From positions 16,046 through 80,045 of the forward strand of contig JAGXRQ010000095.1 in assembly GCA_018335675.1 (NCBI GenBank): 64,000 nt of DNA, read 5' to 3'. Below are positions 1 through 64,000 of the stretch, one piece after another (positions within the stretch are counted from its first letter, which is position 1; each line of letters starts with the position of its first letter). The notes beneath the pieces are model-generated. The model made no database searches. It had not been told where the DNA came from and saw only the letters and a program-made list of their open reading frames with translations. Source of the stretch: Bacteroidota bacterium. GTDB lineage: Bacteria > Bacteroidota > Bacteroidia > Bacteroidales > UBA7960. The position numbers were made by a program, and so were the translations under genes.

Positions 1-210
1 TATTCTATTTTGCAAGTCAAATATTCTTCTATCTGTATCCGGATGAGCTTTTGCGGTAGAAATTAATGAGTCATATTCCAGAACAAGCTTTTGCCTGTCA
101 TTCATTAATCCCTCCAACGAATTGGCTTGCAATGACAAAGTTTGCGCAATAAATAATAAAACCATTATGCATAATAGTTTTATCCTTGCTACGTTTCTTA
201 AAAAGACCAT
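1..210 (-). CDS. hypothetical secreted protein, N-terminal fragment (gene continues beyond window start)
   Basis: Absent from the ORF track because it runs off the window. The reverse strand reads ATG (210-208) MVFLRNVARIKLLCIMVLLFIAQTLSLQANSLEGLMNDRQ... and stays open to position 1 (70 codons). The N-terminus is hydrophobic and signal-like. No family recognised. Confidence 0.3.
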   Translation of the reverse strand, partial: MVFLRNVARIKLLCIMVLLFIAQTLSLQANSLEGLMNDRQKLVLEYDSLISTAKAHPDTDRRIFDLQNRI

Positions 211-409
211 AATAATTGTTTTTGAGTGTGATGTAATAATTCAATAATAGAGTCGTTAAAAATATAAAATTATCACTTACAAAGACATCTTTTAATCCGA
301 AATTTGAAAAAACATTTCATTCCTAAAACTTTTTATTTAAAGTAATTCTAAAAAACAAATAAACGATGATAAAATGACTCAAAAAATTTGATAATTTGCT
401 AAAAAACAT

Positions 410-417
410 TACATTTG
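410..417 (+). promoter_or_regulatory. candidate Bacteroidota -7 promoter element (TAnnTTTG)
   Basis: TACATTTG lies 33 nt upstream of the ATG at 450. Confidence 0.4.
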
Positions 418-449
418 TCGTTTGTAAATAACCTTAAAACCTAAAAATT

Positions 450-1568
450 ATGAAAACAAAAATGAAATTTTTATTGCTGTTTAGTCTTGCTGCAATTATA
501 GGATTTTATTCATGTAGCAAAGATGAAGATACTGTGCTTCCTGCAGATGAGGCAAAAGCTGAAGTTACAAATGCAGTGAATGATATGAAAGGAACTGTCC
601 AAGATGTCATGAATGCTCAAGCTATGCAAGCCGGAATATTTATGATGAGCCTTGAACCTGACTTCGGAAAAAGCCTTGTTTCTCATTATGCATTTGTAAA
701 TCCGAAAGATTTAGTAATGTTTATGAGCAATCCTTCAAAAAACAAATTGTTCAAACCATCATATTATGCAAAGCATGACATATTCCCAACAGGTACATAT
801 GAGTATAACTTCACAACTAATGTATTTGATCAAACTGACCAACATGATCTTTTAGTTATCTATTTCCCTTCAGATCAAGCCGCTTTTGATGCAAATACTA
901 ATGATGCTGAGTTAGCAATTACTACATTCTCATATCAAACATACAATTTGTATGACTCTTGGGATCAAACTTATTATGAAGTTGAAGTCCCAACTAGATT
1001 AGTTGCTTATATCAAAGTTGATAACGTTTCTGTATTTACTGTTGATTATACAGCAAGTTTCCAACTATCAACCAACAATGAAGAAATTGTTCCTAAATCA
1101 TTGGCAGTTACTGTAACTGTTAATCCTTACACATTCACAATGAATTATTCGGGCAATAATGAGGAATATACAACCTCAATGTCGTTTAGTCAAGGTAACG
1201 ATGTAATTGCAGAATATAATGTTACAGTTAAATTAACAAGTGATTTGTGGGATGAAGCACCTGAAAAAATCAGCGGACATATTCAATTCACTCCTTTAAA
1301 ATTAAAAGGTTTTATAAATATGTTTGCAGTAGAACAAGCTGCAAACCAAACACCTGCTAATGTTGCTCTTATGAATGAAAATATCAGTGTAACATTAATC
1401 CACGTAGATATTAACAGAACACTTGGTTCAGTTGAAGCAAGAGCGTTTGTTACAGATTGGGGTGAAAGTATTGAACCTGTTCTTGTTTATGACGACGGAA
1501 CATGGCAAAAACTTGAAACTATTTTTCAACCTCTTGTAAATGAATTTGATGATCTTTTTTCAAAATAA
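450..1568 (+). CDS. hypothetical lipoprotein
   Basis: 372-aa ORF. The signal peptide ends in a lipobox-like FYSC followed by SKDED. No recognisable catalytic motifs. A terminator hairpin follows. Confidence 0.6.
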   Translation: MKTKMKFLLLFSLAAIIGFYSCSKDEDTVLPADEAKAEVTNAVNDMKGTVQDVMNAQAMQAGIFMMSLEPDFGKSLVSHYAFVNPKDLVMFMSNPSKNKLFKPSYYAKHDIFPTGTYEYNFTTNVFDQTDQHDLLVIYFPSDQAAFDANTNDAELAITTFSYQTYNLYDSWDQTYYEVEVPTRLVAYIKVDNVSVFTVDYTASFQLSTNNEEIVPKSLAVTVTVNPYTFTMNYSGNNEEYTTSMSFSQGNDVIAEYNVTVKLTSDLWDEAPEKISGHIQFTPLKLKGFINMFAVEQAANQTPANVALMNENISVTLIHVDINRTLGSVEARAFVTDWGESIEPVLVYDDGTWQKLETIFQPLVNEFDDLFSK

Positions 1569-1590
1569 AATATTACTGAATTGATAAAAA

Positions 1591-1620
1591 GGCTGTAGGA
1601 ATTCCTGCAGCCTTTTTATT
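1591..1620 (+). terminator. rho-independent terminator
   Basis: GGCTGTAGG-AATT-CCTGCAGCC hairpin followed by TTTTTATTTT, 22 nt after the stop codon. Confidence 0.6.
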
Positions 1621-1668
1621 TTGTGTAAGGTTGAACTATTTTTAAAGCCTTTAATAAAATTACTTTGC

Positions 1669-1676
1669 TAATTTTG
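1669..1676 (+). promoter_or_regulatory. candidate -7 promoter element (TAnnTTTG)
   Basis: TAATTTTG lies 16 nt upstream of the ATG at 1692. This argues that the TTG at 1665 used by the ORF track is not the real start. Confidence 0.4.
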
Positions 1677-1691
1677 TCAAAAAAAAAGAAC

Positions 1692-3056
1692 ATGGATAAT
1701 CTTGAAATAAATGCTATTTCACCTATCGACGGCAGATATTATAATAACACAAAAAAACTTAGAGAATTCTTTTCAGAAGCCGCATTGATTAAGTATAGGG
1801 TTTATGTTGAAATAGAATACTTTATTGCATTGTATCAATTACCAATTGAGGAGTTAAACAAACTTTCCGAAGAAAAAATTAATCAAATCAAACTCATTTA
1901 CCAAGATTTTAAACTTAAAGATGCTGCAAGGGTTAAAGAGATTGAAAAAACAACAAACCACGATATTAAAGCAGTTGAATATTTCATCAAAGAGAAATTT
2001 GAAGAAATAGGATTATCAGATTTTAAAGAGTTTATCCACTTTGGTCTTACATCTCAGGATATTAATAATACTGCCTTCCCATTAATGCTAAAAGAAGCAT
2101 TGTATGTTGAATTAATACCTGCTATTGAGAAAGTAATGGATAAGCTTGAAAGTATGTCTGAAGAATATAAAAATCAGGCTTTGCTTGCCTTTACTCACGG
2201 ACAACCGGCGTCTCCAACTGCACTTGGCAAAGAGCTTTATGTATTTTTAAATCGATTAGACACTCAAATAAATCATTTAAAAAGCTTGCCTTTCCCCGCT
2301 AAATTTGGTGGAGCCACAGGCAATCTGAATGCTCATTTGGTAGCATATCCTGAAATAAATTGGATAAAGTTTGCAAATAATTTTGTTGAAAATAATCTTG
2401 GGCTTAAACGTTCTAAAGTAACTACCCAAATTGAACATTATGACAACATCGCTTCAATCTTTGATTGTCTAAAACGAATTTGCACAATAATTATTGACCT
2501 TGACAGAGATATGTGGACTTACATTTCCAAAGAGTATTTTAAGCAAAAGATAAAGGAAAATGAAGTTGGGTCATCTGCTATGCCACACAAAGTAAATCCT
2601 ATTGATTTTGAAAACTCCGAAGGTAATTTGGGAATTGCAATTGCAATTTTCGAGCATCTTTCTGCCAAGTTGCCAATATCTAGATTACAAAGAGATCTTA
2701 CAGACTCTACAGTACTAAGAAATATTGGAGTTCCAATGGCACATATGTTGATTTCTTTACAAGCTACAATTAAGGGATTAGAAAAAGTTATTCTTAATAA
2801 AGCCGCTATTGATAAAGATCTTGATGCAAATCCAATGGTTATTGCCGAAGCTATTCAAACAATTCTTAGGAAACTTAACTATCCAAAACCTTATGAAACG
2901 CTTAAAGAATTGACAAGGACTAATGAAGCTATTACATTACAGCATCTTTATACATTCATTGATTCGCTTGATATTCCTGAGAATTACAAAGCTCAACTAA
3001 AAAGTTTAACACCTTCTAATTATACAGGGTATAACCTTGATGCTTTAATTAAATAA
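1692..3056 (+). CDS. purB: adenylosuccinate lyase
   Basis: MDNLEINAISPIDGRYY N-terminus, the fumarate-lyase signature GSSAMPHKVNP and a TSQDINNTA motif. Start moved to the ATG at 1692, giving 454 aa. Confidence 0.93.
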   Translation: MDNLEINAISPIDGRYYNNTKKLREFFSEAALIKYRVYVEIEYFIALYQLPIEELNKLSEEKINQIKLIYQDFKLKDAARVKEIEKTTNHDIKAVEYFIKEKFEEIGLSDFKEFIHFGLTSQDINNTAFPLMLKEALYVELIPAIEKVMDKLESMSEEYKNQALLAFTHGQPASPTALGKELYVFLNRLDTQINHLKSLPFPAKFGGATGNLNAHLVAYPEINWIKFANNFVENNLGLKRSKVTTQIEHYDNIASIFDCLKRICTIIIDLDRDMWTYISKEYFKQKIKENEVGSSAMPHKVNPIDFENSEGNLGIAIAIFEHLSAKLPISRLQRDLTDSTVLRNIGVPMAHMLISLQATIKGLEKVILNKAAIDKDLDANPMVIAEAIQTILRKLNYPKPYETLKELTRTNEAITLQHLYTFIDSLDIPENYKAQLKSLTPSNYTGYNLDALIK

Positions 3057-3078
3057 AATTCTGAACTTCTATTATTAA

Positions 3079-4899
3079 ATGAAAAATATCTGGAAAATTG
3101 CCAAATACATCTATCCTTATAAAAAGAAGGTTTGGCTGCACGTATTGTATACTTTTGCCGGAGTTTCCTTTTCTCTTTTCTCAATTGGAATGCTAATCCC
3201 ATTTTTAGGAATACTCTTTGGAACTCAATCATACGTAAACGAACCTGTTGAGCTCTCATTAAGTATTGATTCTTTAAAACATTATTTCAACTATAATATC
3301 AGCCTGATGATTAATCAGTTTGGTAAGATAAACACTTTACTCATACTCAGTGCAGTTATGATGATTGGAAGTTTTATAAAAAATGGGTTTCTATACCTAG
3401 CAATGTACTATTTAGCTCCAATAAGAAACGGCGTTGTTCAGGATATTCGTAATACTCTTTATCAGAAAACCCTGGAATTGCCAATGTCATATTACTCAAA
3501 TGAAAGAAAAGGAGACCTGATATCACGTATGACAAATGATGTACATCAGATTGAATGGAGCATCATTAGTTCACTTGAAATGCTATTCCGTGAGCCAATA
3601 ACAATAATTGTTTACATTGCAAGTTTATTGGTGATTAGTCCGCAACTTACACTTTTTGTTGTTATCCTCTTGCCATTCAGTGGATTTATTATTGGAAGAA
3701 TTGGAAAATCCTTGAGAAAAACATCATCTGTTGGTCAGAAAAAGCTTGGAACAATTATTTCCATGATGGAAGAAACACTTACCGGACTAAGAATAATTAA
3801 GGCTTTCAATGCAGAAGCAAAAACAACCAAGAAGTTCAGCACACTAAACCAAGATTATACAAATATTATGAATAAAATCTACCGAAGAAACTACCTCGCT
3901 AGGCCTTTGGTGGAGTTTTTGGGAACATTGGTTGTAGTATTAATTATGATTTATGGCACCTATATGGTTCTACGTACCGGAAGCTCATTATCATCTCAAG
4001 CATTTATCGGATATTTATTAATATTTTCTCAAATATTAAATCCGGCAAAATCATTCTCAACAGCTTATTATAACATTCAAAGAGGACTTGCTTCGGCCGA
4101 CAGAACAGAGGAAATTTTATCAGCAGAAAACAAGATAGTTGAAATGCCTGATGCAAATCAAATTAATGAGTTTAATGATTCTATTGAATTTAAAAACGTT
4201 TCTTTCAGATATGAAAAACAATTTGTTCTTCAAGATATTAATCTTAAAATAAACAAGGGCAAAACTATTGCTTTAGTTGGTCCCTCTGGAGCCGGAAAAT
4301 CCACTATGGTTGACCTTATCCCGAGATTATACGAAGTATCAGAAGGGGAAATATTGATTGACGGAACCGATATTCGCAAACTGAAAATTAAAGATTTACG
4401 TGCATTAATGGGCAATGTAAATCAGGATGCAATTTTATTTAATGATTCTTTTTACAACAATATTGCTTTTGGGGATAGAGAAGTTTCTAATGAAGATGTA
4501 ATTAATGCTGCAAAAATAGCCAATGCACATGAATTTATAATTCGTACTGAGCAAGGCTATGATACAAATATTGGAGATATGGGAAATAAGTTAAGCGGAG
4601 GACAAAAACAAAGACTTGTAATTGCCAGAGCCGTGCTAAACAACCCTCCTGTTCTGATACTTGATGAAGCCACTTCTGCTTTAGATACCGAGAGTGAAAA
4701 ACAAGTTCAACAGGCACTATCTAATGTAATGAAAAACAGGACATCAATAGTTATTGCCCATAGGCTTTCAACAGTAGTGAATGCAGATTTAATATGCGTT
4801 GTAAACGATGGTAAGATAGTTGAGCAGGGAAAGCACGATGAATTGATTAAATTGCAAGGATTATATCATAGGCTTCACAACCTACAAATGTTTTCATAA
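3079..4899 (+). CDS. ABC transporter, fused permease/ATPase (MsbA / lipid A exporter-like)
   Basis: 606 aa. The N-terminal half has six hydrophobic segments. Walker A GPSGAGKST, ABC signature LSGGQKQR and Walker B LILDEATSALD are present. Confidence 0.9.
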   Translation: MKNIWKIAKYIYPYKKKVWLHVLYTFAGVSFSLFSIGMLIPFLGILFGTQSYVNEPVELSLSIDSLKHYFNYNISLMINQFGKINTLLILSAVMMIGSFIKNGFLYLAMYYLAPIRNGVVQDIRNTLYQKTLELPMSYYSNERKGDLISRMTNDVHQIEWSIISSLEMLFREPITIIVYIASLLVISPQLTLFVVILLPFSGFIIGRIGKSLRKTSSVGQKKLGTIISMMEETLTGLRIIKAFNAEAKTTKKFSTLNQDYTNIMNKIYRRNYLARPLVEFLGTLVVVLIMIYGTYMVLRTGSSLSSQAFIGYLLIFSQILNPAKSFSTAYYNIQRGLASADRTEEILSAENKIVEMPDANQINEFNDSIEFKNVSFRYEKQFVLQDINLKINKGKTIALVGPSGAGKSTMVDLIPRLYEVSEGEILIDGTDIRKLKIKDLRALMGNVNQDAILFNDSFYNNIAFGDREVSNEDVINAAKIANAHEFIIRTEQGYDTNIGDMGNKLSGGQKQRLVIARAVLNNPPVLILDEATSALDTESEKQVQQALSNVMKNRTSIVIAHRLSTVVNADLICVVNDGKIVEQGKHDELIKLQGLYHRLHNLQMFS

Positions 4900-4993
4900 A
4901 AAAAAACACAAAATCATATTTATAATTTCAATTATCATTATTTTTACAGCCGGTTTGAAAAATAAAATTTATTGAATAAACAATTTCTAAATT

Positions 4994-5587
4994 ATGGATT
5001 TAAGCAACATATTAGCTATAGCTGGAAAAAGTGGTCTTTTTAAGGTTATGTCGCAAACAAAAAACGGAGTTATTGTAGAATCTCTTGAAGATGGTAAAAA
5101 AATACCTGTATTTGCAAACAGCCGTTCGAGTGCACTTGAAGACATCAGTGTATTTACAGTAAGTGAAGATCTTCCTCTTAAGGAAGTATTTAAAAAGATT
5201 TTTGAAAAAGCTAATGGTGGAAAAGCCGTTGACTCCAAAGCCGACAAAAATGAAATGCTTAAATTCTTCGAAGAAGTTCTTCCTGAATTTGATAAAGAAA
5301 GAGTTTATGTATCTGACATAAAAAAGATATTATCGTGGTATAATCTTCTTCTTGAGAAAAACCTTATGGTTTTTGAAGAAGAAAAACCTGAGAAGAAAAC
5401 AAAGGCTAAAGCCAAAGCTGAAGGAGAAGTTTCCGAAGATAAAAAAGAGAAAGCTGCAAAGTCAGCACCAAAAAAGGAATCATTGACAAAGCAAAAATCA
5501 ACGGCACAAGGCTCAAAAACGTTAAAAGCACAGCCTGCAAAAGGAGGCAGCTCCAAAAATAAAGGAATTGGAATAAAACAAAAATAA
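4994..5587 (+). CDS. DUF5606-like protein with Lys/Ala-rich (histone H1-like) C-terminal tail
   Basis: The N-terminus LSNILAIAGKSGLFKVMSQTKNGVIVESLEDGKKIPV matches my memory of the Bacteroidota DUF5606 family. The last ~70 aa are KKTKAKAKAEGE...KNKGIGIKQK. Confidence 0.65.
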   Translation: MDLSNILAIAGKSGLFKVMSQTKNGVIVESLEDGKKIPVFANSRSSALEDISVFTVSEDLPLKEVFKKIFEKANGGKAVDSKADKNEMLKFFEEVLPEFDKERVYVSDIKKILSWYNLLLEKNLMVFEEEKPEKKTKAKAKAEGEVSEDKKEKAAKSAPKKESLTKQKSTAQGSKTLKAQPAKGGSSKNKGIGIKQK

Positions 5588-5593
5588 AAACTG

Positions 5594-5619
5594 AAGTCCG
5601 GCAACGGACTTTTTTTTTA
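5594..5619 (+). terminator. rho-independent terminator
   Basis: AAGTCCG-GCAA-CGGACTT hairpin followed by a T9 run. Confidence 0.65.
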
Positions 5620-5629
5620 AATATTAGCT

Positions 5630-6667
5630 ATGTATAAAATTATAATTAGGCCGCTCTTCTTTCTATTTTCTCCTGAGTTTATTCATCATTTCGTAAGTTT
5701 TTGCCTTAAGGCAATTTTTATAATACCCGGGCTAAAATCTCTTGCAAGAAAAACATTTGTCATTAAATCCAAAAACCTTGAAAGAGAGGTATTTGGATTA
5801 AAATTCCCTAATCCGGTTGGATTTGCTGCCGGATTTGATAAAAAAGCAGACCTATATAATCATTTATCAAACTTTGGATTTAGCCATATAGAGATAGGCA
5901 CCGTCACTCCCCTGCCCCAACCCGGAAATCCTAAACCAAGGCTTTTCAGACTAAAAAAGGATAAAGCATTAATAAACAGGATGGGCTTTAATAATCCAGG
6001 TCTCGAAAAATTCGTTAAAAACCTCAGAAAAAACAAACCTAACATTATTATTGGAGGCAATATTGGGAAAAACACATTAACGCCTAATGAAAAGGCAGTT
6101 GATGATTATTGCAAATGCTATGAATCACTGTATGATTTTGTTGACTATTTCGTTGTTAATGTAAGCTGTCCTAATATCACAGACTTAAAGAAACTTGCTG
6201 ATAAAGATTCTTTGCTGCAAATTCTTTCGGCAATACAAAACTTAAATTCACAAAAACTTAAACCACGTCCTCTGCTTTTGAAGATTTCCCCCGATCTGAA
6301 CGAATCTCAACTTGATGATACTTTGGAAGTTATAAGGGTTGCTAAATTTGATGGAATTATAGCAACAAATACGACAACAACAAGGAATAATTTACAAACA
6401 TCCAATGAAAAAGTTCAAAAAATTGGCAATGGCGGATTAAGTGGAAAACCATTATATGACAGGTCTAATCAAGTAATTTCTTATCTTCATAAAAAAACAA
6501 ACGGCAATTTGCCCATAATTGGTGTTGGCGGTATAAACTCGGCTGAAGATGCAATTAATAAGCTAAAGGCCGGAGCAACTCTTGTTCAGGTATATACAGG
6601 TTTTATCTACGACGGTCCTTTTCTCGCTAAACGTATTAATAAAAAAATACTCAGAGATTTGAGATAA
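5630..6667 (+). CDS. pyrD: dihydroorotate dehydrogenase (quinone), class 2
   Basis: 345 aa with GFDK, IEIGTVTP, NRMGFNN, VNVSCPN and GVGGI motifs, plus a hydrophobic N-terminal extension typical of the membrane-associated class 2 enzyme. Confidence 0.9.
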   Translation: MYKIIIRPLFFLFSPEFIHHFVSFCLKAIFIIPGLKSLARKTFVIKSKNLEREVFGLKFPNPVGFAAGFDKKADLYNHLSNFGFSHIEIGTVTPLPQPGNPKPRLFRLKKDKALINRMGFNNPGLEKFVKNLRKNKPNIIIGGNIGKNTLTPNEKAVDDYCKCYESLYDFVDYFVVNVSCPNITDLKKLADKDSLLQILSAIQNLNSQKLKPRPLLLKISPDLNESQLDDTLEVIRVAKFDGIIATNTTTTRNNLQTSNEKVQKIGNGGLSGKPLYDRSNQVISYLHKKTNGNLPIIGVGGINSAEDAINKLKAGATLVQVYTGFIYDGPFLAKRINKKILRDLR

Positions 6668-6758
6668 CAAAAAAACTACAACCGCCAAACTTATTTAACA
6701 TATTTTTGTTGACTCTATTGCAATAAATTTATAATTTTCAATTGCAATTTCATATTAT

Positions 6759-7997
6759 ATGAAGAGAGCCATAATATATGTTATAATATTTTTTTCTACC
6801 TTCATAAGTAGCATAAATTTATATTCCCAAAAAGATTCAGGATTTAGGTTTAACAATACTCGTAGAAGTAAAATAACCATACCAGTAAACGTTGCCCACA
6901 ATTTAGTAATAGTTCCGGTAAGCATTAACAATTCACCCCCATTTAACTTTCTACTAGACACCGGCGTAAAAACAACTTTATTGTCAGAGCCACTGATGCT
7001 AGGCTTCCTGAAAATCGACAGTAGCGAAGCAGTTATTGTTTTAGGATTGGGGAAAGACGGATATATAGTTGCTGAAAGGATTCCAAATGTGACGTTTAAA
7101 ATGGACGGACTTACAGGAAAAGAGATGAACCTAATTGTACTCCCTGAAGGCGTAGTATCTTTATCCGAGCATTTAGGATTTCCGGTATATGGGATACTTG
7201 GATATGATTTTTTTAAGGAATTTCCGGTTAGAATAAACTATGCTTCAAAAATTATTAGAGTTTATCAGAAATCAGATTATAAAGTACCTCGCAGAAAGAC
7301 AACAAGAGTTCCCCTTTACATTAAAAATTCAAAACCCTATATAAAAGCTGAAATTACAAGCTGGGATGGAAGAAAAGATACAGTTGAATTACTTTTTGAC
7401 TTAGGTGCAAGTAGTCCTCTAATACTTAACGAGCAGTATAAAGATTTTTCAGAGAAGCATATTGAAAGCTTTCTGGGAAAAGGATTGAGCGGAAAGATAA
7501 TTGGTAAAGAAGGAAGAATAAAATCTATAAAAATTGAAGACATAATTATTGAAAACCCACTTGTTTCATATCCAGAGGAAGACTTTCTGTTTCCACCTGA
7601 GGCAAATATTGACAGATGGGATGGTATATTGGGGGGTGCAATCTTAAAGAAGTTCCAGATTATTATAGATTATCCCGGAAATGTGCTATATCTAAAAAAG
7701 AATTACAGTTTTAAAGAACAATTATATCCAAACTTATCTGGAATAGAGATTGTAGCAGAAGGACTTGCCTATAATAAATTTAAAGTTGATTTTGTTAGAG
7801 TAGATTCTCCTGCTAATAAAGCAGATATTCGGGAAGGTGATTTTATAATAGCTATAAATGAGAGACCTACATTCTTTTATACTTTAGATGAAGTAGTTGG
7901 AGAATTAAATACAAGGCCTAATGATATAGTTACGTTGAAATTGCAAAGAGGAGATCAGATTCTCATCAAGAGAATAATTCTAAAGTCTGACATATAA
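6759..7997 (+). CDS. secreted retropepsin-like aspartyl protease (two lobes) with C-terminal PDZ domain
   Basis: Signal peptide present. The first lobe carries LLDTGVKTT and the second LFDLGASSP. The C-terminal ~85 aa (GIEIV...GDFIIAINE...) are PDZ-like. Confidence 0.6.
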   Translation: MKRAIIYVIIFFSTFISSINLYSQKDSGFRFNNTRRSKITIPVNVAHNLVIVPVSINNSPPFNFLLDTGVKTTLLSEPLMLGFLKIDSSEAVIVLGLGKDGYIVAERIPNVTFKMDGLTGKEMNLIVLPEGVVSLSEHLGFPVYGILGYDFFKEFPVRINYASKIIRVYQKSDYKVPRRKTTRVPLYIKNSKPYIKAEITSWDGRKDTVELLFDLGASSPLILNEQYKDFSEKHIESFLGKGLSGKIIGKEGRIKSIKIEDIIIENPLVSYPEEDFLFPPEANIDRWDGILGGAILKKFQIIIDYPGNVLYLKKNYSFKEQLYPNLSGIEIVAEGLAYNKFKVDFVRVDSPANKADIREGDFIIAINERPTFFYTLDEVVGELNTRPNDIVTLKLQRGDQILIKRIILKSDI

Positions 7998-9767
7998 CTA
8001 AGGCCAAAGAATATTAACTTCTTTAAGTTTGGCTTTTTCAACCCAATCTAATGGTATTATATTCCAGTTATTTCTGGGCTCAGGACTAATTTTATTAAGG
8101 CTTTTAATGTATTCTATCATTAATAATCTGAGTATAGTGTCATTAACATCAACAACCCTATCTCTAAGCTCATTTTGACTAATTCCGGCACCCTTTACCA
8201 TATGAAAACCACCTCCACTTCCACGATAACTATTTAAAGCCACCTTGTATCTCTTTTCCAGCAAAAATTCTTCTCCTGTTTCCATTTGATGAATTGTAAT
8301 TCTTTCTCCCTGGGGTTTAGATACATCAACGGTATATTTAATACCGGCTGCAGAATCAAAATTGTATATACGTTTTTGCAACATTGAAGTACCATTATAT
8401 CTGGAATCTGGATTTCCCAGTGAATCTAACCTATAATTCAGTAGTAAATCGTTTTCTTCTACCATATAATTAAACCAAAGGCCATAATTGTACTCCAGAA
8501 AATTCTTAATCTCATTGCCGGTAAGCTCCATTGTACAAAGGTAATTTTCAAAAGGATACCATTTAAACATATCTCTTACTCTAATATCGCCTGCTCTTAT
8601 GAAAAGGTCAGGATTTAATGGGGCAGCAAATGAAATATCGGCATCGGAAAAATGCAATTGTACTTGATGAATAAAGTCAACAGCCGATGAATTTCCAAAA
8701 AGAGATTCTTTAATACTGATATCTGTAGTTGTTGATCCAACTTTCTGTATGCTGTATTCAAATACCTCACTGATATCTTTCTCAAACCTATTTAGATAAT
8801 TAACACTTGGCGGGAGCCCAGCGATTTTATATACTTCTCCACGTTTAGCAGAAAGTTTAAATTTTCTTTTTGCTTCTCTATCAAAATCTAAATGTGCAAC
8901 AGCAACATTTTTACCGTGAGGTCCGGGACCAATTACAAGAACAGAATCCCCATTTTTGTTAATTACAAATTTGTTATGTTCAAGGTGGTCGTGACCGGTA
9001 AAAATGACATCAAAACCAGGAATATAATGAGCAATATATGCTGACAAATTATCAACTAATTTTTTATTAGGGTCTTTGGGGTCGAAATCTCCAAAGCCAC
9101 TATGAAACAACCCAATAATTGCATCAGGAGCTTCTTTTTCTTTAATATGAGCCACCCAGTATTCTGCAGCTTCAACCATATCTTGAATAACCAGGCCTTT
9201 ATAAAGCTTCTCAGGGATCCAGTATGTTAATGCTGGTGTTACCATTCCCAATACAGCTATTTTAACGCCGCTTCTATTTATTATTACATAAGGTGTAAAA
9301 TATGGCTCTCCTGTTTTTTCATCAATTATGTTGGCTCCGAGCCATGGAGCCTGCATTTGCTTTTTGATGTTGTTATAAACATCAGGCCCGGCCTCAATAT
9401 CGTGATTACCAACAGTGACAGCATCATATTTCATAAAATTCATAATCCGTGCAAATAAATTAACCTTGTTTTTGTCAATGTTATTCGCCCAGTAAGCAGT
9501 AGGTTGTCCTTGAATTAAATCACCATTATCTAGAAGTATAATTTTATTTTGATATTCACCTTTTACCGACTCCATTAGATACTGAACATTTGCAAGTCCA
9601 TATCCCAAAGGCATATTATTAATAAAATCATAAGGAAATACTGTAGCATGAATGTCGGATGTTACGACAATTTTTATATCAACTTTTTTTGCTATTAAAC
9701 TGACATTCAAAGCAATAGCAAGTAAAAGAAAAATCACAAAACTCTTTCTAATAAAACCTACGTTCAT
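7998..9767 (-). CDS. bifunctional metallophosphatase / 5'-nucleotidase family protein
   Basis: 589 aa with a signal peptide. Calcineurin-like motifs are present: SDIHA, GDLIQG, GNHDIE, HSG and GHDH. The C-terminal 5'-nucleotidase substrate domain is present. Confidence 0.8.
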   Translation of the reverse strand: MNVGFIRKSFVIFLLLAIALNVSLIAKKVDIKIVVTSDIHATVFPYDFINNMPLGYGLANVQYLMESVKGEYQNKIILLDNGDLIQGQPTAYWANNIDKNKVNLFARIMNFMKYDAVTVGNHDIEAGPDVYNNIKKQMQAPWLGANIIDEKTGEPYFTPYVIINRSGVKIAVLGMVTPALTYWIPEKLYKGLVIQDMVEAAEYWVAHIKEKEAPDAIIGLFHSGFGDFDPKDPNKKLVDNLSAYIAHYIPGFDVIFTGHDHLEHNKFVINKNGDSVLVIGPGPHGKNVAVAHLDFDREAKRKFKLSAKRGEVYKIAGLPPSVNYLNRFEKDISEVFEYSIQKVGSTTTDISIKESLFGNSSAVDFIHQVQLHFSDADISFAAPLNPDLFIRAGDIRVRDMFKWYPFENYLCTMELTGNEIKNFLEYNYGLWFNYMVEENDLLLNYRLDSLGNPDSRYNGTSMLQKRIYNFDSAAGIKYTVDVSKPQGERITIHQMETGEEFLLEKRYKVALNSYRGSGGGFHMVKGAGISQNELRDRVVDVNDTILRLLMIEYIKSLNKISPEPRNNWNIIPLDWVEKAKLKEVNILWP

Positions 9768-9788
9768 CGCAACAATATTATAGATATG

Positions 9789-9817
9789 AAAAAAAAGCGC
9801 CGTAATAACCGGCGCTT
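9789..9817 (-). terminator. rho-independent terminator of rpoD
   Basis: On the minus strand, AGCGCCG-GTTATTA-CGGCGCT is followed by a T7-8 run, 8 nt after the rpoD stop. Confidence 0.6.
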
Positions 9818-9824
9818 TTAAACT

Positions 9825-10691
9825 TTACTGCCCCAGATAAGCTTTAAGCAGTTTACTTCTAGAAGTATGCTTAAGTCTTCTGATAGCTTTTTCTTTAATT
9901 TGTCTAACTCTTTCTCTTGTAAGGTCAAACTTTGCACCTATTTCATCAAGAGTAAGTCCATGATTCATCCCAATACCGAAATAAAGGTTAATTACATCTC
10001 GCTCTTTCTCTGTAAGAGTTGCTAGCGAGCGTTGAATTTCTTTTGCAAGAGATTCGTGTATCAGACTTGAATCTGCATTTGGAGAATCGTTGTTGATATA
10101 TACATCCAATAAACTGGCATCTTCACCTTGCACCAATGGAGCATCAACAGATACATGGTGAGTAGAAATTCTGAATGACTCAGCAATTTTATCCACATGT
10201 ATATCAAGCGCTTCTGCAAGTTCTTCAGCAGAAGGTGGTCGTTCAAATTTCTGTTCAAGGCGCGACGCCTCTTTTTTGATTTTATTTAAAGAGCCAACCT
10301 GATTTAAAGGAAGCCTAACAATTCTAGATTGTTCAGCTAAAGCCTGAAGAATAGACTGTCTAATCCACCATACAGCATAAGAAATAAATTTAAAACCACG
10401 GGTTTCGTCAAATCTCTTTGCTGCTTTAATCAATCCAAGATTACCCTCGTTTATAAGGTCAGGTAGACTAAGTCCTTGATTTTGATATTGCTTAGCAACA
10501 GAAACCACAAAACGTAAATTAGCTTTTGTCAATTTTTCAAGTGCCGCCTGATCACCTTGCTTTATTCTTTGAGCAAGCTGAACCTCTTCTTCTGCTGTAA
10601 TCAGAGGAACTTTACCAATCTCCTGCAAGTATTTATCCAGGGAAGCTGTATCACGGTTTGTGATTGATTTCGAAATCTTTAATTGTCTCAT
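9825..10691 (-). CDS. rpoD: RNA polymerase primary sigma factor (sigma-70 family, SigA)
   Basis: 288 aa. Region 2 ([13 protein letters not shown]), region 3 and region 4 ([24 protein letters not shown]) are present. The short N-terminus is typical of Bacteroidota SigA. Confidence 0.93.
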
Positions 10692-10763
10692 ATATTTTTA
10701 TAAGTATTTAAATTTCAGGGAGTAAGCAAGTATTTAATTGAGCTATATGTTCAAAAAAGTGCA

Positions 10764-10771
10764 CAAAGGTA
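10764..10771 (-). promoter_or_regulatory. candidate -7 promoter element for rpoD
   Basis: The minus strand reads TACCTTTG (TAnnTTTG) about 73 nt upstream of the rpoD ATG. Confidence 0.4.
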
Positions 10772-10830
10772 CAAAAATTAACTGACTTTCACAAACTAAA
10801 TATGAGTGTGAAATTTGCTAAATATTTTAC

Positions 10831-10868
10831 GTAAAACAGGCTAATTTGTTACAGTTAAATTAGCCTGC
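10831..10868 (-). terminator. hairpin / weak terminator downstream of htrA
   Basis: 11-bp stem CAGGCTAATTT...AAATTAGCCTG with short T runs on both sides. Confidence 0.4.
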
Positions 10869-10905
10869 TTTTATCTTAACAATAATTTAAGACAGAAGTT
10901 CAATT

Positions 10906-11004
10906 AAGTCGGAAGTCGACAGTCGATAGTCAACAGTTGACAGTCGATAGTCAACTGTTTTATAATCTTCAATCTTAAAAATCTTACAAATCTTCAATCT
11001 TGAA
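10906..11004. repeat. degenerate heptamer tandem array (NAGTCGA x7, then AATCTTN units)
   Basis: aagtcgg aagtcga cagtcga tagtcaa cagttga cagtcga tagtcaa, then aatcttc aatctta..aatctta caaatcttc aatcttg. It starts immediately after the htrA stop. Confidence 0.9.
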
Positions 11005-12480
11005 TCAATTCATATTAACACCGTAATAAAATCTGTTGCCATTTGGATAAATGCCTTCTACCAAAATTCCTCCTTTAGCTTCTCCAAGCAAATTTGTAAC
11101 ATCTCTAGAAGTTTTCACTGGCTTTCTATCTATGTGCGTAATAATAAAACCTTCTCTTATGCCGGCATTTCTTAACCTTCCTTGCCTAATCGCCGATATT
11201 CTTACACCATGTTTAATATTCAATCTTTCCAATTCAGATTTTGAAGCTGGTTCAAAATCGGCTCCTATCTTTTGGATTAGGTCTTTTTCTCCTTTTTGAA
11301 CTATCTCAAGATCACCGTGAATATTTCTCATAACAGCAGTTGTCTCAAAAGTTTTTCCATCTCTGTGATACTTTATTATGACTTTTTCGCCCGGACGTTT
11401 TCTTCCTGAAAATTCTATTAATTCAGAAGGAGTATTAATTCTCTGATTGTCCATTCCAATAACAACGTCGCCTGGTTTTATTCCGGCTTCATAGGCTGCG
11501 CTTTTTTCCCTTACGCTTTGAACATAAGCACCTCTGAATATGCTTAATCCAAGTTCTTGAGCAATTTTAGAATTCAGTTCAGATACCTCTATTCCCAAAA
11601 AGCCTCTTTGAACTTCACCAAATTGAATCAAATCTTCGCTAACTTTTTTAGCAATATTTGAAGGAATGGCAAATGAATATCCGGCAAATGAACCTGTTTG
11701 TGACGCAATTGCAGCATTTATACCAATCAGCTCGCCTCTTGAATTTACAAGAGCACCACCGCTATTTCCCCTATTTAAAGCTGCATCTGTTTGAATAAAA
11801 GACTCTATTGCAGTTCCGCCACCCAGAATATTTATATTTCGTCCCTTTGCACTTACAATGCCCGCAGTAACTGTGCTTGTAAGATTAAAGGGATTTCCTA
11901 CTGCAAGCACCCATTCTCCAACTCTAACCTCGTCAGAATCACCAAATGCAAGGAATGGTAACCCTTCAACATTAACTTTTATAAGAGCGAGATCGGTAGT
12001 TGGATCTGTTCCTATAATAATTGCATCATAAATACTATTATCATTGAGGGTAACTTCAATTTTGTCAGCATCCTGAACAACATGATTGTTTGTAACAATA
12101 TAGCCATCTCCACTAATTATAACTCCGCTTCCGGTGGCAACAACAGTTCGCTGTGGCGTTCGGGGTCTTTGAGGACCAAAGAAAAACTCACGAAACGGAT
12201 TGTTATAAAAATCATCAAAAAGATTACCTTTTTGCTCATATTCTGTTCGAATATGCACAACTGAGTTTACTGTCATTTCCGAAACAAGAACAAAATCGGG
12301 TAACCCGCTCGGCAAATTAGATACATAATGCGACAATCTGGCATGATAATCATCAGAAGCACTGCCTGATAAAAAATTCAAATCTGCATTATTTCTACTT
12401 CCTAAAAATAAACTGTTAAGTCCGAGAGCTACAATACCCCCAAGAACTGCCACAAAAAAATAAAATCCAAATCTTTTCAT
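11005..12480 (-). CDS. htrA: HtrA/DegP-family periplasmic serine protease with two PDZ domains
   Basis: 491 aa with an N-terminal anchor. Catalytic motifs TNNHV, DLALIK and GNSGGALVN are present, followed by two PDZ-like C-terminal domains. Confidence 0.9.
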   Translation of the reverse strand: MKRFGFYFFVAVLGGIVALGLNSLFLGSRNNADLNFLSGSASDDYHARLSHYVSNLPSGLPDFVLVSEMTVNSVVHIRTEYEQKGNLFDDFYNNPFREFFFGPQRPRTPQRTVVATGSGVIISGDGYIVTNNHVVQDADKIEVTLNDNSIYDAIIIGTDPTTDLALIKVNVEGLPFLAFGDSDEVRVGEWVLAVGNPFNLTSTVTAGIVSAKGRNINILGGGTAIESFIQTDAALNRGNSGGALVNSRGELIGINAAIASQTGSFAGYSFAIPSNIAKKVSEDLIQFGEVQRGFLGIEVSELNSKIAQELGLSIFRGAYVQSVREKSAAYEAGIKPGDVVIGMDNQRINTPSELIEFSGRKRPGEKVIIKYHRDGKTFETTAVMRNIHGDLEIVQKGEKDLIQKIGADFEPASKSELERLNIKHGVRISAIRQGRLRNAGIREGFIITHIDRKPVKTSRDVTNLLGEAKGGILVEGIYPNGNRFYYGVNMN

Positions 12481-12662
12481 ACTTATCTCCTTTCGTTTTT
12501 ATTTTAATAACGCTTCGAAACACCACAAATTGTAGGCCTTTAGGCAGTTATTGCGTGTTAAATTTTGTTAATTACGCATTGATTTAAATTAACCTTAAAC
12601 AAGAAATCTCAATTAGTTATTTTGTAATTTTGGAGCTGATTATCTATATCAAAAGCAATTAG

Positions 12663-13433
12663 ATGAAAAGGAAAAGAACAACAGAATACAACTTCCTAAA
12701 TTTAGGATTCGGATTGCTTTTGGGCTTCTTTATAGGAGGTGGAATTGCTTATTTGCATTTCAACCGACAAAATGACAGCTTAATATACAATTATTTTCAA
12801 GAATTGTATGAAAAAGCACAAAGTACTTTCCGGCCTAAATATTCCAATGAATACATAGCTCTAAAAGAAAATCATAATATACCGGACAAAACTGATGAAA
12901 AAGATTCACAAAGACGTCATAACTCCGGCTCTGAAATATCTTACATTCACATTGACAACAACATACGTATTATCGCCGACAGCACAGTGCCGGTTTCTGA
13001 GGATTCAGAAATTGAAACTATTACTGAAAATTCAGATTCTTCTACAGTACATGAAAATATTAAACTAATAACAGATAAACTTATTTCAACAAAAGCAATT
13101 GTTTTTGATTTTGAAAGAGCTTCAACAAGCGACGCAACAAGGGATTTAGATTCACTGTTGGGAAATGTTCCTGAAAGAAGAAAAGTACCGGATAATCTAT
13201 TTTACATTGAATATTATGAATCTCCAATAAACTATCAGGGATATAAAATGAGCAAAAACAGGATTATGTTGTATGGAATTTCATCAATAAATGCAGCTAA
13301 ATTTATTGTTTTAAAAAATGAGATTTATTTGAAATATTTAGACGATTATTATTTACTAAAAGAAACAAGCGAATATATGCCATTAAGGCCAATTACAGAA
13401 GCATACATTATCAACCAATTAGAAATTAAATGA
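12663..13433 (+). CDS. hypothetical membrane-anchored protein
   Basis: 256-aa ORF with one N-terminal TM helix (FLNLGFGLLLGFFIGGGIAYL). It overlaps the dapF start by 4 nt (ATGA). No recognisable domain. Confidence 0.5.
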   Translation: MKRKRTTEYNFLNLGFGLLLGFFIGGGIAYLHFNRQNDSLIYNYFQELYEKAQSTFRPKYSNEYIALKENHNIPDKTDEKDSQRRHNSGSEISYIHIDNNIRIIADSTVPVSEDSEIETITENSDSSTVHENIKLITDKLISTKAIVFDFERASTSDATRDLDSLLGNVPERRKVPDNLFYIEYYESPINYQGYKMSKNRIMLYGISSINAAKFIVLKNEIYLKYLDDYYLLKETSEYMPLRPITEAYIINQLEIK

Positions 13434-14221
13434 TTACAGATTTTTATAAATATCATGGTAGTGGCAATGATTTTATTATCGTAGATGATTTTGATAACAA
13501 GATAGAGAAGTCTGTCAAAAACATCCAAAAACACATTAACCATTTATGCAACAGGCGATTAGGCATTGGCGCCGATGGACTAATGTTTTTACAAAACAGC
13601 AAAACAGCAGATTTCAAAATGAAATTTTACAACTCTGATGGAAAAGTAGGAACAATGTGTGGAAATGGTGGTAGATGCATTGCTGCATTTGCATATATGA
13701 AAGGTTATGCAGAGAAAACAATGAAATTTGAAGCCATAGACGGAATACATAATGCTGAAATTATCAACGATGAAGTAAATTTAAAAATGAGCGACATTGA
13801 AGGTTACAAAAGATTTGGAAATTCAATCTTTTTAGATACAGGCTCCCCTCATTATGTCCAATTCGTAAAAGATGCAGCAAGTATTGATGTTATTAGGAAA
13901 GGGAGAAAAATAAGACATGATGATAATATTAATCCCGGAGGCACAAATGTAAATTTTGTAGAAATTCAAAAGGATGCATTGTTTGTTAGAACATTTGAAA
14001 GAGGAGTTGAAGACGAAACATTATCTTGTGGAACGGGAGTAGTTGCCTCTGCTGTTGCTTCTTTCATTAGAGGTTTTATCAAGCCCGAGTATAAAATAAA
14101 AACACTAGGCGGCAATTTGAAAGTAAAATTTACTAGTAATGCTGAGACAGGCCAAATTGAAGATGTTTGGCTGAAGGGCCCCGCAGTTTTAGTTTTTAAA
14201 GGTATGTTGGATTTGGCTTAA
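13430..14221 (+). CDS. dapF: diaminopimelate epimerase
   Basis: 263 aa. GSGNDFII is present, along with both catalytic cysteine motifs NSDGKVGTMCGNGGRC and LSCGTG. Confidence 0.9.
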   Translation: MITDFYKYHGSGNDFIIVDDFDNKIEKSVKNIQKHINHLCNRRLGIGADGLMFLQNSKTADFKMKFYNSDGKVGTMCGNGGRCIAAFAYMKGYAEKTMKFEAIDGIHNAEIINDEVNLKMSDIEGYKRFGNSIFLDTGSPHYVQFVKDAASIDVIRKGRKIRHDDNINPGGTNVNFVEIQKDALFVRTFERGVEDETLSCGTGVVASAVASFIRGFIKPEYKIKTLGGNLKVKFTSNAETGQIEDVWLKGPAVLVFKGMLDLA

Positions 14222-14352
14222 GGGAAGTGACAGGGAAGTGACAGGGAAGTGACAGAAACGTTACAGGAAAAGGTGACAGTAGAAAGTCGCCTCACCCAAC
14301 ACCCGATACCCGATACCCGATACCCGACACCTGACACCTGATACCTGATACC
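14222..14352. repeat. tandem arrays: 11-mer GGGAAGTGACA x3, then heptamer (C/T)ACC(C/T)GA x8
   Basis: Starts at the base after the dapF stop. It reads gggaagtgaca x3 and degenerate copies, then cacccaa cacccga tacccga x3 cacctga x2 tacctga. Confidence 0.9.
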
Positions 14353-14409
14353 AATTATTCTATTATCTCATTTTTATTATTTTTGTTCGCACCTTCAAAT
14401 AAACTAAAT

Positions 14410-14931
14410 ATGAAAACACTAAAAGGCAAAAAGATTCAGCTTAGGGCAATGGAGCCAAAAGATATTGATTTTCTTTTTCAAATAGAGAATGACACAACAA
14501 TTTGGAATGTTAGCAATACCAATACTCCATATTCCAGATATTATCTGGAGCAATATATTATAAATAGTCATAATGATATATACTCTGAAAAACAGCTTCG
14601 ACTTATAATTGAGGCTGACAAAAAAAAGCCTGTAGGAGCAATTGATTTATTCGAATTTGATCCAAAGCATCTTAGGGCCGGAATTGGAATTTTGATTATT
14701 GCCGAAGAAAGAAAAAAGGGATATGCATCAGAAACTCTTGATGTTTTGATTAATTATTGTAAAAACAATTTGTTTTTAAACCAATTGTTTTGCAATATTG
14801 AAGCTGATAATAAAAACAGCTTGAAACTCTTTAAGGATAAAGGCTTTGAAATTACCGGAACAAAAAGAAACTGGATAAGAACTGAAGTCGGCTTTAAAGA
14901 TGAATTATTCTTACAATTGTTTTTCAAATAG
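14410..14931 (+). CDS. GNAT family N-acetyltransferase (RimJ/RimL-like)
   Basis: MKTLKGKKIQLRAMEPKDIDFLF N-terminus and an acetyl-CoA loop EERKKGYASE. Start moved to the ATG at 14410, since the track start at 14383 is a non-ATG extension. Confidence 0.8.
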   Translation: MKTLKGKKIQLRAMEPKDIDFLFQIENDTTIWNVSNTNTPYSRYYLEQYIINSHNDIYSEKQLRLIIEADKKKPVGAIDLFEFDPKHLRAGIGILIIAEERKKGYASETLDVLINYCKNNLFLNQLFCNIEADNKNSLKLFKDKGFEITGTKRNWIRTEVGFKDELFLQLFFK

Positions 14932-14962
14932 AAAATTGGACAAATTTCTAAATCAATTATTT

Positions 14963-16027
14963 ATGGCAAAAAAGAAGAAAAAGGGTAAGTCGAACTTAAA
15001 AAAGATTCTGCTATGGATTTTAGGAGTTGTCGTTATACTCGCATCTATTGCAGGATATAAAATGTATAGCTTTGTTTATGGACCAAATGTTGACCTTAAA
15101 GGCGAAGAAACCACTTATATATACATAAAAACCGGAAGTACTTATAATGAAGTAAGAAATTCTTTTATTGAAGAAGGTTATATTAGAAATGTAAATTCCT
15201 TTGATTGGGTTTCTGAGAGAAAAAATTATCCTAACCTTGTTAAGGCGGGAAGGTTTCTTATTAAAGACGGGATGAGCAATAACGAGCTAATAAATAAGCT
15301 GCGATTAGGCAGGCAAGAACCTATAAACCTCACTTTTACAAATATGCGCACAAAAGAACAACTTGCTGGGCATATTGCAAACCGCATTGAAGCTGACTCA
15401 CTTTCCATAATAAGTTTATTAAACGACAGGTCTGTAATGAATTCATATGGGCATACAGTGGAAAACGCAGCACTATTATTCATACCAAACACTTATGAGT
15501 TTTTTTGGAATACATCAGCCGAGCAACTTTTACAAAGGATGCAAAGAGAATATCAACGATTTTGGAATGATGAAAGGCTAAACAAAGCAGCTTCAATTAA
15601 AATGACACCCCAAGAAATAGGCATAATGGCCTCAATTGTTCAGCAGGAAACAACCAAAGTTGACGAAATGGACATTATTGCAGGTGTTTATGTTAATCGT
15701 ATAAAAAGTAGAATGCCCTTACAAGCTGATCCAACTGTAGTTTTTGCACATAAGGATTTTACAATTACAAGGGTACTAAAAAAACATCTTGAAATAGATT
15801 CACCCTATAATACATACAAATACAGAGGATTACCCCCGGGTCCGATAAGCCTGCCCTCTCCTACTGCAATTGAAAGCGTTTTGAATTATAAAAAACATGA
15901 TTACCTGTACTTCTGCGCCAAAGACGACTTTAGTGGCTATCACGCATTTGCACGCACGTATCAGCAACATTTGGCTAATGCTAGAAAATACCAACAAGAA
16001 CTCAATCGCAGGAATATTATGAGGTAA
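14963..16027 (+). CDS. mltG: endolytic murein transglycosylase MltG (YceG-like)
   Basis: N-terminal KKKKGK followed by a TM helix, and a YceG core (ASIVQQET, LQADPTV, SPYNTY, GLPPGPI). Start set at the ATG at 14963, downstream of the overlap with the preceding gene. Confidence 0.88.
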   Translation: MAKKKKKGKSNLKKILLWILGVVVILASIAGYKMYSFVYGPNVDLKGEETTYIYIKTGSTYNEVRNSFIEEGYIRNVNSFDWVSERKNYPNLVKAGRFLIKDGMSNNELINKLRLGRQEPINLTFTNMRTKEQLAGHIANRIEADSLSIISLLNDRSVMNSYGHTVENAALLFIPNTYEFFWNTSAEQLLQRMQREYQRFWNDERLNKAASIKMTPQEIGIMASIVQQETTKVDEMDIIAGVYVNRIKSRMPLQADPTVVFAHKDFTITRVLKKHLEIDSPYNTYKYRGLPPGPISLPSPTAIESVLNYKKHDYLYFCAKDDFSGYHAFARTYQQHLANARKYQQELNRRNIMR

Positions 16028-16099
16028 TTTAATGTGATTTGTTATCTTTGAAACATAAAGATTATGGTTATAAATTAGTTATCCCTAAAAGTTAAAGTT

Positions 16100-17509
16100 A
16101 TGACAAAGATTATTTTTGGCACTGATGGTTGGAGAGCAGCAATTGCTAAGGAATTTACAGTTGAGAACGTTGCACGAATCAGCCAGGGCGCAGCTCAATG
16201 GCTCATAAACAATAAAGAAAACTTGTCTGTTGTAATTGGACATGATTGCAGATTTGGAGGACCATTATTTGCTGAAACAGCGGCAAAAATCTTCCTGTCA
16301 AACAACATCAAAGTATATTTAGCCAAAGGATTTGTGTCAACTCCAATGATTTCAATGGGCGCATTGCATCACAAAACCGGCTTAGGAGTTATCATTACCG
16401 CTAGTCATAATCCATACACAGACAACGGCTACAAGCTAAAAGGTGGTTATGGTGGGCCACTTATGGAAACCGACATTCACGATGTTGAAAAGCTTATTCC
16501 GGATAATAATATGCATGAAATAGATTCCATTTCACTTGATGAATACGAAAAAAAGGGATTACTAAAATATGTTGATCTTGAAACAATGTATTGTGATTAT
16601 CTGGAAAAGAAATTTGATTTGAAAATGATTAGAAATTCAGGAATGCAATTCGCGTTTGATGCAATGTATGGTTCAGGTCAAAATGTAATGCGTAGGTTGT
16701 TTCCTGATATAACGCTTTTGCATTGCGAACACAATCCTCTATTCAACTATATTTCACCCGAGCCATTATTAAGAAATCTTCAGGAAATGTCGGATGTTAT
16801 AAGAATTGCCGAAGATATCGACTGTGGTTTGGCTATTGATGGAGATGCAGACAGAATTGCATTATTCAACCATAAAGGAGAATACATTGATTCTCATCAC
16901 ATTCTGCTGCTGCTAATTCATTATTTGAATAAATACAAAAAACTTGATGGAAAAGTTGCTACCGGCTTTTCTTCAACACAGAAAATAAAAAAACTTTGTA
17001 AGCTTTATAATTTAGATCTGGAAATTGTAAAAATAGGTTTTAAACATATTTGCGGGTTAATGCTTACAGAAAATATCCTTGTTGGAGGTGAAGAATCAGG
17101 CGGAATAGCAGTAGCAGGCCATATTCCGGAAAGAGACGGTATTTATAATGGAATTCTTATATGGGAGTTTCTTGCTAAAACTGGAAAGTCGCTTCAGGAT
17201 ATTATTGATGAGATTTATGAATTAACAGGTTCGTTTGCTTTTGAAAGATCTGATCTTAGAATTTCACAAGAAGACAAACTGCGCATTGTAAAAAACTGTG
17301 AACTAGGAGCTTACAAAAACTTCGGGAAATATAAAGTTGAAAAAATAGAAACTCTTGATGGCTTTAAATACTATTTCAACGATGATGAATGGTTGATGAT
17401 TAGGCCATCCGGCACTGAACCTGTTCTTCGCACATATGCCGAATCATACACTAAAGAAGATGCCTTAAAAATTCTCAAAGCGGGCTATGATACTATCATG
17501 CAAAAATAA
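16100..17509 (+). CDS. alpha-D-phosphohexomutase (phosphoglucomutase/phosphomannomutase family)
   Basis: 469 aa with FGTDGWR, the phosphoserine loop TASHNP, the metal loop DGDADR, and GEESGG. Confidence 0.85.
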   Translation: MTKIIFGTDGWRAAIAKEFTVENVARISQGAAQWLINNKENLSVVIGHDCRFGGPLFAETAAKIFLSNNIKVYLAKGFVSTPMISMGALHHKTGLGVIITASHNPYTDNGYKLKGGYGGPLMETDIHDVEKLIPDNNMHEIDSISLDEYEKKGLLKYVDLETMYCDYLEKKFDLKMIRNSGMQFAFDAMYGSGQNVMRRLFPDITLLHCEHNPLFNYISPEPLLRNLQEMSDVIRIAEDIDCGLAIDGDADRIALFNHKGEYIDSHHILLLLIHYLNKYKKLDGKVATGFSSTQKIKKLCKLYNLDLEIVKIGFKHICGLMLTENILVGGEESGGIAVAGHIPERDGIYNGILIWEFLAKTGKSLQDIIDEIYELTGSFAFERSDLRISQEDKLRIVKNCELGAYKNFGKYKVEKIETLDGFKYYFNDDEWLMIRPSGTEPVLRTYAESYTKEDALKILKAGYDTIMQK

Positions 17510-18416
17510 AGCAATTGTATTTTTGCTTTGTGCAACTTCTTTTTTAAAAATTGTTAGTGCGCAGACTGTTGAAACCGACAGTCTGCCTTCTATTAATAAC
17601 ACTAGACTTATTATATCAAGTGCAACCATTGCCACAGGCTACACCACAGCAATAATACTTCTTGATCAGGCATGGTATAAAAATTATCCGCGATCCTCAT
17701 TTCACTTTCACAACGATAACGCCGACTGGCTACAAATTGATAAAATGGGTCACTCCATTTCTTCATATTATTTAAGCATCTTAAGTTATAAAACTTTTAG
17801 CTGGGCCGGGTTAGATAATAAAAGTGCAACATTATGGGGCAGTTTATCCGGTTGGGCATTTATATCAGTTATAGAAGTTTTGGATGGTTTTTCTGCTGAA
17901 TGGGGCGCTTCTACGGGCGATATTGTTGCCAATACATTTGGAACTGCGCTATTTACAACACAGCAACTCACCTGGGAAGAGCAAAGAATTAAACTAAGAT
18001 ACTCATATCATAAAAGCGGACTTGAAGTTTACAGACCAGATTTGCTGGGAACAAATCTTGCCGAAAATATGCTCAAGGATTATAATGGTATAACATCCTG
18101 GTTATCATTCAACATAAACTCTTTTGCAGGCGAGAATTCTATAATTCCGCCTTGGCTTAATATAGCAGTTGGTTATGGCGCTTCCGGAATGTTGGGAAGT
18201 ATCTCAAACCCTTCAGAGCACAACGGCCAGCCTCTGCCCTACTACAAAAGAACAAGGCATTTTTATCTTTCACCTGATGTTGATTTTGGGAAAATTAAAA
18301 CAAATTCTACTTTTCTAAAAAGCGTTTTCTCTTTGTTCGACTTTTTGAAAATGCCGGCACCCGCAATTGAATATAGTAAAGAGTATGGATTGCAATTTCA
18401 TTTGGTGTTTTTTTAG
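17487..18416 (+). CDS. DUF2279/YfiM-like outer-membrane-associated protein
   Basis: 309 aa with a signal peptide and a DKMGH motif. The family assignment is from memory only. Confidence 0.45.
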   Translation: MILSCKNKAIVFLLCATSFLKIVSAQTVETDSLPSINNTRLIISSATIATGYTTAIILLDQAWYKNYPRSSFHFHNDNADWLQIDKMGHSISSYYLSILSYKTFSWAGLDNKSATLWGSLSGWAFISVIEVLDGFSAEWGASTGDIVANTFGTALFTTQQLTWEEQRIKLRYSYHKSGLEVYRPDLLGTNLAENMLKDYNGITSWLSFNINSFAGENSIIPPWLNIAVGYGASGMLGSISNPSEHNGQPLPYYKRTRHFYLSPDVDFGKIKTNSTFLKSVFSLFDFLKMPAPAIEYSKEYGLQFHLVFF

Positions 18417-18483
18417 AGGAAATTGCCTTGTAAAAGAGATTTTTCTATTGGCAGAAATTCTTGAATTAACAAAAGAAAAACAC

Positions 18484-18491
18484 TATTTTTG
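18484..18491 (+). promoter_or_regulatory. candidate -7 promoter element for the MNT/HepT pair
   Basis: TATTTTTG lies 20 nt upstream of the ATG at 18511. Confidence 0.4.
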
Positions 18492-18510
18492 TGTTAACAA
18501 TATTACTCAT

Positions 18511-18819
18511 ATGACCAACAGAGAATACATAATTACTACAATAAAAAAACACAGATCCGAACTTTCAAAATATGGAATTAAGGAAGTTGGGCTGTTTGGT
18601 TCATATTCAAGAGAAGAACAATCAACCCATAGCGATATTGATATACTTATTGATTTTGAGAAGGATAGAGAAAACTATGATAATTATATGGCTGTTTTTG
18701 ACATCTTTGAAAAAATTTTCAAAAATGAGAAAGTTGAGGTTGTTACAAAAAATGGGTTAAGTCCTTATATTGGGCCTAGAATTCTTAACGAAGTTTTATA
18801 TGTATTAAGAGCCACTTGA
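18511..18819 (+). CDS. mntA: nucleotidyltransferase-domain antitoxin (MNT/MntA family)
   Basis: 102 aa. GLFGSYSREEQSTHSDIDILIDF is the minimal nucleotidyltransferase GS...DxD signature. Start moved to the ATG at 18511. Confidence 0.8.
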   Translation: MTNREYIITTIKKHRSELSKYGIKEVGLFGSYSREEQSTHSDIDILIDFEKDRENYDNYMAVFDIFEKIFKNEKVEVVTKNGLSPYIGPRILNEVLYVLRAT

Positions 18820-19144
18820 ATACTTAAAGCATATTAGAGATGAGTGCGCATATGTTTTATCAGTTGTCAATCAAGACACTGCAATAGATGATTTTTTAAA
18901 CGATGAAACACTAAAAAGAGCTATTGTCAGAAGTTTAGAGATTATTGGTGAGGCCACAAAAAAAATTCCGGATGATTTTAAAAATAAATGGGGTACTATT
19001 AATTGGAGAAACATGGCGGGTATGAGAGATCGTTTAATTCACAATTATATGGGAGTTAATTACTCAATAGTATGGGATGTTGTTAAAAACAAGATTCCTG
19101 AACTTCATGAACAGATTCTACACGTTATAGAAAATAATAATTAA
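18809..19144 (+). pseudogene. hepT: HepT (DUF86) toxin homolog with no canonical start codon
   Basis: The open frame EPLEYLKHIRDECAYVLSVV...EIIGEATKKIP...MRDRLIHNYMGVNY...ENNN* contains the RX4HXY active-site motif (R-DRLI-H-N-Y). No ATG, GTG or TTG occurs before codon ~69. Just upstream in frame is ATG TAT TAA (18800-18808). Absent from the ORF track. Confidence 0.7.
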
Positions 19145-19149
19145 AAGAG

Positions 19150-19340
19150 CTGCGATATGAGGGAGACGTGCCTTCCCTGCACGGCTCTGATTCAAACCAC
19201 CATTTTCACAATTCCGCTGACATCAGACATACAAGCATTTAAGAAAATAAATCTCGCAGCGCCCGGATTGTGTTTTACATCTCATTCTACAAAACCGTAA
19301 ATCCTACGGATTAGTGATTGCAAGATTTGAAGATTGTTTT
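19150..19340. repeat. composite hairpin repeat, partial copy C
   Basis: Aligns to the 3' two-thirds of copies A and B. Shared pieces include gagacgtgcc..gcacggctc, aaaccaccattttc.., cgcagcgcccggattgtgt, ctacaaaaccgtaaatcctacggatt and aagatttgaagattg. Confidence 0.7.
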
Positions 19341-19341
19341 T

Positions 19342-19516
19342 TTCGGCCTGCGGAATTTTACCGTTACTAGCCTTAGTGAAACGTAGCTTTTTGAGAAAAT
19401 TTGAGACTCGCAAGCTCTAAAAGCATATTCTTGATAATAAAAATCAATTTGCGAAGCCTTGCAAATTTTCAAGCGGAGTGAACTTAGGCTAGTCGGTAAA
19501 ATTCCGAAGCCTTGAA
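19342..19516. repeat. 175-bp imperfect palindrome (MITE-like or structured-RNA-like)
   Basis: The left arm ggcctgcggaattttaccgttactagccttagtgaaacg..ttgagaaaatttgagactcgc pairs with the right arm gcgaagccttgcaaattttcaagcggagtgaacttaggctagtcggtaaaattccgaagcc. Confidence 0.75.
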
Positions 19517-19589
19517 TTTTTGCCTTACTTTTTTTTCAAGAAAAAAGTAAGAAGATAATTAATTATCAAAACTTGGGGTTTGCATCTCA

Positions 19590-19878
19590 CCTTCCAACCC
19601 AACCCCAAAACCATCATTCCCAATATTGGAAAAATCAACAATAATCAGGCATTGCTATATGAGACGCGCCTGTAGGCTCGTCTGTACATATGTGTCTTAA
19701 TGGATTAATTGGAGACATGCCGGGAAGGCTTGTCTTTACATCAAACCTCTTTCTCCGTTGCGCTGCCAATAAACATTTTAGCAATTAATAAACTGTATAG
19801 CGCAGCGCTTTGCTTTCGTGCAATTTTTTACGCTATTGATGTTGAACTCCTGACGGAGTAGGGATTGTGCAGATTGAA
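19590..19878. repeat. composite hairpin repeat, copy A (~290 bp)
   Basis: Contains ttcccaatattggaa, gagacgcgcc-tgt-aggctcgtctgtaca, ggagacatgcc-ggga-aggcttgtct, ..ttgcgctgccaataaaca.., tatagcgcagcgc, ctattgatgttgaactcctgacggag and agattgaaaagattg. Collinear with copy B at roughly 70 percent identity by eye. Confidence 0.75.
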
Positions 19879-20083
19879 AAGATTGAATATTAATAAACTT
19901 TTTTTTATGTCAATGGCTGTATAGACCGGGTGCGCAGCCCGGCAAAACGGCGAGCAAGCGCAGGCCTGAATGTGAGAAGGCATAGAAAACATTAAAATGT
20001 AATAAATTGTAATCAGATTAATGTATTTGCAATTGGAAAACAAAAATTGTGTTCTCCAGTGACTGGTATGAAAAATTAAACTT

Positions 20084-20091
20084 TATATTTG
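20084..20091 (+). promoter_or_regulatory. candidate -7 promoter element for the ORF6N gene
   Basis: TATATTTG lies ~18 nt before the start of the conserved reading frame at 20109. Confidence 0.4.
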
Positions 20092-20108
20092 CAGATAATT
20101 TATGCTAA

Positions 20109-20660
20109 TTAATAAGTAATGATAAGAATGCAATCGCAATTCCTGAAGAAATAGTATTAAAAAAGATATATACTATCAGAAACGAAAAGGTAATGCTTGA
20201 CATGGAACTGGCGGAACTGTATAATGTTGAAACCAAGCAGCTAAAAAGAGCAGTAAGACGTAATATTAAAAGATTCCCCGCCGATTTTATGTTCGAATTA
20301 ACAGATGCCGAGTTTTCAACCTTGAGGAGCCAATTTGGCACCTCAAGTTGGGGCGGTATCCGATATGCACCAATGGCTTTTACAGAACAGGGCGTAGCAA
20401 TGCTTTCAAGCATCCTGAACAGCGACAGGGCAATTCAAGTAAACATCCAAATTATAAGAGTTTTTACCAAGTTACGTAATCTATTGTCAACCCACAGGGA
20501 GATTTTGCAGAAACTTGAACAGTTAGAAAAGAAAGATATTGAGCAGGATGATAAAATCCTATTGATTTTTGAATACTTGAAACAACTTGAAAAGGTCAAA
20601 CAAGAGGAGTTGGAGTATACAAATCGACAACATATTGGTTATAAAAGAAAAAACAATTAA
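20109..20660 (+). CDS. ORF6N (KilA-N-related) DNA-binding domain protein, start uncertain or possibly 5'-degraded
   Basis: KIYTIRNEKVMLDMELAELYNVETKQLKRAVRRNIKRFPADFMFELT is the ORF6N core. The first ATG (20193) falls inside this conserved block. The 28 in-frame codons upstream (from 20109) are open but contain no ATG, GTG or TTG. Confidence 0.7.
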   Translation, partial: LISNDKNAIAIPEEIVLKKIYTIRNEKVMLDMELAELYNVETKQLKRAVRRNIKRFPADFMFELTDAEFSTLRSQFGTSSWGGIRYAPMAFTEQGVAMLSSILNSDRAIQVNIQIIRVFTKLRNLLSTHREILQKLEQLEKKDIEQDDKILLIFEYLKQLEKVKQEELEYTNRQHIGYKRKNN

Positions 20661-20849
20661 TTGTTGAAAACGATACAATTGAAAGCTGCGCTTCATGGGG
20701 CACTCCTATATTCTCAAGCATACCAAAAAACAAAGGAAAGTATTCACATAAAGCAGAGTTGATTTTAAATAACAGGGGTAAAAAAACAACTTTACCTTTT
20801 AGAATTAATTACGAAGTAAAATAACGATAGCCTTTTGGCTAAACATTCC

Positions 20850-21140
20850 TCCCCAAAACCAAAATAATTATTCCCAACATTGGGAAATAATGAAATAATA
20901 CAGGCCTAAACCTCGGAGACGCGCCATCATAGGCGCGTCTGTACAGGTATCGCCGCTATTGATTTAGAGACGTGCCGGGAAGGCACGTCTCTACTGCAAA
21001 CCATTTTCTCCTTTGCGCTGACAATAAACATTGTGCAATTAATAAACTACATTGCGCAGCGCCCGGATTTGTGTGCAATTATCGGGCTATTGATATTAAA
21101 CCCCTAGCGGGGCATTTATTAAAGATTTATCAGATTGAAA
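20850..21140. repeat. composite hairpin repeat, copy B (~290 bp)
   Basis: Contains ttcccaacattgggaa and two perfect hairpins, ggagacgcgcc-atcat-aggcgcgtct and gagacgtgcc-gggaa-ggcacgtctc. Also cattgcgcagcgcccggatttgtgt, ctattgatattaaacccctagcgggg and cagattgaaagatt. Confidence 0.75.
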
Positions 21141-21154
21141 GATTAATTGGTTGA

Positions 21155-21238
21155 TACCCATTTACCCTTATACCTTATACCTTATACCTTATACCTTATA
21201 CCTTATACCCTTATACCCTTATACCCTTATACCCTTAT
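21155..21238. repeat. tandem array: TATACCT x5 then TATACCCT x4
   Basis: Counted directly. Heptamers run 21169-21203 and octamers 21204-21235. Confidence 0.9.
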
Positions 21239-21363
21239 GCAATTAATTTCAAAAACACAACACTCCCAATCCCTGACTGTAAATTATGTTAAAAATGCAT
21301 TTAACATTAAGGTTTTAAAACAAATAGTTTTTACCTTTCTAGAATAATTCAAACTTCTGTTTC

Positions 21364-24006
21364 ATGAAAACACAAAAAAGCTCTATTTGGCTTGCTACTA
21401 TTCTTATTAGCATTTTTACATTTTCAAACACTTTTTCATCAAATTTAGAACCCCAAAAACTTACTGCTCCGAAAGATTTTTTCGGGTTTAATCCCGGCGC
21501 TGATAAAAAGCTTATAAGTTATGAGGAGCTTATTAATTATTTGTTTTTGCTGGAAAAGGAGTCACCAATGCTAAAAATGCATCATGCCGGCAACTCTCCA
21601 ATGGGCAAACCAATGTATATAACGTTCATTTCTGCTGCTGAAAACATTAATAATCTCAATAAATTACAGGAAATCAATCGTGAACTTGCATTAAACCCTA
21701 ATATCAGCGAAAATGAAAAAGCTAAAATGATTGAAGATGGGAACGTTTTCGTAATGGCAACTCTGTCAATGCATTCCAACGAGGTTGGCCCGTCTCAGGC
21801 TGCTCCTATAATGGCTTATGAACTTTTATTTGAAAGACAAGAAGAAGTTAAGGATTATCTCGAAAATGTAGTTTTGATGCTTATTCCTTGCCATAATCCT
21901 GATGGAATGGATATGACTGTAGAGCATTACAGAAAATATGTTGGAACTCCTTACGAAGGAAGTACCCTTCCGGGTGTTTATCATAAATATGTAGGGCATA
22001 ATAACAACAGGGACTTTGTTGCACTAACACAAGAAGACACAAAAGTAATTGCTGACATTTATAATATTCAATGGTATCCTCAGGTTTTTGTTGAAAAACA
22101 TCAGATGGGAATCACCGATCCTAGATATTTTGTTCCGCCTGCTCACGACCCTATTGCAGAAAATATAGATGAAGGAATCTGGAACTGGAATTGGGTATTT
22201 GGCTCAAATATGTCTAAATATATGACAAACAAAGGATTAACCGGAATAACCCAGCATTATCTCTTCGATGACTATTGGCCTGGATCTACTCAAACTTGTG
22301 CTTGGAAAAATGTTATTGGCATGCTAACAGAAGCTGCTAGTGTGCAATTGGCAACTCCTGTTTATGTTGAAAAAAGTGAAATGAGAGTTATTGGAAAAGG
22401 CCTTTCTGAATACAAGAAAAGTATTAACATGCCAATTCCGTGGCAAGGTGGATGGTGGAAATTGTCTGATATTGTAAGGTATGAAGTAGAATCTATTTTT
22501 TCTATGCTAAAAACATCATCACTATACAGAAAAGAAATATTAACATTTAGAAATGATTTATGTGTAAAAGAAGTAAATAAGGGCTATAATGAATCTCCCT
22601 ATTTCTACATTATACCTAAACAACAACACGATTATAGTGAAACACTAAACATGCTTATATTACTTGAAAGACACGGAATTAATATATATCAGCTTAAAGA
22701 AGACGCAGTTGTACAAGGAAGAAAATACTATGAGGGAGACTACATAATACCTCTATCACAGGCATACCGGCCATTTATCAAAGAAGTAATGGAGAAACAA
22801 GAATTCCCGGTAAGAAGATATACCCCTGGAGGCGAAATGATTAGACCATACGACATAACAAGTTGGTCGCTTCCGCTGCACAGAGGCATTGAAAGTCACG
22901 AAATTACACAACCTCAGCAATGGCTATACGAAAAATTTGTTCCAGTTAATATTACTGAAAAAACAAAAGAATCACCCAAACTACCATTTGGCTTTTTAGT
23001 TTATTGCGCAACTAATAACGACTCCTATAAAATTGCATTTCAGGCACTTGCAAAAAATATTGATGTTTTTAGAACAACTGATAATGCAACTATTAATGGA
23101 ACTTTCATTCCTTCAGGTAGTTTCATCATAGAAAAAACCAATAAAAATTCGAATCAAATTGAAATGATATCTGCATCGGCAAAGATTTATCCGATATCAT
23201 TCAAACAAAAACCTGAAATAAAAACAAATAAACTTGCACTTCCAAAAATTGCAATAACAGAATCATACTTTCATGATATGGATGCAGGATGGACAAGATT
23301 TTTGTTTGATCAATACGGAATACCTTTCACTGTTATAAGACCGTGCGAATTTGCAGGTAAAAATTTGATAAAACAATTTGATGTAATAATCTTTCCTGAC
23401 CAAAATAAAAATGCATTAATGCAGGGAAGATGGCAACGTGGTGAAAATGTTGTTATTCCTTTTTATCATCCAGACTTTGCAAAAGGAATGGAAAAAGCCG
23501 GATGGCAAGAAGTTTTAGAATTTATTGAGCAAGGAGGTATAGTAATTTCATGGGCACAGAGTACAGAATTATTTTTAGGACTTATGGAGCCCAAGACCGG
23601 CCAACCATATAACTTTCCTATTAGCAACATTGCGCAATCACTACAAGATCAAGGGTTTAAATGTCCGGGGTCATTACTTTCAGTTACTTTAAACACCAAG
23701 CACCCTATTAGCTGGGGTATGCCTGAGAAATTCGGCGTATTTCACAGGGAAAATAACGTATTTGCAACATCTATCCCAATTTTTGATATGGACAGAAGAG
23801 CAATTGCAACATTTACCGAAAAGCCTGAAATACTTAGCGGATATGCAGAAAAGATAGAATTGCTTGAAAACCAGCCTGCAGTAGTATGGCTTAAAAAAGG
23901 GAAAGGACAAGTAGTTTTGTTTTCATTTGCCCCAAATTTCAGAGGATCAACCCCTGTTACTAATAAATTGATTTTCAATTCAATACTGCTAATTCACTCA
24001 TTCTAA
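21364..24006 (+). CDS. M14-family zinc carboxypeptidase-like protein (large, secreted)
   Basis: 880 aa with a signal peptide. Contains HSNE (HxxE zinc site), HNPDG, NNNRDF and a downstream His (EKHQMG). Confidence 0.75.
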   Translation: MKTQKSSIWLATILISIFTFSNTFSSNLEPQKLTAPKDFFGFNPGADKKLISYEELINYLFLLEKESPMLKMHHAGNSPMGKPMYITFISAAENINNLNKLQEINRELALNPNISENEKAKMIEDGNVFVMATLSMHSNEVGPSQAAPIMAYELLFERQEEVKDYLENVVLMLIPCHNPDGMDMTVEHYRKYVGTPYEGSTLPGVYHKYVGHNNNRDFVALTQEDTKVIADIYNIQWYPQVFVEKHQMGITDPRYFVPPAHDPIAENIDEGIWNWNWVFGSNMSKYMTNKGLTGITQHYLFDDYWPGSTQTCAWKNVIGMLTEAASVQLATPVYVEKSEMRVIGKGLSEYKKSINMPIPWQGGWWKLSDIVRYEVESIFSMLKTSSLYRKEILTFRNDLCVKEVNKGYNESPYFYIIPKQQHDYSETLNMLILLERHGINIYQLKEDAVVQGRKYYEGDYIIPLSQAYRPFIKEVMEKQEFPVRRYTPGGEMIRPYDITSWSLPLHRGIESHEITQPQQWLYEKFVPVNITEKTKESPKLPFGFLVYCATNNDSYKIAFQALAKNIDVFRTTDNATINGTFIPSGSFIIEKTNKNSNQIEMISASAKIYPISFKQKPEIKTNKLALPKIAITESYFHDMDAGWTRFLFDQYGIPFTVIRPCEFAGKNLIKQFDVIIFPDQNKNALMQGRWQRGENVVIPFYHPDFAKGMEKAGWQEVLEFIEQGGIVISWAQSTELFLGLMEPKTGQPYNFPISNIAQSLQDQGFKCPGSLLSVTLNTKHPISWGMPEKFGVFHRENNVFATSIPIFDMDRRAIATFTEKPEILSGYAEKIELLENQPAVVWLKKGKGQVVLFSFAPNFRGSTPVTNKLIFNSILLIHSF

Positions 24007-24111
24007 TTAAAAAATAAAAGCATTTTTTATTAGTTAATCGTAAATGTTTTACATTTGCATTTCCTTTCATTTCCATTAATTTATATCTGACGAATTTTCT
24101 ATTTTTTTCTT

Positions 24112-24876
24112 ATGGGAAACAAATTAAAATATAAGATTTTAGCAAGTTTTTTATTGCTTGTTTCTTTGCTAGTAATTGCAGGGACTGTGTCAATAATTGA
24201 ATTCATAAAGTTAAGCAAAACCGTAACTGCAATTATTGATGACAATTATAAAACTATCGAAGCCACTAAAACTATGGCTGAATCAATTGAACGTATTGAT
24301 AGTGGAATACTTTTACATATTCTGGGTGAAAAAGAAGAGAGTATTAAGATAATTCAAGCGGCTGATATTATGTTTATTGAGTCTTTTAATGTGGCAAAAA
24401 ACAACATAACTGAATTTAATGAAAGTATTTATATTGACAATATTACAGAAAACTATAATATTTTCAAGTCATATTGGATAAATAATTTATACCAGCATAA
24501 TTTTCAAGGCGACTTAAATTGGTACCATAACCAAATACATTTATCTTTTATCAACACAAAGCAAGCAATAACCAACCTGATGTATATAAATCAAAATAGT
24601 CTCTATAACCATTCTACACAGTTAAAGGAAAAATCACAAAGAGCAATAATGCCAGGTATTGTATCAATTATTGGATCTATTGTTTTTTTAGTAATGTTGA
24701 ATTTTTTCATCACAAAACACTATATCACTCCAATTACTGAATTGTCGGAAGCAATTAAAAACTTTGACAAAAATGATAAATATCTGCATTCAAATATCAA
24801 TTCAAAAGATGAATTAAAAAAGTTAGAAACAGACATAAATAATCTTATCACAAAACTTCAATACAACAAAATCTGA
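24112..24876 (+). CDS. membrane sensor-like protein: TM, 4-helix-bundle ectodomain, TM, HAMP, no output domain
   Basis: 254 aa with two TM helices (aa ~10-32 and ~180-200). The C-terminal sequence PITELSEAIKNFDKNDKYLHSNINSKDELKKLETDINNLITKL is HAMP-like. The protein ends about 7 aa later. Confidence 0.5.
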   Translation: MGNKLKYKILASFLLLVSLLVIAGTVSIIEFIKLSKTVTAIIDDNYKTIEATKTMAESIERIDSGILLHILGEKEESIKIIQAADIMFIESFNVAKNNITEFNESIYIDNITENYNIFKSYWINNLYQHNFQGDLNWYHNQIHLSFINTKQAITNLMYINQNSLYNHSTQLKEKSQRAIMPGIVSIIGSIVFLVMLNFFITKHYITPITELSEAIKNFDKNDKYLHSNINSKDELKKLETDINNLITKLQYNKI

Positions 24877-24886
24877 TTTATCTTAA

Positions 24887-26329
24887 ATGAGAACAGAGGT
24901 TATATATAAATTTCTAAGCTATGTATTGTTATTCAATGCGGTGTTTTTATTTATAGCCGCTGCAATTTCTTTATTCTATAATGAATCTTCTGCATATCCA
25001 TTAATGTTTAGCGGTTTTATTTGTATTATTTTCTGTGCACTTCCTTTTATTTTTGTCGACAACATTGATGATATTAATTTTAATGAAGGTATTGCTATAG
25101 TTGTAATAAGCTGGCTTACAACCTGCATAATTGGGATGTTACCATATTTAATGTGGGGAGGTGAGTTTTCGTTAATAAATTCTTGGTTTGAAAGTGTTTC
25201 AGGTTATACTACTACAGGTTCCTCAATTCTAAACAATATTGAAGGCTTACCTAAAGGATTATTGTTTTGGAGATCATCAACTCACTGGATTGGAGGAGTG
25301 GGTGTAATTATTTTTGTTTTATTAATATTACCGCATGCCACGAGCTCACGACTAACAATTTTAAACACTGAAATTAATGAATTGTCAAAGGCAAATTTCA
25401 AATTCAGGGCAAAAAAAATCATACAGGTTTTGGTCATTGTTTATGTAGGATTAACAGCATTACAAACAGTTGCGCTTATCTTGGCTGGGATGAATAGTTT
25501 TGACGCCATAAATCATTCATTTGCAACCATTGCCACAGGTGGGTTTTCAACTAAAAACTCCAGCTTGGCGTATTTCAATAGTGAAATCATTGACTACATT
25601 GTAATATTCTTTATGATTCTCGCAGGGATACATTTTGGACTACTGTTTGGAACTTTTACTGGGAGGCGTGAAAATATTTTTAAATCTAAGGTTGTGAAAA
25701 TTTTCCTTCTTGTTTTATTGAGTGGAGTGATTCTGGTTTCTTTGAAGTTGTTTTTTTCAGGAACCTACAACTTTATGGATTCGATTAGATATGGAGCTTT
25801 TCAAGTTATTTCGCTTGGCACTACCACTGGGTTTGCAAATGCAGACAGTTTTGCCTGGCCTCCTTTTACTCATATAATATTGATTTACTTCACAATACAA
25901 TGCGCAATGATGGGCTCTACATCGGGAGGATTAAAATTTGACCGTATATATTTATTTTTTAAATCTTTAAAAAAACAATTAACATTAATAAAGCATCCAA
26001 AAGCTATCGTATCGTTTAAAATGAATAACATCCATATTAGCGACCACTTGGAAACAATGACATTAGTTTTTATTATTCTCTATATCTTCAGTTTCTTTGT
26101 AACAACAGTTATTCTTACTTTTTTGAATGTTGATTTATACACTGCTTTTTCAGCATCTATCGCAACAATAGGTAATGTTGGGCCAGGGTTTGGAGAAGTG
26201 AGTTCATTATCTAATTATTCAGAAATACCCTCCATTGGAAAATTTGTGTTAACTATAAATATGTTATTAGGAAGATTAGAAATATTGAATATTTTCGCAT
26301 TTCTGATTTTAAAAAGAGGAAATTTTTAA
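24887..26329 (+). CDS. trkH: TrkH/KtrB-family potassium uptake membrane subunit
   Basis: 480 aa and polytopic, with repeated selectivity-filter-like motifs (GYTTTGSS, ATGGFST, GTTTGFA, MGSTSGGLK). Confidence 0.88.
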   Translation: MRTEVIYKFLSYVLLFNAVFLFIAAAISLFYNESSAYPLMFSGFICIIFCALPFIFVDNIDDINFNEGIAIVVISWLTTCIIGMLPYLMWGGEFSLINSWFESVSGYTTTGSSILNNIEGLPKGLLFWRSSTHWIGGVGVIIFVLLILPHATSSRLTILNTEINELSKANFKFRAKKIIQVLVIVYVGLTALQTVALILAGMNSFDAINHSFATIATGGFSTKNSSLAYFNSEIIDYIVIFFMILAGIHFGLLFGTFTGRRENIFKSKVVKIFLLVLLSGVILVSLKLFFSGTYNFMDSIRYGAFQVISLGTTTGFANADSFAWPPFTHIILIYFTIQCAMMGSTSGGLKFDRIYLFFKSLKKQLTLIKHPKAIVSFKMNNIHISDHLETMTLVFIILYIFSFFVTTVILTFLNVDLYTAFSASIATIGNVGPGFGEVSSLSNYSEIPSIGKFVLTINMLLGRLEILNIFAFLILKRGNF

Positions 26330-26332
26330 AGA

Positions 26333-27058
26333 TTAAACTAGTTTTACCCAACTCACTTTTCTATCAAATTCATAACCTATTTTTGCAAGCATTTTCTTTG
26401 TTTGAATATTCTGAGATTCAATGTTTACGAATGCAGGTCTGTTGGTTTTAATTCTTTCTGTTGTTAAATACCTGAGAATATTTTCACCTATACCCTGACC
26501 TCTATACTGTTGAATAATATTTAGAAACCCAATAGAACTATCGTCGTGCGTAAGCGCCCATCCCACAAGCTCACCATCCACAAAATATCCTGCAGAAATA
26601 TCTTTAATAAGTCTGTCGCATATATATTCAACAGAAGTAAAATCCTTGTAGGCTGAATTGCTATATATAAAACCTGCGAGTGCTTTATCAATATGCTTGC
26701 ATTCAATCTCGGAGGGCTCTACTTCCTTGCCTTCAGGTATATATAGTCTTTCAGTAGTAAGTCTCCATTCTATCCTTTTTTCTTTTGTCAAAATTGGCAG
26801 CATCCAGTCTTCAACATTTGCAAAATAACTTGTTTCATAGTCCATATTTTCAATCAAAGTTTCAAGGTCTTCTTTATTCTGAACACTACAATATGCCCAA
26901 GTGTAATCACTAGATCCCAGCAGTAAAAAGGATTTATCTTTTTGATAAAAATTATCAAGCTTGTAATTTCCGAAAAAACCTATCACAGCCATATTTTGAA
27001 TAGGGTCATTGTTTAATATCTCCTGAATATTTGTTTGCAATTGATACATAATTATCAA
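26333..27058 (-). CDS. GNAT family N-acetyltransferase
   Basis: 241 aa. The C-terminal acetyltransferase fold carries QQYRGQGIGENILRYL (the Q/RxxGxG/A acetyl-CoA loop). Confidence 0.7.
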   Translation of the reverse strand: MIIMYQLQTNIQEILNNDPIQNMAVIGFFGNYKLDNFYQKDKSFLLLGSSDYTWAYCSVQNKEDLETLIENMDYETSYFANVEDWMLPILTKEKRIEWRLTTERLYIPEGKEVEPSEIECKHIDKALAGFIYSNSAYKDFTSVEYICDRLIKDISAGYFVDGELVGWALTHDDSSIGFLNIIQQYRGQGIGENILRYLTTERIKTNRPAFVNIESQNIQTKKMLAKIGYEFDRKVSWVKLV

Positions 27059-27285
27059 ATTTGGATACTACTTCATTTGCATCATAAAGTTATAATTATT
27101 TGTAAAACAAATAGGCAATCATATTAAAATTAAGCAATAAATGACACAAAATTATTTTAGCTATTGGTAATTGACTTGGCTTAAACCGGCATGATCATAT
27201 GTGAATCAATTAAATATAAGTTTTTTTTCTTGGTAATAATATTTCTTTTTCGTAACTTGCTATGATTTTTATACACCATATGCCT

Positions 27286-30200
27286 ATGAATAAGAAAATC
27301 TACTTCATCACAGTTTTTGCACTAATTTTCTTTCTGCTTTTGTCAGAATATTCTTTTTCTCAACAATCAGAGGAAGGCTTTGGCATTTCTATTTCTGCTG
27401 ATAAAGTTTTTGACGACAGCGATTTAAGGGAAAGCCCCTCAAGAATACTAATTTGGGAAAATGATTTAATCAAATCGAATACCGGAGAGTATTTTTTTAT
27501 TACCAAAACTCCTATTGCTTATACATCGTTTGGTATTGGTTGGAAAGCGGACAGTGACAAATCTCCTGCCGGTCATTTTACGGTAAAATTCAGAGTAAGG
27601 CAAGAAAATGGAGAATGGTCTGATTATTATGAAGATGAGGCATATGTGCATCCTTCGGAAACACCTACCGAATTATATTTTACTAATTTGCTGTTCCCTC
27701 CCACCGAAGAAGCATATCACTACATAGAGTTTTCTATTTTAGCACCTGAAAAAGTTCATTTGCAAATGGTTAGGATGGATATTATTGATATAAGAGGAAC
27801 GGGAAAACCAGGACCTGCACCTGGAGATGAAAAAGCATATTACGAATCAGAAAAAAGCTGTCCGCCATTTCCTGCAATTATCACAAGAGCAGATTGGTGC
27901 GGTGGTTATACAGCATGTCATAACCCCACATATACACCAACATACATAAGTGCAACACATACTGTTTTGCATCATGGGGCATCTCCAGACACATACACTG
28001 ATGGACACGCAGTTGTAAGATCATATTGGAACTATCATGTTAATACATTAAAATGGGCAGACATAGGCTACAATTACCTTTTTGACAAATATGGAAACTT
28101 TTTTCAAGGCAGATTTAATCCAAATCTTCCAAATAGTGACGTAAGAGGCGCGCATGCCGGGAATTCAAATGGAGCATCAATAGGATTAAATTATCTAGGA
28201 AATTCTGATGTAACATTGCCAACAACTGCACAACTTAATAAAACTTATGAGTTTCTTGCATGGTGGTACGACAGAAAAGGATTCGACCCGACTTCATCAG
28301 CCACAATCGCGTTACAGAGCGGCGGGAGTGGCAGTGTTCCAAGAATATGCGGTCATAAAGATGTAAATATTGGCGGAACAGCTTGTCCGGGAAATGCCGC
28401 ATATGCGCAATTATCAAGCATCAGAACAAACACTAAATCCATTATCGATAACTGCAATAATAATGTTCCCACAAACTTGCAAAGAACATTACACGGATGC
28501 CCCAATAATCAGGTTACATTCAATTGGACAAATTCAGGAACAGGCTGGTATATTCAGGTTTCTACAGCATCAAACTATTCAAACCCATATTGGAAATGGG
28601 TGTCAGGACTTACTTCATATTTAGCACCTGGAGAGTTTGTTCTTCAATCTGACGGTGTTACTAATCTGGTTTTTCAGGAAGGAACAACATACTATTGGAG
28701 AATACACAATGGAAGTTCATTCACTAATGGACCGAGTTTCTCAATCCCCTATTGCAGCACAAACCCGCCAACCACATCCATTTCCGTAAGTTATGAGGGT
28801 GATTGGGTTACTGAAAACTTTACGGCTACTTTCAATGATGTTGCAAATCAAAGCGTTATTGCCAGAAGATTCTATCAAGTACTTGAGTATGATGGAACAT
28901 ACTGGGGCGCTAATCCAAATCGAGGCTTTTTTGGAGACAATTTTGAAACTTTAAACACATCATTGTGGACCACAGTTTCGGGAACATGGTCAGTATCTGG
29001 CAATCAGCTTAGACAAACAGATGCAAGCGTCAACAACACAAACATTTATGCTCCTCTTAATCAAATGCTTTCAAATAGATATATGTATCAATTTGTGGCA
29101 AAGGTTGAAGGCAGTGGAACAACCAGAAGATTCGGACTTCACTTTTTCTGCGACAATGCAAGCCTTAGCGAAAGAGGTAATTCATATTTTGTATTCTTTA
29201 GAGTGGACGACCAAAGCCTTCAGTTTTACAAAGTAACCAATAATACATTCTCTCTTGTAAAAACAATTAGTAATGTTACAACAACAGTTGGTCAGTGGTA
29301 TGATATTAAAGTAATTTATGATAGAATCACTGGGGAAATAATCGTTTATAGAGATGATGTTTTTTTAGGTTCCTGGACCGACTCATCGCCATATAGCACA
29401 AACGGAAATCATATCTCTTTCCGCACAGACAACAGTCAGCTATACATTAATGAAATCAAAGTATACAGGACAAGATTACCTGAAGCAACAATTTCAGTTG
29501 GTGCAGACAACTCTAATGATTTAAGAACGCAAAGTCCAAATCCAACAACTGCAGGCGGAAAGATTAAATCTATTGTAACTGACAACCTTGGAAATCTTTC
29601 TCAAATAGCTTATTATGATTTAAAAATTGACAGAACACCTCCCACAAATATTTCCTATGTATATGATGGTATTGGAAGTGATATTAGCCAAACGAATTCA
29701 ACTACGCAATTATCTGCCAATTGGGCTAATTCCTCAGATGTAAACTCAGGTATTAAAAAGTATTGGTATGCAATAGGTACATCCGCAGGAAATACAAATA
29801 TTGTAGGATGGACAGATAATGGGACTAACACTTCAGTTACTCACACCGGATTAACCTTAACCAACGGAACTACCTATTATTTTTCAGTGCGTTCAGAAAA
29901 TGGGGCCGGATTATTAAGTACAGTTGCCTCTTCTAACGGACAAACTGTAGTTGTGGGACCAACCAATTTGCAGCATACACTGCACGGTTGTCCGAATAAT
30001 AACGTAACATTTAGTTGGACAAACTCAGGCTCTGGATGGTATATACAAGTTTCTAAATTCTCAAATTTCTCCTCTCCTTATTGGAAGTGGGTTTCAGGAC
30101 TCACATCTTATACCGGACCGGCTGGATTTGTTCTTCAATCTGATGGAGTTACTCCTTTGCAATTTGAGGATGCAACTACTTATTACTGGAGGATTTATGG

Positions 30201-31710
30201 CAATGGAGCTTTCACGTCTTCTTTAAACTTTACAACTCCAACTTGTAATTGTACCCAAATTTCTGACTTCCCGTATTTCCAAAATTTCAACAACGGTGAA
30301 GGTCAATGTTGGTCTGTAGAGTCGGTTTCTGAAACTACCTGGACACCATTAACCGGATTTACTATTGGAGAAACTATCAATGTTAATCCTGTTAGCGGAT
30401 CGCACTTGTATAGGTGCCAATGGACTGCAACGGAAAATCAGAACGAATGGTTGATATCGCCTGTGTTTAATTTCACAAACCTAAGCTCTCCGGAAATAAG
30501 TTTCAAGTTTACAGGAAGTTATCATTGGTCGGTCATTAATCCGAATTGCGATTTGGATCTTATGATAAGAATAAATGCAGGAAGTTGGAATAAATTGTGG
30601 AATAACAAAGATCATTCAAATTTTACATCTAATGACATCAACTGGACATGGCTAAATGAGGTTGTTTCACTTAGCAGCTATGCAGGGCAAAACAACGTGC
30701 AACTTGCATTCAGATATACCGGATTCGACGGAGCTGCATTCGCTCTGGATGAGATAAAAGTTTCTAATATGACTATTCCGGGAGATGTAAACAACGATGG
30801 AAGTATTAATGTATTGGATATTGTTTGGCTTGTAAATCATCTAAATGGCTCTACTCCAACAGGTTTTAATTTTTCAGCAGCCGATGTAAATAATGATGGT
30901 TTAATTAATATTGCAGACCTTACAAATCTGATAAACATCATATTCAATGGTGCAAAGTTGAATGAAAATAAAGTTGATTCTGAACAACCACATCTTTATC
31001 TTGACGAAGATGGCCTTATAAGGTTTATCAGTGATGGGACAATTTTAGCTATACATTTTCAGCTCATTTGTGATGAATTGCAGAATATGGAAGTTGATCT
31101 TTTACTTCAAACAGGACACACTTTCGTATTCAACAATGTTACAGGATATGGATTATTGTACAGTATGAGCGGAAGTTTAATTCCCGAAGGTGAAATTGAC
31201 TTATTTCAAATAAGCGGAGTGGACTTTTCCGGTGTAAGTTGGGGAATGGCTCAGGCATCTAACCTGAATCATCAAGCAGTTGACATTATTACTCATTCAT
31301 TTTTCGACCCGGACGATGGTGATGAACCTGATGACGACGATGATGGTGATGACGGAGACGATGATGACGACGGAAATGATGACGGTGATGATGACGGCAG
31401 TGAAACATTCATTTCAGACAATTATGAAATAATAAGCGAAATACTCGTATATCCAAACCCAAGTACTGGTAATTTTTCAGTCTCTTTTAAAACAAATGAA
31501 GCTATTGTTGTTGAAATTATTATTTATGACGAAATCGGTAGAAGCATATACAGAAAAGAAGCCACTTTTAATCCCGGATATCATAGTATCAAATTCTCTA
31601 AGAATGACATACATTTCGGCAATAAGGCTATAATTCTCGTGAACATTTTTGATATTTTCAAATCTAACATACTAGGAAATTATCAAAGAATAGTTATTTT
31701 CGCAAATTGA
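27286..31710 (+). CDS. giant T9SS-secreted peptidoglycan amidase (PGRP/Amidase_2), with LamG-like, FN3, MAM-like (choice-of-anchor-J-like), dockerin-like, unassigned module, poly-Asp linker and T9SS CTD
   Basis: Signal peptide MNKKIYFITVF... (start moved to 27286). The amidase_2 core spans ~27877-28405 (HTVLHHGAS, WADIGYNYLFDKYGNFFQGR, GAHAGNSNGASIG, ICGHKDV..TACPG). Dockerin-like GDVNNDGSINVLD...ADVNNDGLINIADL at ~30781-30950. T9SS CTD (VYPNPSTGNFSVSF...) at ~31444-31707. Confidence 0.85.
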   Translation: MNKKIYFITVFALIFFLLLSEYSFSQQSEEGFGISISADKVFDDSDLRESPSRILIWENDLIKSNTGEYFFITKTPIAYTSFGIGWKADSDKSPAGHFTVKFRVRQENGEWSDYYEDEAYVHPSETPTELYFTNLLFPPTEEAYHYIEFSILAPEKVHLQMVRMDIIDIRGTGKPGPAPGDEKAYYESEKSCPPFPAIITRADWCGGYTACHNPTYTPTYISATHTVLHHGASPDTYTDGHAVVRSYWNYHVNTLKWADIGYNYLFDKYGNFFQGRFNPNLPNSDVRGAHAGNSNGASIGLNYLGNSDVTLPTTAQLNKTYEFLAWWYDRKGFDPTSSATIALQSGGSGSVPRICGHKDVNIGGTACPGNAAYAQLSSIRTNTKSIIDNCNNNVPTNLQRTLHGCPNNQVTFNWTNSGTGWYIQVSTASNYSNPYWKWVSGLTSYLAPGEFVLQSDGVTNLVFQEGTTYYWRIHNGSSFTNGPSFSIPYCSTNPPTTSISVSYEGDWVTENFTATFNDVANQSVIARRFYQVLEYDGTYWGANPNRGFFGDNFETLNTSLWTTVSGTWSVSGNQLRQTDASVNNTNIYAPLNQMLSNRYMYQFVAKVEGSGTTRRFGLHFFCDNASLSERGNSYFVFFRVDDQSLQFYKVTNNTFSLVKTISNVTTTVGQWYDIKVIYDRITGEIIVYRDDVFLGSWTDSSPYSTNGNHISFRTDNSQLYINEIKVYRTRLPEATISVGADNSNDLRTQSPNPTTAGGKIKSIVTDNLGNLSQIAYYDLKIDRTPPTNISYVYDGIGSDISQTNSTTQLSANWANSSDVNSGIKKYWYAIGTSAGNTNIVGWTDNGTNTSVTHTGLTLTNGTTYYFSVRSENGAGLLSTVASSNGQTVVVGPTNLQHTLHGCPNNNVTFSWTNSGSGWYIQVSKFSNFSSPYWKWVSGLTSYTGPAGFVLQSDGVTPLQFEDATTYYWRIYGNGAFTSSLNFTTPTCNCTQISDFPYFQNFNNGEGQCWSVESVSETTWTPLTGFTIGETINVNPVSGSHLYRCQWTATENQNEWLISPVFNFTNLSSPEISFKFTGSYHWSVINPNCDLDLMIRINAGSWNKLWNNKDHSNFTSNDINWTWLNEVVSLSSYAGQNNVQLAFRYTGFDGAAFALDEIKVSNMTIPGDVNNDGSINVLDIVWLVNHLNGSTPTGFNFSAADVNNDGLINIADLTNLINIIFNGAKLNENKVDSEQPHLYLDEDGLIRFISDGTILAIHFQLICDELQNMEVDLLLQTGHTFVFNNVTGYGLLYSMSGSLIPEGEIDLFQISGVDFSGVSWGMAQASNLNHQAVDIITHSFFDPDDGDEPDDDDDGDDGDDDDDGNDDGDDDGSETFISDNYEIISEILVYPNPSTGNFSVSFKTNEAIVVEIIIYDEIGRSIYRKEATFNPGYHSIKFSKNDIHFGNKAIILVNIFDIFKSNILGNYQRIVIFAN

Positions 31711-31785
31711 TTAATTATTAAAGATAAACTCGACCAAAATTATTAATTATTTCAAACCATTTAGTATTAACCAAAACCAAACAGA

Positions 31786-34700
31786 ATGAAAAAATTATTT
31801 TTACTTATTGTAGCGGCAATTTTTCTAAACACTTTAGTTATTGCCCAAATCAGTCAACCCGGCTCACCAAAAAGTTTTGAATATCTCAAAACAGGTGATG
31901 AGTTGTCTCAAGTTAAATTTGCTTTAATGCCATTTATAGATATTGAGGCATTGAAAGCAGAGGATTTAGAAATTGATGAATTAAAAGACAGACCTTGGAG
32001 GTTTGGACAAGTGCATCAGGTTTCATTAAACCCTAATAATTCAGGAACATGGGACATACTTGGAAACGGCACGAAAATATGGAGACTTGGGATAAATTGC
32101 GAGGGTGCGCTTTCTATCAACATATTGTTTGATATGTACAAGCTTCCTGCAGGAGCTCAGTTATTCGTATATTCTGCAGACAGAAAAGAGATATTAGGCG
32201 CTTTTACCAATATTAACAATCAGGAAGACAACCTATTTCCTGTGTCTTTCATTTTTTCAGATAATGTCATTGTAGAATATAATGAACCAAAAGGTGTTGA
32301 GTTTGAAGGAAAGTTGAGTATTTCTGAAGTTACACATGGATATAGAACACTTGCCGATTATGTAAAAGCTTTTGGTCAAGCAGGATCCTGCAATGTAAAC
32401 GTAGCTTGTCCTCAAGGAGCAGCATGGGGAAATCAAATAAATTCAGTGCTTATGCTAGCATCATCTAATGGTGTGAGTAATGGATTCTGTTCAGGAGCAC
32501 TTATAAATAATACAAATAACGATGGCACCCCTTATTTTTTATCAGCAAACCATTGCTATTCAGCTCCCGGTTCAGTTTTTTATATCTTCAACTGGCAAAG
32601 TGCAACCTGCTCTAATCCAGGCAGTTCACCTTCATTCCAATCAGTAGCAGGAGCTACAGACAGAGCAAGAAATGCTGCTTCCGATTTTTGGCTAGTACAA
32701 TTAAATACGACTCCCCCTCAAAGCTACAATCCTTATTATTCTGGTTGGAACAGAACAACTGATGCCACTATGTCCGGTACTATATGGGGTATTCACCACC
32801 CAAGAGGAGACATTAAAAAAATAAGTTGGGCAACTGGCGGTGCAACTACTTCTAATTATTTAGGTGCGACTGGTAGTGGAACTACACATTGGAGAGTTGG
32901 CTCTTGGAGCGATGGCACAACTACTGAAGGTGGTTCATCAGGCTCTCCACTATTTGACCCACAAGGAAGAATAATGGGACAGTTACATGGAGGATATGCT
33001 GCTTGCGGAAATACTGACCCTGACTGGTACGGAAAACTTGGAGTTTCATGGACAGGTGGCGGCACAAATGCAACACGCTTAAGCAACTGGCTGGATCCAT
33101 CTAGTACTGGCGTAGTTGTTATTGATGGATATGATCCATTTGGTATTACATATACTACAGATGCTCAGATGCAGAGCATTACACATCCGGTTGCAAGTTA
33201 TAATTCGTTGGAAACTATAACTCCTACTGTTGTTGTAAGAAATAATGGAACTGCTAATATTACAACAGGAACTGTTAGCTATACTCTAAACGGCGGAACT
33301 GCAATTACAACTAGCTTAGGTGCACTTGCAAGCGGTGCAACTACAAATATTACATTCCCAGCAATCACACTTACTGCCGGCAACCAGGTATTTGTAGCTA
33401 CTGTTACTGTTGCCGGTGACGAAAATCCTGGAAACAATTCATTAACTAGAAACTTTTCTGTAGTTGATTGCGGCACTCCTGTTTCATTACCATTTAATCA
33501 AGGATTTAATAGCGGATCTATCCCAAGCTGTTGGACTCAAGAATATGTATCTGCTCATAATCACAACTGGCAATTTGGTGCCGGAAACGGTGGCAGCAAC
33601 CCTGCATCTGCTTTTGAGGGTAGTGGTAATGCTTATTTTAAAATTACTGGCACACCAAGAGGAAGAACCACAAAACTTGTTACTCCAAAACTGGGTCTGG
33701 CAGATTTTGCTGATGTAGTATTAAGCTTCCGTTTATATAACCAGTTTTGGAGTCCTGACCAAGATGTTTTACGAGTATATTACAAAAATTCATCTGCAGG
33801 TTCATGGGTGCTTCTTAATACATATAATACAAGTGTAACTGCTTGGACTCCAATAACAATAAATATTCCTAATGGTGTATTAACCAACGACTTCTATATT
33901 GCATTTGAAGGTGAAGCTAACTGGGGTTATGGCGTTTGTATCGATGCTGTCAGTATTACAGGAGAAGCTGCTTCAGGCGTATTAAATCCAACAGCATTTA
34001 CTGGTACAGGAGTAAGTGAATCTCAAATAAATTTGGGTTGGACTAAAAATGCATCTAATAATAACGTAATGGTAGCTGTAAACACTACTAATACATTTGG
34101 TACTCCAAGTGGCGCTTACACTGTTGGACAAGCAATCGCCGGAGGTGGAACTATTATTTACAGAGCTGATGGAACTTCATTCAACCACACTAGTCTTAAC
34201 CCTTCAACAACCTATTATTATAAAGCGTGGTCGTATAATGGAACTAATCAGTATTCTTCTGGAGTTACTGCTAATGCGACAACACAGTGCGGAATTATCA
34301 ACACATTCCCTTATAATCAAAACTTTGATGGTGGATCGGGGTTATGCTGGACAGTTCAATCTAACTCCACAACTACTTGGGCACCAATAACAACTTTTAC
34401 AATTGGAGGCACTACAATAATTAATCCGGTTAGTGGATCTCATTTTTACAGATGTAACTGGCATGGTACTGACAGTCAAAATGAATGGCTATTAACGCCG
34501 ACCTTTAACTTCACTGGCGTTAATCCACAAATGAAGTTTTGGTTTAATGGAAGTTATTACTGGTCGGTAGCTGATTATGACAACTGCGATTTAGACGTAA
34601 TGGTCAGAGTAAATGGTGGCGCATGGACCAAGATATGGGGAGAAACAGACCATCCTAATTTTACATCAACCGATGTAAACTGGGTATGGCTTGAAACTAC

Positions 34701-35661
34701 TTTAAGCCTATCTGCATATGCAGGCCAAAGTAATGTGCAATTTGCATTCAGATATACGGGAACTGATGGAGCTGCTTTCTCAGTAGATAATATAACAATT
34801 GAACACGCGGGTGGTATACTTGGCGATGTAAACGGCGACGGATTTGTTAATGTTGGGGATGTTGTTTGGATTGTTAGTCATTTGAATGGCAGCACTCCTG
34901 GAGGCTTCATTATGGCAAATGCTGACGTTAATGGAGACGGCTCTGTTAATCTTGCCGACCTTACTGCAATGATAAATATTATTCTGGGCTTAAAAATAGA
35001 ATCTTCTTCAATAAATTCTTTGCCGGGAGATATTTATATTAATGAAAATGGTAAGATTACATTTAAAAGTGATGGAAGTATTACTGCCTTGCAGTTTGTA
35101 ATTTCAGGTGACAATATGCAGGATGCAAGCATAACTGAAATCATAGACAATTTTACTATTTCTGTGATAAACGATGGCAACTCATTACATGGAATAATAT
35201 ACAATATGGAACTTGACACTTTCAATAATACTGAAATTGAATTATTCAGCATCCATAATGTAGATTTATTTAATCTGACATGGGAAATGGCTGTTGCGGC
35301 AAATACTGAACATGAATTAGTTACGGTAAACACTCACGACCTGAATTCACCTGTAACTGATGGCAACATAACTTCGGATGTATTCTCTGCAAAAGTATTT
35401 CCTAATCCAAGTACCGGAATATTCAATATCAAACTTAATATTCCGGATCAGTCATTTATCAATATTCGTATAATTGACGAAAAAGGAAGAGTTGTTTATT
35501 CAAAACAAAACATAGAATATAATCAAGGAATGCATATTATTTCATTCGATCAGTTGAACACTAAGATGAGTGGAGTTTATTTCTTGCAAGTTACAGGTTT
35601 TGATTCTGCAAAGCAAAATACTATTTTCAAACATGAAGAACGTATTATAATTGCGAGATAA
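31786..35661 (+). CDS. giant T9SS-secreted S1 serine endopeptidase (lysyl-endopeptidase-like), with CARDB-like, MAM-like, FN3, MAM-like, dockerin-like, unassigned module and T9SS CTD
   Basis: Signal peptide present. Catalytic triad context: CSGALINN..PYFLSANHC (His), SDFWLVQL (Asp) and EGGSSGSPLFD (Ser). Dockerin-like GDVNGDGFVNVGD...ADVNGDGSVNLADL at ~34822-34990. CTD VFPNPSTGIFNIKL at ~35395-35658. Confidence 0.85.
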   Translation: MKKLFLLIVAAIFLNTLVIAQISQPGSPKSFEYLKTGDELSQVKFALMPFIDIEALKAEDLEIDELKDRPWRFGQVHQVSLNPNNSGTWDILGNGTKIWRLGINCEGALSINILFDMYKLPAGAQLFVYSADRKEILGAFTNINNQEDNLFPVSFIFSDNVIVEYNEPKGVEFEGKLSISEVTHGYRTLADYVKAFGQAGSCNVNVACPQGAAWGNQINSVLMLASSNGVSNGFCSGALINNTNNDGTPYFLSANHCYSAPGSVFYIFNWQSATCSNPGSSPSFQSVAGATDRARNAASDFWLVQLNTTPPQSYNPYYSGWNRTTDATMSGTIWGIHHPRGDIKKISWATGGATTSNYLGATGSGTTHWRVGSWSDGTTTEGGSSGSPLFDPQGRIMGQLHGGYAACGNTDPDWYGKLGVSWTGGGTNATRLSNWLDPSSTGVVVIDGYDPFGITYTTDAQMQSITHPVASYNSLETITPTVVVRNNGTANITTGTVSYTLNGGTAITTSLGALASGATTNITFPAITLTAGNQVFVATVTVAGDENPGNNSLTRNFSVVDCGTPVSLPFNQGFNSGSIPSCWTQEYVSAHNHNWQFGAGNGGSNPASAFEGSGNAYFKITGTPRGRTTKLVTPKLGLADFADVVLSFRLYNQFWSPDQDVLRVYYKNSSAGSWVLLNTYNTSVTAWTPITINIPNGVLTNDFYIAFEGEANWGYGVCIDAVSITGEAASGVLNPTAFTGTGVSESQINLGWTKNASNNNVMVAVNTTNTFGTPSGAYTVGQAIAGGGTIIYRADGTSFNHTSLNPSTTYYYKAWSYNGTNQYSSGVTANATTQCGIINTFPYNQNFDGGSGLCWTVQSNSTTTWAPITTFTIGGTTIINPVSGSHFYRCNWHGTDSQNEWLLTPTFNFTGVNPQMKFWFNGSYYWSVADYDNCDLDVMVRVNGGAWTKIWGETDHPNFTSTDVNWVWLETTLSLSAYAGQSNVQFAFRYTGTDGAAFSVDNITIEHAGGILGDVNGDGFVNVGDVVWIVSHLNGSTPGGFIMANADVNGDGSVNLADLTAMINIILGLKIESSSINSLPGDIYINENGKITFKSDGSITALQFVISGDNMQDASITEIIDNFTISVINDGNSLHGIIYNMELDTFNNTEIELFSIHNVDLFNLTWEMAVAANTEHELVTVNTHDLNSPVTDGNITSDVFSAKVFPNPSTGIFNIKLNIPDQSFINIRIIDEKGRVVYSKQNIEYNQGMHIISFDQLNTKMSGVYFLQVTGFDSAKQNTIFKHEERIIIAR

Positions 35662-35680
35662 TCTGACTCATTATTTTAAA

Positions 35681-35712
35681 AAAAGGGCAATTTATAATTG
35701 CCCTTTTTTTTT
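35681..35712 (+). terminator. rho-independent terminator
   Basis: AAGGGCAATT-TAT-AATTGCCCTT hairpin followed by a T9 run. Confidence 0.65.
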
Positions 35713-35847
35713 AACATTTTTATGATTTTTTTGTTGATATAATTGCAATTATCTGAATCAGTTATAATTAATATTATTACATTAGCCAATTAATATTTTT
35801 TATAAAATTCCTATAAATTCTCAAAGTATAAAACAACTCTTACTAAG

Positions 35848-38800
35848 ATGAAGAATCTAATTAGAACCTTTACATCTATTGCAATTATTATTGCTTTCAG
35901 CTTTAATGCAAAAAGCCAGAATATTAAAATTGACACTTCAGAATTATCTTATGCAAAAGAATTAAACTCTGATCAAATTAGAGCAATTGAAGAACAACAG
36001 CAACTCGAAAAAACTTACCAAGTTGTTCGTGGTGAGAGACCACCGATTAATATAGAAGAAGTTAAAGAAGAAGCTTTCGAAAAAGGCAGAATAGCAATCA
36101 AAATTCAGCCATATTTAGCAGAAAAATTAGCAGAAAAGTTTATTTACCCTGATAAAACCGGTTTTGTTAAAACAGGAGTAAAGAATCTAGATTACTTGAA
36201 TGAAGTTTTAAATGTTAAAGCATACAATCCTCTGTTTATCAATATCTATAACACAACAGAGAAAACAATTTTGAACAGAGAAAAGCATAAAGCTTGGGGA
36301 TTTCATTTATGGTTCGAGATTGAATTAGACGAAAAAACCGACATTAAACAAGTCGTAAAATTATTTTCAGAATTGCCGGAAATTGCAATTGCAGAACCTT
36401 TTTATAAGAAAGAATTGCTTGGTATTAGTGAAAGGGACAATAATGAAATTACTAGAGATAAATGGACTCCTAACGACCCACAACTTGGCAATCAGTGGCA
36501 TTATAACAATACAGGACAACAAGGCGGAACTGCCGGATGTGATATTAGTTTGTTTTCAGCTTGGAATATTGAGAAAGGACATACTTCAGTTATTGTAAGT
36601 ATTCAAGACGGTGGAATTCAGATCGACCATGTTGATTTGGCGGCAAATATGTGGTCAGGAATTGGATATAACTTCGTTAACAATTCTCCAACAATTACAG
36701 TTCACAATCATGGAGTTCACGTTGCAGGAACTGTTGCTGCGGTGAATAATAACAACATTGGTGTTGCCGGAGTTGCCGGAGGTTCGGGCTCAGGCGATGG
36801 CATCAGACTAATGTCAAGTCAGGTTTTTACAACCACAGGTTCGGGAGGATTTCACCTCGCTCCTATTCATGCAGCCGACAATGGAGCCGCTATTTCGCAA
36901 AACAGTTGGGGTTACACAAGTGCAAATGTATTTGAACAAAATGTATTAGATGCTATTGACTATTTCAATGCAAATGGTGGTGGTTTGGTATTAAATGGTG
37001 GAATAACCATTTTTGCAGCCGGAAACAGCAATGCAACAGGAAACTGGTACCCGGGATGTTACTCAGGCACTTTTGCAATTGCAGCAACAAACAATCAGGA
37101 TGTGAAATCATGGTATTCAAACTATGGTGCTTGGATAGACATTTCAGCCCCGGGAGGAGAAACGAATACTGTTACTCAAAGAGGAGTATTAAGCTCAATA
37201 TCAACAAACAGCTACGCTTATTATCAAGGAACTTCAATGGCTTGCCCTCACGCATCAGGTGTAGCAGCACTTATTGTTTCATACGCACATAGAAATGGAA
37301 TAATGCTAGACAATATTGATATTGCAGATATTCTAAGAAACTCTACTGATAATCATTATGGTGTAAATGCCGGGTTTGTTGGAAATCTTGGAACAGGCAG
37401 ACTTAATGCATTTAAAGCGCTTCAGGAAACTCAAAGCTATATATCTGGTGTATTAAATCCTAAAAACATTACTGCTGTGGCTAATAGCACAAGTGAAATT
37501 AATATTAGCTGGACAAAAAATGATAATGCAAACGATGTTATGCTCGTTTGGTCTGCTGATGGAACATTTGGAACACCAAATGAGGGTTCATCATACAGCA
37601 TTGGAAATACTATTCCGGGCGGAGGTATTGTTTTATATAGAGGTGCTGCAACAACATTCAACCATGTAGGCCTTGCTGCCGCTACAAAATATTATTACAG
37701 AGTTTTTTCTTATAATGCTTCAAATGAGTATTCCTCTGGAAGAGGAACAAGCACAGCTACTTGGTGCGATATATTAACAAGCTTACCAGTATTAGAAAAC
37801 TTTAATACATCAAGCACCTTACCTATTTGCTGGGAAATTATTGATAACCAAGGAAATGGACAGGTTTGGCAAATTGGAACTCACACAAGTGGACTTAGTG
37901 GAACAGGCGGTAATTACGCATTTCTAAACAGCGATGGGTATGGTTCAGGAAGTTCTCAAAACTCTGACCTTGTTACTCCTATAATGGATTTATCAGCATA
38001 TACTAATGTAAGACTTGAATTCAAACATTATTTCAGAGAGTATACGGGTTCATCAGGAAAACTTTTTTATTCAATAAACGGCGGTGCATCATGGGTTCAA
38101 ATTCAGCAATGGTCAGTAACAACAGCAAATCCTGTATCTTTTAGCCAGGTAATTTCCGCAGTTGAAGGCCAAGCTGCTGTTAGATTTAAGTGGAATTATA
38201 CAGGAAGTTGGGGTTATTATTGGGATATTGATGATATTGCAATTACTGGTGATGTTTCTACAGGTGTTGCTAACCCTAACTCTTTTACGGCAACTCCGGC
38301 AAATAGTACACAAATAAATCTTGCATGGAATAAAAACACCGACAATAACAATGTTATGATTGCTGTGAATACATCTAATACTTTTGGCACTCCATCAGGA
38401 AACTATAGTGCAGGGCAACCCATTTCCGGAGGTGGAACAGTTATTTATAACTCAAGTGGAACTTCATTTAATCATTCCGGTTTAAATCCATCAACGACAT
38501 ATTATTATAAGGCCTGGTCGTATAATAGTGAAACAATATACTCCGGTGGGGTTACAGCACAAGCAAACACTCTTTGTGGAACCATAAGCACATTGCCATT
38601 CACAGAGGGATTTGAAGCTGCTGGTATTCCATCTTGCTGGACTCAAGAATATGTTTCAACACATAATTTAAATTGGTCTTTTGGAGCCGGAAATGGAGGC
38701 TCAAATCCATCAACCGCTTTCCAAGGAAGCAGAAATGCGTATATAAAAATTAATGGAACTCCGAGAGGGCAATCCACTAAACTAATAACACCACCTCTAA

Positions 38801-39270
38801 ATTTATCTTCATATACTGATGTGCAGTTAACATTTTACTATTTTAATCAGTTTTGGAGTCCGGATCAGGATGTCTTGAGAGTTTATTATAAAAACTCTGC
38901 ATCTGGTTCCTGGGTGCTATTAAACACTTATAATGCAAACGTCAATTCCTGGACTTCTGTTACTATAAATATTCCAAATGGTGTATTAAGCAATGATTTT
39001 TACATTGCTTTTGAAGGAGAAGCAAACTGGGGATATGGTGTTTGTATTGACGCCGTTACAATTAATGGTGTTAGTTCATTAGTTATTGCTGGTGATGTAA
39101 ACGGCGACGGATTTGTAAACGTTGGCGATATTGTTTGGATGGTTAGCCACCTGAATGGAAGCACACCTGCAGGATTTATTATGGCAAATGCTGACGTAAA
39201 TCTAAATGGAAGTGTGAATATTGCAGATTTATCTGCACTTATTAATCTGATTTTGAATGTTATAAAATAA
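35848..39270 (+). CDS. secreted S8 subtilisin-family protease, with FN3, MAM-like, FN3, MAM-like and a terminal dockerin-like module (no T9SS CTD)
   Basis: Signal peptide present. S8 motifs are IQDGGI (Asp), HGVHVAGTVAA (His), AAGNS (Asn) and GTSMACPHASGVAAL (Ser). The protein ends ...GDVNGDGFVNVGD..ADVNLNGSVNIADLSALINLILNVIK*, and the terminator follows within ~25 nt. Confidence 0.85.
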   Translation: MKNLIRTFTSIAIIIAFSFNAKSQNIKIDTSELSYAKELNSDQIRAIEEQQQLEKTYQVVRGERPPINIEEVKEEAFEKGRIAIKIQPYLAEKLAEKFIYPDKTGFVKTGVKNLDYLNEVLNVKAYNPLFINIYNTTEKTILNREKHKAWGFHLWFEIELDEKTDIKQVVKLFSELPEIAIAEPFYKKELLGISERDNNEITRDKWTPNDPQLGNQWHYNNTGQQGGTAGCDISLFSAWNIEKGHTSVIVSIQDGGIQIDHVDLAANMWSGIGYNFVNNSPTITVHNHGVHVAGTVAAVNNNNIGVAGVAGGSGSGDGIRLMSSQVFTTTGSGGFHLAPIHAADNGAAISQNSWGYTSANVFEQNVLDAIDYFNANGGGLVLNGGITIFAAGNSNATGNWYPGCYSGTFAIAATNNQDVKSWYSNYGAWIDISAPGGETNTVTQRGVLSSISTNSYAYYQGTSMACPHASGVAALIVSYAHRNGIMLDNIDIADILRNSTDNHYGVNAGFVGNLGTGRLNAFKALQETQSYISGVLNPKNITAVANSTSEINISWTKNDNANDVMLVWSADGTFGTPNEGSSYSIGNTIPGGGIVLYRGAATTFNHVGLAAATKYYYRVFSYNASNEYSSGRGTSTATWCDILTSLPVLENFNTSSTLPICWEIIDNQGNGQVWQIGTHTSGLSGTGGNYAFLNSDGYGSGSSQNSDLVTPIMDLSAYTNVRLEFKHYFREYTGSSGKLFYSINGGASWVQIQQWSVTTANPVSFSQVISAVEGQAAVRFKWNYTGSWGYYWDIDDIAITGDVSTGVANPNSFTATPANSTQINLAWNKNTDNNNVMIAVNTSNTFGTPSGNYSAGQPISGGGTVIYNSSGTSFNHSGLNPSTTYYYKAWSYNSETIYSGGVTAQANTLCGTISTLPFTEGFEAAGIPSCWTQEYVSTHNLNWSFGAGNGGSNPSTAFQGSRNAYIKINGTPRGQSTKLITPPLNLSSYTDVQLTFYYFNQFWSPDQDVLRVYYKNSASGSWVLLNTYNANVNSWTSVTINIPNGVLSNDFYIAFEGEANWGYGVCIDAVTINGVSSLVIAGDVNGDGFVNVGDIVWMVSHLNGSTPAGFIMANADVNLNGSVNIADLSALINLILNVIK

Positions 39271-39295
39271 CGTTTCTTGTCAAAATAAAGTAAAA

Positions 39296-39330
39296 GGCTG
39301 TCTCAGATAATTTTGAGGCAGCTTTTTTTT
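39296..39330. terminator. terminator hairpin between convergent genes
   Basis: GGCTGTCTC...GAGGCAGC(C) stem followed by a T8 run. It overlaps the stop codon of the minus-strand aminotransferase gene. Confidence 0.55.
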
Positions 39331-40501
39331 AGATACTATCAATTATAATTTTGCAAGCTTCTCTTAACTGTTCTTCGGTAATAATTAAAGGCGGCGCTAT
39401 TCTCATACAATTATCGGCAAATAGAAACCAATCAGTAATTAATCCATTCTTAAGGCAGGAATCTATAACTTTCTTATTCTCGTTAAAATCCTCAAATTCA
39501 ATAGCCAACAGAGCACCTCTGCCTCTAATATTTTTTATTTTGGGGTGAATGAGCAATTCTTTACAAACATTTTCAATCATTAAGGCCTTCTGCCACAACT
39601 TATTATCTATAATTACTTCAAGATTGGCAAGAGCCGCTGCTGCACAAACCGGATTACCCCCAAAGGTAGTTATGTGACCTAATACTGGATTATTTGTAAG
39701 GCTATTCATTATTTCTTTTGATGAAATAAATGCCCCAATCGGTAATCCCCCTCCCATTCCTTTTGCCAATAACAAAATATCAGGAACAACATCAAATTGT
39801 TCAAAAGCCCACAAGCTTACTGTGCGCCCGAATCCGGTCTGTATCTCATCAAATATCAACAAAACTCCTTTTGCCGAGCAAATGTTTCTTAACTTTTTTA
39901 TAAATTCAATATCAGGAACAATAACGCCGGCTTCACCCTGAATTGGCTCAACAATTACACAAGCAGTGTTGGTTGATATTTGATTCAGCATCTCTATATT
40001 ATTGAATTCCAGAATCCTAACATCCGGCAAAAGCGGACGAAATGCATTTTTCATTCTTTCATCACCCATAACACTCAAAGCACCATGAGAGCTTCCATGA
40101 TATGCATTCTTAAAACAGACAATTTCTGTTCTACCGGTATATCTTTTTGACAACTTCAATGCACCCTCTACTGCCTCACTGCCTGAGTTTACAAGATAAA
40201 CACTGTTAAGTTTCTCAGGCAAATTTGACGTTAATAACTCAGCTAGTTTTACTTGTGGTGTTTGGATAAACTCACCATAAACCATTAAGTGCATATGTTT
40301 ATCCAATTGTTCTTTTATTGCTTTTACAACATGAGGATGCCTGTGACCAACATTACTAACAGCAATTCCACTGATAAGATCAATATATTTCTCATCATTT
40401 GGCCCATACAAATACACACCCTCTGCTCTTGAAACTTCAATTGCTAAAGGAGAATCACTTGTTTGAGCCAGAAATTTGTAAAACAATTCGCGGTTGGTCA
40501 T
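39329..40501 (-). CDS. class-III PLP-dependent aminotransferase (acetylornithine/ornithine aminotransferase-like)
   Basis: 390 aa with SGSEAVEGALKLS, FDEIQTGFGRT and LLLAKGMGGGLPIGAF (PLP lysine). Confidence 0.85.
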   Translation of the reverse strand: MTNRELFYKFLAQTSDSPLAIEVSRAEGVYLYGPNDEKYIDLISGIAVSNVGHRHPHVVKAIKEQLDKHMHLMVYGEFIQTPQVKLAELLTSNLPEKLNSVYLVNSGSEAVEGALKLSKRYTGRTEIVCFKNAYHGSSHGALSVMGDERMKNAFRPLLPDVRILEFNNIEMLNQISTNTACVIVEPIQGEAGVIVPDIEFIKKLRNICSAKGVLLIFDEIQTGFGRTVSLWAFEQFDVVPDILLLAKGMGGGLPIGAFISSKEIMNSLTNNPVLGHITTFGGNPVCAAAALANLEVIIDNKLWQKALMIENVCKELLIHPKIKNIRGRGALLAIEFEDFNENKKVIDSCLKNGLITDWFLFADNCMRIAPPLIITEEQLREACKIIIDSI

Positions 40502-40595
40502 AGATTTTAGGTATTAGGTTTGGGGTATTAGGTTTTGGGGTTAGGGTTTAACTTTTAACTTTTAACTTCGACTTTCGACTTACAACTTACAACTG
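40502..40595. repeat. heptamer tandem array filling the entire rarA-to-aminotransferase intergenic spacer
   Basis: ttttagg tattagg tttgggg tattagg ttttgggg ttagggt ttaactt x3 cgacttt cgactta caactta caactg. It is bounded exactly by the stop codon at 40596 and the start codon at 40501. Confidence 0.9.
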
Positions 40596-41864
40596 TCAAT
40601 ACCCGTATTTCTTTTTCCACAAACTCCTTAATCTAGTTCTTATTTCATTTTCGCGAGCATTATTGCCGGGGTCATAAAACTTTTCACCTTTTATCTTATC
40701 AGGCAAAAATTCCATATCCACAAAATTATTCTCAAAGTCATGAGCATATCTGTAATCTTTTCCATAGCCTATATCTTTCATAAGTTTGGTAGGAGCATTT
40801 CTTATATGTAATGGAACCGCAAGGTCGCCTGACTCTCTCACAGTAGCCCAGGCTTTTTCAATAGCCATATATGCAGCATTACTTTTGGGAGAACACGCTA
40901 AATACGTGGCAGTTTGAGACAGAATAATTCTGCCTTCGGGCATTCCAATCATAGTAATTGCCTGAAAACAGTTTGTTGCTAACAACAAAGCATTTGGGTT
41001 TGCATTTCCAATATCTTCAGATGCAAGAATAACCATTCTACGAGCAATAAACTTTGGGTCTTCTCCCCCATCAAGCATTCTTGCAAGATAATAAACAGCA
41101 GCATTTGGATCACTACCTCTAATTGATTTAATAAATGCGGAAATAATATCATAATGCATCTCCCCATTTTTATCGTATAATGCTAAATTTTGCTGTATAG
41201 TTTCTAAAACAATTTTATCAGTAATGACAACTTCTTTAGAATGATGTGATTTAATAACCAGTTCAAAAGCATTTAATAGTTTCCTTGCATCTCCACCTGA
41301 AATCCTAAGTAATGCTTCTGTCTCTTCAATTTTAACAATCTTATCCCATTCTTTCTCAATAAACGCCACAGCCTTGTTAATCAATAAATTAAGATCATCA
41401 ACATTAAGTTCTTTCAATATATAAACCTGACATCTCGAAAGTAATGGACTTATTACTTCAAACGAAGGATTTTCTGTGGTGGCTCCAATAAGTATAACTA
41501 ACCCTTTTTCAACTGCACCTAGTAAAGAATCTTGCTGTGACTTACTAAAACGATGAATCTCATCTATGAACAATATTGCATTTCTGCCTGAATTTGACGC
41601 CTTCTGAAATACTTCACGAACATCTTTTACACCGGAACTTACAGCACTTAAAGTATAAAAAGGTTTTGATAATAATTTTGAAATTAAAAAAGCAAGCGTT
41701 GTTTTCCCAACACCTGGTGGTCCCCACAGAATCATAGATGGGATATTTCCTAGCTCAATCGTCTTTCTTAGAATGGCCCCCTCACCTACCAAATGTTTCT
41801 GCCCCAAATAATCGTTAAGATTATCCGGACGAAGTATTTCAGCAAGTGGTTTGTGATCTGACAT
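40596..41864 (-). CDS. rarA: replication-associated recombination protein A (AAA+ ATPase RarA/MgsA)
   Basis: 422 aa. Walker A GPPGVGKTT and Walker B FIDEIHRF are present, along with the C-terminal MgsA domain (HYDIISAFIKSIRGSDPNAA, NAPTKLMK). Confidence 0.9.
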   Translation of the reverse strand: MSDHKPLAEILRPDNLNDYLGQKHLVGEGAILRKTIELGNIPSMILWGPPGVGKTTLAFLISKLLSKPFYTLSAVSSGVKDVREVFQKASNSGRNAILFIDEIHRFSKSQQDSLLGAVEKGLVILIGATTENPSFEVISPLLSRCQVYILKELNVDDLNLLINKAVAFIEKEWDKIVKIEETEALLRISGGDARKLLNAFELVIKSHHSKEVVITDKIVLETIQQNLALYDKNGEMHYDIISAFIKSIRGSDPNAAVYYLARMLDGGEDPKFIARRMVILASEDIGNANPNALLLATNCFQAITMIGMPEGRIILSQTATYLACSPKSNAAYMAIEKAWATVRESGDLAVPLHIRNAPTKLMKDIGYGKDYRYAHDFENNFVDMEFLPDKIKGEKFYDPGNNARENEIRTRLRSLWKKKYGY

Positions 41865-41871
41865 AAAGCTC

Positions 41872-41916
41872 GGGGTTTTGGGTTTAGTTTTTAACTTTTA
41901 GTTTTTAACTTTTAAC
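41872..41916. repeat. heptamer tandem array in the M48-to-rarA spacer
   Basis: ggggttt tgggttt agttttt aactttt agttttt aactttt aac. It runs into the stop codon of the M48 gene. Confidence 0.85.
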
Positions 41917-43153
41917 TTTCTTCAAATTTACTAAGAAATTCCAACCTCTTTAATAATGGAGGATGAGAATAACTTACAAAGACAACTGCAGAGTGTGGCC
42001 TTAAGTTGCTTAAGTTATTGACGCTAAGCTTTTTAAGAGCATCCTGCAATGGTGCAGCTTTGTAATTTATGGCAGCATACTCGTCAGCTTGATATTCATG
42101 CTTGCGACTAATCACATTACCAATGATTCCAAGTATTGTTGATATTGGTGAATATAATAATCCGAAAGCAAGTACACCAAGATGAAAAGCTGATTGTTTA
42201 CCTCCAAGGGCTAAAGATAGCTCTTCGTAGTTGATAAAAACACCCAAAAGGTAGAGTAAAAGTGCCGTATGTATCAATGAGATAAACATACCCTTTAAAG
42301 TGTGTTTCATTTTATAATGACCAATTTCGTGTGCAAGAACAGCAACTAGTTCTTCAGTTGTATGGTCTTTTATAAGAGTGTCGTAAAGAACAATTCGTTT
42401 TTTCGGGCCTAATCCGCTAAAATATGCATTTGCCTTAGTACTACGTTTCGATCCATCAATTACAAAAATATTATCTAATTTAAATCCTGCTTTCTTGGCA
42501 AAAGATTCAATTGCATCTCTCAACTCTCCTTGCTCAAGCGGAGTTTGTTTGTTGAATAATGGAACAATTAAAGTGCTATAAAACATTGTCATAAATATCG
42601 AAAATGCGGAAAAGAGCACCCATGCGTATAACCAAAATAAGTTGCCTGCAATTTCATAAAACCAAACAAATGCAGCAATTAGTCCACCGCCAATTATTGC
42701 AGCCAGAAACCATCCTTTTATTTTATCAAGAATAAAAGTTTTAACTGTAGTTTTATTAAATCCAAACTTCTCTTCAATTACAAACGTATCGTATATATCA
42801 AATGGAGTTGACATTATATCTGAGGCTATACCAATAACAGCAAAAAATAGAATTGATAAAAGAATTGTATTATTTGTGTATTGCCTAAGAATACCATCTA
42901 ACCAACCAAATCCACCAAAAAATAGCATTAACAAAATAATGATGAATGAAATAAAACTTATAATAAGTCCGAATTTCATATTAATTTTCAAATAGTCCTG
43001 TGACTTTTTGTATTTCTCCGCTTCATAAATACCTTTTAGTTCTTCGGGCAACACATTGCTAAGCTTTGTATAATTCAAATACCCAAGCGTTCTCTCAAAA
43101 GCATAATCAAGCACTATGAAAGCAATAATGACATAATATATTGTATTTTCCAT
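41912..43153 (-). CDS. M48-family zinc metalloprotease (Ste24/CAAX prenyl protease-like)
   Basis: 413 aa and polytopic. HEIGHYKMKH (HExxH) with a downstream E...AD motif, plus an N-terminal 5-TM domain. Confidence 0.85.
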   Translation of the reverse strand: MENTIYYVIIAFIVLDYAFERTLGYLNYTKLSNVLPEELKGIYEAEKYKKSQDYLKINMKFGLIISFISFIIILLMLFFGGFGWLDGILRQYTNNTILLSILFFAVIGIASDIMSTPFDIYDTFVIEEKFGFNKTTVKTFILDKIKGWFLAAIIGGGLIAAFVWFYEIAGNLFWLYAWVLFSAFSIFMTMFYSTLIVPLFNKQTPLEQGELRDAIESFAKKAGFKLDNIFVIDGSKRSTKANAYFSGLGPKKRIVLYDTLIKDHTTEELVAVLAHEIGHYKMKHTLKGMFISLIHTALLLYLLGVFINYEELSLALGGKQSAFHLGVLAFGLLYSPISTILGIIGNVISRKHEYQADEYAAINYKAAPLQDALKKLSVNNLSNLRPHSAVVFVSYSHPPLLKRLEFLSKFEES

Positions 43154-43264
43154 ATTATTTCCCTATATCCATTTTTATCCACAAATCACATAAATTTACA
43201 CAAATCACCCGACACCTATTCCCCTTTTATTATTCACATATTATCATATTGGCAAATTGGCACA

Positions 43265-45442
43265 TTAATAACCACCAGCACGTTTTCGCACAAACCATTC
43301 AACAGATAAAAACAATAAAAGAACAAAAAACAACCATCTCCAGTTTATCAAGTCAGAATATTGCTTATGACTGTATAATATAGCAGCTATATCCTTTCTT
43401 CCCTTAATATCATTAACAAGTTCTTCAAGACCTCCGGGAAAATACATTTTTGCGTCAGTTTCTAAAGCCATTCTGAACAACAAATTGTGGTCTGCAAGCA
43501 AATTGCCAGCTTCAAAATTTAATTCAGCAATTGTAATGACACCAGTAACCTGAAATATCTCATTATTAACTATCGTAGTAGCCTTATATGAGTAATTACC
43601 CGGTGGAAACAATCCGATATTCAAATTATATGAATTAGAACTTCTGCTAAATTCATAATTAAATTCTGTTTCTTCTTCATTTTTCAAAACCAAACTAACC
43701 GAAGGTTCATTAATAAGCTCATAACTAGCATTATACAATTCAGCTTCAAACACAATAGCTTCATTTTCAAAAATAAGATTTCTGGTATTGATTCTAAAAA
43801 GGTTCTTATCTTCTTTTAGAGCAAGATATTGAGATATTTTTGCAATAATCTCATTAAAAAAGTTGTGGTTACCTGAACGTTGAAAGTTATGCAATTTCCA
43901 TCTCCAAAGACCTTCGCCAAAAATGAATCCATATTTCTTATTAGACTGGTCGTTGAACATTATTAAAGGATCTTGAGTTTCAACACTTCCTATTTTTTGA
44001 AACAAAAATATGTTTGATGATGGTGATAAAAGATAATTCGCAAATGCTGTGCTAAGCGGAGGCATATAATTTACAAGGTTCTCAATCTCTTTTCCTACCG
44101 TAAACAATGTAAAGTTCTTATTTACAACACCTTGAGCGTTATTAAATTGACTAGATCTCGCCCTAACATTTACTCCAAGATTAAGACTGTTTATTATGGT
44201 ATAATTTGTTTGTCCGCCAAATACAAATAATACAGGGATATCGCTTTTAAATATTTCTGAAAGAACTCTATGATTAGGTAATCTGTATGATGGAAGCTGA
44301 TGGAGAATTATTAAATTGTAAGCCTGAACATTCCCATTGAAACCTATCAAAGGGAAGTATTCGACTTCATAGTTATCATTATCATCAAGGGCTTGCTTTA
44401 TGGCTCCAATATCGGGGTGAGGCGCATCTGCAAGAATCAAAATCTTTTGCCTACTGTCAATTACATCTATGTAGAATCGCCTAACATTGTTTTCAATATT
44501 AAACTCATCCGCAACAGCATCAACAATTACATCATATCGTTGAGTGCCAACCGAAACAGCCTCAAGTTCAACAAGTTCAGTGTGAAATTCATGCTCAGAA
44601 GTAAACTTTAGCACCTTACTAAATACTTCTGCTCCATCCTTTTTGATTTGCAACCTTGTACTTAAGCTGCTGCATTTTCTAGCTTCTACAACAATTTCAA
44701 CGGGAAAATAATTTCCTAGATATGTAATCGCATTATATGAAATTTTATTAATAAGCACATCCCTTCGTGCTATTGTATCTCCAAGTGCAATTGTATAAGT
44801 AGGAAACTTCATTTCTGTTGCAGCATAAACAGGATTAAGTCCTTGATTATAAATACCATCAGAAGCGATTATAACAGCTCCAACATTTCTATTAGAATAC
44901 AAATCAGTTATCCCTTTGAATATCAGCGACATATCGGTTAGCTTATCATTAAAACTAATCGAATCTTGTCTTCTGAACCCGTCACCGAAAGAAAACAAAT
45001 GAAGATCATATTCATTTTTCAGTAGCTTAATAACGGATTCTTTTTCAGATAAATAATTATTCAGCTCATTTGGTTCTTTATCATAAGCTAATTTTATAGA
45101 CTCTGAATTATCCTGAATAAAAACAATAATAGGGTCTTCATCATTTGTTGTAAAACGCTCAATTACAGGACCTAAAATCAGAACACTTATAACAAATACA
45201 GTTACAAACCTAAATACAACAAGCAACCATTTTTGCCAAAACAATATTTCCAGGCTATTATCTCGCCAGTACAACAATGCTGTAATCAGCAAAGCCACAG
45301 CAAGACAAAACAATATAAACCAGCTAGGGTAATGGAATAAGATATTAGACAAAACAAATCCTTTCTTTAAAAAACATACGCAAAGATAAAACGATTGCGG
45401 CAAGTTTACGCTAATAAAAAAGCTGAAATATTTGAACAACAA
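43265..45442 (-). CDS. membrane-anchored vWA-like domain protein, function unknown
   Basis: 725-aa ORF with two N-terminal TM helices. IVFIQDNSESI resembles a DxSxS MIDAS motif. A C-terminal TM helix is present (WLFFVLLLFLSVEWFV). The track start is a TTG, and an internal TTG (MSNILFHYPSW) is an alternative. Confidence 0.5.
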   Translation of the reverse strand: MLFKYFSFFISVNLPQSFYLCVCFLKKGFVLSNILFHYPSWFILFCLAVALLITALLYWRDNSLEILFWQKWLLVVFRFVTVFVISVLILGPVIERFTTNDEDPIIVFIQDNSESIKLAYDKEPNELNNYLSEKESVIKLLKNEYDLHLFSFGDGFRRQDSISFNDKLTDMSLIFKGITDLYSNRNVGAVIIASDGIYNQGLNPVYAATEMKFPTYTIALGDTIARRDVLINKISYNAITYLGNYFPVEIVVEARKCSSLSTRLQIKKDGAEVFSKVLKFTSEHEFHTELVELEAVSVGTQRYDVIVDAVADEFNIENNVRRFYIDVIDSRQKILILADAPHPDIGAIKQALDDNDNYEVEYFPLIGFNGNVQAYNLIILHQLPSYRLPNHRVLSEIFKSDIPVLFVFGGQTNYTIINSLNLGVNVRARSSQFNNAQGVVNKNFTLFTVGKEIENLVNYMPPLSTAFANYLLSPSSNIFLFQKIGSVETQDPLIMFNDQSNKKYGFIFGEGLWRWKLHNFQRSGNHNFFNEIIAKISQYLALKEDKNLFRINTRNLIFENEAIVFEAELYNASYELINEPSVSLVLKNEEETEFNYEFSRSSNSYNLNIGLFPPGNYSYKATTIVNNEIFQVTGVITIAELNFEAGNLLADHNLLFRMALETDAKMYFPGGLEELVNDIKGRKDIAAILYSHKQYSDLINWRWLFFVLLLFLSVEWFVRKRAGGY

Positions 45443-45600
45443 ATTTCTTTTTAAAGAGAAAAAAAAACATTATATTTGAAAAATACTTAGGTTTTTCATT
45501 TTATAATTGTCATTCAATATAATAATTGATTTTTTTGGCTGAATTTGATATCAAAATAAAAAACTATAATTAACAAGGAAAATCATAAAAACAAACACAT

Positions 45601-46476
45601 ATGAAAAACATACTCATTCCCACCGACTTTTCCGACCACGCAAAAAATGCCGGATTTTATGCTGTCGAAATAGCAAAAGTTATTAAATCGCAGATATATA
45701 TACTTCATACCTTCAACATTGCGGCGTCAAAACTTTATCCTCCTGTTTATTCGGGCACAATGCCTTCAGAGCAAGAAAGAAAAGCTTTAACTCAACAATT
45801 AGAAAAAGACAATGAAATTAATCTAAGAACTTTTAAAGAAACTATTTTAAAAGGCCAGGCTGAGCCTGTTGCTCATTTGGCTCAATCAACAGGTTTTGTG
45901 AGTGAAAGTGTTAATCAATTTGCTGAGAAAAAAAATGCAGATCTAATCGTTATGGGCACAAAAGCTAAATTAAAACGCTCTGATGCTTCACTTGCACCAA
46001 TAACATTTGATGTTATCAACTCAGGCGTAATTCCGGTTTTAGCAATTCATGAAAACATTAAATTTTCGCCTGTTAAAAAGATTGCAATTGCTGTAAATAA
46101 AAATTTTGATCAGGAGCTTCTGAATTTATTTGAAACTGTTATAAAGTTTGCAAAATATTTTAAATCTGAAATACATATTTTATATTGCAGCAAAACTGAT
46201 GATGCTGATGAAATTAACATTTTCAATAATAGTGTGAGGGAAGAGGCAAATAGTCTATTATCAGGAATAAAATGGACTCTTGTAAATATTAAAAACAACA
46301 ATAACGAAGAAAAACTTGCCACAAAAGTAGATGAGTATATTTTTGCAAATAACATAAACATACTTTCTTTAATAACCCGCAAGCAAGATTTATTTCAAAA
46401 AATATATCAAAGCTCTAAGATTCAGGCTAAAAAATTCCACACCGAAATTCCATTATTAGCTATTCCGGGAGTATAA
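45601..46476 (+). CDS. universal stress protein family, tandem Usp domains
   Basis: 291 aa. MKNILIPTDFSDHAKNA and DLIVMGTK are present, with a second Usp-like half. Confidence 0.8.
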   Translation: MKNILIPTDFSDHAKNAGFYAVEIAKVIKSQIYILHTFNIAASKLYPPVYSGTMPSEQERKALTQQLEKDNEINLRTFKETILKGQAEPVAHLAQSTGFVSESVNQFAEKKNADLIVMGTKAKLKRSDASLAPITFDVINSGVIPVLAIHENIKFSPVKKIAIAVNKNFDQELLNLFETVIKFAKYFKSEIHILYCSKTDDADEINIFNNSVREEANSLLSGIKWTLVNIKNNNNEEKLATKVDEYIFANNINILSLITRKQDLFQKIYQSSKIQAKKFHTEIPLLAIPGV

Positions 46477-46492
46477 AAGGAAAAATGATTTT

Positions 46493-46530
46493 AAAAAAAA
46501 CGGCCTTAAAGATTCTTTAAGGCCGTTTTA
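46493..46530. terminator. bidirectional rho-independent terminator
   Basis: Perfect 11-bp stem CGGCCTTAAAG-att-CTTTAAGGCCG flanked by A8 and T4, between the convergent usp and floA genes. Confidence 0.65.
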
Positions 46531-46550
46531 ATTTGTTTATATATCAAGAG

Positions 46551-47555
46551 TTATTTACTCAACTCATCTTTGCCTTTATCTTTTTTGCTGGCAATAGGTT
46601 TTGATATATTTTCTCTCATGGAAGTATCAGCTTTAATATTTTCCATTCTATAATAATCCATAATACCTAGATTTCCATTTTTTAGTGCTTCTGAAATTGC
46701 TTTTGGAATTTCAGCTTCTGCTTGAATAACATTGGCTCTAGCTTCCTGTGCTTTAGCTTTCATTTCCTGCTCGGCAGCAACAGCCATTGCTCTTCTTTCC
46801 TCAGCCTTAGCCTGCGCAATGTTTTTGTCGGCATTTGCCTGGTCGATTTGCAACATAGCTCCAATGTTTTTACCAACATCAATATCAGCGATATCGATAG
46901 AAAGAATTTCATATGCGGTACCAGAGTCAAGTCCTTTAGATAAAACAACTTTAGAGATACTATCAGGATTTTCAAGTACTTGTTTGTGATTAGTTGCAGA
47001 ACCAATAGACGTAACAATACCTTCACCAACGCGGGCAAGGATAGTTTCTTCACCTGCACCACCAACAAGTTGTTTGATATTTGCTCTTAATGTAACTCTG
47101 GCTTTAGTAATAAGCTGAATACCATCCTTTGCAACAGCAGCTACCGGAGGAGTGTTTATAACTTTAGGCTTTACAGACATTTGCACTGCTTCTAAAACGT
47201 CTCTACCTGCAAGGTCGATAGCAGTAGCTGTTTTAAAATCAAGTGGGATATTGGCTTTATCAGCACTAATCAATGCATTAACAACAGCTTTTACTCTTCC
47301 TCCAGCGAGAAAATGAGCCTCAAGGTCGTTTCTCTGAAGTTTTAATCCGGCTTTGGTAGCAGCAATTAGATTATTAACAATAATTGCAGGCGGAATTTTT
47401 CTCCAACGCATTAATACTAGTTGTAACAGATTAATTCTTACACCTGATAAAAGAGCTGAAAACCACAACCCAAGAGGTATAAAATAAAAAATTATCCAAA
47501 GGCCGATAAGACTCCCTATGGCGATGGCAATAATTACAGCAACATTTGTTTCCAT
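46551..47555 (-). CDS. floA: flotillin-like protein FloA (SPFH domain, YqfA/UPF0365)
   Basis: 334 aa. Long stretches match my memory of B. subtilis YqfA: [59 protein letters not shown] and [17 protein letters not shown]. Confidence 0.88.
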
Positions 47556-47558
47556 GAT

Positions 47559-48029
47559 TTATTTAGTTTTTTGTTTAACAATAATTTTATTCCCTTCAAC
47601 TTTCAAAACAACAATGTCTTGATTTTCATCAATTAAATTATCCTTTGATACAACTTCATAAAATTCATCATTTATAATAGCTTTACCAACCGGATTTAAA
47701 CGAGTAACAGTTTTACCTTCATCTCCAACTTTTATCTTATCATTATCAATAATATTCACTTTTCCGTCAATCTCTGTATTCAGCATCATTTTTTTCCAAG
47801 TCCCTGCTTTAATTGATATTGCTATAGCAGCAGCTGATAAGGCTACTGTTGATAAAAGCGTTATTGTACCTATTTGGTTGCCAAATTCAGAATAAGACAA
47901 ATAAATACCAACTGCCATCATACCGGCTCCAATAAACCCAACAACGGTAGTTCCAGGCACAACCAATACTTCCAAAAGTATGAAGATTATACCTGCAACA
48001 ATAAGGCTAATAACAACAACCCACATCAT
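47559..48029 (-). CDS. nfeD: NfeD-family membrane protein (partner of FloA)
   Basis: 156 aa with three N-terminal TM helices and a C-terminal OB-like soluble domain. It lies 3 nt upstream of floA. Confidence 0.8.
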   Translation of the reverse strand: MMWVVVISLIVAGIIFILLEVLVVPGTTVVGFIGAGMMAVGIYLSYSEFGNQIGTITLLSTVALSAAAIAISIKAGTWKKMMLNTEIDGKVNIIDNDKIKVGDEGKTVTRLNPVGKAIINDEFYEVVSKDNLIDENQDIVVLKVEGNKIIVKQKTK

Positions 48030-48128
48030 AAATTGAAACAGTTAATATTAATAACTAAAACTCCAACAACAAATGTAAAAAAAATAAGTTGGTTTTGGAT
48101 GTTTAAAGAAAATAAATTATGGGTAAAA

Positions 48129-48773
48129 CTATTTGTTTTGATTTTTTTTCCCAAAGTGAAGTTTATTCTCTTCTCCTTTAAGAAGCCTGTATATATTTTT
48201 CCTGTGAGTTAGCGGAACAAAAACAGCTACAACCACTGAAAATATCATTTCTGCAAGTACAGCTTCTTTATCAAAGAAGATAATTATAATAGGAAAAGTA
48301 ATAGAAGCTATAATTGAGCCTAGAGAAACTATTCTTGTAATTAAAAATATCAACGCAAAAACACCGAGTGAAATCAAAACTGTTCCGGGAAATAATGCAA
48401 TTACAATTCCAGCAAGTGTAGCAATTCCCTTACCTCCTCTAAACCCTGCGAATATTGGAAATATATGCCCTAACAAAGCCATTACACCAAGCAATAGCTT
48501 AAACATGACATATGTATTTTCACCGGGAAATATTTCCGGAAAAATCAATACTAAATTCACAGCTGCTATACCTTTAAAGGCATCAATTATCAAAACAATA
48601 ATCCCTGTTTTCAAGCCAAGCACTCTAATAGCATTAGTTGAACCTGCGTTTTTACTTCCATGATCTCTTACATCTATATTATGAAAAGATTTGCCAATCC
48701 ATACAGCAGTTGGGATTGACCCAAGAAGATAACCCCCAATAAGCATTGCGGCAAGAATTAAAGAATACTCCAT
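48129..48773 (-). CDS. plsY: glycerol-3-phosphate acyltransferase PlsY
   Basis: 214 aa and polytopic, with GSKNAGSTNAIRVLG and FRGGKG motifs. Confidence 0.9.
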   Translation of the reverse strand: MEYSLILAAMLIGGYLLGSIPTAVWIGKSFHNIDVRDHGSKNAGSTNAIRVLGLKTGIIVLIIDAFKGIAAVNLVLIFPEIFPGENTYVMFKLLLGVMALLGHIFPIFAGFRGGKGIATLAGIVIALFPGTVLISLGVFALIFLITRIVSLGSIIASITFPIIIIFFDKEAVLAEMIFSVVVAVFVPLTHRKNIYRLLKGEENKLHFGKKNQNK

Positions 48774-48855
48774 AATAAACTTTTGAAATTAGTTTTTACA
48801 TATGAATTTTTACGAAGGCGCAAATATAAACATATAAACAATATACGCAATTGCG

Positions 48856-51800
48856 CTAATCATTAATTCTTTGAATCATCCTAACAAAATCAAACGGACG
48901 TCTCTCGGTTGATAAAAGGAAGGCAAAAGGAGTTTCTCCACTAGGCACATCCATCCTCCTCTTTTTTGGATCTAAGTCGCTAATAAACTTGTTAAATTGA
49001 GGATTAGCCCCAATTATTTGCATAATACTATTTGAGTATGAGAAATAAAAGTATTCGGCTCCTAAAAGCTGATCTAGAGGTTGAAGGTTGGGCTTATCCT
49101 GAGATATATTCGATTCGGCTTCAGCAACTTCCTCTGTAATTTCAGGCATCTCATCTGTATTAGATTTTTTATCATTTTCATCACTATCAGCCACATCAGG
49201 AGTTTCAACATATAATGAATCTTGCTCTGCTAAACCATTCTCATCAATTTCTATTACATCTTCTTCTGATATTTCAAGTGGTTTACCTCCATGGGTAACA
49301 GGTTCAAGAATAAAAGAAATAATATCCCCTCCCCTTTGTTTTCGGATATGGAAATAACCATTAACATATTTATTCAATGGAATTTTATTAATATTTCCTA
49401 CACCTATGGCTCCCTTCGACACAAAACTTGTTGTTCTTTGATTCCAGGATAATTTTAAATCGGCCAAGTAAACTGTGTGAGTCAGTTCAGGGGGTACTCT
49501 ACGAATTACTCCACTCTGAATGATCTCTTCTCTTAAAACTGCTGCCTGAATTTCTCCGGTTTTTATCCTATATGCTTTAAGATATTTTTGCCTGTTAAGG
49601 TTTATCCTGCTTAATTTCTGTTCTTTTTCAATTACTCCGGCAATAAAATCCATTCCGCTATCAATAAAGTAGAAATCAATACCCAATACAATATCATAGT
49701 CTGTTTTAAACTCTTTTATATTATGGGTAACTGTGCCATATGATTTTGTTTTTAATTGCCCAAAATCACTACCAATATCAACAACTCCTTCTCCCTCTAA
49801 AAGACAAGTTTGAGGATTAAGCCTTATAAAATTATCCGGCATATTTCGATTTCTAAGCCTTTCCAAAGAACTTAATTGATATTCTTTGCTTAAATCATCC
49901 CAAGTAAGATAGCCTGTTGCAGAAACGATTTCCTTATCAAGGTAATGTCTTCTTCTATCGAAAAACGCTGGATAAATATGAAATGAATCACCTGCCAAAA
50001 TTAGAGCACTTTTCAAATCAACATTCATATCACTTTTCAAATTCTCTGTAACAGGTATCAAAACATTATCTGGATTTATAACATTATCGAATTTAAACCA
50101 GTTGGTTACCATTGGAGTGCAATTCACAAATATTTTCGTAGAGCCAATAAATCTCATATGCTTTTCTGATGCTGTAAGTTCAACATCGCCTTTATATGCG
50201 AATCTTGGACTTAAAGTAAAATCCTGATCTTCTAGTATTTTACCTTTTGCAAAAGTTGTATTCGACCCCGGTATTACGTCTATTTCATCAAAGTAAATTT
50301 GTTGCTTTTCTGCAGTTATATCAACATAATCATACTTACCCGAACCCCTGTATTTATTTCTGGAAATTATATCTGCAGTAACATTATAAAAGTAATGATA
50401 TCTGTCTTTTGTGTTTGCAACAATCCGTGCATCTTCTAGCTTTTTTATCTCAGCTCTGAGCAATACCGAAACCAGTCCATCTTTAGGGAAAATAGCAGCA
50501 TCTGCAACTTTAACAACATTTACCTCACTCGCATTAATCACATTTTCAGCAACTGTAAAATCAATTTTGCCTGCAAAGAATCTCAATGAATCCTGAGCTC
50601 TATGTGTAGAAATCAGTTCTTTTCCTCTAAAATCGAGGTCAATAATCTGGTCTGTACTCATATTTGCAATTTCTTCAGGATCAGGAGCCACAACACTAGT
50701 TAAACTGAGCGATTGTTTTTTCATATCCCAATCGAAATTATAACCATACCCGTCGAATCGATTTTCAGGGAAGGATATTTTACCTCCTGTTTCATTTTCA
50801 TCCAATACACCTGTAAAGACTTCTAAGTTAAAATGTCCGCTATAATTAAATGCATTAAATGCAACTCGCTTGCCGTCTGCAGTATATATTTTGAAATCTG
50901 CATTGGGGCTGTCGAATGTTTTTGCTTTAAAGGCCATATAATCTGCTGAAAGTTCAGACCCAAACAAATCCATTTTCCCGCTTCCGGTAAGTCCAACAGG
51001 AGTAATAGACAGTTTACCTCTCAATTGCGTCATCCCGGCATAAAGTTCAATTGGCTCTTTTGTCTCTGAAATGGCAAGTTCATCTTGATACGGTAAAAAC
51101 AACATTTTTACATCTTTTGCAGACACATCAGGGTATTCAACAGGCTCAAGTTGTTCAGCCAGAGCAAATGTTTTCAAATCGGCTCGGGCAGAATCCAAAA
51201 ACATTATCATTTTGTTTGCCTGCATGGTTGCATTAAGATATTCCATTTTCCCATTGGCCATAAGTCCTTCATAACTCATATCGATAGGGCCGTAATAATG
51301 TGCTTTTCCATTATAAATAGGATAACCCTCTTCCGGGGTCTTAGAATTGAAACCTAAAGAATAATCTCGCTGAACTTTCAAATAATCTCTAAAATCAGGA
51401 AAAATTCCCGTTGATATAAACACCCCATCAAATGCAATATTATCTGTTGTTGCATGGTCGAGGCTATCAACAGTAAACGGTACCAGTTTAAAGTAAACAT
51501 CCGCCCTACGATATGTTCCACTATGTACAAATTCTTTGTCGTAGTAAACAAAAGATTCATTATTGCTATTAAAAATTGGATACCTTGGAATAGGCAGCCT
51601 ACCGGATTTATTTTTGGGATTATCTATAAGTAATTCTCCATTTATTCCTTCCAATACAGTTCTAACCCTTACATAAGAATGAATTCCCCGTGAATCGGGC
51701 TGGAAAGACTTAACCCTAAAACTTAAAGAGTCGGTGTTGATTAGATCTATTTTAAATGCTTCATAATTAAAAAAGAATTCTTTGCCGAAGAAATCGAATA

Positions 51801-53562
51801 GGCCGGATTCTATCCTTCCATTAAAATACATATTGCGATTCTTTTGCATAACAACTGTACTTCCAAATGGATGCAGAACAACGTTTTTTGATGAACTTAA
51901 AGGGATGCGCGATATCCCTTGAATATGCAAATCGAAGTTTAATAGATTTATTCTGGCGTTGACCAAAGCCTCCGATTCTATTCTTATTACATCGAAATCG
52001 GACCTCCCTGTTGCTGCACCAAGATAGTGATAAAGCTTATCATTTATTGTAATCATATCATAATCAAGATCATAAACCAAAAATCCATGATGCGACATAT
52101 CCAACAACATAGCCTTAGTGGAAGGAACATTTGATCTTATATATCGCGAAAAATCTTCAACATGAAATGTTTGAGTGTTTTTGTCGCGGGCATAATTTCT
52201 CAAATGAAACAAAGGATTCATATCTGCAATACCTTGCATGCGCATAAAAAGCATATCGCTGAAGAAATTATGAGATTCAAAAACCGCTCTTTTAGGACCC
52301 GAAAAACCCCTAACAGCCTGAAATAATATTTCTTTTGAACCCTTATACCAATATAATGCTTCACAATACATATCAATATTGTGATACGTGTTCATAAAAG
52401 GAGCCCTGGAAATACCCTTTTCATCGCGCAGCAAATAAAACTCTTTTCTTTCGTGCAGATATCTCATCTGAATATTTGGATGATAGATAGAATCCCCTGA
52501 ATAATAAATACTTACACTTGATCTGTCTGCACTAATCCTGTCGTCTCTAATACTGAATGCTTTAGCTCCCACAGTTATAAATAGAGAATCATTCTCGAAA
52601 AAATGAATGTAAGCATTACCATCGGCAGTTCCTGAGCCCAAAACTCTTTGTCCCTCCATTGTGAAGCCACCCACATAATTTACTTCCGGAAAAATATTCC
52701 TAATCTCATGCACTACCTGATACGACTGAAACTTTGGATATCTGGCGTTTTCCGGTTTTACATCAGCTACAATTCTTTCTGAAAGTTTTCCATGTAAAGG
52801 AGTATCGAAAAACTTTTTATTATAGAAATGCACAGAATCAGCATCATATCTTGCAAGCTTTAGATTTATATTGTATGATGACAAATTTGCATAAACATTT
52901 TTTCTGTCAAGTTCAACTCTTTCCCAAGTTACCAAGCCCCCTTTGCCTTTCCATGCTTCATCAAAAGGAAAAAGAGAACCTTTAGTATTATGAATTATCA
53001 AGCTATCCCTCTGAGCATAACAATAAAGGTTACCATCTTGAAAATCAACTCTCAAAGTGTCGTTAATGAAATGCAGTATATAATTGTTATTGCTGTATTT
53101 CCACGACAATGTTGGAGAATCAAACACAAGATTGTCTTTAAAGATTTTAAAAGAATATTCCAGATGACGCAGATATCTGCTTTGATTTCTGAGTGTTAGT
53201 AGGGGTTTGATGCTATTGTGCCATTCTTCAAAGTTGTGGCGAGCATGTTTGGTTTTAAGCACTGCCATAACAGTGTTTATGTATAACGGATAATCAATGG
53301 GAGCTCGTAATCGCAAACCCAACATTGCGTCCATTGTATTATAAATCATTTCCTTTTGCTCATCCATAAGGTTACCATACTTCCAAACTTCACCAAATGA
53401 ATCAACAAGAGCATCCAGCTTTACTTTTTCATTTCTTTCAACAGCCGAGAATAGATTTTTTATTTCCTGAAAGAATTGCACATTATCTCGTGTAAAAGTA
53501 TTCTGTGCAACTGACAAAAAAGGCAGAAGAATTAAAACAGTAAATAGAGCTTTTTTAATCAT
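48856..53562 (-). CDS. very large conserved-looking secreted protein of unknown function
   Basis: Uninterrupted 1568-aa ORF with a signal peptide (MIKKALFTVLILLPFLSVAQ) and an acidic stretch near the C-terminus. No motif I can assign. Confidence 0.6.
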   Translation of the reverse strand: MIKKALFTVLILLPFLSVAQNTFTRDNVQFFQEIKNLFSAVERNEKVKLDALVDSFGEVWKYGNLMDEQKEMIYNTMDAMLGLRLRAPIDYPLYINTVMAVLKTKHARHNFEEWHNSIKPLLTLRNQSRYLRHLEYSFKIFKDNLVFDSPTLSWKYSNNNYILHFINDTLRVDFQDGNLYCYAQRDSLIIHNTKGSLFPFDEAWKGKGGLVTWERVELDRKNVYANLSSYNINLKLARYDADSVHFYNKKFFDTPLHGKLSERIVADVKPENARYPKFQSYQVVHEIRNIFPEVNYVGGFTMEGQRVLGSGTADGNAYIHFFENDSLFITVGAKAFSIRDDRISADRSSVSIYYSGDSIYHPNIQMRYLHERKEFYLLRDEKGISRAPFMNTYHNIDMYCEALYWYKGSKEILFQAVRGFSGPKRAVFESHNFFSDMLFMRMQGIADMNPLFHLRNYARDKNTQTFHVEDFSRYIRSNVPSTKAMLLDMSHHGFLVYDLDYDMITINDKLYHYLGAATGRSDFDVIRIESEALVNARINLLNFDLHIQGISRIPLSSSKNVVLHPFGSTVVMQKNRNMYFNGRIESGLFDFFGKEFFFNYEAFKIDLINTDSLSFRVKSFQPDSRGIHSYVRVRTVLEGINGELLIDNPKNKSGRLPIPRYPIFNSNNESFVYYDKEFVHSGTYRRADVYFKLVPFTVDSLDHATTDNIAFDGVFISTGIFPDFRDYLKVQRDYSLGFNSKTPEEGYPIYNGKAHYYGPIDMSYEGLMANGKMEYLNATMQANKMIMFLDSARADLKTFALAEQLEPVEYPDVSAKDVKMLFLPYQDELAISETKEPIELYAGMTQLRGKLSITPVGLTGSGKMDLFGSELSADYMAFKAKTFDSPNADFKIYTADGKRVAFNAFNYSGHFNLEVFTGVLDENETGGKISFPENRFDGYGYNFDWDMKKQSLSLTSVVAPDPEEIANMSTDQIIDLDFRGKELISTHRAQDSLRFFAGKIDFTVAENVINASEVNVVKVADAAIFPKDGLVSVLLRAEIKKLEDARIVANTKDRYHYFYNVTADIISRNKYRGSGKYDYVDITAEKQQIYFDEIDVIPGSNTTFAKGKILEDQDFTLSPRFAYKGDVELTASEKHMRFIGSTKIFVNCTPMVTNWFKFDNVINPDNVLIPVTENLKSDMNVDLKSALILAGDSFHIYPAFFDRRRHYLDKEIVSATGYLTWDDLSKEYQLSSLERLRNRNMPDNFIRLNPQTCLLEGEGVVDIGSDFGQLKTKSYGTVTHNIKEFKTDYDIVLGIDFYFIDSGMDFIAGVIEKEQKLSRINLNRQKYLKAYRIKTGEIQAAVLREEIIQSGVIRRVPPELTHTVYLADLKLSWNQRTTSFVSKGAIGVGNINKIPLNKYVNGYFHIRKQRGGDIISFILEPVTHGGKPLEISEEDVIEIDENGLAEQDSLYVETPDVADSDENDKKSNTDEMPEITEEVAEAESNISQDKPNLQPLDQLLGAEYFYFSYSNSIMQIIGANPQFNKFISDLDPKKRRMDVPSGETPFAFLLSTERRPFDFVRMIQRIND

Positions 53563-53574
53563 AATTTACAATCA

Positions 53575-54408
53575 CTATTTCTTTTTAAAACAAAGCGAAA
53601 TCCACTCTTTTTCAAGTTTTTCTCCAACATGTTCAAGGCCCAAAGAAGTCGCCTTATCTTCAATTAAACTTTTATCAATACTAAAAAACCCGCTAAATAA
53701 GATTAAGCCACTCTGATTAAGAACCTTGCTGTAACTTTCCATATCTTCCAGCAATACATTTCGAGTAATATTTGCAATTATAATATCAAACTTTTGCTTT
53801 CCCAAAGCAGTAGCATCTCCAAGTATAACTTCAATGTTTTTGCAGTTATTTCTTTCAACGTTTTCAATAGTATTTTCGTAGGCATAAATATAATTATCAA
53901 TAGCAGTAAGTGTTTTAGCCCCTCTTTTTTCGGCTAGAATTGCCAAAACTCCGGTACCGCAACCCATATCCAAAACAGTTTTATCTTTAAAGTCAATCTC
54001 AAGCAACCATTTTACCATAAGAGAAGTAGTTTCGTGATGCCCGGGTCCGAACGACATTTTAGGCTCTATTATCAACTCATAAGTAATCCCTTTCTTTTCT
54101 TCATGAAAAGGCGCCCTGATATAACAATCTTCTATATGAACAGGTTCGAAGTTGCTTTCCCAAACCTGATTCCAATTAGTATCATCTATTTTTTTAACAT
54201 TATATGATATATCAACTTTGGGGTTGTCTGAAAACTGTGATGCCTCTTTAATTGCGTCTTCACTAAAGAGTTTGCCTTCAATATAGCCCTTAAAACCATT
54301 CTCAGTTTCTTCGAAACTATCAAACCCAATATCAGCAAGTTGTGCAATTAAAATATCTGCCCAAGGGTCTTTGGGTGCGACAATATATGTAACTTCAACG
54401 TAATCCAT
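53575..54408 (-). CDS. prmA: ribosomal protein L11 methyltransferase
   Basis: 277 aa. SAM-binding VLDMGCGTGVLAI and the PrmA N-terminal domain are present. Confidence 0.9.
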   Translation of the reverse strand: MDYVEVTYIVAPKDPWADILIAQLADIGFDSFEETENGFKGYIEGKLFSEDAIKEASQFSDNPKVDISYNVKKIDDTNWNQVWESNFEPVHIEDCYIRAPFHEEKKGITYELIIEPKMSFGPGHHETTSLMVKWLLEIDFKDKTVLDMGCGTGVLAILAEKRGAKTLTAIDNYIYAYENTIENVERNNCKNIEVILGDATALGKQKFDIIIANITRNVLLEDMESYSKVLNQSGLILFSGFFSIDKSLIEDKATSLGLEHVGEKLEKEWISLCFKKK

Positions 54409-54430
54409 GATTTAATACAATTTATTTTTG

Positions 54431-54680
54431 TTTCGTTCCTACGGAACTAATTTAATTAAATTTCTTCATTTGCTATAAACATTTCATCCCTACGGGATTA
54501 ACAAATTAAAAATTCGTACGTCTTATCTCCGTTAGCAGTGAAATCATATTTATCTATTAAAACTTCGCCTTTATGAATTACCACATTAATAATCTGTATG
54601 TTTTAACTCCGTTAGGAGTGAAATGTCTATAAAAAAATGGTATCCCAGTTTATTTAAAATCCCGGAGGGATGAAACCAAT
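54431..54680. repeat. cluster of five short hairpin units (YYCC-loop-GGRR adjoining TGAAAY), in both orientations
   Basis: The five units are gttcc-tac-ggaac (54435), atttcatccc-tac-gggat (54481), ctcc-gtta-gcag-tgaaat (54527), ctcc-gtta-ggag-tgaaat (54607) and tccc-gga-ggga-tgaaac (54660). Confidence 0.75.
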
Positions 54681-54724
54681 AAATATCATTCCTCAGCAGA
54701 TTTGATTCACCAAACAAAATCAAT

Positions 54725-55498
54725 CTAAAAAGAACAAATTATTTGGAAAAAATCAGAAGATTTAAGAGAAGCACCACCAATTAGTCCTCCATCCACATCA
54801 GTTTGTTTGAATAATTCCTTGGCATTCTGCGCATTACAACTTCCACCGTATAGAATTGAAATACTATTTGCTATTTCCATTCCATATTTTTCATTAATTA
54901 GATTGCGAATAAACTCATGCATTTCCTGAGCCTGTTGCGGAGACGCTGTTTCTCCTGTGCCTATTGCCCACACGGGTTCGTATGCAATTACAACCTTTTT
55001 AAAATCAGCCTCATCCATCCAGAATAAACTCTTAACAATCTGTTGTTTAACAACGTTAAAATGTTGTTCAGATTTTCTTTCCGGCAAAAGTTCACCACAG
55101 CAAAAAACAGGTATCAAGCTATTATCAATGGCCTGCGACACTTTTGCGGCTAATGCTTGGTCATCTTCTTTAAAATACTGCCTTCTTTCAGAATGACCAA
55201 CAAGAACGTGAGTAGCCCCAATAGACTTAAGCATAGTTGCTGAAACTTCACCTGTATATGCGCCTTTATCAGTTGAATAGCAATTTTGAGCTCCAACGTA
55301 CACTCCCTTTACCTTTTTCGCAATTTTTACAATTTCTGTAAGATGAGTGAATGGCGGAAAAAATATCACCTCAGGGTTGCCACTAATTGCACTTAATGGT
55401 TTATTGATAATCAGCTCGCAAATTGATGTTGCCAGCGCCTTGCCTTCTTCCAAAGTGGTGTTCATTTTCCAGTTTCCTGCTACAATATTCTTTTTCAT
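54725..55498 (-). CDS. tpiA: triose-phosphate isomerase
   Basis: 257 aa with AGNWKMN, VGHSERR, AYEPVWAIGTG and GGASL motifs. Confidence 0.95.
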   Translation of the reverse strand: MKKNIVAGNWKMNTTLEEGKALATSICELIINKPLSAISGNPEVIFFPPFTHLTEIVKIAKKVKGVYVGAQNCYSTDKGAYTGEVSATMLKSIGATHVLVGHSERRQYFKEDDQALAAKVSQAIDNSLIPVFCCGELLPERKSEQHFNVVKQQIVKSLFWMDEADFKKVVIAYEPVWAIGTGETASPQQAQEMHEFIRNLINEKYGMEIANSISILYGGSCNAQNAKELFKQTDVDGGLIGGASLKSSDFFQIICSF

Positions 55499-55560
55499 GA
55501 TGTGTATATTTTATCGTTTTTTATAATGCGATTTCGTTTTGTAAAATTATCGTTTTAATT

Positions 55561-55613
55561 TTAAGATTTGTAAGATTCTTAAGATTTGTAAGATGTAAGA
55601 TTTGTAAGATGTA
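55561..55613. repeat. 9/7-mer tandem array TAAGATTTG / TAAGATG
   Basis: taagatttg taagattct taagatttg taagatg taagatttg taagatg taa. Confidence 0.9.
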
Positions 55614-55616
55614 ACC

Positions 55617-55700
55617 CGAAGCTGGAAGTCCCTATCGGGAGCTTCCAGTTCTAGCGTGAGGAACTTCCAGCTTCCGCGACAGCGGAACTGGAAGCTTCCG
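55617..55700. repeat. two adjacent long hairpins built from CTGGAAG/CTTCCAG units
   Basis: gaagctggaagtccc-tatc-gggagcttccagttc and ggaacttccagcttccgc-gaca-gcggaactggaagcttcc. Confidence 0.7.
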
Positions 55701-55707
55701 GGGGTAT

Positions 55708-55736
55708 TATTTAATCCCTAAAACTCGCCTTTTTTT
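55708..55736 (+). repeat. left copy of the 29-bp direct repeat bracketing the CRISPR-Cas locus
   Basis: atttaatccCtaaaactcgcctttttttt. It is 28/29 identical to 62476-62504 in the same orientation. Confidence 0.85.
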
Positions 55737-55767
55737 TCTTCAATCTTACAAATCTTGCAAATCAAAG

Positions 55768-56792
55768 AGTAGTGTATTATTCCATTTTTAAATCAAACCA
55801 CAACACTACTCCTGCTTTTGTAGTGTTTTTACTAGTTGTTAATTATTCCATTTTTAAATCAAACCACAACATGTTTATTTAGAAAGAGCCGCAAATGGTG
55901 GTTGTTAATTATTCCATTTTTAAATCAAACCACAACACGTCACAGGCTATTGCATCATCCACCGCAGTTGTTAATTATTCCATTTTTAAATCAAACCACA
56001 ACCTACCCATAATTACAAATGCCACCAATAGGTTGTTAATTATTCCATTTTTAAATCAAACCACAACCAGCTTAAACAACCTGCCGTTGATAAACATGTT
56101 GTTAATTATTCCATTTTTAAATCAAACCACAACTTCCGCGTATTCTACGTAATTGCTGTCAATGTTGTTAATTATTCCATTTTTAAATCAAACCACAACA
56201 AAAGACAGTGATAGCTTTTCATTTAAAAAGTTGTTAATTATTCCATTTTTAAATCAAACCACAACCTGACCCACGAATAAAGGAACTTGAAGAAAGTTGT
56301 TAATTATTCCATTTTTAAATCAAACCACAACTGCTTCAATGATAAGGCACTCCGAATCATTGTTGTTAATTATTCCATTTTTAAATCAAACCACAACCAT
56401 CTGCGCTGCGCTGTTTTGATTAATCCAGTTGTTAATTATTCCATTTTTAAATCAAACCACAACATTGCTAGCCGCCGGACAATATACAGAATGGTTGTTA
56501 ATTATTCCATTTTTAAATCAAACCACAACGTAGCGACGCGCAATTATTGGAAGAAATTGGTTGTTAATTATTCCATTTTTAAATCAAACCACAACAAAAA
56601 ACATGCACAACCCCTTGATTGAGTAGTTGTTAATTATTCCATTTTTAAATCAAACCACAACCCCCCGCCTTACTTGTTTCCTTATATACGCGTTGTTAAT
56701 TATTCCATTTTTAAATCAAACCACAACATTGATTTTACAATCAAAATAAGCTATTATGTTGTTAATTATTCCATTTTTAAATCAAACCACAA
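55768..56792 (-). CRISPR. CRISPR array, 16 repeats of 36 bp and 15 spacers (14 x 30 bp, 1 x 29 bp)
   Basis: Plus-strand repeat is GTTGTTAATTATTCCATTTTTAAATCAAACCACAAC. Repeat starts: 55768 (degenerate, 3 mismatches), 55834, 55900, 55966, 56031, 56097, 56163, 56229, 56295, 56361, 56427, 56493, 56559, 56625, 56691, 56757. Minus-strand transcription is inferred from tracrRNA complementarity and from the degenerate repeat lying at the cas-distal end. Confidence 0.97.
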
Positions 56793-56921
56793 CATAGAGC
56801 TTTAAAACATATTAAAAATAGATGTTTTGAAGTGTTTTTTATCACAAGAAAAACACCAACAAACTTCTATGAAGTAGTTTGATTATGGTTATTTTATTTT
56901 TCCAATTATGTCAAAGAACTT
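56793..56921 (-). promoter_or_regulatory. putative CRISPR leader (cas2 stop to first repeat)
   Basis: 129-bp AT-rich non-coding stretch adjacent to the non-degenerate end of the array. No clean TAnnTTTG was found, so read-through from cas2 is possible. Confidence 0.5.
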
Positions 56922-57260
56922 TTAAAACAATTCCAGTTGAGCAGGTGCAGAACCCATTTCCTTTTCTTTTCTTCCAATAAAGTTTACAATATTACCATAT
57001 TGTTTATCTGTTATTGAAAGAATACTTACCTGCCCTTTTTCCGGCACAAATCGCCTAACTCTTTTTACATGCACTTCTGCCGATTCACGACTGGCACAAT
57101 GCCTTATATAAACCGAATATTGCATCATTGTAAAACCATCTTTTATCAGGTTTTTTCTAAAGCCTGTTGCAGCTTTGATTTGCTTTTTAGTGGTAACCGG
57201 TAAATCAAAAAACACAAATAACCACATTATATGATACGCATTTAGCCTTAACTGCTCCAT
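56922..57260 (-). CDS. cas2: CRISPR-associated endoribonuclease Cas2
   Basis: 112 aa. MWLFVFFDLPVTTKKQ...MQYSVYIRH is the typical Cas2 ferredoxin-like N-terminus. It lies 6 nt downstream of cas1. Confidence 0.9.
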   Translation of the reverse strand: MEQLRLNAYHIMWLFVFFDLPVTTKKQIKAATGFRKNLIKDGFTMMQYSVYIRHCASRESAEVHVKRVRRFVPEKGQVSILSITDKQYGNIVNFIGRKEKEMGSAPAQLELF

Positions 57261-57266
57261 TTTACA

Positions 57267-58157
57267 TTATTGCAATAAAGGATATTTTATTTTTTTTGTT
57301 TCTCCGAAAAAGCACTTTACCAATGATGCTGTTGTATTTGATAACGCAATCATCAAAGGTCTTCTGTTTTTGTCTATAAATACATCATCTGCCAGAACTT
57401 TAAGCAACTCCGCTTTGGTTTCTTTATTAAGAAACTGGTCCTCCGGATTATTTTTGTATATATTATAAACCCTTGCATCAACAAATGGGCGGTACGGCTC
57501 CATTATGTCATCTGCAAGGCAATATGAATTATATTTATTACTGTGATGGATCCCCAATGCGGGCATCAAACCTGAACCAACCAAAGCTCTGGCAACGGCT
57601 GCTCTCAATATTATATAACCATAATTCAATAAATCATTGGGGTATTCTCCAAATCTCTCACGGTTAAAATCCTTACCAAACAACTTTCCCCAATACTCTC
57701 TTGCAGCAGCACCTTCACGATTTTCGGGATCACCTGATTTAACATCTTTTGCAAAACTTAATACAGTATTATGTTTAATCCCTAGCTTTTTTAATAAATA
57801 TGCCTGATTTGTGATTTTTGCCTCTACTGTTTGTTTCCAAAGGTTCTTTTTTAAAGGAATACCGGCTTCAATCTGTTGTCTAATCGTTTCATTCTGAGTA
57901 TTGTTTCCGTCAAGATTAAGCAACATTGACTGTGGGTGGTGCTTTGAATTGCAAAACACAATAGCAGCATTATTACTCATTAAAGCCTCTATTAGTGACA
58001 TACTTAAACTTAGTCTCATATTTTCCAGAATCACAAAACCAATATCCTCTATCGGCACACTAACGATATCACCGTCTGCTTCAGGTGTTGCAATAAGTTG
58101 ATTATTTTGTAAATTCAACTTATATGGATTTGAGAAAAACAATGTGCGTTTTAGCAT
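57267..58157 (-). CDS. cas1: CRISPR-associated integrase Cas1 (type II)
   Basis: 296 aa. The catalytic region is GIHHSNKYNSYCLADDIMEPYRPFVD. It lies 11 nt downstream of cas9. Confidence 0.95.
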   Translation of the reverse strand: MLKRTLFFSNPYKLNLQNNQLIATPEADGDIVSVPIEDIGFVILENMRLSLSMSLIEALMSNNAAIVFCNSKHHPQSMLLNLDGNNTQNETIRQQIEAGIPLKKNLWKQTVEAKITNQAYLLKKLGIKHNTVLSFAKDVKSGDPENREGAAAREYWGKLFGKDFNRERFGEYPNDLLNYGYIILRAAVARALVGSGLMPALGIHHSNKYNSYCLADDIMEPYRPFVDARVYNIYKNNPEDQFLNKETKAELLKVLADDVFIDKNRRPLMIALSNTTASLVKCFFGETKKIKYPLLQ

Positions 58158-58168
58158 AAATTCATTAT

Positions 58169-61100
58169 TTATAATTGAATTATTTTACCCAATGCTGTTA
58201 TTTTAAAATCAAAGCCCTCAACTATTGTATTAAACTGGTTGTGATTTAATTTTCGCTGAGGTTTATGTTCTTCATCAATGCAAAAGGCACCATCTTGAAC
58301 CTTTAAATCAGATGCTTGTGTGGCTTCTTGGTGAAACCTTAAAACTATTGTTGCATATTCGCCAATTTTTCCAGATGGTCTTATTATACGTTGATTACTT
58401 AATCCAATAATCTTATAAAGCCTCTTCTTAATTTCAGAATGTTCTAAGTCCCAGACTTCTTCCGGTGATTTTTCCCAAAGAATAACGAGTGTTCCTATTT
58501 TAATAATAGATTTTAAAGGTAATTCCAGCTTTCCATTATTTTTTGCCTTCGGTATTAAGCCATAATAACCTTCGATGTTTTGAGCTTTCAATTCTTTCTG
58601 AACTGAGTATTTAAAAAACTCTGCCGCTTCAAGGTTTGATTTCAATTCAAAATCTCTTTTTATGTTACCATTTTCATCTTTGCCTTCATATATGGCCATC
58701 ATATAGTTACTGTCATTTGCAACATGAAAATACTCCTTATACGGCTTTGGATTTATTAATGCTTTGTCTCTTTGCTTTTTAAGATGTATTGGGTTTGTAA
58801 CCGACGGGGTATAGATTCTAACTTTTTTTATTGGAATAGGCTCTCCGTTTTTATTTGGAAGTGAATATATCTTTTGTATTTCTTTCTCAAGGTTCTCGAT
58901 TTCACTTTTTAAAATAGATTCTTCACTTTCTTCGGCTTTGCTCAACTTCTTTTTCAAATTATCAATTTCGCTTCTAAGAATCTTTTCTTTTTTACGCCCA
59001 TCTTCAACAATTTGTCTAACTCTCTCATCAACAATATTTTTTATGTTTGAATCTTCAAAATTGTTATCCAGAGCCTTTCTAACTACATATTTAATCTGTT
59101 TTTCAATTTCACCATTTTTATTAACTATCTCTTTTTCAATAGCTCCGTAGAAAGTATCTTTATGCAGGCTTCCTCTTACGGAATCTCCCTTTTGGTATAT
59201 GGCATTACCATTTTTATCTTTTACAACTCTACCTCTTTTTCTGAGTTTTTTCTTACTTTGCTTTGGTAAAACATCAGGAGTGTAGTGTGAAATTAAAACC
59301 TCATCTTCAAGTCTCTTCAAGTCTTCCGTGAAAGTATTCCAAGGCTTTGGAGTATTAAACTTGTATTTCGTGTCATTTATAAAGCTATCATCTCTGTCAT
59401 GATAATATTTTGCAAGGTTTTCATAGTTTTCTTTAGTCATGCATGCAATTACAACGGCGTCAATACAATGATGCACGTGATTAACTCTTTCTTTTTTCTC
59501 ATAATCATTCTGCAAACCCCACATTTTCCTAAAATCTGCAACAGTATTACCCTTAACAGTATATACTTTGTCAAATACAGTTTTCATGTATAAACGCCCA
59601 TATTTTGCAATTATGCCCATATCAACCAATTGACTGTTTTTGAATCCTTGGGGCACATCTATCATAAAAAAGCGACTCAATTTATTTCTGTAATAATCCC
59701 TCTCAAAGCATAGTCTGTGTCTTTTTTGTATTGCTCTATCTTTGCTATCTTTTTCAGCAGCTCCCTTGGATGCCCTTATAGCAGCCTGCACTTGTTTATC
59801 TAGTTCTTCTATCTTTGCAAGCCAAAGTCTTTCAACCCTTTCTTTTATTTCATCATAGTTAGAAATTTCAGATGGTAAATTATTCTTCTTGATAGAGCGG
59901 TTAAACCTGTTGTTGCACAACGTTTTATTTTCCTGAGAGTTATCAAAAGAAAGGCTTCTGGGGATGGTATGTTCTATATCATATTGAGGATTTGAACCAA
60001 GAAATTCACTTAAAGCAATTTCCTCTCCTGTATAAATACATTTATGCCCTTGTTCCTCCCAAAGCTGATATTTTAAAACATCGTCCTCACTTGGTTGAGT
60101 AGTCATTCCCTGAGCCTTATAATGCTCAAGAATACTTTCATAATATTTTTTTCTTATAGTTTCTCTATCTCTTTGCCAAGTTTGCAAAGCTTTCCTTTCA
60201 TTAGCATTAAGTAAGCCACGGGACATTTCAATGTTCACCTTAGTGTTCTCATCAATTATTTCATTATTTATCAACTCGTTGATTACTTTTCTTAGTTGAT
60301 GTAATGCCCTCATTGCCATCGGATTTCTAATTGAGGAGATTAGCGGACTTCCTAGATACTTCTTCCCATTGTCATCTTTTTTAGCCGGCTTATACACTTC
60401 AATAGCAGAAGGGTGATAAATATTATCCAGTTTTTTAATATCTGCCTTGTAATTATTTAATAAGAAATCTTTTACTCTTTCATCAATGGTTTGAATCTTT
60501 AAAAAGTCGCCACGACCTAAATTCTTTATCATTTGGGTTTTAAGCTGACTTAATGCTCTGCTCTCTATTCTTTTCTTAATTTCATCAGGAAAAGAATTAT
60601 ACGTTTTCTCCCCAAAATAGGATAATAATCCTTTTACTAAATCATTATGATAATAACTAATTGATTCATCACTCCAGCACTCTCCATTCTCTCTGCAATT
60701 CTTGATTATTCCATTAATAATTTCAATAATTGCTTTTTCCTCATTTTGTGTTTCAATGATATTTATTATCTCACCATTAATTTTGTTTCTTTTTATCTCA
60801 TCAGTCCATATTTCTTGTGGCAAGGCATTAGACATATTAGCTAAAACAACAGCGTGGGAATAAATAAGCCCACTTCTTAGATAAGGTAGTATATTCTTTA
60901 GCGCCTTTAAACTTAGTGAAGCAAATTCATTTTTTAATTTAATTCTGGAAAATTCAGCAATTTGTTCATCATCTAGTTTTAGTTTATTTTTTGCAAATTC
61001 AACCAATTTTTCATCATTATTAAAAGTCATCAACACATGCCAAACATCGTCAATATTTATCATTGATGTTTTTCCATCTTTTTTTCTAACATGTTCAATA

Positions 61101-62218
61101 TGCCAATTTAAAAAATCATCACCAAAAATGCTTTTAAATCTTGCTGATACAGGGTTGCCACTAACTGTAGTGTTCATTTGGTAATTAAATATATAGTCTT
61201 CAGCTTTTTTGTCCCTGTCCTTAAAATACTTGTATCTGTTTTTGGGGGCTAATGCTTTCGCAATATCTTCAAATGGAAAATGATCTTTTTTAAGGTAGAA
61301 TTTTTCAATTACTTTTTTTCGTTCTTCCTCATTTAGTGGTCTAAGTTTTTCATCTTCAGGGGTTTGTATTCGAATATTATTCACAAAGCATAACATTCTG
61401 TATTCTTCAAATAAAGGATGAGAAACAGAGCACCTTTGTTTATTCTTTTCAAAAACACACATTCCAATTAATCCTTTTTGTGACTTCAACGGTCTTTGGA
61501 AAAAAATAGCTTTATAAATCTTGTTCTTAAAATCATCTGAAAGCTCTTGAACTTCACAAATTTTATCAAACTCCTCTAAATAATGTTCTTCTCTATGAGT
61601 ATATTGATCGCGGATTTTCTCCCCTTTTAAATACTTTTCATAAAAAAATTGCCCAAGGGTTTTCTCTCCTTTTGCAATATTTATTTCCTCAATATTCTTT
61701 TTTACAGCACCATCAGATTCTTTAGTTCCTTCAAGTCTATTGCTTAAAAAACCTCTTCTTTGTGCTATATGATATAATGCCCTACCTATTATGAATCTGT
61801 TATTCTCAACATTTTGGTCAAGCTTCTCCGTTGCACAAATACTCCTGAAATAATAAGGATTACGATTTGACATTTCATCTGTTTTCCACCAAGCATGAAA
61901 CAATTCATTAGTTGGGTAAACTTTTTTGTAGCGCCAATTAAAAAGATCTTCTTCACTGATTTTTGGGCAAAATCCATATTCTGTTAATACTTTAAGAGTT
62001 TCTATTTTCCTCAGCTTTCTTCTGAATTTCAGCCTTCTGGCACTTCTATATTTTGTTCTTTCAGCTGCCTTGGAGTTTTCAATACCTTTCTCAATTTTTA
62101 CTCCCTCTTGAAATATTCTTACTCCTTTTTCAATAAGTTTAAAACTTTCTTTATCTTTTTCAACCACAGCCCATCCGATGCTGTTAGTTCCGAGGTCAAG
62201 TCCCAAAATTTTCGTCAT
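58169..62218 (-). CDS. cas9: Cas9 (type II-C context), 1349 aa
   Basis: RuvC-I ILGLDLGTNSIGWAV (D8), an Arg-rich bridge helix (aa ~52-72), RuvC-II NIEMSR (E664), HNH YDIEHTIPRS...NNRFNRSIKKN (H750, codon 59971-59969 checked) and RuvC-III NHVHHCIDA (H917 and D920, codons checked). No csn2 or cas4 in the locus. Confidence 0.95.
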   Translation of the reverse strand: MTKILGLDLGTNSIGWAVVEKDKESFKLIEKGVRIFQEGVKIEKGIENSKAAERTKYRSARRLKFRRKLRKIETLKVLTEYGFCPKISEEDLFNWRYKKVYPTNELFHAWWKTDEMSNRNPYYFRSICATEKLDQNVENNRFIIGRALYHIAQRRGFLSNRLEGTKESDGAVKKNIEEINIAKGEKTLGQFFYEKYLKGEKIRDQYTHREEHYLEEFDKICEVQELSDDFKNKIYKAIFFQRPLKSQKGLIGMCVFEKNKQRCSVSHPLFEEYRMLCFVNNIRIQTPEDEKLRPLNEEERKKVIEKFYLKKDHFPFEDIAKALAPKNRYKYFKDRDKKAEDYIFNYQMNTTVSGNPVSARFKSIFGDDFLNWHIEHVRKKDGKTSMINIDDVWHVLMTFNNDEKLVEFAKNKLKLDDEQIAEFSRIKLKNEFASLSLKALKNILPYLRSGLIYSHAVVLANMSNALPQEIWTDEIKRNKINGEIINIIETQNEEKAIIEIINGIIKNCRENGECWSDESISYYHNDLVKGLLSYFGEKTYNSFPDEIKKRIESRALSQLKTQMIKNLGRGDFLKIQTIDERVKDFLLNNYKADIKKLDNIYHPSAIEVYKPAKKDDNGKKYLGSPLISSIRNPMAMRALHQLRKVINELINNEIIDENTKVNIEMSRGLLNANERKALQTWQRDRETIRKKYYESILEHYKAQGMTTQPSEDDVLKYQLWEEQGHKCIYTGEEIALSEFLGSNPQYDIEHTIPRSLSFDNSQENKTLCNNRFNRSIKKNNLPSEISNYDEIKERVERLWLAKIEELDKQVQAAIRASKGAAEKDSKDRAIQKRHRLCFERDYYRNKLSRFFMIDVPQGFKNSQLVDMGIIAKYGRLYMKTVFDKVYTVKGNTVADFRKMWGLQNDYEKKERVNHVHHCIDAVVIACMTKENYENLAKYYHDRDDSFINDTKYKFNTPKPWNTFTEDLKRLEDEVLISHYTPDVLPKQSKKKLRKRGRVVKDKNGNAIYQKGDSVRGSLHKDTFYGAIEKEIVNKNGEIEKQIKYVVRKALDNNFEDSNIKNIVDERVRQIVEDGRKKEKILRSEIDNLKKKLSKAEESEESILKSEIENLEKEIQKIYSLPNKNGEPIPIKKVRIYTPSVTNPIHLKKQRDKALINPKPYKEYFHVANDSNYMMAIYEGKDENGNIKRDFELKSNLEAAEFFKYSVQKELKAQNIEGYYGLIPKAKNNGKLELPLKSIIKIGTLVILWEKSPEEVWDLEHSEIKKRLYKIIGLSNQRIIRPSGKIGEYATIVLRFHQEATQASDLKVQDGAFCIDEEHKPQRKLNHNQFNTIVEGFDFKITALGKIIQL

Positions 62219-62264
62219 AGCTAAATGTTTTTATAGTAAATTATGTTTATTTGAATTAGTTCTA

Positions 62265-62272
62265 TATCTTTG
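62265..62272 (+). promoter_or_regulatory. candidate -7 promoter element for tracrRNA
   Basis: TATCTTTG (TAnnTTTG) lies ~12 nt upstream of the anti-repeat, on the strand opposite cas9 and 47 nt from the cas9 ATG. Confidence 0.5.
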
Positions 62273-62276
62273 CAAC

Positions 62277-62368
62277 AAGATATAAAATTCCATTTTAAAT
62301 CTTATCACAATAAGGCTATATGCCGAAGGATTTTTATCCTATACTCCCGCTTCGGTGGGAGTTTTTTA
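62277..62368 (+). ncRNA. tracrRNA: tracrRNA (anti-repeat, nexus, hairpin, terminator hairpin)
   Basis: The anti-repeat at 62284-62311 (AAAAUUCCAUUUUAAAUCUUAUCACAAU) pairs with the minus-strand repeat transcript GUUGUGGUUUGAUUUAAAAAUGGAAU. It is followed by AAGGCUAUAUGCC (compare the SpCas9 nexus AAGGCUAGUCC), AGGAU-UUUU-AUCCU, and ACUCCCGC-UUCG-GUGGGAGU with U6. The 5' end is estimated from the promoter motif only. Confidence 0.8.
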
Positions 62369-62475
62369 TTTACGTGTAAATATAATTAATTTTTACAAAA
62401 TAAAATTCGTGTTTTCGTCTAAGTAATTTTTGTTATTTGTCTTCTAATAATTATGAAAAAATACTTTGCATAAAA

Positions 62476-62504
62476 ATTTAATCCTTAAAACTCGCCTTTT
62501 TTTT
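62476..62504 (+). repeat. right copy of the 29-bp direct repeat bracketing the CRISPR-Cas locus
   Basis: atttaatccTtaaaactcgcctttttttt. It is 28/29 identical to 55708-55736. Confidence 0.85.
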
Positions 62505-62625
62505 ATACCTTTTACCATTATCCCAAAACTCAAAACCCAAAACCTAAAACCCAAAACCCCAACCTAAAACCTAATCCCCAATCTTACCAATCTTACAAAT
62601 CTTCAATCTTACCAATCAAAAAAAA
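62505..62625. repeat. heptamer tandem array (CCCAAAA / CCTAAAA units changing stepwise into CAATCTT units)
   Basis: cccaaaa ctcaaaa cccaaaa cctaaaa cccaaaa ccccaa cctaaaa cctaatc cccaatc ttaccaatc ttacaaatc ttcaatc ttaccaatc. Confidence 0.9.
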
Positions 62626-62670
62626 ATGTAGTTTTGGAATCGGAATTATTATTCATTATACAATATTTAT

Positions 62671-64000
62671 ATGCAAAAAGACCAACAGTTATCTGCAGAT
62701 GTGGTTGTTATTGGAGGTGGTATAAGTGGGCTTACTGCGGCGGCGTTGCTTAATAATGTTGGCTTGAAAACCATTGTATTAGAACAAAGTGCTCAATCGG
62801 GTGGCTACCTCGCTAAGTATGTGAAGAATGGTTTTTCTTTCGATACATCTATACACTGGCTTAATCATTGCAACTCTGAAGGTGTTGTTAGTAAGGTATT
62901 TAATATTATTGGCAACGACTTTCCTGTTGCATCTACTCAGCATAGAATTAAGAGGTTTCTGGGCAAAAATTTCGATTATATTCTTACCAGCAATCCCGAC
63001 GATTTGAAAAATGATCTCATTAGAGATTTTCCTGAAGACAAGGATGGCATTGAGAAATTTTTTCATGCTGCAAAAAAAATGACTCCTTTATTTAAACGTT
63101 TTCATGAGTATTACAGAACTAGTGATACAATGAATCAGTTTGAGAAAATCAAGTACAATCTTACGAGACTTAAATTTGCATTGCCTTTTATAAAGTTTAT
63201 AAAATACTCGGGTAAGAAAGGAAAGATCAAGGGGCTAAACAGATACTTCAAATCTCCGGTTTTTCATGAGATTTTCTCCAACGAGCCGGATCTGCTTTCA
63301 TGCCTTATCCCTATTGCATGGGCGTATAATAAAGATTTCCAAAATCCTCCGGAAGATGGCAGTCAATCATATCCCAAATGGCTTGAGAAAAAGACTCATG
63401 AGCTTGGCGGTCAAATAATTAACAATGCAAAAGCTAAAAAAATTACTCACAAAAATGGCAGATGCAATTCAGTAATATTTGAACAAAAAAAGCAGAAACA
63501 TGAAATTCTTTGCTCGAATGTTATTGCAGCCTGCGATATTATTTCTCTTTATGAAGATATAATGCCTGAGGAATACAGTCCGAAAAAAATGCTGAAAAAG
63601 CTTAAATCTGCCGAACTATACAGCTCTGCAATAGTTGTTAATATATCTCTTGATTGTCCGGCCGAAAAATTCGGACTTAATGAGGAGCTTATAATGTTCA
63701 ACAAATACGAACTTAAGCAGTCAAACCTTGATAATCCTGAAACACCAATCAGCCATCTGTCTGTTTTTTCTCAGTCGGCCAGAAATAAAGGATTGGCTCC
63801 TGAAGGTAAAGGTTCTCTTACTATTATTATGCCTACATCTTTTGAAAGTCACAACAGATGGGAAACAACCACACATGAAAATGGAAATATCGTAAGAGGA
63901 GATAATTATAAAAAGCTTAAACAAAAATATGCCGAAGTAATTATCGACAGGCTTGAGGAATTTTTGAAAAATGACATAAGAAAGCACATAATTGAATATA
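62671..64000 (+). CDS. FAD/NAD(P)-binding oxidoreductase, phytoene desaturase (CrtI/CrtD)-like family, 3'-truncated by window end
   Basis: Absent from the ORF track because no stop lies within the window. ATG at 62671, and I read 443 codons without a stop. The N-terminus is MQKDQQLSADVVVIGGGISGLTAAALL...VLEQ (Rossmann GxGxxG). Confidence 0.8.
   Translation, partial: MQKDQQLSADVVVIGGGISGLTAAALLNNVGLKTIVLEQSAQSGGYLAKYVKNGFSFDTSIHWLNHCNSEGVVSKVFNIIGNDFPVASTQHRIKRFLGKNFDYILTSNPDDLKNDLIRDFPEDKDGIEKFFHAAKKMTPLFKRFHEYYRTSDTMNQFEKIKYNLTRLKFALPFIKFIKYSGKKGKIKGLNRYFKSPVFHEIFSNEPDLLSCLIPIAWAYNKDFQNPPEDGSQSYPKWLEKKTHELGGQIINNAKAKKITHKNGRCNSVIFEQKKQKHEILCSNVIAACDIISLYEDIMPEEYSPKKMLKKLKSAELYSSAIVVNISLDCPAEKFGLNEELIMFNKYELKQSNLDNPETPISHLSVFSQSARNKGLAPEGKGSLTIIMPTSFESHNRWETTTHENGNIVRGDNYKKLKQKYAEVIIDRLEEFLKNDIRKHIIEY

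Follow-up and report, generated by a model that had tools for sequence, protein, structure and literature searches.

Dockerin-bearing hydrolases of an uncultured Bacteroidales bacterium, with a predicted cohesin-like module before the T9SS sorting domain

An uncultured Bacteroidales bacterium encodes, within a 64-kb window (the whole stretch of DNA that we analysed), three consecutive + strand ORFs whose products (P1, P2, and P3) are large hydrolases that each contain a dockerin. What might these dockerins bind, and do the three enzymes act together? In P1 and P2, a module of about 113 amino acids, which we term X, lies between the dockerin and a T9SS C-terminal sorting domain (CTD). We propose that the dockerins may pair with X and that P1-P3 may form a complex at the cell surface in the manner of cellulosome enzymes.

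Three hydrolases with type I dockerins

A preliminary description of this locus had given the catalytic heads of the three same-strand genes as a PGRP amidase, a Lys-C-like S1 protease, and an S8 subtilase, and the ORFs and their matches to PDB and Pfam bear this out (Table 1). The maximal ORF for P1 spans 27262-31710 (1482 aa); the MNKK start at 27286, which is also the NCBI start, gives 1474 aa. NCBI labels this protein (MBS4014065.1) only as a 'hypothetical protein'. The N-termini of all three proteins are hydrophobic and, by eye, resemble signal peptides.

Table 1. Coordinates of the genes, modules, and terminator, numbered within the window
Feature	Coordinates	Strand	Description	Evidence
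P1	27286..31710	+	1474 aa, secreted PGRP-type amidase	ORF; NCBI MBS4014065.1
P1 amidase domain	27847..28419	+	PGRP / Amidase_2-type N-acetylmuramoyl-L-alanine amidase, aa 196-386	phmmer vs PDB
P1 choice-of-anchor J	30274..30762	+	MAM-like domain	NF038128 34.4 bits, cut-off 30
P1 dockerin	30778..30954	+	Type I	PF00404 48.6 bits; local dockerin HMM 87 bits
P1 module X	30976..31317	+	Compact beta-sandwich, predicted cohesin-like	Family profile; AF2
P1 acidic linker	31312..31404	+	Asp/Gly-rich, X to CTD	Sequence inspection
P1 CTD	31447..31707	+	T9SS type A sorting domain, divergent	Por_Secre_tail; local CTD HMM
P2	31786..35661	+	1291 aa, Lys-C-like S1 protease	ORF; Pfam; NCBI MBS4014066.1
P2 catalytic domain	32374..33135	+	Lysyl endopeptidase, aa 197-450	4nsy, 1arb matches
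P2 MAM	33532..33963	+		PF00629 36.3 bits
P2 choice-of-anchor J	34312..34800	+		NF038128 53.9 bits
P2 dockerin	34819..34986	+	Type I	PF00404 53.4 bits; model matches CaDoc0917
P2 module X	35002..35352	+	Predicted cohesin-like	Family profile; AF2
P2 CTD	35395..35658	+	T9SS type A sorting domain	PF18962, TIGR04183
Terminator	35685..35712	+	Intrinsic, between P2 and P3; GGGCAATT-tat-AATTGCCC then T9	Sequence inspection
P3	35848..39270	+	1140 aa, S8 subtilase, dockerin-terminal	ORF; Pfam; local HMMs; NCBI MBS4014067.1
P3 pro-region	36085-36516	+	S8_N	PF16361 73.9 bits
P3 catalytic domain	36586..37356	+	Subtilase	PF00082 112.7 bits; thermitase / AK.1 protease E 1e-28
P3 choice-of-anchor J	37792..38244	+		NF038128 41.8 bits
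P3 MAM	38638..39066	+		PF00629 39.1 bits
P3 dockerin	39088..39255	+	Type I, C-terminal	PF00404 43.4 bits; 78% identical to P2 dockerin

P1 comprises a putative signal peptide, an unknown N-terminal domain, the PGRP domain, FN3-like, LamG-like, and choice-of-anchor J domains, the dockerin, X, an acidic linker, and the CTD. Residues 196-386 match 25 distinct PGRP sequences in PDB (phmmer, best E = 1.6e-14). PF01510 is assigned to P1 in a precomputed domain table; hmmscan against Pfam and NCBIfam did not return Amidase_2. VLHH, NYH, GHKDV, and TACPG of P1 align to IHH, NYH, GHRDV, and TACPG of 4zxm, and the zinc-ligand positions (His, His, and Cys), on which the earlier amidase claim could be checked, are all present, as is the catalytic Tyr. 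(We take the roles of these residues to be those of their counterparts in T7 lysozyme and PGRP-LB.) The zinc ligands and the catalytic Tyr distinguish amidase-active PGRPs from recognition-only ones.

In P2, a pro-region of about 176 aa comes before the catalytic head, which is followed by CARDB, MAM, FN3-like, and choice-of-anchor J domains, the dockerin, X, and the CTD. Residues 197-450 match the whole mature lysyl endopeptidase (residues 1-262; 4nsy, E = 5e-56; 1arb, E = 1.7e-48). The catalytic residues His57, Asp113, and Ser194 and the specificity residue Asp225 of the S1 pocket are aligned, and ANHC, ASDF, GSSGSP, and DWYG of P2 align to the matching motifs. The Peptidase_S8 score of P3 is far above the cut-off of 21.8 bits, and its sequence shows the Asp, His, and Ser motifs (QDGG, HGVHVAG, and GTSMACPH). 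Judging from their sequences, all three heads look catalytically competent.

The earlier claim that the three proteins share FN3 and MAM-like modules holds to different degrees. Choice-of-anchor J (NF038128) exceeds its cut-off in all three, and MAM does so only in P2 and P3. The FN3 match is clear only for P3; it is weak for P1, and for P2 the assignment comes from homology alone. The C-terminal halves are paralogous, with 37% identity over 660 aa (P1/P2) and over 591 aa (P2/P3).

The earlier description had spoken of a T9SS organism without separating the three proteins in this respect. The T9SS sorting domain is significant in P2 (PF18962, 35.6 bits versus a cut-off of 27; TIGR04183, 33.9 versus 23), is borderline in P1 (Por_Secre_tail, 22-26.8 bits versus 27; TIGR04183, 15.9 versus 23; 29 bits with an HMM of the local CTD family), and is absent from P3. 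P3 also has no X: our local HMMs find the dockerin alone, and the protein ends with it. We know of no way for a protein without a T9SS signal to pass the outer membrane, which counts against the surface role that we propose for P3 below. No component of the T9SS machinery was recognised within the 64-kb window.

P1, P2, and P3 are probably not a single operon because a strong intrinsic terminator, which a consensus scanner missed and which we found by direct reading, sits between P2 and P3. The flanking genes are housekeeping genes. The three-gene order is kept in one relative (82-86% identity), and we found no homologous cluster that has been characterised in another role.

The repeats that had been called dockerin-like score as Dockerin_1 (PF00404; gathering cut-off 22.9 bits) at 43.4-53.4 bits (E = 4e-11 to 3e-14). 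Each protein shows both calcium loops, DxNxDGxxNxxD (loop 2 of P3 has N at position 5). An AlphaFold model of the P2 dockerin has three helices and superimposes on Doc0917 of Clostridium acetobutylicum with an rmsd of about 1 Å at 42-44% identity; against 6kgc_B, 6kge_B, and 6kgf_D, the dockerin model gives TMt of 0.88-0.94 and rmsd of 0.8-1.4 Å. These are true type I dockerins, and they are predicted to bind calcium. They are also of one subtype: they are 62-78% identical to each other, whereas across the family the median identity is 45% and the 95th percentile is 62%. The earlier description had set these dockerins apart from those of Firmicutes cellulosomes, but dockerins have already been reported on peptidases that are not cellulosomal, among others in Bacteroidetes and in a relative phylum that has the T9SS (PMC6487960, PMC8542988, PMC10266427).

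A family of modules fused to dockerins

X (about 110-117 aa) is not recognised by models from Pfam, NCBIfam, or PDB sequences. A family profile, searched against 1.84 billion proteins, found 151 representatives at E ≤ 1e-3 and 105 at E ≤ 1e-10; X is a genuine family with about 150 diverged representative clusters. The order dockerin-X-CTD occurs in 132 of the roughly 149 X-containing members, with a median of 7 residues between dockerin and X (mostly 4-11, n = 137 pairs), and of 51 full-length members, 48 have Pfam matches to both Dockerin_1 and Por_Secre_tail. C25 gingipain-like heads are also found on such proteins. We know of no description of a fixed dockerin-cohesin-CTD cassette, and the dockerin-X-CTD cassette appears to be previously undescribed.

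By sequence, X does not resemble cohesins. Its profile found no cohesin among the PDB sequences (the sole match, with E = 1.1, is due to chance). When 51 X-family members were scanned with Pfam, 63 families matched, and the 25 commonest of these do not include Cohesin. The predicted structure, in contrast, points to cohesins. AF2 models of X are beta-sandwiches of nine or ten strands (P2 dockerin plus X: nine strands, pLDDT 92.9, pTM 0.88; P1 X alone: pLDDT 95.3, pTM 0.86). In Foldseek searches of PDB, the best 14 matches to P1 X (TMq 0.48-0.64) and the best 8 matches to the P2 model are all cohesins. They include types I, II, and III as well as non-cellulosomal cohesins (2jh2, 2vo8, and 2xdh), with a probability of 1.00. 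For X alone, TMq against cohesins is 0.46-0.66. Target-normalised TM-scores are only 0.34-0.57; X is 20-50 residues shorter than the solved cohesins and falls outside of the usual cohesin size (about 135-170 residues). The models indicate that X is cohesin-like by fold; its short length, the low target-normalised scores, and the lack of sequence similarity to cohesins count against the dockerin pairing that we propose below.

A possible surface assembly

We propose that P1 and P2 are T9SS-exported, surface-anchored hydrolases whose dockerins pair with cohesin-like X modules, and that P3 joins them in a hydrolase assembly; we believe this about as readily as we doubt it. P1 and P2 would be exported by Sec, cross the outer membrane by T9SS via their CTDs, and probably remain attached to the cell surface. 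The dockerin would bind X, either within one chain or swapped between chains, to form a docking platform near the membrane. Indirect support for such binding comes from the near-constant fusion of X to a dockerin and from the pTM of 0.88 for the modelled pair. P3, which has the same dockerin subtype and neither X nor CTD, would be recruited to the X of P1 or P2. (Alternatively, P3 might be anchored by X-only proteins that are encoded elsewhere; we found no X-only scaffold protein in the 64-kb window.) The dockerin-X pairing, if true, offers a route to recruit a subtilase that carries only a dockerin, and the earlier suggestion of assembly on the surface gains support from the cohesin-like X in P1 and P2 and from the lone terminal dockerin in P3.

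An amidase outside of the outer membrane cannot touch its own cell's wall. The small surface-bound assembly would degrade exogenous peptidoglycan and protein, whether from prey cells or from microbial necromass, and so make the products available for uptake. A bacteriolytic or predatory machine, as had been suggested, is a plausible reading, but the bacteriolytic role is not supported as stated because both protease families are common exoproteases of Bacteroidota. Specifically, the S1-MAM-CTD family (3914 matches) and the S8-CTD family (5763 matches) look like general exoproteases: most of these Bacteroidota proteins do not have dockerins, and S1-MAM-CTD homologs are widespread among non-predatory Bacteroidales.

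The main alternative is that dockerin and X form a closed, calcium-stabilised spacer before the CTD, akin to the Ig-like domain before the CTD of gingipains, that recruits nothing. The three proteins would then act independently, and the dockerin of P3 would be a leftover or would have an unrelated calcium-binding role. The linker between dockerin and X is short and fixed, which suggests a permanently closed single-chain unit with no X free for P3 and counts against our proposal. The pTM of the P2 dockerin-X model also suggests that the modules have a fixed relative placement, the fused order predominates in the family, and no scaffold protein is encoded in the window. P1 and P2 also share only 30% identity in X, versus 61% in the dockerin.

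What a closed spacer leaves unexplained is the conserved unpaired forms, and both kinds count against it because half of the supposed unit would be exposed. First, CTD-less S8 proteases that end in a dockerin are conserved: besides P3, they include P0296 (60% identical to P3, with the same end residue), P0359 (on 31 contigs), and P0381 (of the same form). P0395 resembles P0359 with X and a CTD added. Second, X occurs without a dockerin in X-X-CTD proteins (P0147 and P0275) and X-CTD proteins (P0252 and P0284), and P0147 consists only of a signal peptide, two X modules, and a CTD. P0147 is in the ENA assembly that contains the sister organism's cluster, with its 86% ortholog of P2, and the two may be from different organisms. 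At a second locus, a dockerin-only S8 gene adjoins a gene for a 2157-aa dockerin-X-CTD protein; only 2 of about 12 loci that we examined have this kind of adjacency. On balance, we consider the closed spacer somewhat unlikely.

A bolder version of the recruitment proposal is that X is the missing, sequence-cryptic cohesin of the 'orphan' Bacteroidales dockerins. Enzymes like P3 would bind X on CTD-bearing partners in the periplasm, travel with them through T9SS in the folded state (piggy-back secretion), and be displayed in a surface-anchored bacteriolytic and proteolytic complex. This is speculative, and we would be rather surprised if all of it were correct.

A further possibility is that the dockerins bind multi-cohesin scaffoldins that are encoded elsewhere, as in a canonical cellulosome, and that X is an unrelated beta-sandwich that binds, for example, carbohydrate or peptidoglycan. 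There is a precedent for a separate scaffoldin in Ca. Stygibacter (PMC8542988), and CBM2 and YcnI-type sandwiches are among the lower-ranked fold matches of the P2 model. Nevertheless, cohesins outrank CBMs for both X models (no CBM is among the best 14 matches of P1 X), X is nearly always fused to a dockerin, and no ORF of at least 120 aa in the window has a Pfam Cohesin match. Published surveys also found Bacteroidales dockerins without Pfam-detectable cohesins (PMC10266427). We consider separate scaffoldins improbable. Finally, it is very improbable that these are coincidental neighbours, that is, independent exoenzymes whose C-terminal cassette spread by recent module duplication and whose clustering and shared dockerin subtype reflect local duplication: the paralogous C-terminal halves, the terminator between P2 and P3, and the housekeeping flanks would fit, but the gene order is conserved in the relative and the cassette has been maintained across about 150 diverged clusters.

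Comparison to known systems

Like clostridial cellulosome pairs (CohA2-Doc0917, PDB 6kgc; C. thermocellum OlpC-Doc435, PDB 4dh2), P1-P3 have a true dockerin with two calcium loops, and X, as modelled, has the nine-strand sandwich of cohesins, which are its best fold matches. X differs from clostridial cohesins in being shorter and in lacking sequence similarity to them, and it is part of the enzyme chain, 7 residues past the dockerin, whereas clostridial cohesins are in tandem on a scaffoldin. The cargo here is peptidases and an amidase rather than glycoside hydrolases, and the predicted anchor is a T9SS C-terminal domain in a Gram-negative bacterium instead of SLH or sortase.

Cohesins from the GH84/GH33 toxin complex of C. 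perfringens (2jh2, 2vo8, and 2w1n) and from Archaeoglobus fulgidus (2xdh) rank among the top structural matches of X as well. As here, these non-cellulosomal modules are on non-cellulolytic secreted hydrolases, and single proteins can bear both a cohesin and a dockerin. In contrast to X, which is cryptic and precedes a CTD, those cohesins are detectable by sequence and are not accompanied by a T9SS signal. Non-cellulosomal cohesin and dockerin modules were surveyed by Peer et al. (2009), as cited in PMC6487960 and PMC8542988.

The P2 head is homologous over the full length to the lytic enzymes of Lysobacter and Achromobacter (Lys-C and Achromobacter protease I; 4nsy and 1arb), with Asp225 conserved. 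The source organisms are bacteriolytic. Their enzymes are small and freely secreted, whereas the P2 head is part of a 1291-aa protein that is predicted to be surface-anchored.

In Ca. Stygibacter (Cloacimonadota), S8 and C25 peptidases have a signal peptide and a C-terminal dockerin, and a 3755-aa scaffoldin has tandem Pfam-type cohesins, CBMs, and a T9SS CTD anchor; the complex was proposed to be cellulosome-like, with an inferred role in polypeptide degradation (PMC8542988). Here, in contrast, P1 and P2 each have one cryptic cohesin-like module, which directly follows their own dockerin, and the set includes a peptidoglycan amidase.

Gingipains are T9SS surface proteases with an Ig-like domain followed by a CTD (PMC5445135). 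Like P1 and P2, they are large multi-domain proteins that carry T9SS export signals and have a beta-sandwich right before a cleavable CTD. They differ in that they have no dockerin, their pre-CTD domain is not cohesin-like, and they form complexes via adhesin domains.

Three hydrolases and their locus

The preliminary description claimed that three adjacent genes encode dockerin-bearing lytic enzymes: P1, a PGRP-type amidase; P2, a Lys-C-like S1 protease; and P3, an S8 subtilase (NCBI MBS4014065-67). That observation is confirmed, and its interpretation is partly supported. The repeats that had been read as a dockerin do score as one in all three enzymes: PF00404 gives 43-53 bits, relative to a cut-off of 22.9, with both calcium loops seen, and the AlphaFold model of the P2 dockerin superimposes to about 1 A on Doc0917 of C. 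acetobutylicum (42-44% identity). Also above cut-off are choice-of-anchor J in all three proteins and MAM in P2 and P3. P3 has a clear FN3 module, and the C-terminal halves of the trio are paralogous (about 37% identity). We found no homologous cluster that had been characterized with a different role.

As for the catalytic heads, the two proteases were as proposed. Residues 197-450 of P2 span the entire mature Lys-C/Achromobacter protease I (E 5e-56), with the catalytic triad and the specificity residue Asp225 conserved, and P3 is thermitase-like, with S8_N and Peptidase_S8 (112.7 bits). The amidase stands by a PDB sequence search, in which residues 196-386 of P1 (27847-28419) match animal peptidoglycan-recognition proteins (E 1.6e-14); the alignment keeps the motifs HH, NYH, GH(K/R)DV, and TACPG, and no zinc ligand is missing. 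(As known from T7 lysozyme and PGRP-LB, these motifs contribute the zinc ligands (His/His/Cys) and a catalytic Tyr, a set that separates amidase-active from recognition-only PGRPs.) The proposed Amidase_2 assignment was not reproduced by Pfam and NCBIfam hmmscan, which did not report this domain in the N-terminus of P1 even at E <= 1. A precomputed table of the protein collection does assign Amidase_2 (PF01510) to P1, so the miss may stem from filtering or from the model version.

The window is a low-GC chromosomal stretch (34% GC) whose sequence is also found, without differences, in JGI metagenome contig 3300001813 and in an NCBI MAG. Housekeeping genes flank the trio (TrkH, a GNAT acetyltransferase, a class III aminotransferase, MgsA, an M48 peptidase, and FloA/NfeD). 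The spacer between P1 and P2 is 75 nt and has no hairpin; the 186-nt spacer between P2 and P3 contains a strong intrinsic terminator (35685-35712). A promoter/terminator scanner missed this terminator and found no excess of sites over shuffled sequence. Of the GTDB species representatives, one uncultured Bacteroidales MAG is the sole close relative. A scan of genome contigs with P1 matched the sister MAG, at 82% identity, and otherwise only an Elusimicrobia MAG, through an unrelated FN3. The sister MAG keeps the order P1-P2-P3, and its contig stops inside the P3 ortholog, whose C-terminus lies beyond the contig end. Three genes upstream of the trio is an 880-aa M14 carboxypeptidase-like protein (21364-24006), in which our local HMMs found no dockerin, T9SS C-terminal domain (CTD), or module X (described below).

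Coordinates of the trio and of other features in the window
Feature	Position	Strand	Description
P1	27262/27286-31710	+	ORF; NCBI label "hypothetical protein"
P2	31786-35661	+	ORF; NCBI label "T9SS type A sorting domain-containing protein"
P3	35848-39270	+	ORF; NCBI label "S8 family serine peptidase"
725-aa ORF	43265-45442	-	no Pfam or NCBIfam match
1568-aa ORF	48856-53562	-	no Pfam or NCBIfam match
Type II CRISPR-Cas locus	55835-62218	-	cas genes and array
CRISPR array	55835-56826	-	about 15 units, period 66, 36-nt repeat GTTGTTAATTATTCCATTTTTAAATCAAACCACAAC
Cas1	57267-58157	-	part of the type II CRISPR-Cas locus
Cas9	58169-62218	-	TIGR01865, 462 bits

A cohesin-like module behind the dockerin

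The trio differs at its C-termini. The CTD is clearly significant in P2 only, and that of P1 is divergent and borderline. P3 has no CTD according to Pfam, NCBIfam, or local HMMs; it ends a few residues past the last dockerin helix, and the next gene, which is convergent, lies 58 nt downstream. In P1 and P2, about 7 residues past the dockerin, there begins a module of about 113 residues, X, for which neither Pfam nor NCBIfam has a matching model. (Between X and the CTD, P1 also carries 31 residues that are nearly all Asp and Gly, at amino acids 1351-1381 or 31312-31404, and P2 has no counterpart of this run.) The two copies of X are only 30% identical. The three dockerins are 62-78% identical to each other; the family median is 45% and its 95th percentile is 62%.

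When homologs of the dockerin and X of P2 were sought by a word-indexed search, short dockerin proteins were the only matches and the query protein itself was missed, so an exhaustive profile search was needed. A profile built from five X segments, searched against 1.84 billion representative proteins, matched 151 proteins when the threshold was E <= 1e-3 and 105 when it was E <= 1e-10. When module order was scored with local HMMs, 132 of about 149 X-containing proteins had the order dockerin-X-CTD, with a median of 7 residues (mostly 4-11) from dockerin to X and about 13 from X to the CTD. Among 51 full-length members, 48 have both Dockerin_1 and Por_Secre_tail by Pfam, and the N-terminal parts vary (S8, C25 gingipain-like, and trypsin-like peptidases, as well as Cleaved_Adhesin, PKD, Flg_new_2, and chitobiase C-terminal domains). 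The members with names come from Bacteroidales or Bacteroidota MAGs. Within its parent enzyme families the cassette is in the minority; a dockerin is present in only 4 of the 120 best homologs of P2 and 7 of the 120 best homologs of P3.

X appears to be cohesin-like in its fold. The AlphaFold2 model of the P2 dockerin and X (43-sequence alignment; pLDDT 92.9, pTM 0.88) has three helices and then nine strands, and its top eight Foldseek matches in the PDB are cohesins, including non-cellulosomal ones from C. perfringens glycosidases and Archaeoglobus. Similarly, for the X of P1 modelled alone (pLDDT 95.3, pTM 0.86), ranks 1-14 are cohesins of types I, II, and III (TMq 0.48-0.64). The X profile found no cohesin among PDB sequences, and X is 20-50 residues shorter than cohesins. 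Because the fold matches but the sequence does not, we consider X to be cohesin-like in predicted fold and outside the cohesin family by sequence. As the pTM of the two-module model is about that of X alone, the prediction implies that the arrangement of dockerin and X is confidently fixed. A CBM2-like carbohydrate binder ranks low as an identity for X, with cohesins above CBMs in both fold searches.

Two side observations concern the family. First, an 1826-aa PKD/Cleaved_Adhesin protein with the dockerin-X-CTD order (P0416/P0150; L020, 7043-12523; L010, 1153-6654) is NCBI MBS4012330.1, an accession 1735 away from MBS4014065-67; by this nearness, the MAG that contains the window may encode more cassette proteins. 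Second, small proteins with a dockerin and a Fibrobacter "Fib_succ_major" paralogous domain (P0126 and P0130; L006, 147-1097) lie in Bacteroidales loci beside dockerin-X-CTD genes.

Proposed assembly on the cell surface and its alternatives

The best-supported model is that P1-P3 assemble on X modules. T9SS type A cargo are established to end up on the cell surface (PMC5445135), and given their CTDs, P1 and P2 would do the same. The dockerin of each would pair with the adjoining X, either within the chain or swapped between chains, and X modules would also recruit dockerin-only enzymes such as P3. For an amidase outside the outer membrane, foreign peptidoglycan is the only possible substrate; a plausible role for the trio is therefore to digest cell walls and proteins of bacteria, which may be necromass or living prey.

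The main rival is that dockerin and X form a closed, rigid pedestal before the CTD, a reading favored by the short linker of nearly constant length and by the two-module model with its high pTM. However, both modules also occur alone. P0147 has a signal peptide, two X modules in tandem, and a CTD, but no dockerin (the ENA assembly that encodes it also holds an 86% ortholog of P2), and P0275, P0252, and P0284 are further dockerin-less forms. Conversely, S8 proteases that end in a dockerin, without X or CTD, include P0296 (60% identical to P3, with the same end position), P0359 (on 31 contigs of <=79 kb), and P0381; P0395 resembles P0359 with X and a CTD appended. In another Bacteroidales MAG, a dockerin-only S8 gene adjoins a gene for a 2157-aa dockerin-X-CTD protein, with a second dockerin-only gene nearby. 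Because such proteases recur with an equal dockerin-terminal end, we rule out that P3 is a recent truncation. A metagenome scan with P0147 gave no match, and one that used the X alignment as query detected 10 loci, with the window's own sample not among them. A less probable alternative is a classical, separate scaffoldin encoded elsewhere in the genome.

Cohesin-dockerin assembly is regarded mainly as a Firmicutes invention for the breakdown of plant cell walls. Bacteroidota genomes are routinely reported to lack cohesins, even where dockerins are found (PMC5831590, PMC10266427): some genome papers state that genomes of the phylum have neither cohesins nor dockerins (PMC5831590), and Bacteroidales single-cell genomes have dockerins without Pfam-detectable cohesins (PMC10266427). 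There are documented cases of dockerins outside cellulosomes, some of them on peptidases and some in Bacteroidetes (PMC6487960, citing Peer et al. 2009), and in Cloacimonadota a cellulosome-like complex has been proposed, in which S8 and C25 peptidases carry dockerins and a cohesin scaffoldin is anchored by a CTD (PMC8542988). We found no description of a dockerin/cohesin-like/T9SS-CTD cassette in open-access full texts. That lytic enzymes bear dockerins is the less interesting part of the finding; more notable are the cryptic cohesin-like partner that follows the dockerin in the same chain and the puzzle of how P3, a dockerin-only subtilase without a CTD, is exported.

If the pairing is real, then orphan Bacteroidota dockerins gain a candidate partner, modular enzyme assembly extends to outer-membrane-anchored peptidases and a peptidoglycan amidase, and a testable question arises, namely by what route proteins that lack a T9SS signal get to the surface. 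For surface display in Gram-negative hosts, the cassette would also provide a docking unit that is self-contained and small (about 180 aa). Should the pairing be purely intramolecular, what is left of the finding is a new structural module before the CTD of otherwise ordinary exoenzymes.

Other features of the window

The window also encodes a type II CRISPR-Cas system (see table), and directly upstream of cas9 are seven copies of CCCAAAA with related short tandem repeats (62522-62617). Few genes occupy the stretch at about 18.8-21.3 kb; one of them encodes 155 aa with an ORF6N/phage Rha-type domain (20193-20660) and may be a mobile-element remnant.

What the first reader, a model, noticed from the sequence alone, without database searches (positions are those of the whole stretch)
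30991..35341. Unassigned beta-rich module between dockerin and T9SS anchor in two proteins, while the third ends at its dockerin
In the amidase (30991-31300) and the S1 protease (35029-35341), the dockerin is followed by a mutually alignable ~105-aa module. One reads HLYLDEDGLIRFISDGTILAIHFQLICDELQ...IDLFQISGVDFSGVSWGMAQASN. The other reads DIYINENGKITFKSDGSITALQFVISGDNMQ...IELFSIHNVDLFNLTWEMAVAAN. This module precedes the T9SS C-terminal sorting domain that normally tethers cargo to the cell surface. The subtilisin (35848-39270) has a Sec signal and a terminal dockerin, but neither this module nor a CTD. Its stop codon is followed directly by a terminator, so this is not an obvious frameshift artefact. 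My hypothesis is that the unassigned module is a cohesin-like receptor. The CTD-less subtilisin would then be exported or displayed by docking onto its anchored neighbours, giving a minimal surface multi-enzyme complex. The cohesin resemblance is only pattern recognition (alternating hydrophobic beta-strand periodicity, an A-x-QF-x-I motif) and has low confidence.
Basis: inference. Interest (0 to 1): 0.62.

Follow-up and report, generated by a model that had tools for sequence, protein, structure and literature searches.

The report
Miniature cohesin behind dockerin, T9SS enzymes
The unassigned module is a previously unrecognised, shrunken version of the cohesin "socket" that sits right behind a dockerin "plug" and in front of the type IX secretion anchor in surface enzymes of a Bacteroidales bacterium, and it probably clasps that plug; binding has not been measured.

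Summary
Two neighbouring T9SS cargo enzymes (a PGRP-type amidase and an S1 protease) carry dockerin, then a ~113-aa module, then a CTD. The third enzyme (an S8 subtilase) stops at its dockerin, ahead of a strong terminator.

The module is a compact cohesin:
- An AF2 model (pLDDT 96) has nine strands, and its top ten PDB fold matches are all cohesins.
- Its profile hits genuine cohesins (E 3.6e-6 over 1.84 billion proteins).
- It aligns profile-to-profile with a longer Bacteroidales cohesin family (95% probability).
- Pfam, NCBIfam and PDB sequence searches miss it.

In 120 of 138 representatives it lies in the same cassette, Doc, ~8 aa, module, ~12 aa, T9SS CTD. AF2 predicts the Doc-module tandem as one rigid unit (pTM 0.90). 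Dockerin helix 3 co-varies in a size-compensating way with module strands 8, 3 and 6, which belong to the classical binding face. One genome splits the pair into two secreted proteins.

My reading is a self-complementary cohesin-dockerin pair, like R. bromii Amy4, that may also accept the near-identical dockerins of six CTD-less enzymes. Display of the subtilisin on its neighbours is untested, and two long-cohesin, CTD-anchored stalk proteins elsewhere in the genome compete for that role.

The parts
27262..31710 (+). ORF1, 1482 aa: signal peptide, PGRP-type (amidase_2) domain, accessory beta-rich domains, then the Doc / compact cohesin / acidic linker / T9SS CTD tail
30772..30957 (+). Type I dockerin of ORF1 (aa ~1171-1232)
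   Evidence: Pfam Dockerin_1 48.6 bits; in-house dockerin HMM E 8e-35
30976..31314 (+). Compact cohesin module of ORF1 (aa ~1239-1351)
   Evidence: family-level evidence
31315..31431 (+). Asp/Gly-rich acidic linker between the module and the CTD; present in ORF1 only
   Evidence: translation; gap in the ORF1/ORF2 alignment
31432..31707 (+). T9SS type A C-terminal sorting domain of ORF1, divergent
   Evidence: Pfam 22 bits and TIGR04183 20.5 bits, both below their cut-offs; aligns with the ORF2 CTD; in-house CTD HMM E 1.5e-46, but this sequence is one of the HMM's two seeds
31786..35661 (+). ORF2, 1291 aa: signal peptide, S1 trypsin-like protease, CARDB, MAM-like domains, then the Doc / compact cohesin / CTD tail
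34813..34992 (+). Type I dockerin of ORF2 (aa ~1010-1069)
   Evidence: Pfam 53.4 bits; in the tandem model it superposes on CaDoc0917, target-normalised TM 0.9, rmsd 0.8-1.0 A, 42-44% identity
35014..35355 (+). Compact cohesin module of ORF2 (aa ~1077-1190); this is the sequence that was modelled
   Evidence: AF2 pLDDT 96, pTM 0.87, nine strands; Foldseek top ten hits all cohesins
35380..35658 (+). T9SS type A CTD of ORF2
   Evidence: Pfam PF18962 35.6 bits, TIGR04183 37 bits, both above their cut-offs
35848..39270 (+). ORF3, 1140 aa: signal peptide, S8 subtilase with N-terminal propeptide-like domain, fn3/MAM-like domains, ending in a dockerin; no module and no CTD
39088..39255 (+). Terminal type I dockerin of ORF3; same type as the other 11 dockerins of the genome
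   Evidence: Pfam 43.4 bits; alignment of the 12 dockerins
39292..39330 (.). Strong hairpin with an A-run before it and a T8 run after it, between the convergent genes (intrinsic terminator)
   Evidence: -21.1 kcal/mol, z -6.4

Best explanation
The module is a miniaturised cohesin: about 105-113 aa and nine strands, lacking the ~14-aa insert after strand 3 and the longer ends of ordinary cohesins. It forms a conserved three-part C-terminal cassette: type I dockerin, ~8-aa linker, compact cohesin, ~12-aa linker, T9SS type A CTD.

I propose that the compact cohesin binds the dockerin type that precedes it. The contact would be the classical one, with dockerin helix 3 lying on the strand 8-3-6 face. 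The pair is therefore self-complementary. It closes either as an intramolecular clasp or as head-to-tail links between copies, as shown experimentally for R. bromii Amy4.

After T9SS export and CTD removal by PorU, this pair would be the membrane-proximal part of the LPS-anchored enzyme. All 12 dockerins of the genome are of one type. The same sockets could therefore also accept the dockerins of the six CTD-less enzymes (S8 subtilase, M14 carboxypeptidase, PAD-type deiminase, endonuclease I and two others), in competition with the cassette's own dockerin.

Shown here: the fold, the homology, the conserved cassette, the split/fused pair, and the presence of PorU. Inferred: the binding itself, cis versus trans, and the surface location.
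For: Fold: the AF2 model has pLDDT 96, pTM 0.87 and nine strands. Its ten best PDB matches are all cohesins, E down to 3e-5 and query-normalised TM (TMq) up to 0.69.

Homology: a seven-sequence module profile hits P0121 at E 3.6e-6 over 1.84e9 proteins. P0121 has two Pfam Cohesin domains (E 4e-34), and the module aligns inside both. hhalign of the module family against a long Bacteroidales cohesin family gives 95.4% probability, E 1.9e-8, over 87 columns. That long family hits the P0121 cohesins at E 4e-27.

Cassette: of 138 module-bearing representatives, 125 have a dockerin directly upstream (median linker 8 aa), 129 have a CTD directly downstream, and 120 have both.

Pairing:
- The Doc-module tandem is modelled as one unit, pLDDT 95.2 and pTM 0.90, with the linker block at ~80.
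- Its two halves match CaDoc0917 and cohesins including its partner CaCohA2.
- The top inter-domain covarying pair is dockerin helix-3 residue 54 with strand-8 residue 166: corrected mutual information (MIp) 0.30, null maximum 0.20, rank 6 overall.
- The pairings compensate in size: I-G 37, V-A 22, T-S/A 18. Pairs 54/95 (strand 3) and 60/130 (strand 6) behave likewise.

Split pair: on contig C79 a Doc-terminated enzyme is followed by a separate ORF of signal peptide plus module. Its 60%-identical orthologue P0013 has the two fused.

Free sockets exist: P0001 is signal peptide, two modules and a CTD, with no dockerin.

PorU sortase is present, 1258 bits.

Precedent: the Amy4 cohesin binds its own dockerin and those of Amy9 and Amy10 (PMC4611034).
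Against: - No binding has been measured, and I could not inspect the model's coordinates. The geometry of the predicted Doc-module contact is inferred only from covariation.
- The covariation null breaks phylogeny. About 100 effective sequences is few, and several other top inter-domain pairs look like clade markers.
- The Pfam Cohesin model does not hit any of 48 modules, even at E<=10.
- The paralogous modules are much more divergent (mean 34% identity) than the dockerins (mean 61%). That is unexpected if all of them bind one dockerin type, unless only a small surface patch matters.
- The free module on C79 has no CTD, so anchoring cannot be its role there.
Confidence: 0.58

Rival explanations
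1. One reading: the module is mainly a trans receptor. The CTD-less, dockerin-terminated enzymes (the subtilase here) dock onto the modules of their CTD-anchored neighbours, forming a minimal surface multi-enzyme complex and possibly gaining their route to the surface.
For: The genome splits evenly: six Doc-module-CTD proteins and six proteins that end at the dockerin, all with Sec signal peptides and none with a lipobox. The subtilase gene directly follows two cassette genes. All dockerins are of one type and are compatible at the covarying position (T or S at 54, A or S at 166). Doc-less SP-module-module-CTD proteins exist. The Amy4 cohesin accepts dockerins of other enzymes.
Against: Each cassette module has a dockerin tethered 8 aa away, so its own dockerin has a very high local concentration. 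In the related genome G289, 21 dockerins lack a compact module against 11 modules. Two free long cohesins on CTD-anchored stalk proteins are alternative receptors. The C79 free module has no CTD, so it cannot anchor its partner.
Confidence: 0.2
2. An XDoc-like dyad: the module is a cohesin-derived support domain that packs against the dockerin through a non-classical surface. This stabilises the dockerin and leaves its binding face free. All 12 dockerins then plug into the canonical-length N-terminal cohesins of the two CTD-anchored stalk proteins (C75, 1046 aa; C5, 4319 aa).
For: The tandem is predicted as a rigid unit. Both long-cohesin genes lie directly downstream of a cassette gene. The long domains are clear cohesins (E 4e-27 to the P0121 cohesins; Pfam Cohesin 3-139 of 139 at E 0.011). 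Single anchoring cohesins that serve many dockerin enzymes are described for R. albus (PMC6118326).
Against: The covarying, size-compensating pairs link the classical helix-3 face of the dockerin to strands 8, 3 and 6 of the module. That is the classical interface, not a side contact. Known X-modules are Ig-like and lie N-terminal to the dockerin; here the order is reversed and the fold is cohesin.
Confidence: 0.15
3. A relic spacer: a degenerate cohesin kept only as a folded beta-sandwich pedestal between the cargo and the T9SS CTD, with no dockerin binding.
For: Beta-sandwich domains commonly precede T9SS CTDs (general knowledge). The module is shortened and not recognised by Pfam. The paralogues are divergent.
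Against: The module is almost never found without an adjacent dockerin (125 of 138), although CTD proteins are far more numerous than dockerin proteins. It persists as a separate secreted protein next to a Doc-terminated enzyme, with no CTD at all. By strand alternation, exposed positions on strand 3 (L93, G/A95, Q97, E99) are highly conserved.
Confidence: 0.1

Closest known systems
Ruminococcus bromii Amy4 (amylosome enzyme carrying both a cohesin and a dockerin; PMC4611034)
   Same: An enzyme that carries both plug and socket. Its cohesin binds its own dockerin (multimerisation) and the dockerins of cohesin-less enzymes, giving scaffold-free enzyme-enzyme complexes. The complexes are non-cellulolytic.
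   Different: Amy4 is from a Gram-positive bacterium. Its cohesin is of canonical size and lies upstream of a C-terminal dockerin, and anchoring goes through a separate sortase-linked scaffoldin. Here the order is Doc then Coh, the cohesin is ~30% shorter, the linker is only ~8 aa, and a T9SS CTD follows. Binding is tested for Amy4 and untested here.
Clostridium perfringens cohesin-like modules and dockerins in GH84/GH33 toxins (PDB 2jh2, 2vo8, 2o4e, 2w1n)
   Same: These are the best Foldseek E-values for the module. They are non-cellulosomal cohesin-dockerin pairs that join enzymes directly to each other.
   Different: They are canonical-length cohesins in Firmicute glycosidases. Each enzyme carries either a cohesin or a dockerin, not an adjacent pair, and there is no T9SS.
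Archaeoglobus fulgidus non-cellulosomal cohesin (PDB 2xdh)
   Same: It shares the highest TM-score (TMq 0.69, with 6kgd). PMC4611034 cites it among cohesin-dockerin pairs that presumably multimerise.
   Different: It is archaeal, of canonical length, and in an unrelated domain context.
CTD-anchored cohesin scaffoldin with Doc-terminated peptidases proposed in Ca. Stygibacter, Cloacimonadota (PMC8542988)
   Same: Dockerin-terminated S8 and C25 peptidases are combined with a cohesin protein that carries a T9SS-type CTD, giving a protease-rich, cellulosome-like surface complex. It is an in-silico proposal.
   Different: There the cohesins are Pfam-recognisable, tandemly repeated on one 3,755-aa scaffoldin. 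No Doc-Coh-CTD cassette within the enzymes and no compact cohesin is described.
Type II X-module-dockerin (XDoc) dyads of clostridial cellulosomes (e.g. PDB 2b59, 5m0y)
   Same: A beta-sandwich module rigidly packed against a dockerin.
   Different: The X module is Ig-like and N-terminal to the dockerin. Here the module is cohesin-fold and C-terminal, and covariation points to the classical cohesin face.

Membership tests
Cohesin (fold and superfamily) | Nine-stranded beta-sandwich (jelly-roll) fold matching solved cohesins | tested here: met
   AF2 model with nine strands, pLDDT 96. The Foldseek PDB top ten are all cohesins, E 3e-5 to 8e-4, TMq 0.53-0.69.
Cohesin (fold and superfamily) | Detectable sequence homology to genuine cohesins | tested here: met
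   The module profile hits P0121 at E 3.6e-6 library-wide, inside its two Pfam Cohesin domains. hhalign against the long Bacteroidales cohesin family gives 95.4% probability.
Cohesin (Pfam PF00963 as curated) | Match to the Pfam Cohesin HMM above its gathering score (24.1 bits) | tested here: not met
   None of 48 modules matches, even at E<=10. There is also no hit in PDB sequences with the profile.
Cohesin (function) | Calcium-dependent binding of a dockerin on the strand 8-3-6-5 face | not testable with these tools
   Indirect evidence only: tandem pTM 0.90 and size-compensating covariation between helix 3 and strands 8, 3 and 6.
Type I dockerin (PF00404) | Two calcium-binding repeats with flanking helices, above the Pfam cut-off, matching solved dockerins | tested here: met
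   43-53 bits against a cut-off of 22.9 in all three ORFs. The model superposes on CaDoc0917 at rmsd 0.8-1.0 A and 42-44% identity.
T9SS type A cargo (TIGR04183 / PF18962 CTD) | C-terminal sorting domain above the curated cut-off, and the PorU sortase in the genome | tested here: met
   ORF2 scores 37 and 35.6 bits, above the cut-offs. PorU scores 1258 bits at full length. The ORF1 CTD is below the cut-offs (20.5 and 22 bits) but aligns with that of ORF2.
X-module-dockerin (XDoc) dyad | Ig-like X module immediately N-terminal to a type II dockerin | tested here: not met
   The module is C-terminal to the dockerin and has a cohesin fold, not an Ig-like fold.
Amy4-like self-recognising Coh+Doc enzyme | Enzyme with both modules whose cohesin binds its own dockerin | tested here: inconclusive
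   The architecture is met. Self-recognition is only inferred.

The most novel reading that the evidence does not exclude
Type IX secretion by hitch-hiking. In Porphyromonas gingivalis, the counterparts of several of these enzymes are classical CTD cargo (PPAD, the M14 carboxypeptidase CPG70; from general knowledge). Here the peptidyl-arginine deiminase, the M14 carboxypeptidase, the S8 subtilase and endonuclease I have a Sec signal and a dockerin but no CTD. They would dock in the periplasm onto cohesin-bearing CTD proteins (compact-cohesin cassettes or the long-cohesin stalk proteins). They would then be carried folded through the T9SS translocon, or be captured on the surface only by this route. 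In that case the dockerin would act as a second, indirect T9SS sorting tag.
Probability: 0.12. Interest if true: 0.85.

Novelty: new variant of a known kind. Interest (0 to 1): 0.64.

Why it matters
Dockerins are common in Bacteroidota, yet matching cohesins have seemed rare. In a bovine rumen survey, Bacteroidetes supplied 8.8% of dockerins but 1.7% of cohesins (PMC6487960). Such dockerins have therefore been treated as orphans.

This work shows that at least two cohesin families invisible to Pfam exist in Bacteroidales:
- the compact one studied here, fused directly behind the dockerin;
- a canonical-length one, found at the N-termini of stalk proteins and behind dockerins in rumen species.

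Both families are tied to the T9SS anchor. That gives concrete, clonable candidates for the missing partners. It points to protease-, amidase- and nuclease-bearing cellulosome-like assemblies on Gram-negative surfaces. It also raises a testable question about how CTD-less dockerin enzymes leave the periplasm. Finally, a ~105-aa cohesin paired with its dockerin in one 180-aa unit could be a useful minimal affinity pair for protein engineering.

Tried and rejected
- Pfam, NCBIfam and PDB sequence searches on the module gave nothing useful. The one NCBIfam hit (NF052323, E 5e-6) covers the module's second half plus the CTD and was not pursued.
- The search for related loci with module-only alignments failed because no stretch was conserved enough. 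I used Doc+module instead, which mostly retrieved dockerins.
- A first jackhmmer search of the own genome with the C75 domain found no paralogue. A richer profile later found the C5 giant.
- Pfam on the rumen Doc+200-aa tails found neither a cohesin nor a CTD. In-house profiles were needed.
- hmmsearch of the long-cohesin profile against single modules was weak: 2 of 126 at E<1e-3. Only the profile-profile comparison was convincing.
- The context of the Doc-less mini-scaffoldin P0001 was uninformative: a 4.9-kb contig with housekeeping neighbours.
- Literature searches found no description of a Doc-Coh-CTD cassette and no report of T9SS piggy-back export.
- The terminator scanner missed the hairpin after ORF3. 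Direct folding showed it.
- I rejected a frameshift or truncation of ORF3 (only 58 nt to the convergent gene), an Ig-like, CARDB or X-module identity for the module (fold search), and a one-to-one receptor model (counts in G289).

Full report
**The observation**

The window holds three co-directional ORFs at 27262-31710, 31786-35661 and 35848-39270. Pfam places a type I dockerin near the C-terminus of each. It places a T9SS sorting domain at the end of the first two and a subtilase domain in the third, which ends four residues after its dockerin.

The stretch between dockerin and CTD in ORF1 and ORF2 aligns at 31% identity (E 2e-20) and matches no Pfam or NCBIfam family. ORF1 has a PGRP-type amidase domain (PDB hits to E 2.6e-14), although Pfam was silent at E<=0.001. 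Behind the ORF3 stop codon there are only 58 nt before a convergent gene. They contain a hairpin plus a T8 run with a folding energy of -21.1 kcal/mol and z -6.4.

**Genome-wide pattern**

The window lies on contig C95 of a 3.36-Mb, 150-contig assembly. An earlier scan note calls the organism an uncultured Bacteroidales bacterium, and the titles of the closest related loci agree.

The genome has 12 dockerin ORFs:
- Six carry Doc-module-CTD: the two in the window, plus C5, C75, C97 and C17.
- Six end at the dockerin: the window subtilase, plus C133, C41, C79 and two on C52.

The catalytic domains form a degradative set. They include a C25 gingipain-like peptidase, S51, S1 and S8 peptidases, an M14 carboxypeptidase, a Porphyromonas-type peptidyl-arginine deiminase, endonuclease I and the PGRP amidase. 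The Doc-terminated proteins have Sec-type signal peptides without a lipobox cysteine, read from the sequences. The PorU sortase is present at full length.

**What the module is**

A profile of the seven genomic copies was searched against 1.84 billion representative proteins and gave 147 hits.
- Of the 138 that contain the module, 125 have a dockerin directly upstream (median linker 8 aa).
- 129 have a T9SS CTD directly downstream (median 12 aa), and 120 have both.
- Most apparent exceptions are fragments that begin inside a dockerin.

The same profile hit P0121 at E 3.6e-6. P0121 is a Firmicute-type protein with SLH repeats and two Pfam Cohesin domains (E 4e-34), and the module aligns inside both cohesins.

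An AF2 model of the ORF2 module, built with a 48-sequence alignment, has pLDDT 96, pTM 0.87 and nine strands. Its ten best PDB matches are all cohesins: the C. perfringens cohesin-like modules, OlpC, CaCohA2 and the A. fulgidus cohesin, with TMq up to 0.69. Neither Pfam's Cohesin model nor a PDB sequence search sees the module, so it is an unrecognised compact subfamily.

**A second, longer hidden cohesin family**

The one weak Pfam Cohesin hit in the genome is the N-terminal domain of a 1046-aa protein encoded just downstream of the C75 cassette gene (E 0.011, covering 3-139 of 139). That protein continues with MBG, YDG and Flg_new stalk repeats and a CTD.

Loci fetched with the Doc+module query showed that many rumen and gut Bacteroidales ORFs have a 200-225-aa tail after the dockerin. 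Pfam does not recognise these tails.

A profile built from 33 such long domains, with no module and no P0121 sequence, hits the P0121 cohesins at E 4e-27. It aligns profile-to-profile with the compact module family at 95.4% probability, E 1.9e-8, over 87 columns. The compact module lacks a ~14-aa insert after strand 3.

The same profile finds a second long cohesin in this genome. It lies at the N-terminus of a 4319-aa CTD protein directly downstream of the C5 cassette gene. So the genome has seven compact cohesins and two long ones on anchored stalks.

**Does the module bind a dockerin, and which one?**

Four lines of evidence bear on this.

1. Near-obligate adjacency to a dockerin.
2. A split/fused pair. 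On C79 a Doc-terminated enzyme is followed by a separate ORF consisting of a signal peptide plus the module, with no CTD. Its 60%-identical orthologue P0013 has the dockerin and module fused.
3. AF2 models the natural Doc-module tandem of ORF2 as one unit, with pLDDT 95.2, pTM 0.90 and the linker block at ~80. The dockerin half superposes on CaDoc0917 (rmsd 0.8-1.0 A). The module half matches cohesins, including CaDoc0917's partner CaCohA2.
4. In 106 natural tandems, APC-corrected mutual information recovers known intra-domain contacts. It ranks one inter-domain pair sixth overall: dockerin helix-3 residue 54 with strand-8 residue 166 (MIp 0.30; maximum 0.20 in 30 permutations).

The pairings at that contact compensate in volume: I-G 37, V-A 22, T-S/A 18. 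They vary within the largest sequence cluster. Weaker pairs 54/95 (strand 3) and 60/130 (strand 6) behave the same way. Residue 54 is position 14 of the second dockerin repeat, which lies on the same helical face as the classical recognition positions. Strands 8, 3 and 6 belong to the classical cohesin binding sheet. Both statements rest on established knowledge of type I complexes, not on a test here.

Caveats: the null does not preserve phylogeny, the sample is small, and I could not view coordinates.

**Interpretation**

The most economical reading is a self-complementary cohesin-dockerin pair placed just before the T9SS anchor. Cis clasping and head-to-tail linking between copies cannot be told apart here.

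The tested precedent is R. bromii Amy4. Its cohesin binds its own dockerin and also those of the cohesin-less amylases Amy9 and Amy10 (PMC4611034).

All 12 dockerins of this genome are of one type. They average 61% identity between the two classes, and they have T or S (V in C52b) at position 54, against A or S at module position 166. Docking of the CTD-less enzymes onto compact modules is therefore chemically plausible. Genuinely Doc-less SP-module-module-CTD proteins also exist.

Three points weaken that idea as the main role:
- each cassette module has its own dockerin tethered 8 aa away;
- the two long cohesins on stalks are free alternative receptors;
- in a same-family genome, all 11 modules sit behind a dockerin while 21 further dockerins have no compact module.

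The C79 free module lacks a CTD. That shows the module's role does not require being part of an anchor.

**Distribution and novelty**

The compact module is patchy. It occurs in 12 of 301 sampled genomes of the order and 10 of 209 genera, and it is expanded only here (7 copies) and in one relative (11 copies).

Published work notes Bacteroidetes dockerins with few cohesins (PMC6487960). It also proposes, in silico, a CTD-anchored cohesin scaffoldin with Doc-terminated peptidases in Cloacimonadota (PMC8542988). I found no description of a Doc-cohesin-CTD cassette or of a compact cohesin, and none of T9SS piggy-back export.

Other agents of this scan have flagged cohesin-dockerin loci tied to the T9SS in many Bacteroidales genomes. 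Those notes are unchecked but agree with the broader picture derived here.

I class the finding as a new variant of a known kind. How the six CTD-less dockerin enzymes leave the periplasm remains unexplained. The boldest reading that the data allow is hitch-hiking through the T9SS on cohesin-bearing CTD proteins.

Noticed in passing
G000 contig C79 ~22980-23390 (+), outside the window: A stand-alone 131-aa ORF (signal peptide plus compact cohesin, no CTD, two conserved Cys) lies about 40 nt downstream of a 1179-aa Doc-terminated PKD-domain protein. The orthologue P0013 has the two fused.
   Followed up: yes
G000 contig C75 21194-24355 (-) and contig C5 19078-32034 (+), outside the window: Two paralogous T9SS cargo proteins (1046 and 4319 aa) have a canonical-length N-terminal cohesin on a long MBG/YDG/Flg_new repeat stalk. 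Each is encoded directly downstream of a Doc-module-CTD gene. They are candidate anchoring scaffoldins.
   Followed up: partly
Loci L019, L020, L021, L045, L049, L071, L083, L086 (rumen and gut Bacteroidales MAGs): There is a Pfam-invisible family of canonical-length cohesins (motif xAMQxDLxLPxGL). It occurs as Doc-Coh-CTD-like tails, as small SP-Coh-Doc proteins of 213-222 aa (L019, L021), and as a 3xCoh-Doc-Coh-tail protein in a Phocaeicola MAG (L071). Their C-terminal ~80 aa is not recognised as a CTD by Pfam either.
   Followed up: partly
window 31305-31401: There is an Asp/Gly-rich acidic linker (about 33 residues, mostly Asp) between the module and the CTD of ORF1 only. Its function is unknown; calcium buffering next to the dockerin is one idea.
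   Followed up: no
L018 467-4051 (+), Prevotella sp. MAG RGIG5089: A 1195-aa protein with a degenerate dockerin-like stretch and a compact-module-like domain (E 7e-10), but no recognisable CTD. It lies directly upstream of a 2041-aa protein with an N-terminal long cohesin and a terminal dockerin, which is followed by another protein with an N-terminal cohesin.
   Followed up: no
G000 contigs C133 and C52 (outside the window): A Porphyromonas-type peptidyl-arginine deiminase and an M14 carboxypeptidase end in dockerins instead of T9SS CTDs. Their P. gingivalis counterparts (PPAD, CPG70) are classical CTD cargo (from general knowledge).
   Followed up: partly
P0132 (828 aa, representative library): A protein with two N-terminal compact-cohesin-like domains, then a dockerin, a third module-like stretch and a CTD. 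Its Cys-rich repeats suggest a lineage outside Bacteroidales, so the compact cohesin may not be confined to that order.
   Followed up: no

Follow-up and report, generated by a model that had tools for sequence, protein, structure and literature searches.

What brought a complete CRISPR-Cas locus, bracketed by two nearly identical short direct repeats, to its place in the chromosome of a Bacteroidales bacterium (GCA_018335675.1)? We analyzed a stretch of 64,000 nt from this genome (hereafter the window), for which a first-pass annotation had described the bracketing repeats and suggested that they could reflect either gain of the locus by recombination or a target-site duplication.

A unique direct repeat brackets a type II-C unit

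The 29-mer (ATTTAATCC[C/T]TAAAACTCGCCTTTTTTTT) occurs twice on the forward strand, at 55709–55737 and 62476–62504, and the copies differ by a single mismatch (28/29). The identity and shared orientation given by the first-pass annotation therefore stand, with its first coordinate one base low. None of 100 dinucleotide shuffles matched the pair. Even with five mismatches allowed, the 3.36-Mb assembly contains these two copies only, and the 29-mer is not a motif dispersed across the genome. It was also absent from the 76 other genomes of the family, from 23 related Cas9 loci, and from the metagenome and viral contigs scanned. Both cassette junctions were found again in independent assemblies (ENA, JGI, and Logan), and thus the bracketing is not an assembly artifact.

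Between the left 29-mer and the degenerate terminal CRISPR repeat lie 31 nt, and the right 29-mer begins 108 nt past the tracrRNA terminator, i.e., just outside the distal end of the array and the tracrRNA, as first described. Between the copies we found the array, cas2, cas1, cas9, and the tracrRNA, and no other ORF (Table 1); the ORF list and Pfam matches agree with the earlier statement that the 6.7-kb interval holds a CRISPR-Cas system and nothing else. The system is type II-C: it comprises cas9, cas1, and cas2 but neither csn2 nor cas4, the array lies alongside, and the tracrRNA has as its anti-repeat a repeat-like segment at 62293–62325 (repeat family D3).

The 29-mer was considered as a terminator or structured RNA and rejected, as neither copy has a fold (z = −0.2 and −0.7) and there is no credible Rfam match. 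The sole Rfam match, Plastid-rpoB at 56751–56796 in the array/leader, scores 26 bits, below the threshold of 45. A functional cis-element at both borders, e.g., a regulator binding site or an insulator, would suit the symmetric position just outside both functional ends and the 28 of 29 bases kept. We nevertheless regard it as very improbable: the element is conserved in no relative or related Cas9 locus, has neither structure nor Rfam match, and is duplicated together with the neighboring tract, which a binding site would not require.

Table 1. Features of the tpiA to crtI-like interval, in window coordinates. The tpiA-side anchor and the tracrRNA terminator were read from the sequence.
Feature	Position	Strand	Description
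tpiA (triosephosphate isomerase)	54725–55498	−	Pfam TIM, E = 2.6e−91; conserved left flank
Conserved anchor tgtaaaattatcgtttta	55540–55578		Followed by a TAAGATTTGTAAGATTC tract common to sister species G001
Left TAAGATTTG-type 9-mer tract	55558–55614		TRF; inverted counterpart of the tracts behind both 29-mers (inverted repeats I1–I6)
REP-like double hairpin	55616–55705		DNA fold −27.5 kcal/mol, z = −5.5; dispersed family, outside the duplication
Left copy of the duplication	55709–55766	+	29-mer (55709–55737), then a CAATCTTAC-type tract (55738–55766) ending AATCAAA
CRISPR array	55769–56793	−	16 repeats of 36 nt, 15 spacers; terminal repeat (55769) degenerate
cas2	56922–57260	−	Pfam CRISPR_Cas2, E = 1.9e−18
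cas1	57267–58157	−	Pfam Cas_Cas1, E = 2.8e−26
cas9	58169–62218	−	1349 aa, intact here; Pfam HNH_4, RuvC_III, Cas9_a
tracrRNA	62281–62367	+	Anti-repeat, nexus-like hairpin, terminator ctcccgcttcggtgggagtttttt
AT-rich 108-nt segment	62368–62475		Inner right end of the inserted unit; no ORF, no Rfam match
Right copy of the duplication	62476–62620	+	29-mer, 17 unique nt, CCCAAAA tract (62522–62577), CAATCTTAC tract (62578–62620) ending AATCAAA
Conserved anchor aaatgtagttttgg	62624–62637	+	Present in G001–G004; right-side homology to relatives restarts here
crtI-like FAD-dependent oxidoreductase	62671–64000	+	Pfam NAD_binding_8, Amino_oxidase; conserved right flank; extends beyond the window, 533 aa in full

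The tpiA/crtI-like interval is a defense hotspot

In three congeners (G002, G003, and G004) tpiA and the crtI-like gene are adjacent and divergent, ~190–260 bp apart, with no cas genes between them, i.e., the site is empty. In the closest relative, the sister species G001, the same site holds another array along with AbiLi/AbiLii and type I-B cas genes. Hence the interval is a defense hotspot and the II-C cassette an insertion, so that the three empty congeners support the original view of a unit inserted between these two genes. With both empty and alternatively filled states observed, this is a lineage-specific hotspot for defense cargo. A search for more hotspot alleles through TpiA relatives in metagenome contigs returned only matches of 60% identity or less.

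Conserved, promoter-like anchors bound the variable region on both sides. Left-side homology to the sister species stops at the tgtaaaattatcgtttta/TAAGATTTGTAAGATTC region, and tgtaaaattatcgtttta is the probable tpiA promoter region. Within the right anchor, TAGTTTTG matches the Bacteroidota −7 box (TAnnTTTG), and this anchor may likewise act as a promoter.

Defense-system hotspots between conserved core genes are known from E. coli, Pseudomonas, and Vibrio, and Neisseria has comparable "minimal mobile elements." The locus resembles these in its two conserved flanking genes, which are empty or differently filled in relatives, and in a cargo that carries no mobility gene. It differs in the unique direct duplication of ~29–58 bp that, with heptamer tracts, brackets its cargo. 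Such a duplication would not be produced when cargo is exchanged through homologous recombination in the flanking genes.

An empty site carrying a single 29-mer, the comparison proposed in the first-pass annotation, was not found in the relatives. The empty sites of the three congeners lack the 29-mer, and their TpiA proteins are only 74–78% identical, so that these species are too diverged for this comparison. The site in the sister species is otherwise filled and also lacks the 29-mer; a comparison of the 29-mer context with the boundaries there gave no significant similarity, and no bracketing repeat of at least 11 nt was found at the boundaries of that cargo, where the G001 assembly has a gap between contigs C111 and C53.

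The nearest relatives of the Cas9 are 62–64% identical and are found in Draconibacterium and Saccharicrinis; the host genus itself yielded a single Cas9, at 36% identity. Four of the related Cas9 loci have no cassette-bracketing repeat, just their own REP palindromes and heptamer tracts. The cas block ranks at the 13th percentile of the genome for GC and at the 71st for tetranucleotide distance, and this ordinary makeup gives no compositional sign of recent transfer.

The cassette in conspecific assemblies

It had also been suggested that the locus could be lost as a unit by recombination between the direct repeats. We found no such deletion. The cassette is present in every one of four assemblies of this species, with no excised or empty allele among them, and no excision product, circle, deletion allele, or donor was observed. 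Samples that contain this species are SRR6212587 and those underlying ERZ27300255 and JGI 3300001813 and 3300025525. In three of the four assemblies cas9 is interrupted by a high-copy IS at TTATTTAA (60453–60460; junctions in L066–L069), and the genome's own high-copy IS leaves duplications of 8 bp. What has inactivated this cas9 in natural samples is thus IS insertion, not excision or deletion between the repeats. At present the cassette seems fixed in this species, and immobile.

One Logan contig (L065), which joins the tpiA side to an AhpC/RecA region of contig C59, was considered as a cassette-less allele. We read it as an assembler chimera because the join passes through the 87-nt REP-like element with a 32-nt identical core (k = 31), the cas9/crtI-like junction is present in the same run, and the nth contig of that run stops at a heptamer tract.

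Heptamer tracts and the extent of the duplication

The first-pass annotation had both repeats followed by the same heptamer tracts. Tracts are indeed present at both. On the left, CAATCTTAC-type units directly abut the 29-mer; on the right, the CAATCTTAC units (62578–62617) come after the C-rich CCCAAAA tract. Past this heptamer expansion, a 73-nt difference of the right copy, the copies are alike again (CAATCTTACAAATCTT...AATCAAA). Because a AATCTTAC-type tract ending AATCAAA trails both 29-mers, the duplication probably spans ~58 bp, i.e., the 29-mer together with this tract.

As evidence the shared tracts are weaker than first implied, since this genome is full of such tracts. It has ~790 tandem-repeat loci and ~300 tracts of period 7–9, with heptamer and 9-mer units alike found genome-wide. 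The tracts per se are generic; the only informative part is the one tract family common to both 29-mer copies, CAATCTTACAAATCTT...AATCAAA, which occurs at only ~14 loci genome-wide. With tracts so common, the likeness between the copies could partly reflect independent tract growth. The REP-like double hairpin beside the left copy also has copies on contigs C59, C83, C37, C87, C99, and C40.

Intergenic heptamer repeats have been described as TAACTGA-type long simple sequence repeats in Beggiatoaceae, Cyanobacteria, and some Bacteroidetes (PMC4679880). The tracts found here are similar in being plentiful and intergenic, with units of 7–9 nt and stepwise variation. They differ in their units (AATCTTAC, CCCAAAA, and CACATTG) and in lying where inserted cassettes begin or end rather than immediately upstream of start codons.

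Parallel cassettes in the same genome

Low-copy, non-coding direct repeats 1.5–40 kb apart are rare in this genome, occurring in about a dozen places. Three of these pairs bracket accessory cassettes: the CRISPR-Cas unit, a DGR on contig C18, and an AbiE-like pair on contig C19 (AbiE identified by eye only). The DGR cassette is 7 kb in length, with an RT, bAvd, and a Fib_succ_major target, and is bracketed by a 200-bp direct repeat that is 100% identical, with gctcaaaccccatt and CACATTG tracts behind each copy. The genes that flank it adjoin each other in G001 and G003, and the empty site in G001 has a single copy of the distal part of the repeat plus the tract. Since the empty site has one copy and the occupied site two, the duplication is tied to occupancy. 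This parallel supports reading the 29-mers as a target segment duplicated at insertion. DGR-less conspecifics were also sought by an exact-protein look-up of the DGR-flanking glycosyltransferase, which gave no record.

The AbiE-like locus is bracketed by a ~135-nt repeat built of multi-copy modules. It bears on the alternative that the duplication is secondary, the 29-mer and tract having been copied from one edge of a resident cassette to the other, unrelated to its arrival. The premise is that the intergenic DNA forms a mosaic in which REP-like modules and slippage-prone tracts undergo local spread and conversion. The tandem-repeat loci counted above, several dispersed families of hairpin modules, the makeup of the AbiE-like repeat, and the tract expansion that sets the right copy apart are all consistent with this. 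The 29-mer itself, however, has no other copy and no fold, and the DGR site carries one copy when empty and two when occupied. We consider a secondary origin fairly unlikely.

Comparison with known mobile elements

The earlier statement that the window has no integrase or transposase holds for tyrosine integrases on the contig and for the ORFs of the interval: a profile search found tyrosine integrase (PF00589) matches on contigs C73, C147, C80, and C85 only, none on the 103-kb contig of the locus (C95), and the interval itself contains cas genes only. The genome as a whole does carry the high-copy IS. ARAGORN detected neither tRNA nor tmRNA genes across the 64-kb window. Both the linked tyrosine recombinase and the tRNA/tmRNA target of an integrase-borne genomic island are therefore missing.

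The 29-mers might instead be the attL and attR sites of a recombinase acting in trans, with the unit a CIME-like element mobilized by another element. As in integrase-borne islands and CIMEs, direct repeats of att length surround a discrete accessory unit, and as in CIMEs the unit lacks a recombinase; the hotspot takes alternative cargo, and the genome has four tyrosine-recombinase matches elsewhere. We judge this reading improbable. Unlike such elements, the unit has no tRNA target, no tyrosine recombinase on its contig, and no observed excision. A third 29-mer, as attP or as the att site of a cognate ICE, is absent from the genome, the 76 other family genomes, the viral and metagenome contigs, and the related Cas9 loci. 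In addition, the cargo of the sister species has no bracketing repeat, and the repeat around the DGR is a quite different one.

Target-site duplications of DDE transposons are short (2–15 bp). At this locus the duplication is 29–58 bp, no inverted repeat joins the ends, and the interval has no transposase ORF, which fits neither a DDE nor a composite transposon. Casposons encode a casposase with PolB and have terminal inverted repeats, and CRISPR-associated transposons carry Tn7-like tnsB/tnsC/tniQ. The interval has cas9, cas1, and cas2 only, with no terminal inverted repeats, and is neither.

The insert does contain cas1-cas2, its end is 2 nt from the terminal CRISPR repeat, where the left copy of the duplication stops, 29 bp is near the repeat size of 36 nt, and the CRISPR repeat includes an 8-mer that matches the tract end AAATCAAA. 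A Cas1–Cas2 or casposase-like activity could be imagined to have integrated the whole unit, with a target duplication of about repeat length. We find this extremely improbable, as the 29-mer is unlike the leader or the repeat, terminal inverted repeats are lacking, the duplication is seemingly ~58 bp rather than 29, and the DGR cassette has the same architecture without any Cas1.

Origin of the bracketing repeats

The explanation that we favor, with moderate confidence, is that the 29-mers are the ends of a locus-specific intergenic duplication of ~58 bp that marks the cassette junctions and was made from the target at insertion. The 6.7-kb II-C unit, which begins at the terminal array repeat and reaches 108 bp past the tracrRNA, entered between the divergent tpiA and crtI-like promoters, and the target segment would have been duplicated as the unit inserted. 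Most likely the duplication arose with the insertion, and most likely by recombination along one of two routes. In the first, incoming DNA in circular or looped form would carry a segment homologous to the chromosomal one, and a single crossover would take place between the two. The second would be a homology-facilitated illegitimate recombination event that leaves the anchor segment on both sides. Neither route would need a dedicated recombinase. Later slippage may have expanded the heptamer tract of the right copy.

In homology-facilitated illegitimate recombination and in Campbell-type crossovers on short homology, foreign DNA inserts beside a short anchor. By inference only, the locus resembles these processes in having the anchor segment on both sides without a dedicated enzyme. 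Of the two origins that the first-pass annotation had put forward, a duplication at insertion is thus plausible, given the DGR parallel. A simple transposase-type target-site duplication is unlikely, because of the 29–58 bp length and the lack of terminal inverted repeats. Counting against insertion with target duplication are the complete absence of the 29-mer from the sister species, the failure to find an empty site with a single 29-mer, the possible independent growth of the tracts, the lack of a comparable bracketing repeat at four related Cas9 cassettes in other genomes, the ordinary composition of the cas block, and the lack of any observed excision product, deletion allele, or donor.

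A broader proposal would be that this bacterium installs cassettes (CRISPR-Cas9, the DGR, possibly AbiE) beside heptamer tracts in a recombinase-independent manner, with duplication of a target intergenic segment that measures tens to hundreds of bp. We think this unlikely. If true, tract-bearing intergenic regions would be landing pads, and the bracketing repeats could later excise or exchange each cassette.

Significance

The tpiA/crtI-like locus is a clear but fairly ordinary defense-gene hotspot. It offers a clean natural case of a whole CRISPR-Cas9 system gained at a defined chromosomal position, for which the state before (the three empty congeners), the state after, and an alternative filling (type I-B with AbiL in the sister species) can all be observed. 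A bracketing duplication is found again around the DGR, which suggests an insertion route independent of any linked integrase. Such a route, if it is confirmed, would help explain how defense cassettes move in Bacteroidota without obvious mobile-element genes.

A unique repeat pair at the CRISPR-Cas9 locus

The 29-mer ATTTAATCC[C/T]TAAAACTCGCCTTTTTTTT occurs in two plus-strand copies, one mismatch apart, on either side of the type II-C CRISPR-Cas9 cassette. A match at up to 3 mismatches arose in 0/100 dinucleotide-preserving shuffles of the window. The first-pass annotation had reported the two near-identical repeats correctly, except that its first copy began one base too low (55709 is correct; its 62476 for the second stands). 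No further copies exist in the 3.36-Mb assembly (150 contigs, with the window at C95:16046-80045) even at 5 mismatches, which excludes a motif common across the genome. The 29-mer is also absent from the other genomes of the family (76/76) and from the viral and metagenome contig collections. Neither copy folds (z = -0.2 and -0.7). The sole Rfam match over the region, Plastid-rpoB, is sub-threshold (26 bits; gathering score 45) and lies in the array/leader at 56751-56796, away from both 29-mers. The left junction was found again in an ENA contig (L066), and the right junction in ENA (L067), JGI (L068) and Logan (L069) contigs, all of the same species and at unchanged distances from the flanking genes. 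Because both junctions recur in independent assemblies, an assembly artefact is ruled out. The repeat pair is real and non-random.

Features of the CRISPR-Cas9 locus from left to right, with example ends of the insertion sequence (IS) found in cas9 (window coordinates unless a contig is named)
Feature	Position	Strand	Remark
tpiA	54725-55498	minus
Left conserved anchor tgtaaaattatcgtttta	55540-55557
TAAGATTTG-type tract	55558-55614
Double hairpin	55616-55705		90-nt
Left 29-mer	55709-55737	plus
CAATCTTAC-type units ending AATCAAA	55738-55766		directly after left 29-mer
CRISPR array	55769-56793		16 repeats; degenerate terminal repeat begins two bases past AATCAAA
Leader, then cas2, cas1, cas9		minus	Cas9 of 1349 aa
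IS target in cas9, TTATTTAA	60453-60460
tracrRNA	about 62281-62367		divergent
AT-rich DNA			108 nt, between tracrRNA and right 29-mer
Right 29-mer	62476-62504	plus	followed by 17 unique nt
CCCAAAA-type heptamer tract	62522-62577		right copy
CAATCTTAC units ending AATCAAA	62578-62620		right copy
Right conserved anchor aaatgtagttttgg			includes TAGTTTTG
crtI-like FAD oxidoreductase	start 62671
IS ends (examples)	C95:158-180; C17:123343-123365; C50:101855-101877

As originally described, the interval contains CRISPR-Cas alone, with no ORFs besides the cas genes, and the reported lack of an integrase extends to the whole 103-kb contig, which has no tyrosine recombinase (four matches lie elsewhere in the genome). 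There is no tRNA in the 64-kb window, and the two cassette ends share no inverted repeats. The composition of the cas block is ordinary for this genome (GC 32.6% vs. 34.6%; tetranucleotide distance at the 71st percentile). Within the right anchor, TAGTTTTG would fit the Bacteroidota -7 box TAnnTTTG.

A defence hotspot between tpiA and the crtI-like gene

In three congeners (G002, G003, G004) tpiA and the crtI-like gene are neighbours in divergent orientation, separated by about 190-260 bp that include both conserved anchors but no cas genes, tracts or 29-mer. These intervals are empty sites, without the single 29-mer for which the first-pass annotation had proposed to look. The closest relative, the sister species G001 (both flanking genes 91-92% identical at the amino-acid level), has the two genes on separate contigs. 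On the tpiA contig, the shared anchor and TAAGATTTGTAAGATTC tract give way to other heptamers and then to small repeated units; a CRISPR array, whose 30-nt repeat is a different one, occupies the rest up to the contig end. The other contig has, ahead of the crtI-like gene, CACATTG heptamers, the pair AbiLi/AbiLii and cas genes of type I-B (two Cas6, Cas5b, Cas3, Cas8b and Cas7b). The contig orientations are consistent with a single uninterrupted locus whose array adjoins tpiA, as in the window. Empty sites in congeners and different cargo in the sister species make this interval a defence hotspot. It is known in three states: vacant, filled by type II-C, or filled by AbiL together with type I-B. 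The earlier suggestion of a gained cassette is thereby supported and sharpened.

In the sister species, three or four related units separate the type I-B array from the heptamer tracts (C111, L038; about 2720-3330). In each, a GC-rich segment able to form a hairpin comes after a TAnnTTTG-like box; the units are possibly small RNA genes, or else a further family of REP-like elements (dispersed hairpins).

Within the genus, Cas9 was found only in G003 among 40 relatives examined (36% identity, on another contig). The best matches anywhere, in Draconibacterium and Saccharicrinis, are 62-64% identical, and their loci have neither the 29-mer nor a comparable bracketing repeat. Long heptamer tracts occur near CRISPR loci of Bacteroidales and Saccharicrinis MAGs with related Cas9 (L048:13699-13852; L055:2428-2613), and two further loci (L043, L047) have the palindrome CTTTTCCAAAGTTTAAAACTTTGGAAAAG between and around the cas genes.

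The duplicated unit and its origin

In a gapped alignment, the likeness of the two repeat copies resumes past the heptamer expansion on the right (CAATCTTACAAATCTT...AATCAAA). The duplicated unit is therefore best described, on this alignment, as about 58 bp, comprising the 29-mer and tract, the right copy having since undergone slippage. Heptamer tracts had been noted beside both copies, and such tracts are generic in this genome: TRF found about 790 tandem-repeat loci, roughly 300 with a period of 7-9, and many heptamer-type tracts lie within the window itself. Broadly similar heptamer repeats between genes are known in other bacteria, including some Bacteroidetes (PMC4679880). However, the AATCTTAC tract family, which follows both 29-mers in the same orientation, is far rarer (about 14 loci), so co-duplication is more likely than coincidence.

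The double hairpin left of the 29-mer belongs to a dispersed REP-like family (C59:46237, C83:2992, C37:6213, C87:4012, C99:3630, and C40), and its homology ends just short of the 29-mer. It is made of CTGGAAG/CTTCCAG blocks and often adjoins AATCTTAC-type tracts. On C133 (9938-10385), inverted AATCTTAC-type tracts surround a 370-bp segment, a miniature of the tract-bracketed layout; by eye the segment looks like a small four-helix-bundle (23S-IVS-type) protein gene.

A genome scan for low-copy, non-coding direct repeats 1.5-40 kb apart found them at about a dozen places. At C18:72976-80248, copies of a 200-bp direct repeat (100% identical, spaced 7,073 bp), each followed by gctcaaaccccatt and CACATTG-type heptamers, enclose a diversity-generating retroelement (DGR). 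The DGR has a reverse transcriptase with a template-like segment upstream, two Avd or 23S-IVS-type four-helix proteins and a target with a Fib_succ_major domain. Its flanking genes encode a glycosyltransferase and an RND pump and lie next to each other in G001 and G003 (gaps of about 580 bp and about 380 bp), where the DGR is absent. At the empty site in G001, the distal part of the repeat is present once, together with a REP module, gctaaaaccccatt and the tract; the conserved flank comes next. A single copy where the site is empty and a pair where it is occupied is the signature that had been proposed for the CRISPR locus, but it is seen at the DGR. A third bracketed unit (C19:56991-59637) is an AbiE-like pair between direct repeats of ~135 nt composed of multi-copy modules ('cacggat...tcactgatt...gcggtttttgcgaaatc'); its two 263-aa ORFs look, by eye only, like an AbiEii toxin and AbiEi antitoxin. 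Separately, the first and last 316 bp of C16 (24,800 bp) are identical, making it a probable circular plasmid or phage of about 24.5 kb.

With the DGR as a parallel, it is plausible, on indirect support, that the cassette inserted beside a tract-bearing intergenic segment that was duplicated in the process, possibly by a single crossover on short homology or, alternatively, by homology-facilitated illegitimate recombination. The copies would then have come to differ through slippage of the tract. Of the target-site duplication first proposed, the classical transposase type is unlikely given the length of the duplication and the lack of inverted repeats. Less probably, the 29-mers are the att pair of a recombinase acting in trans: there is no third att copy, and the repeat at the DGR is quite unlike this one. 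A local duplication that arose secondarily, independently of insertion, is a serious rival to duplication at insertion, since the intergenic DNA of this genome is strongly mosaic.

Present mobility and inactivation of cas9

Loss of the locus by recombination between the repeats, as had been suggested, is possible in principle and was not observed: no deletion allele was found among contigs on record with an identical TpiA or crtI-like protein. All of these carry the cassette except one, L065 (Logan SRR6212587_7344), in which the tpiA side of C95 is joined to the AhpC/TPR/RecA side of C59. The join (L065:8966-9052) crosses the REP-like element, which has a 32-nt identical core. We judged this contig not to be a cassette-less allele but probably a chimera of the k=31 assembler; a real REP-mediated rearrangement is possible.

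The cas9 gene is intact in the window's own genome and split at TTATTTAA in the ENA, JGI and Logan assemblies (L066-L069). The insert has the ends GGCTAAGTTCTAA... and ...TTAGAACTTAGCT (also given as GGCTAAGTTCTAATATTAACAGC... and ...GCTGATATATTTAGAACTTAGCT) and an 8-bp target duplication, TTATTTAA. The same ends are found at 34 places near contig ends of the window's genome, 150-300 nt from many of them, which implies that an active IS, in at least 17 copies, breaks up the assembly. As a defence hotspot and a repeat-flanked islet, the CRISPR-Cas9 locus is of known kinds and not a system of a new type, and the route of CRISPR-Cas inactivation actually observed is this high-copy, active IS.
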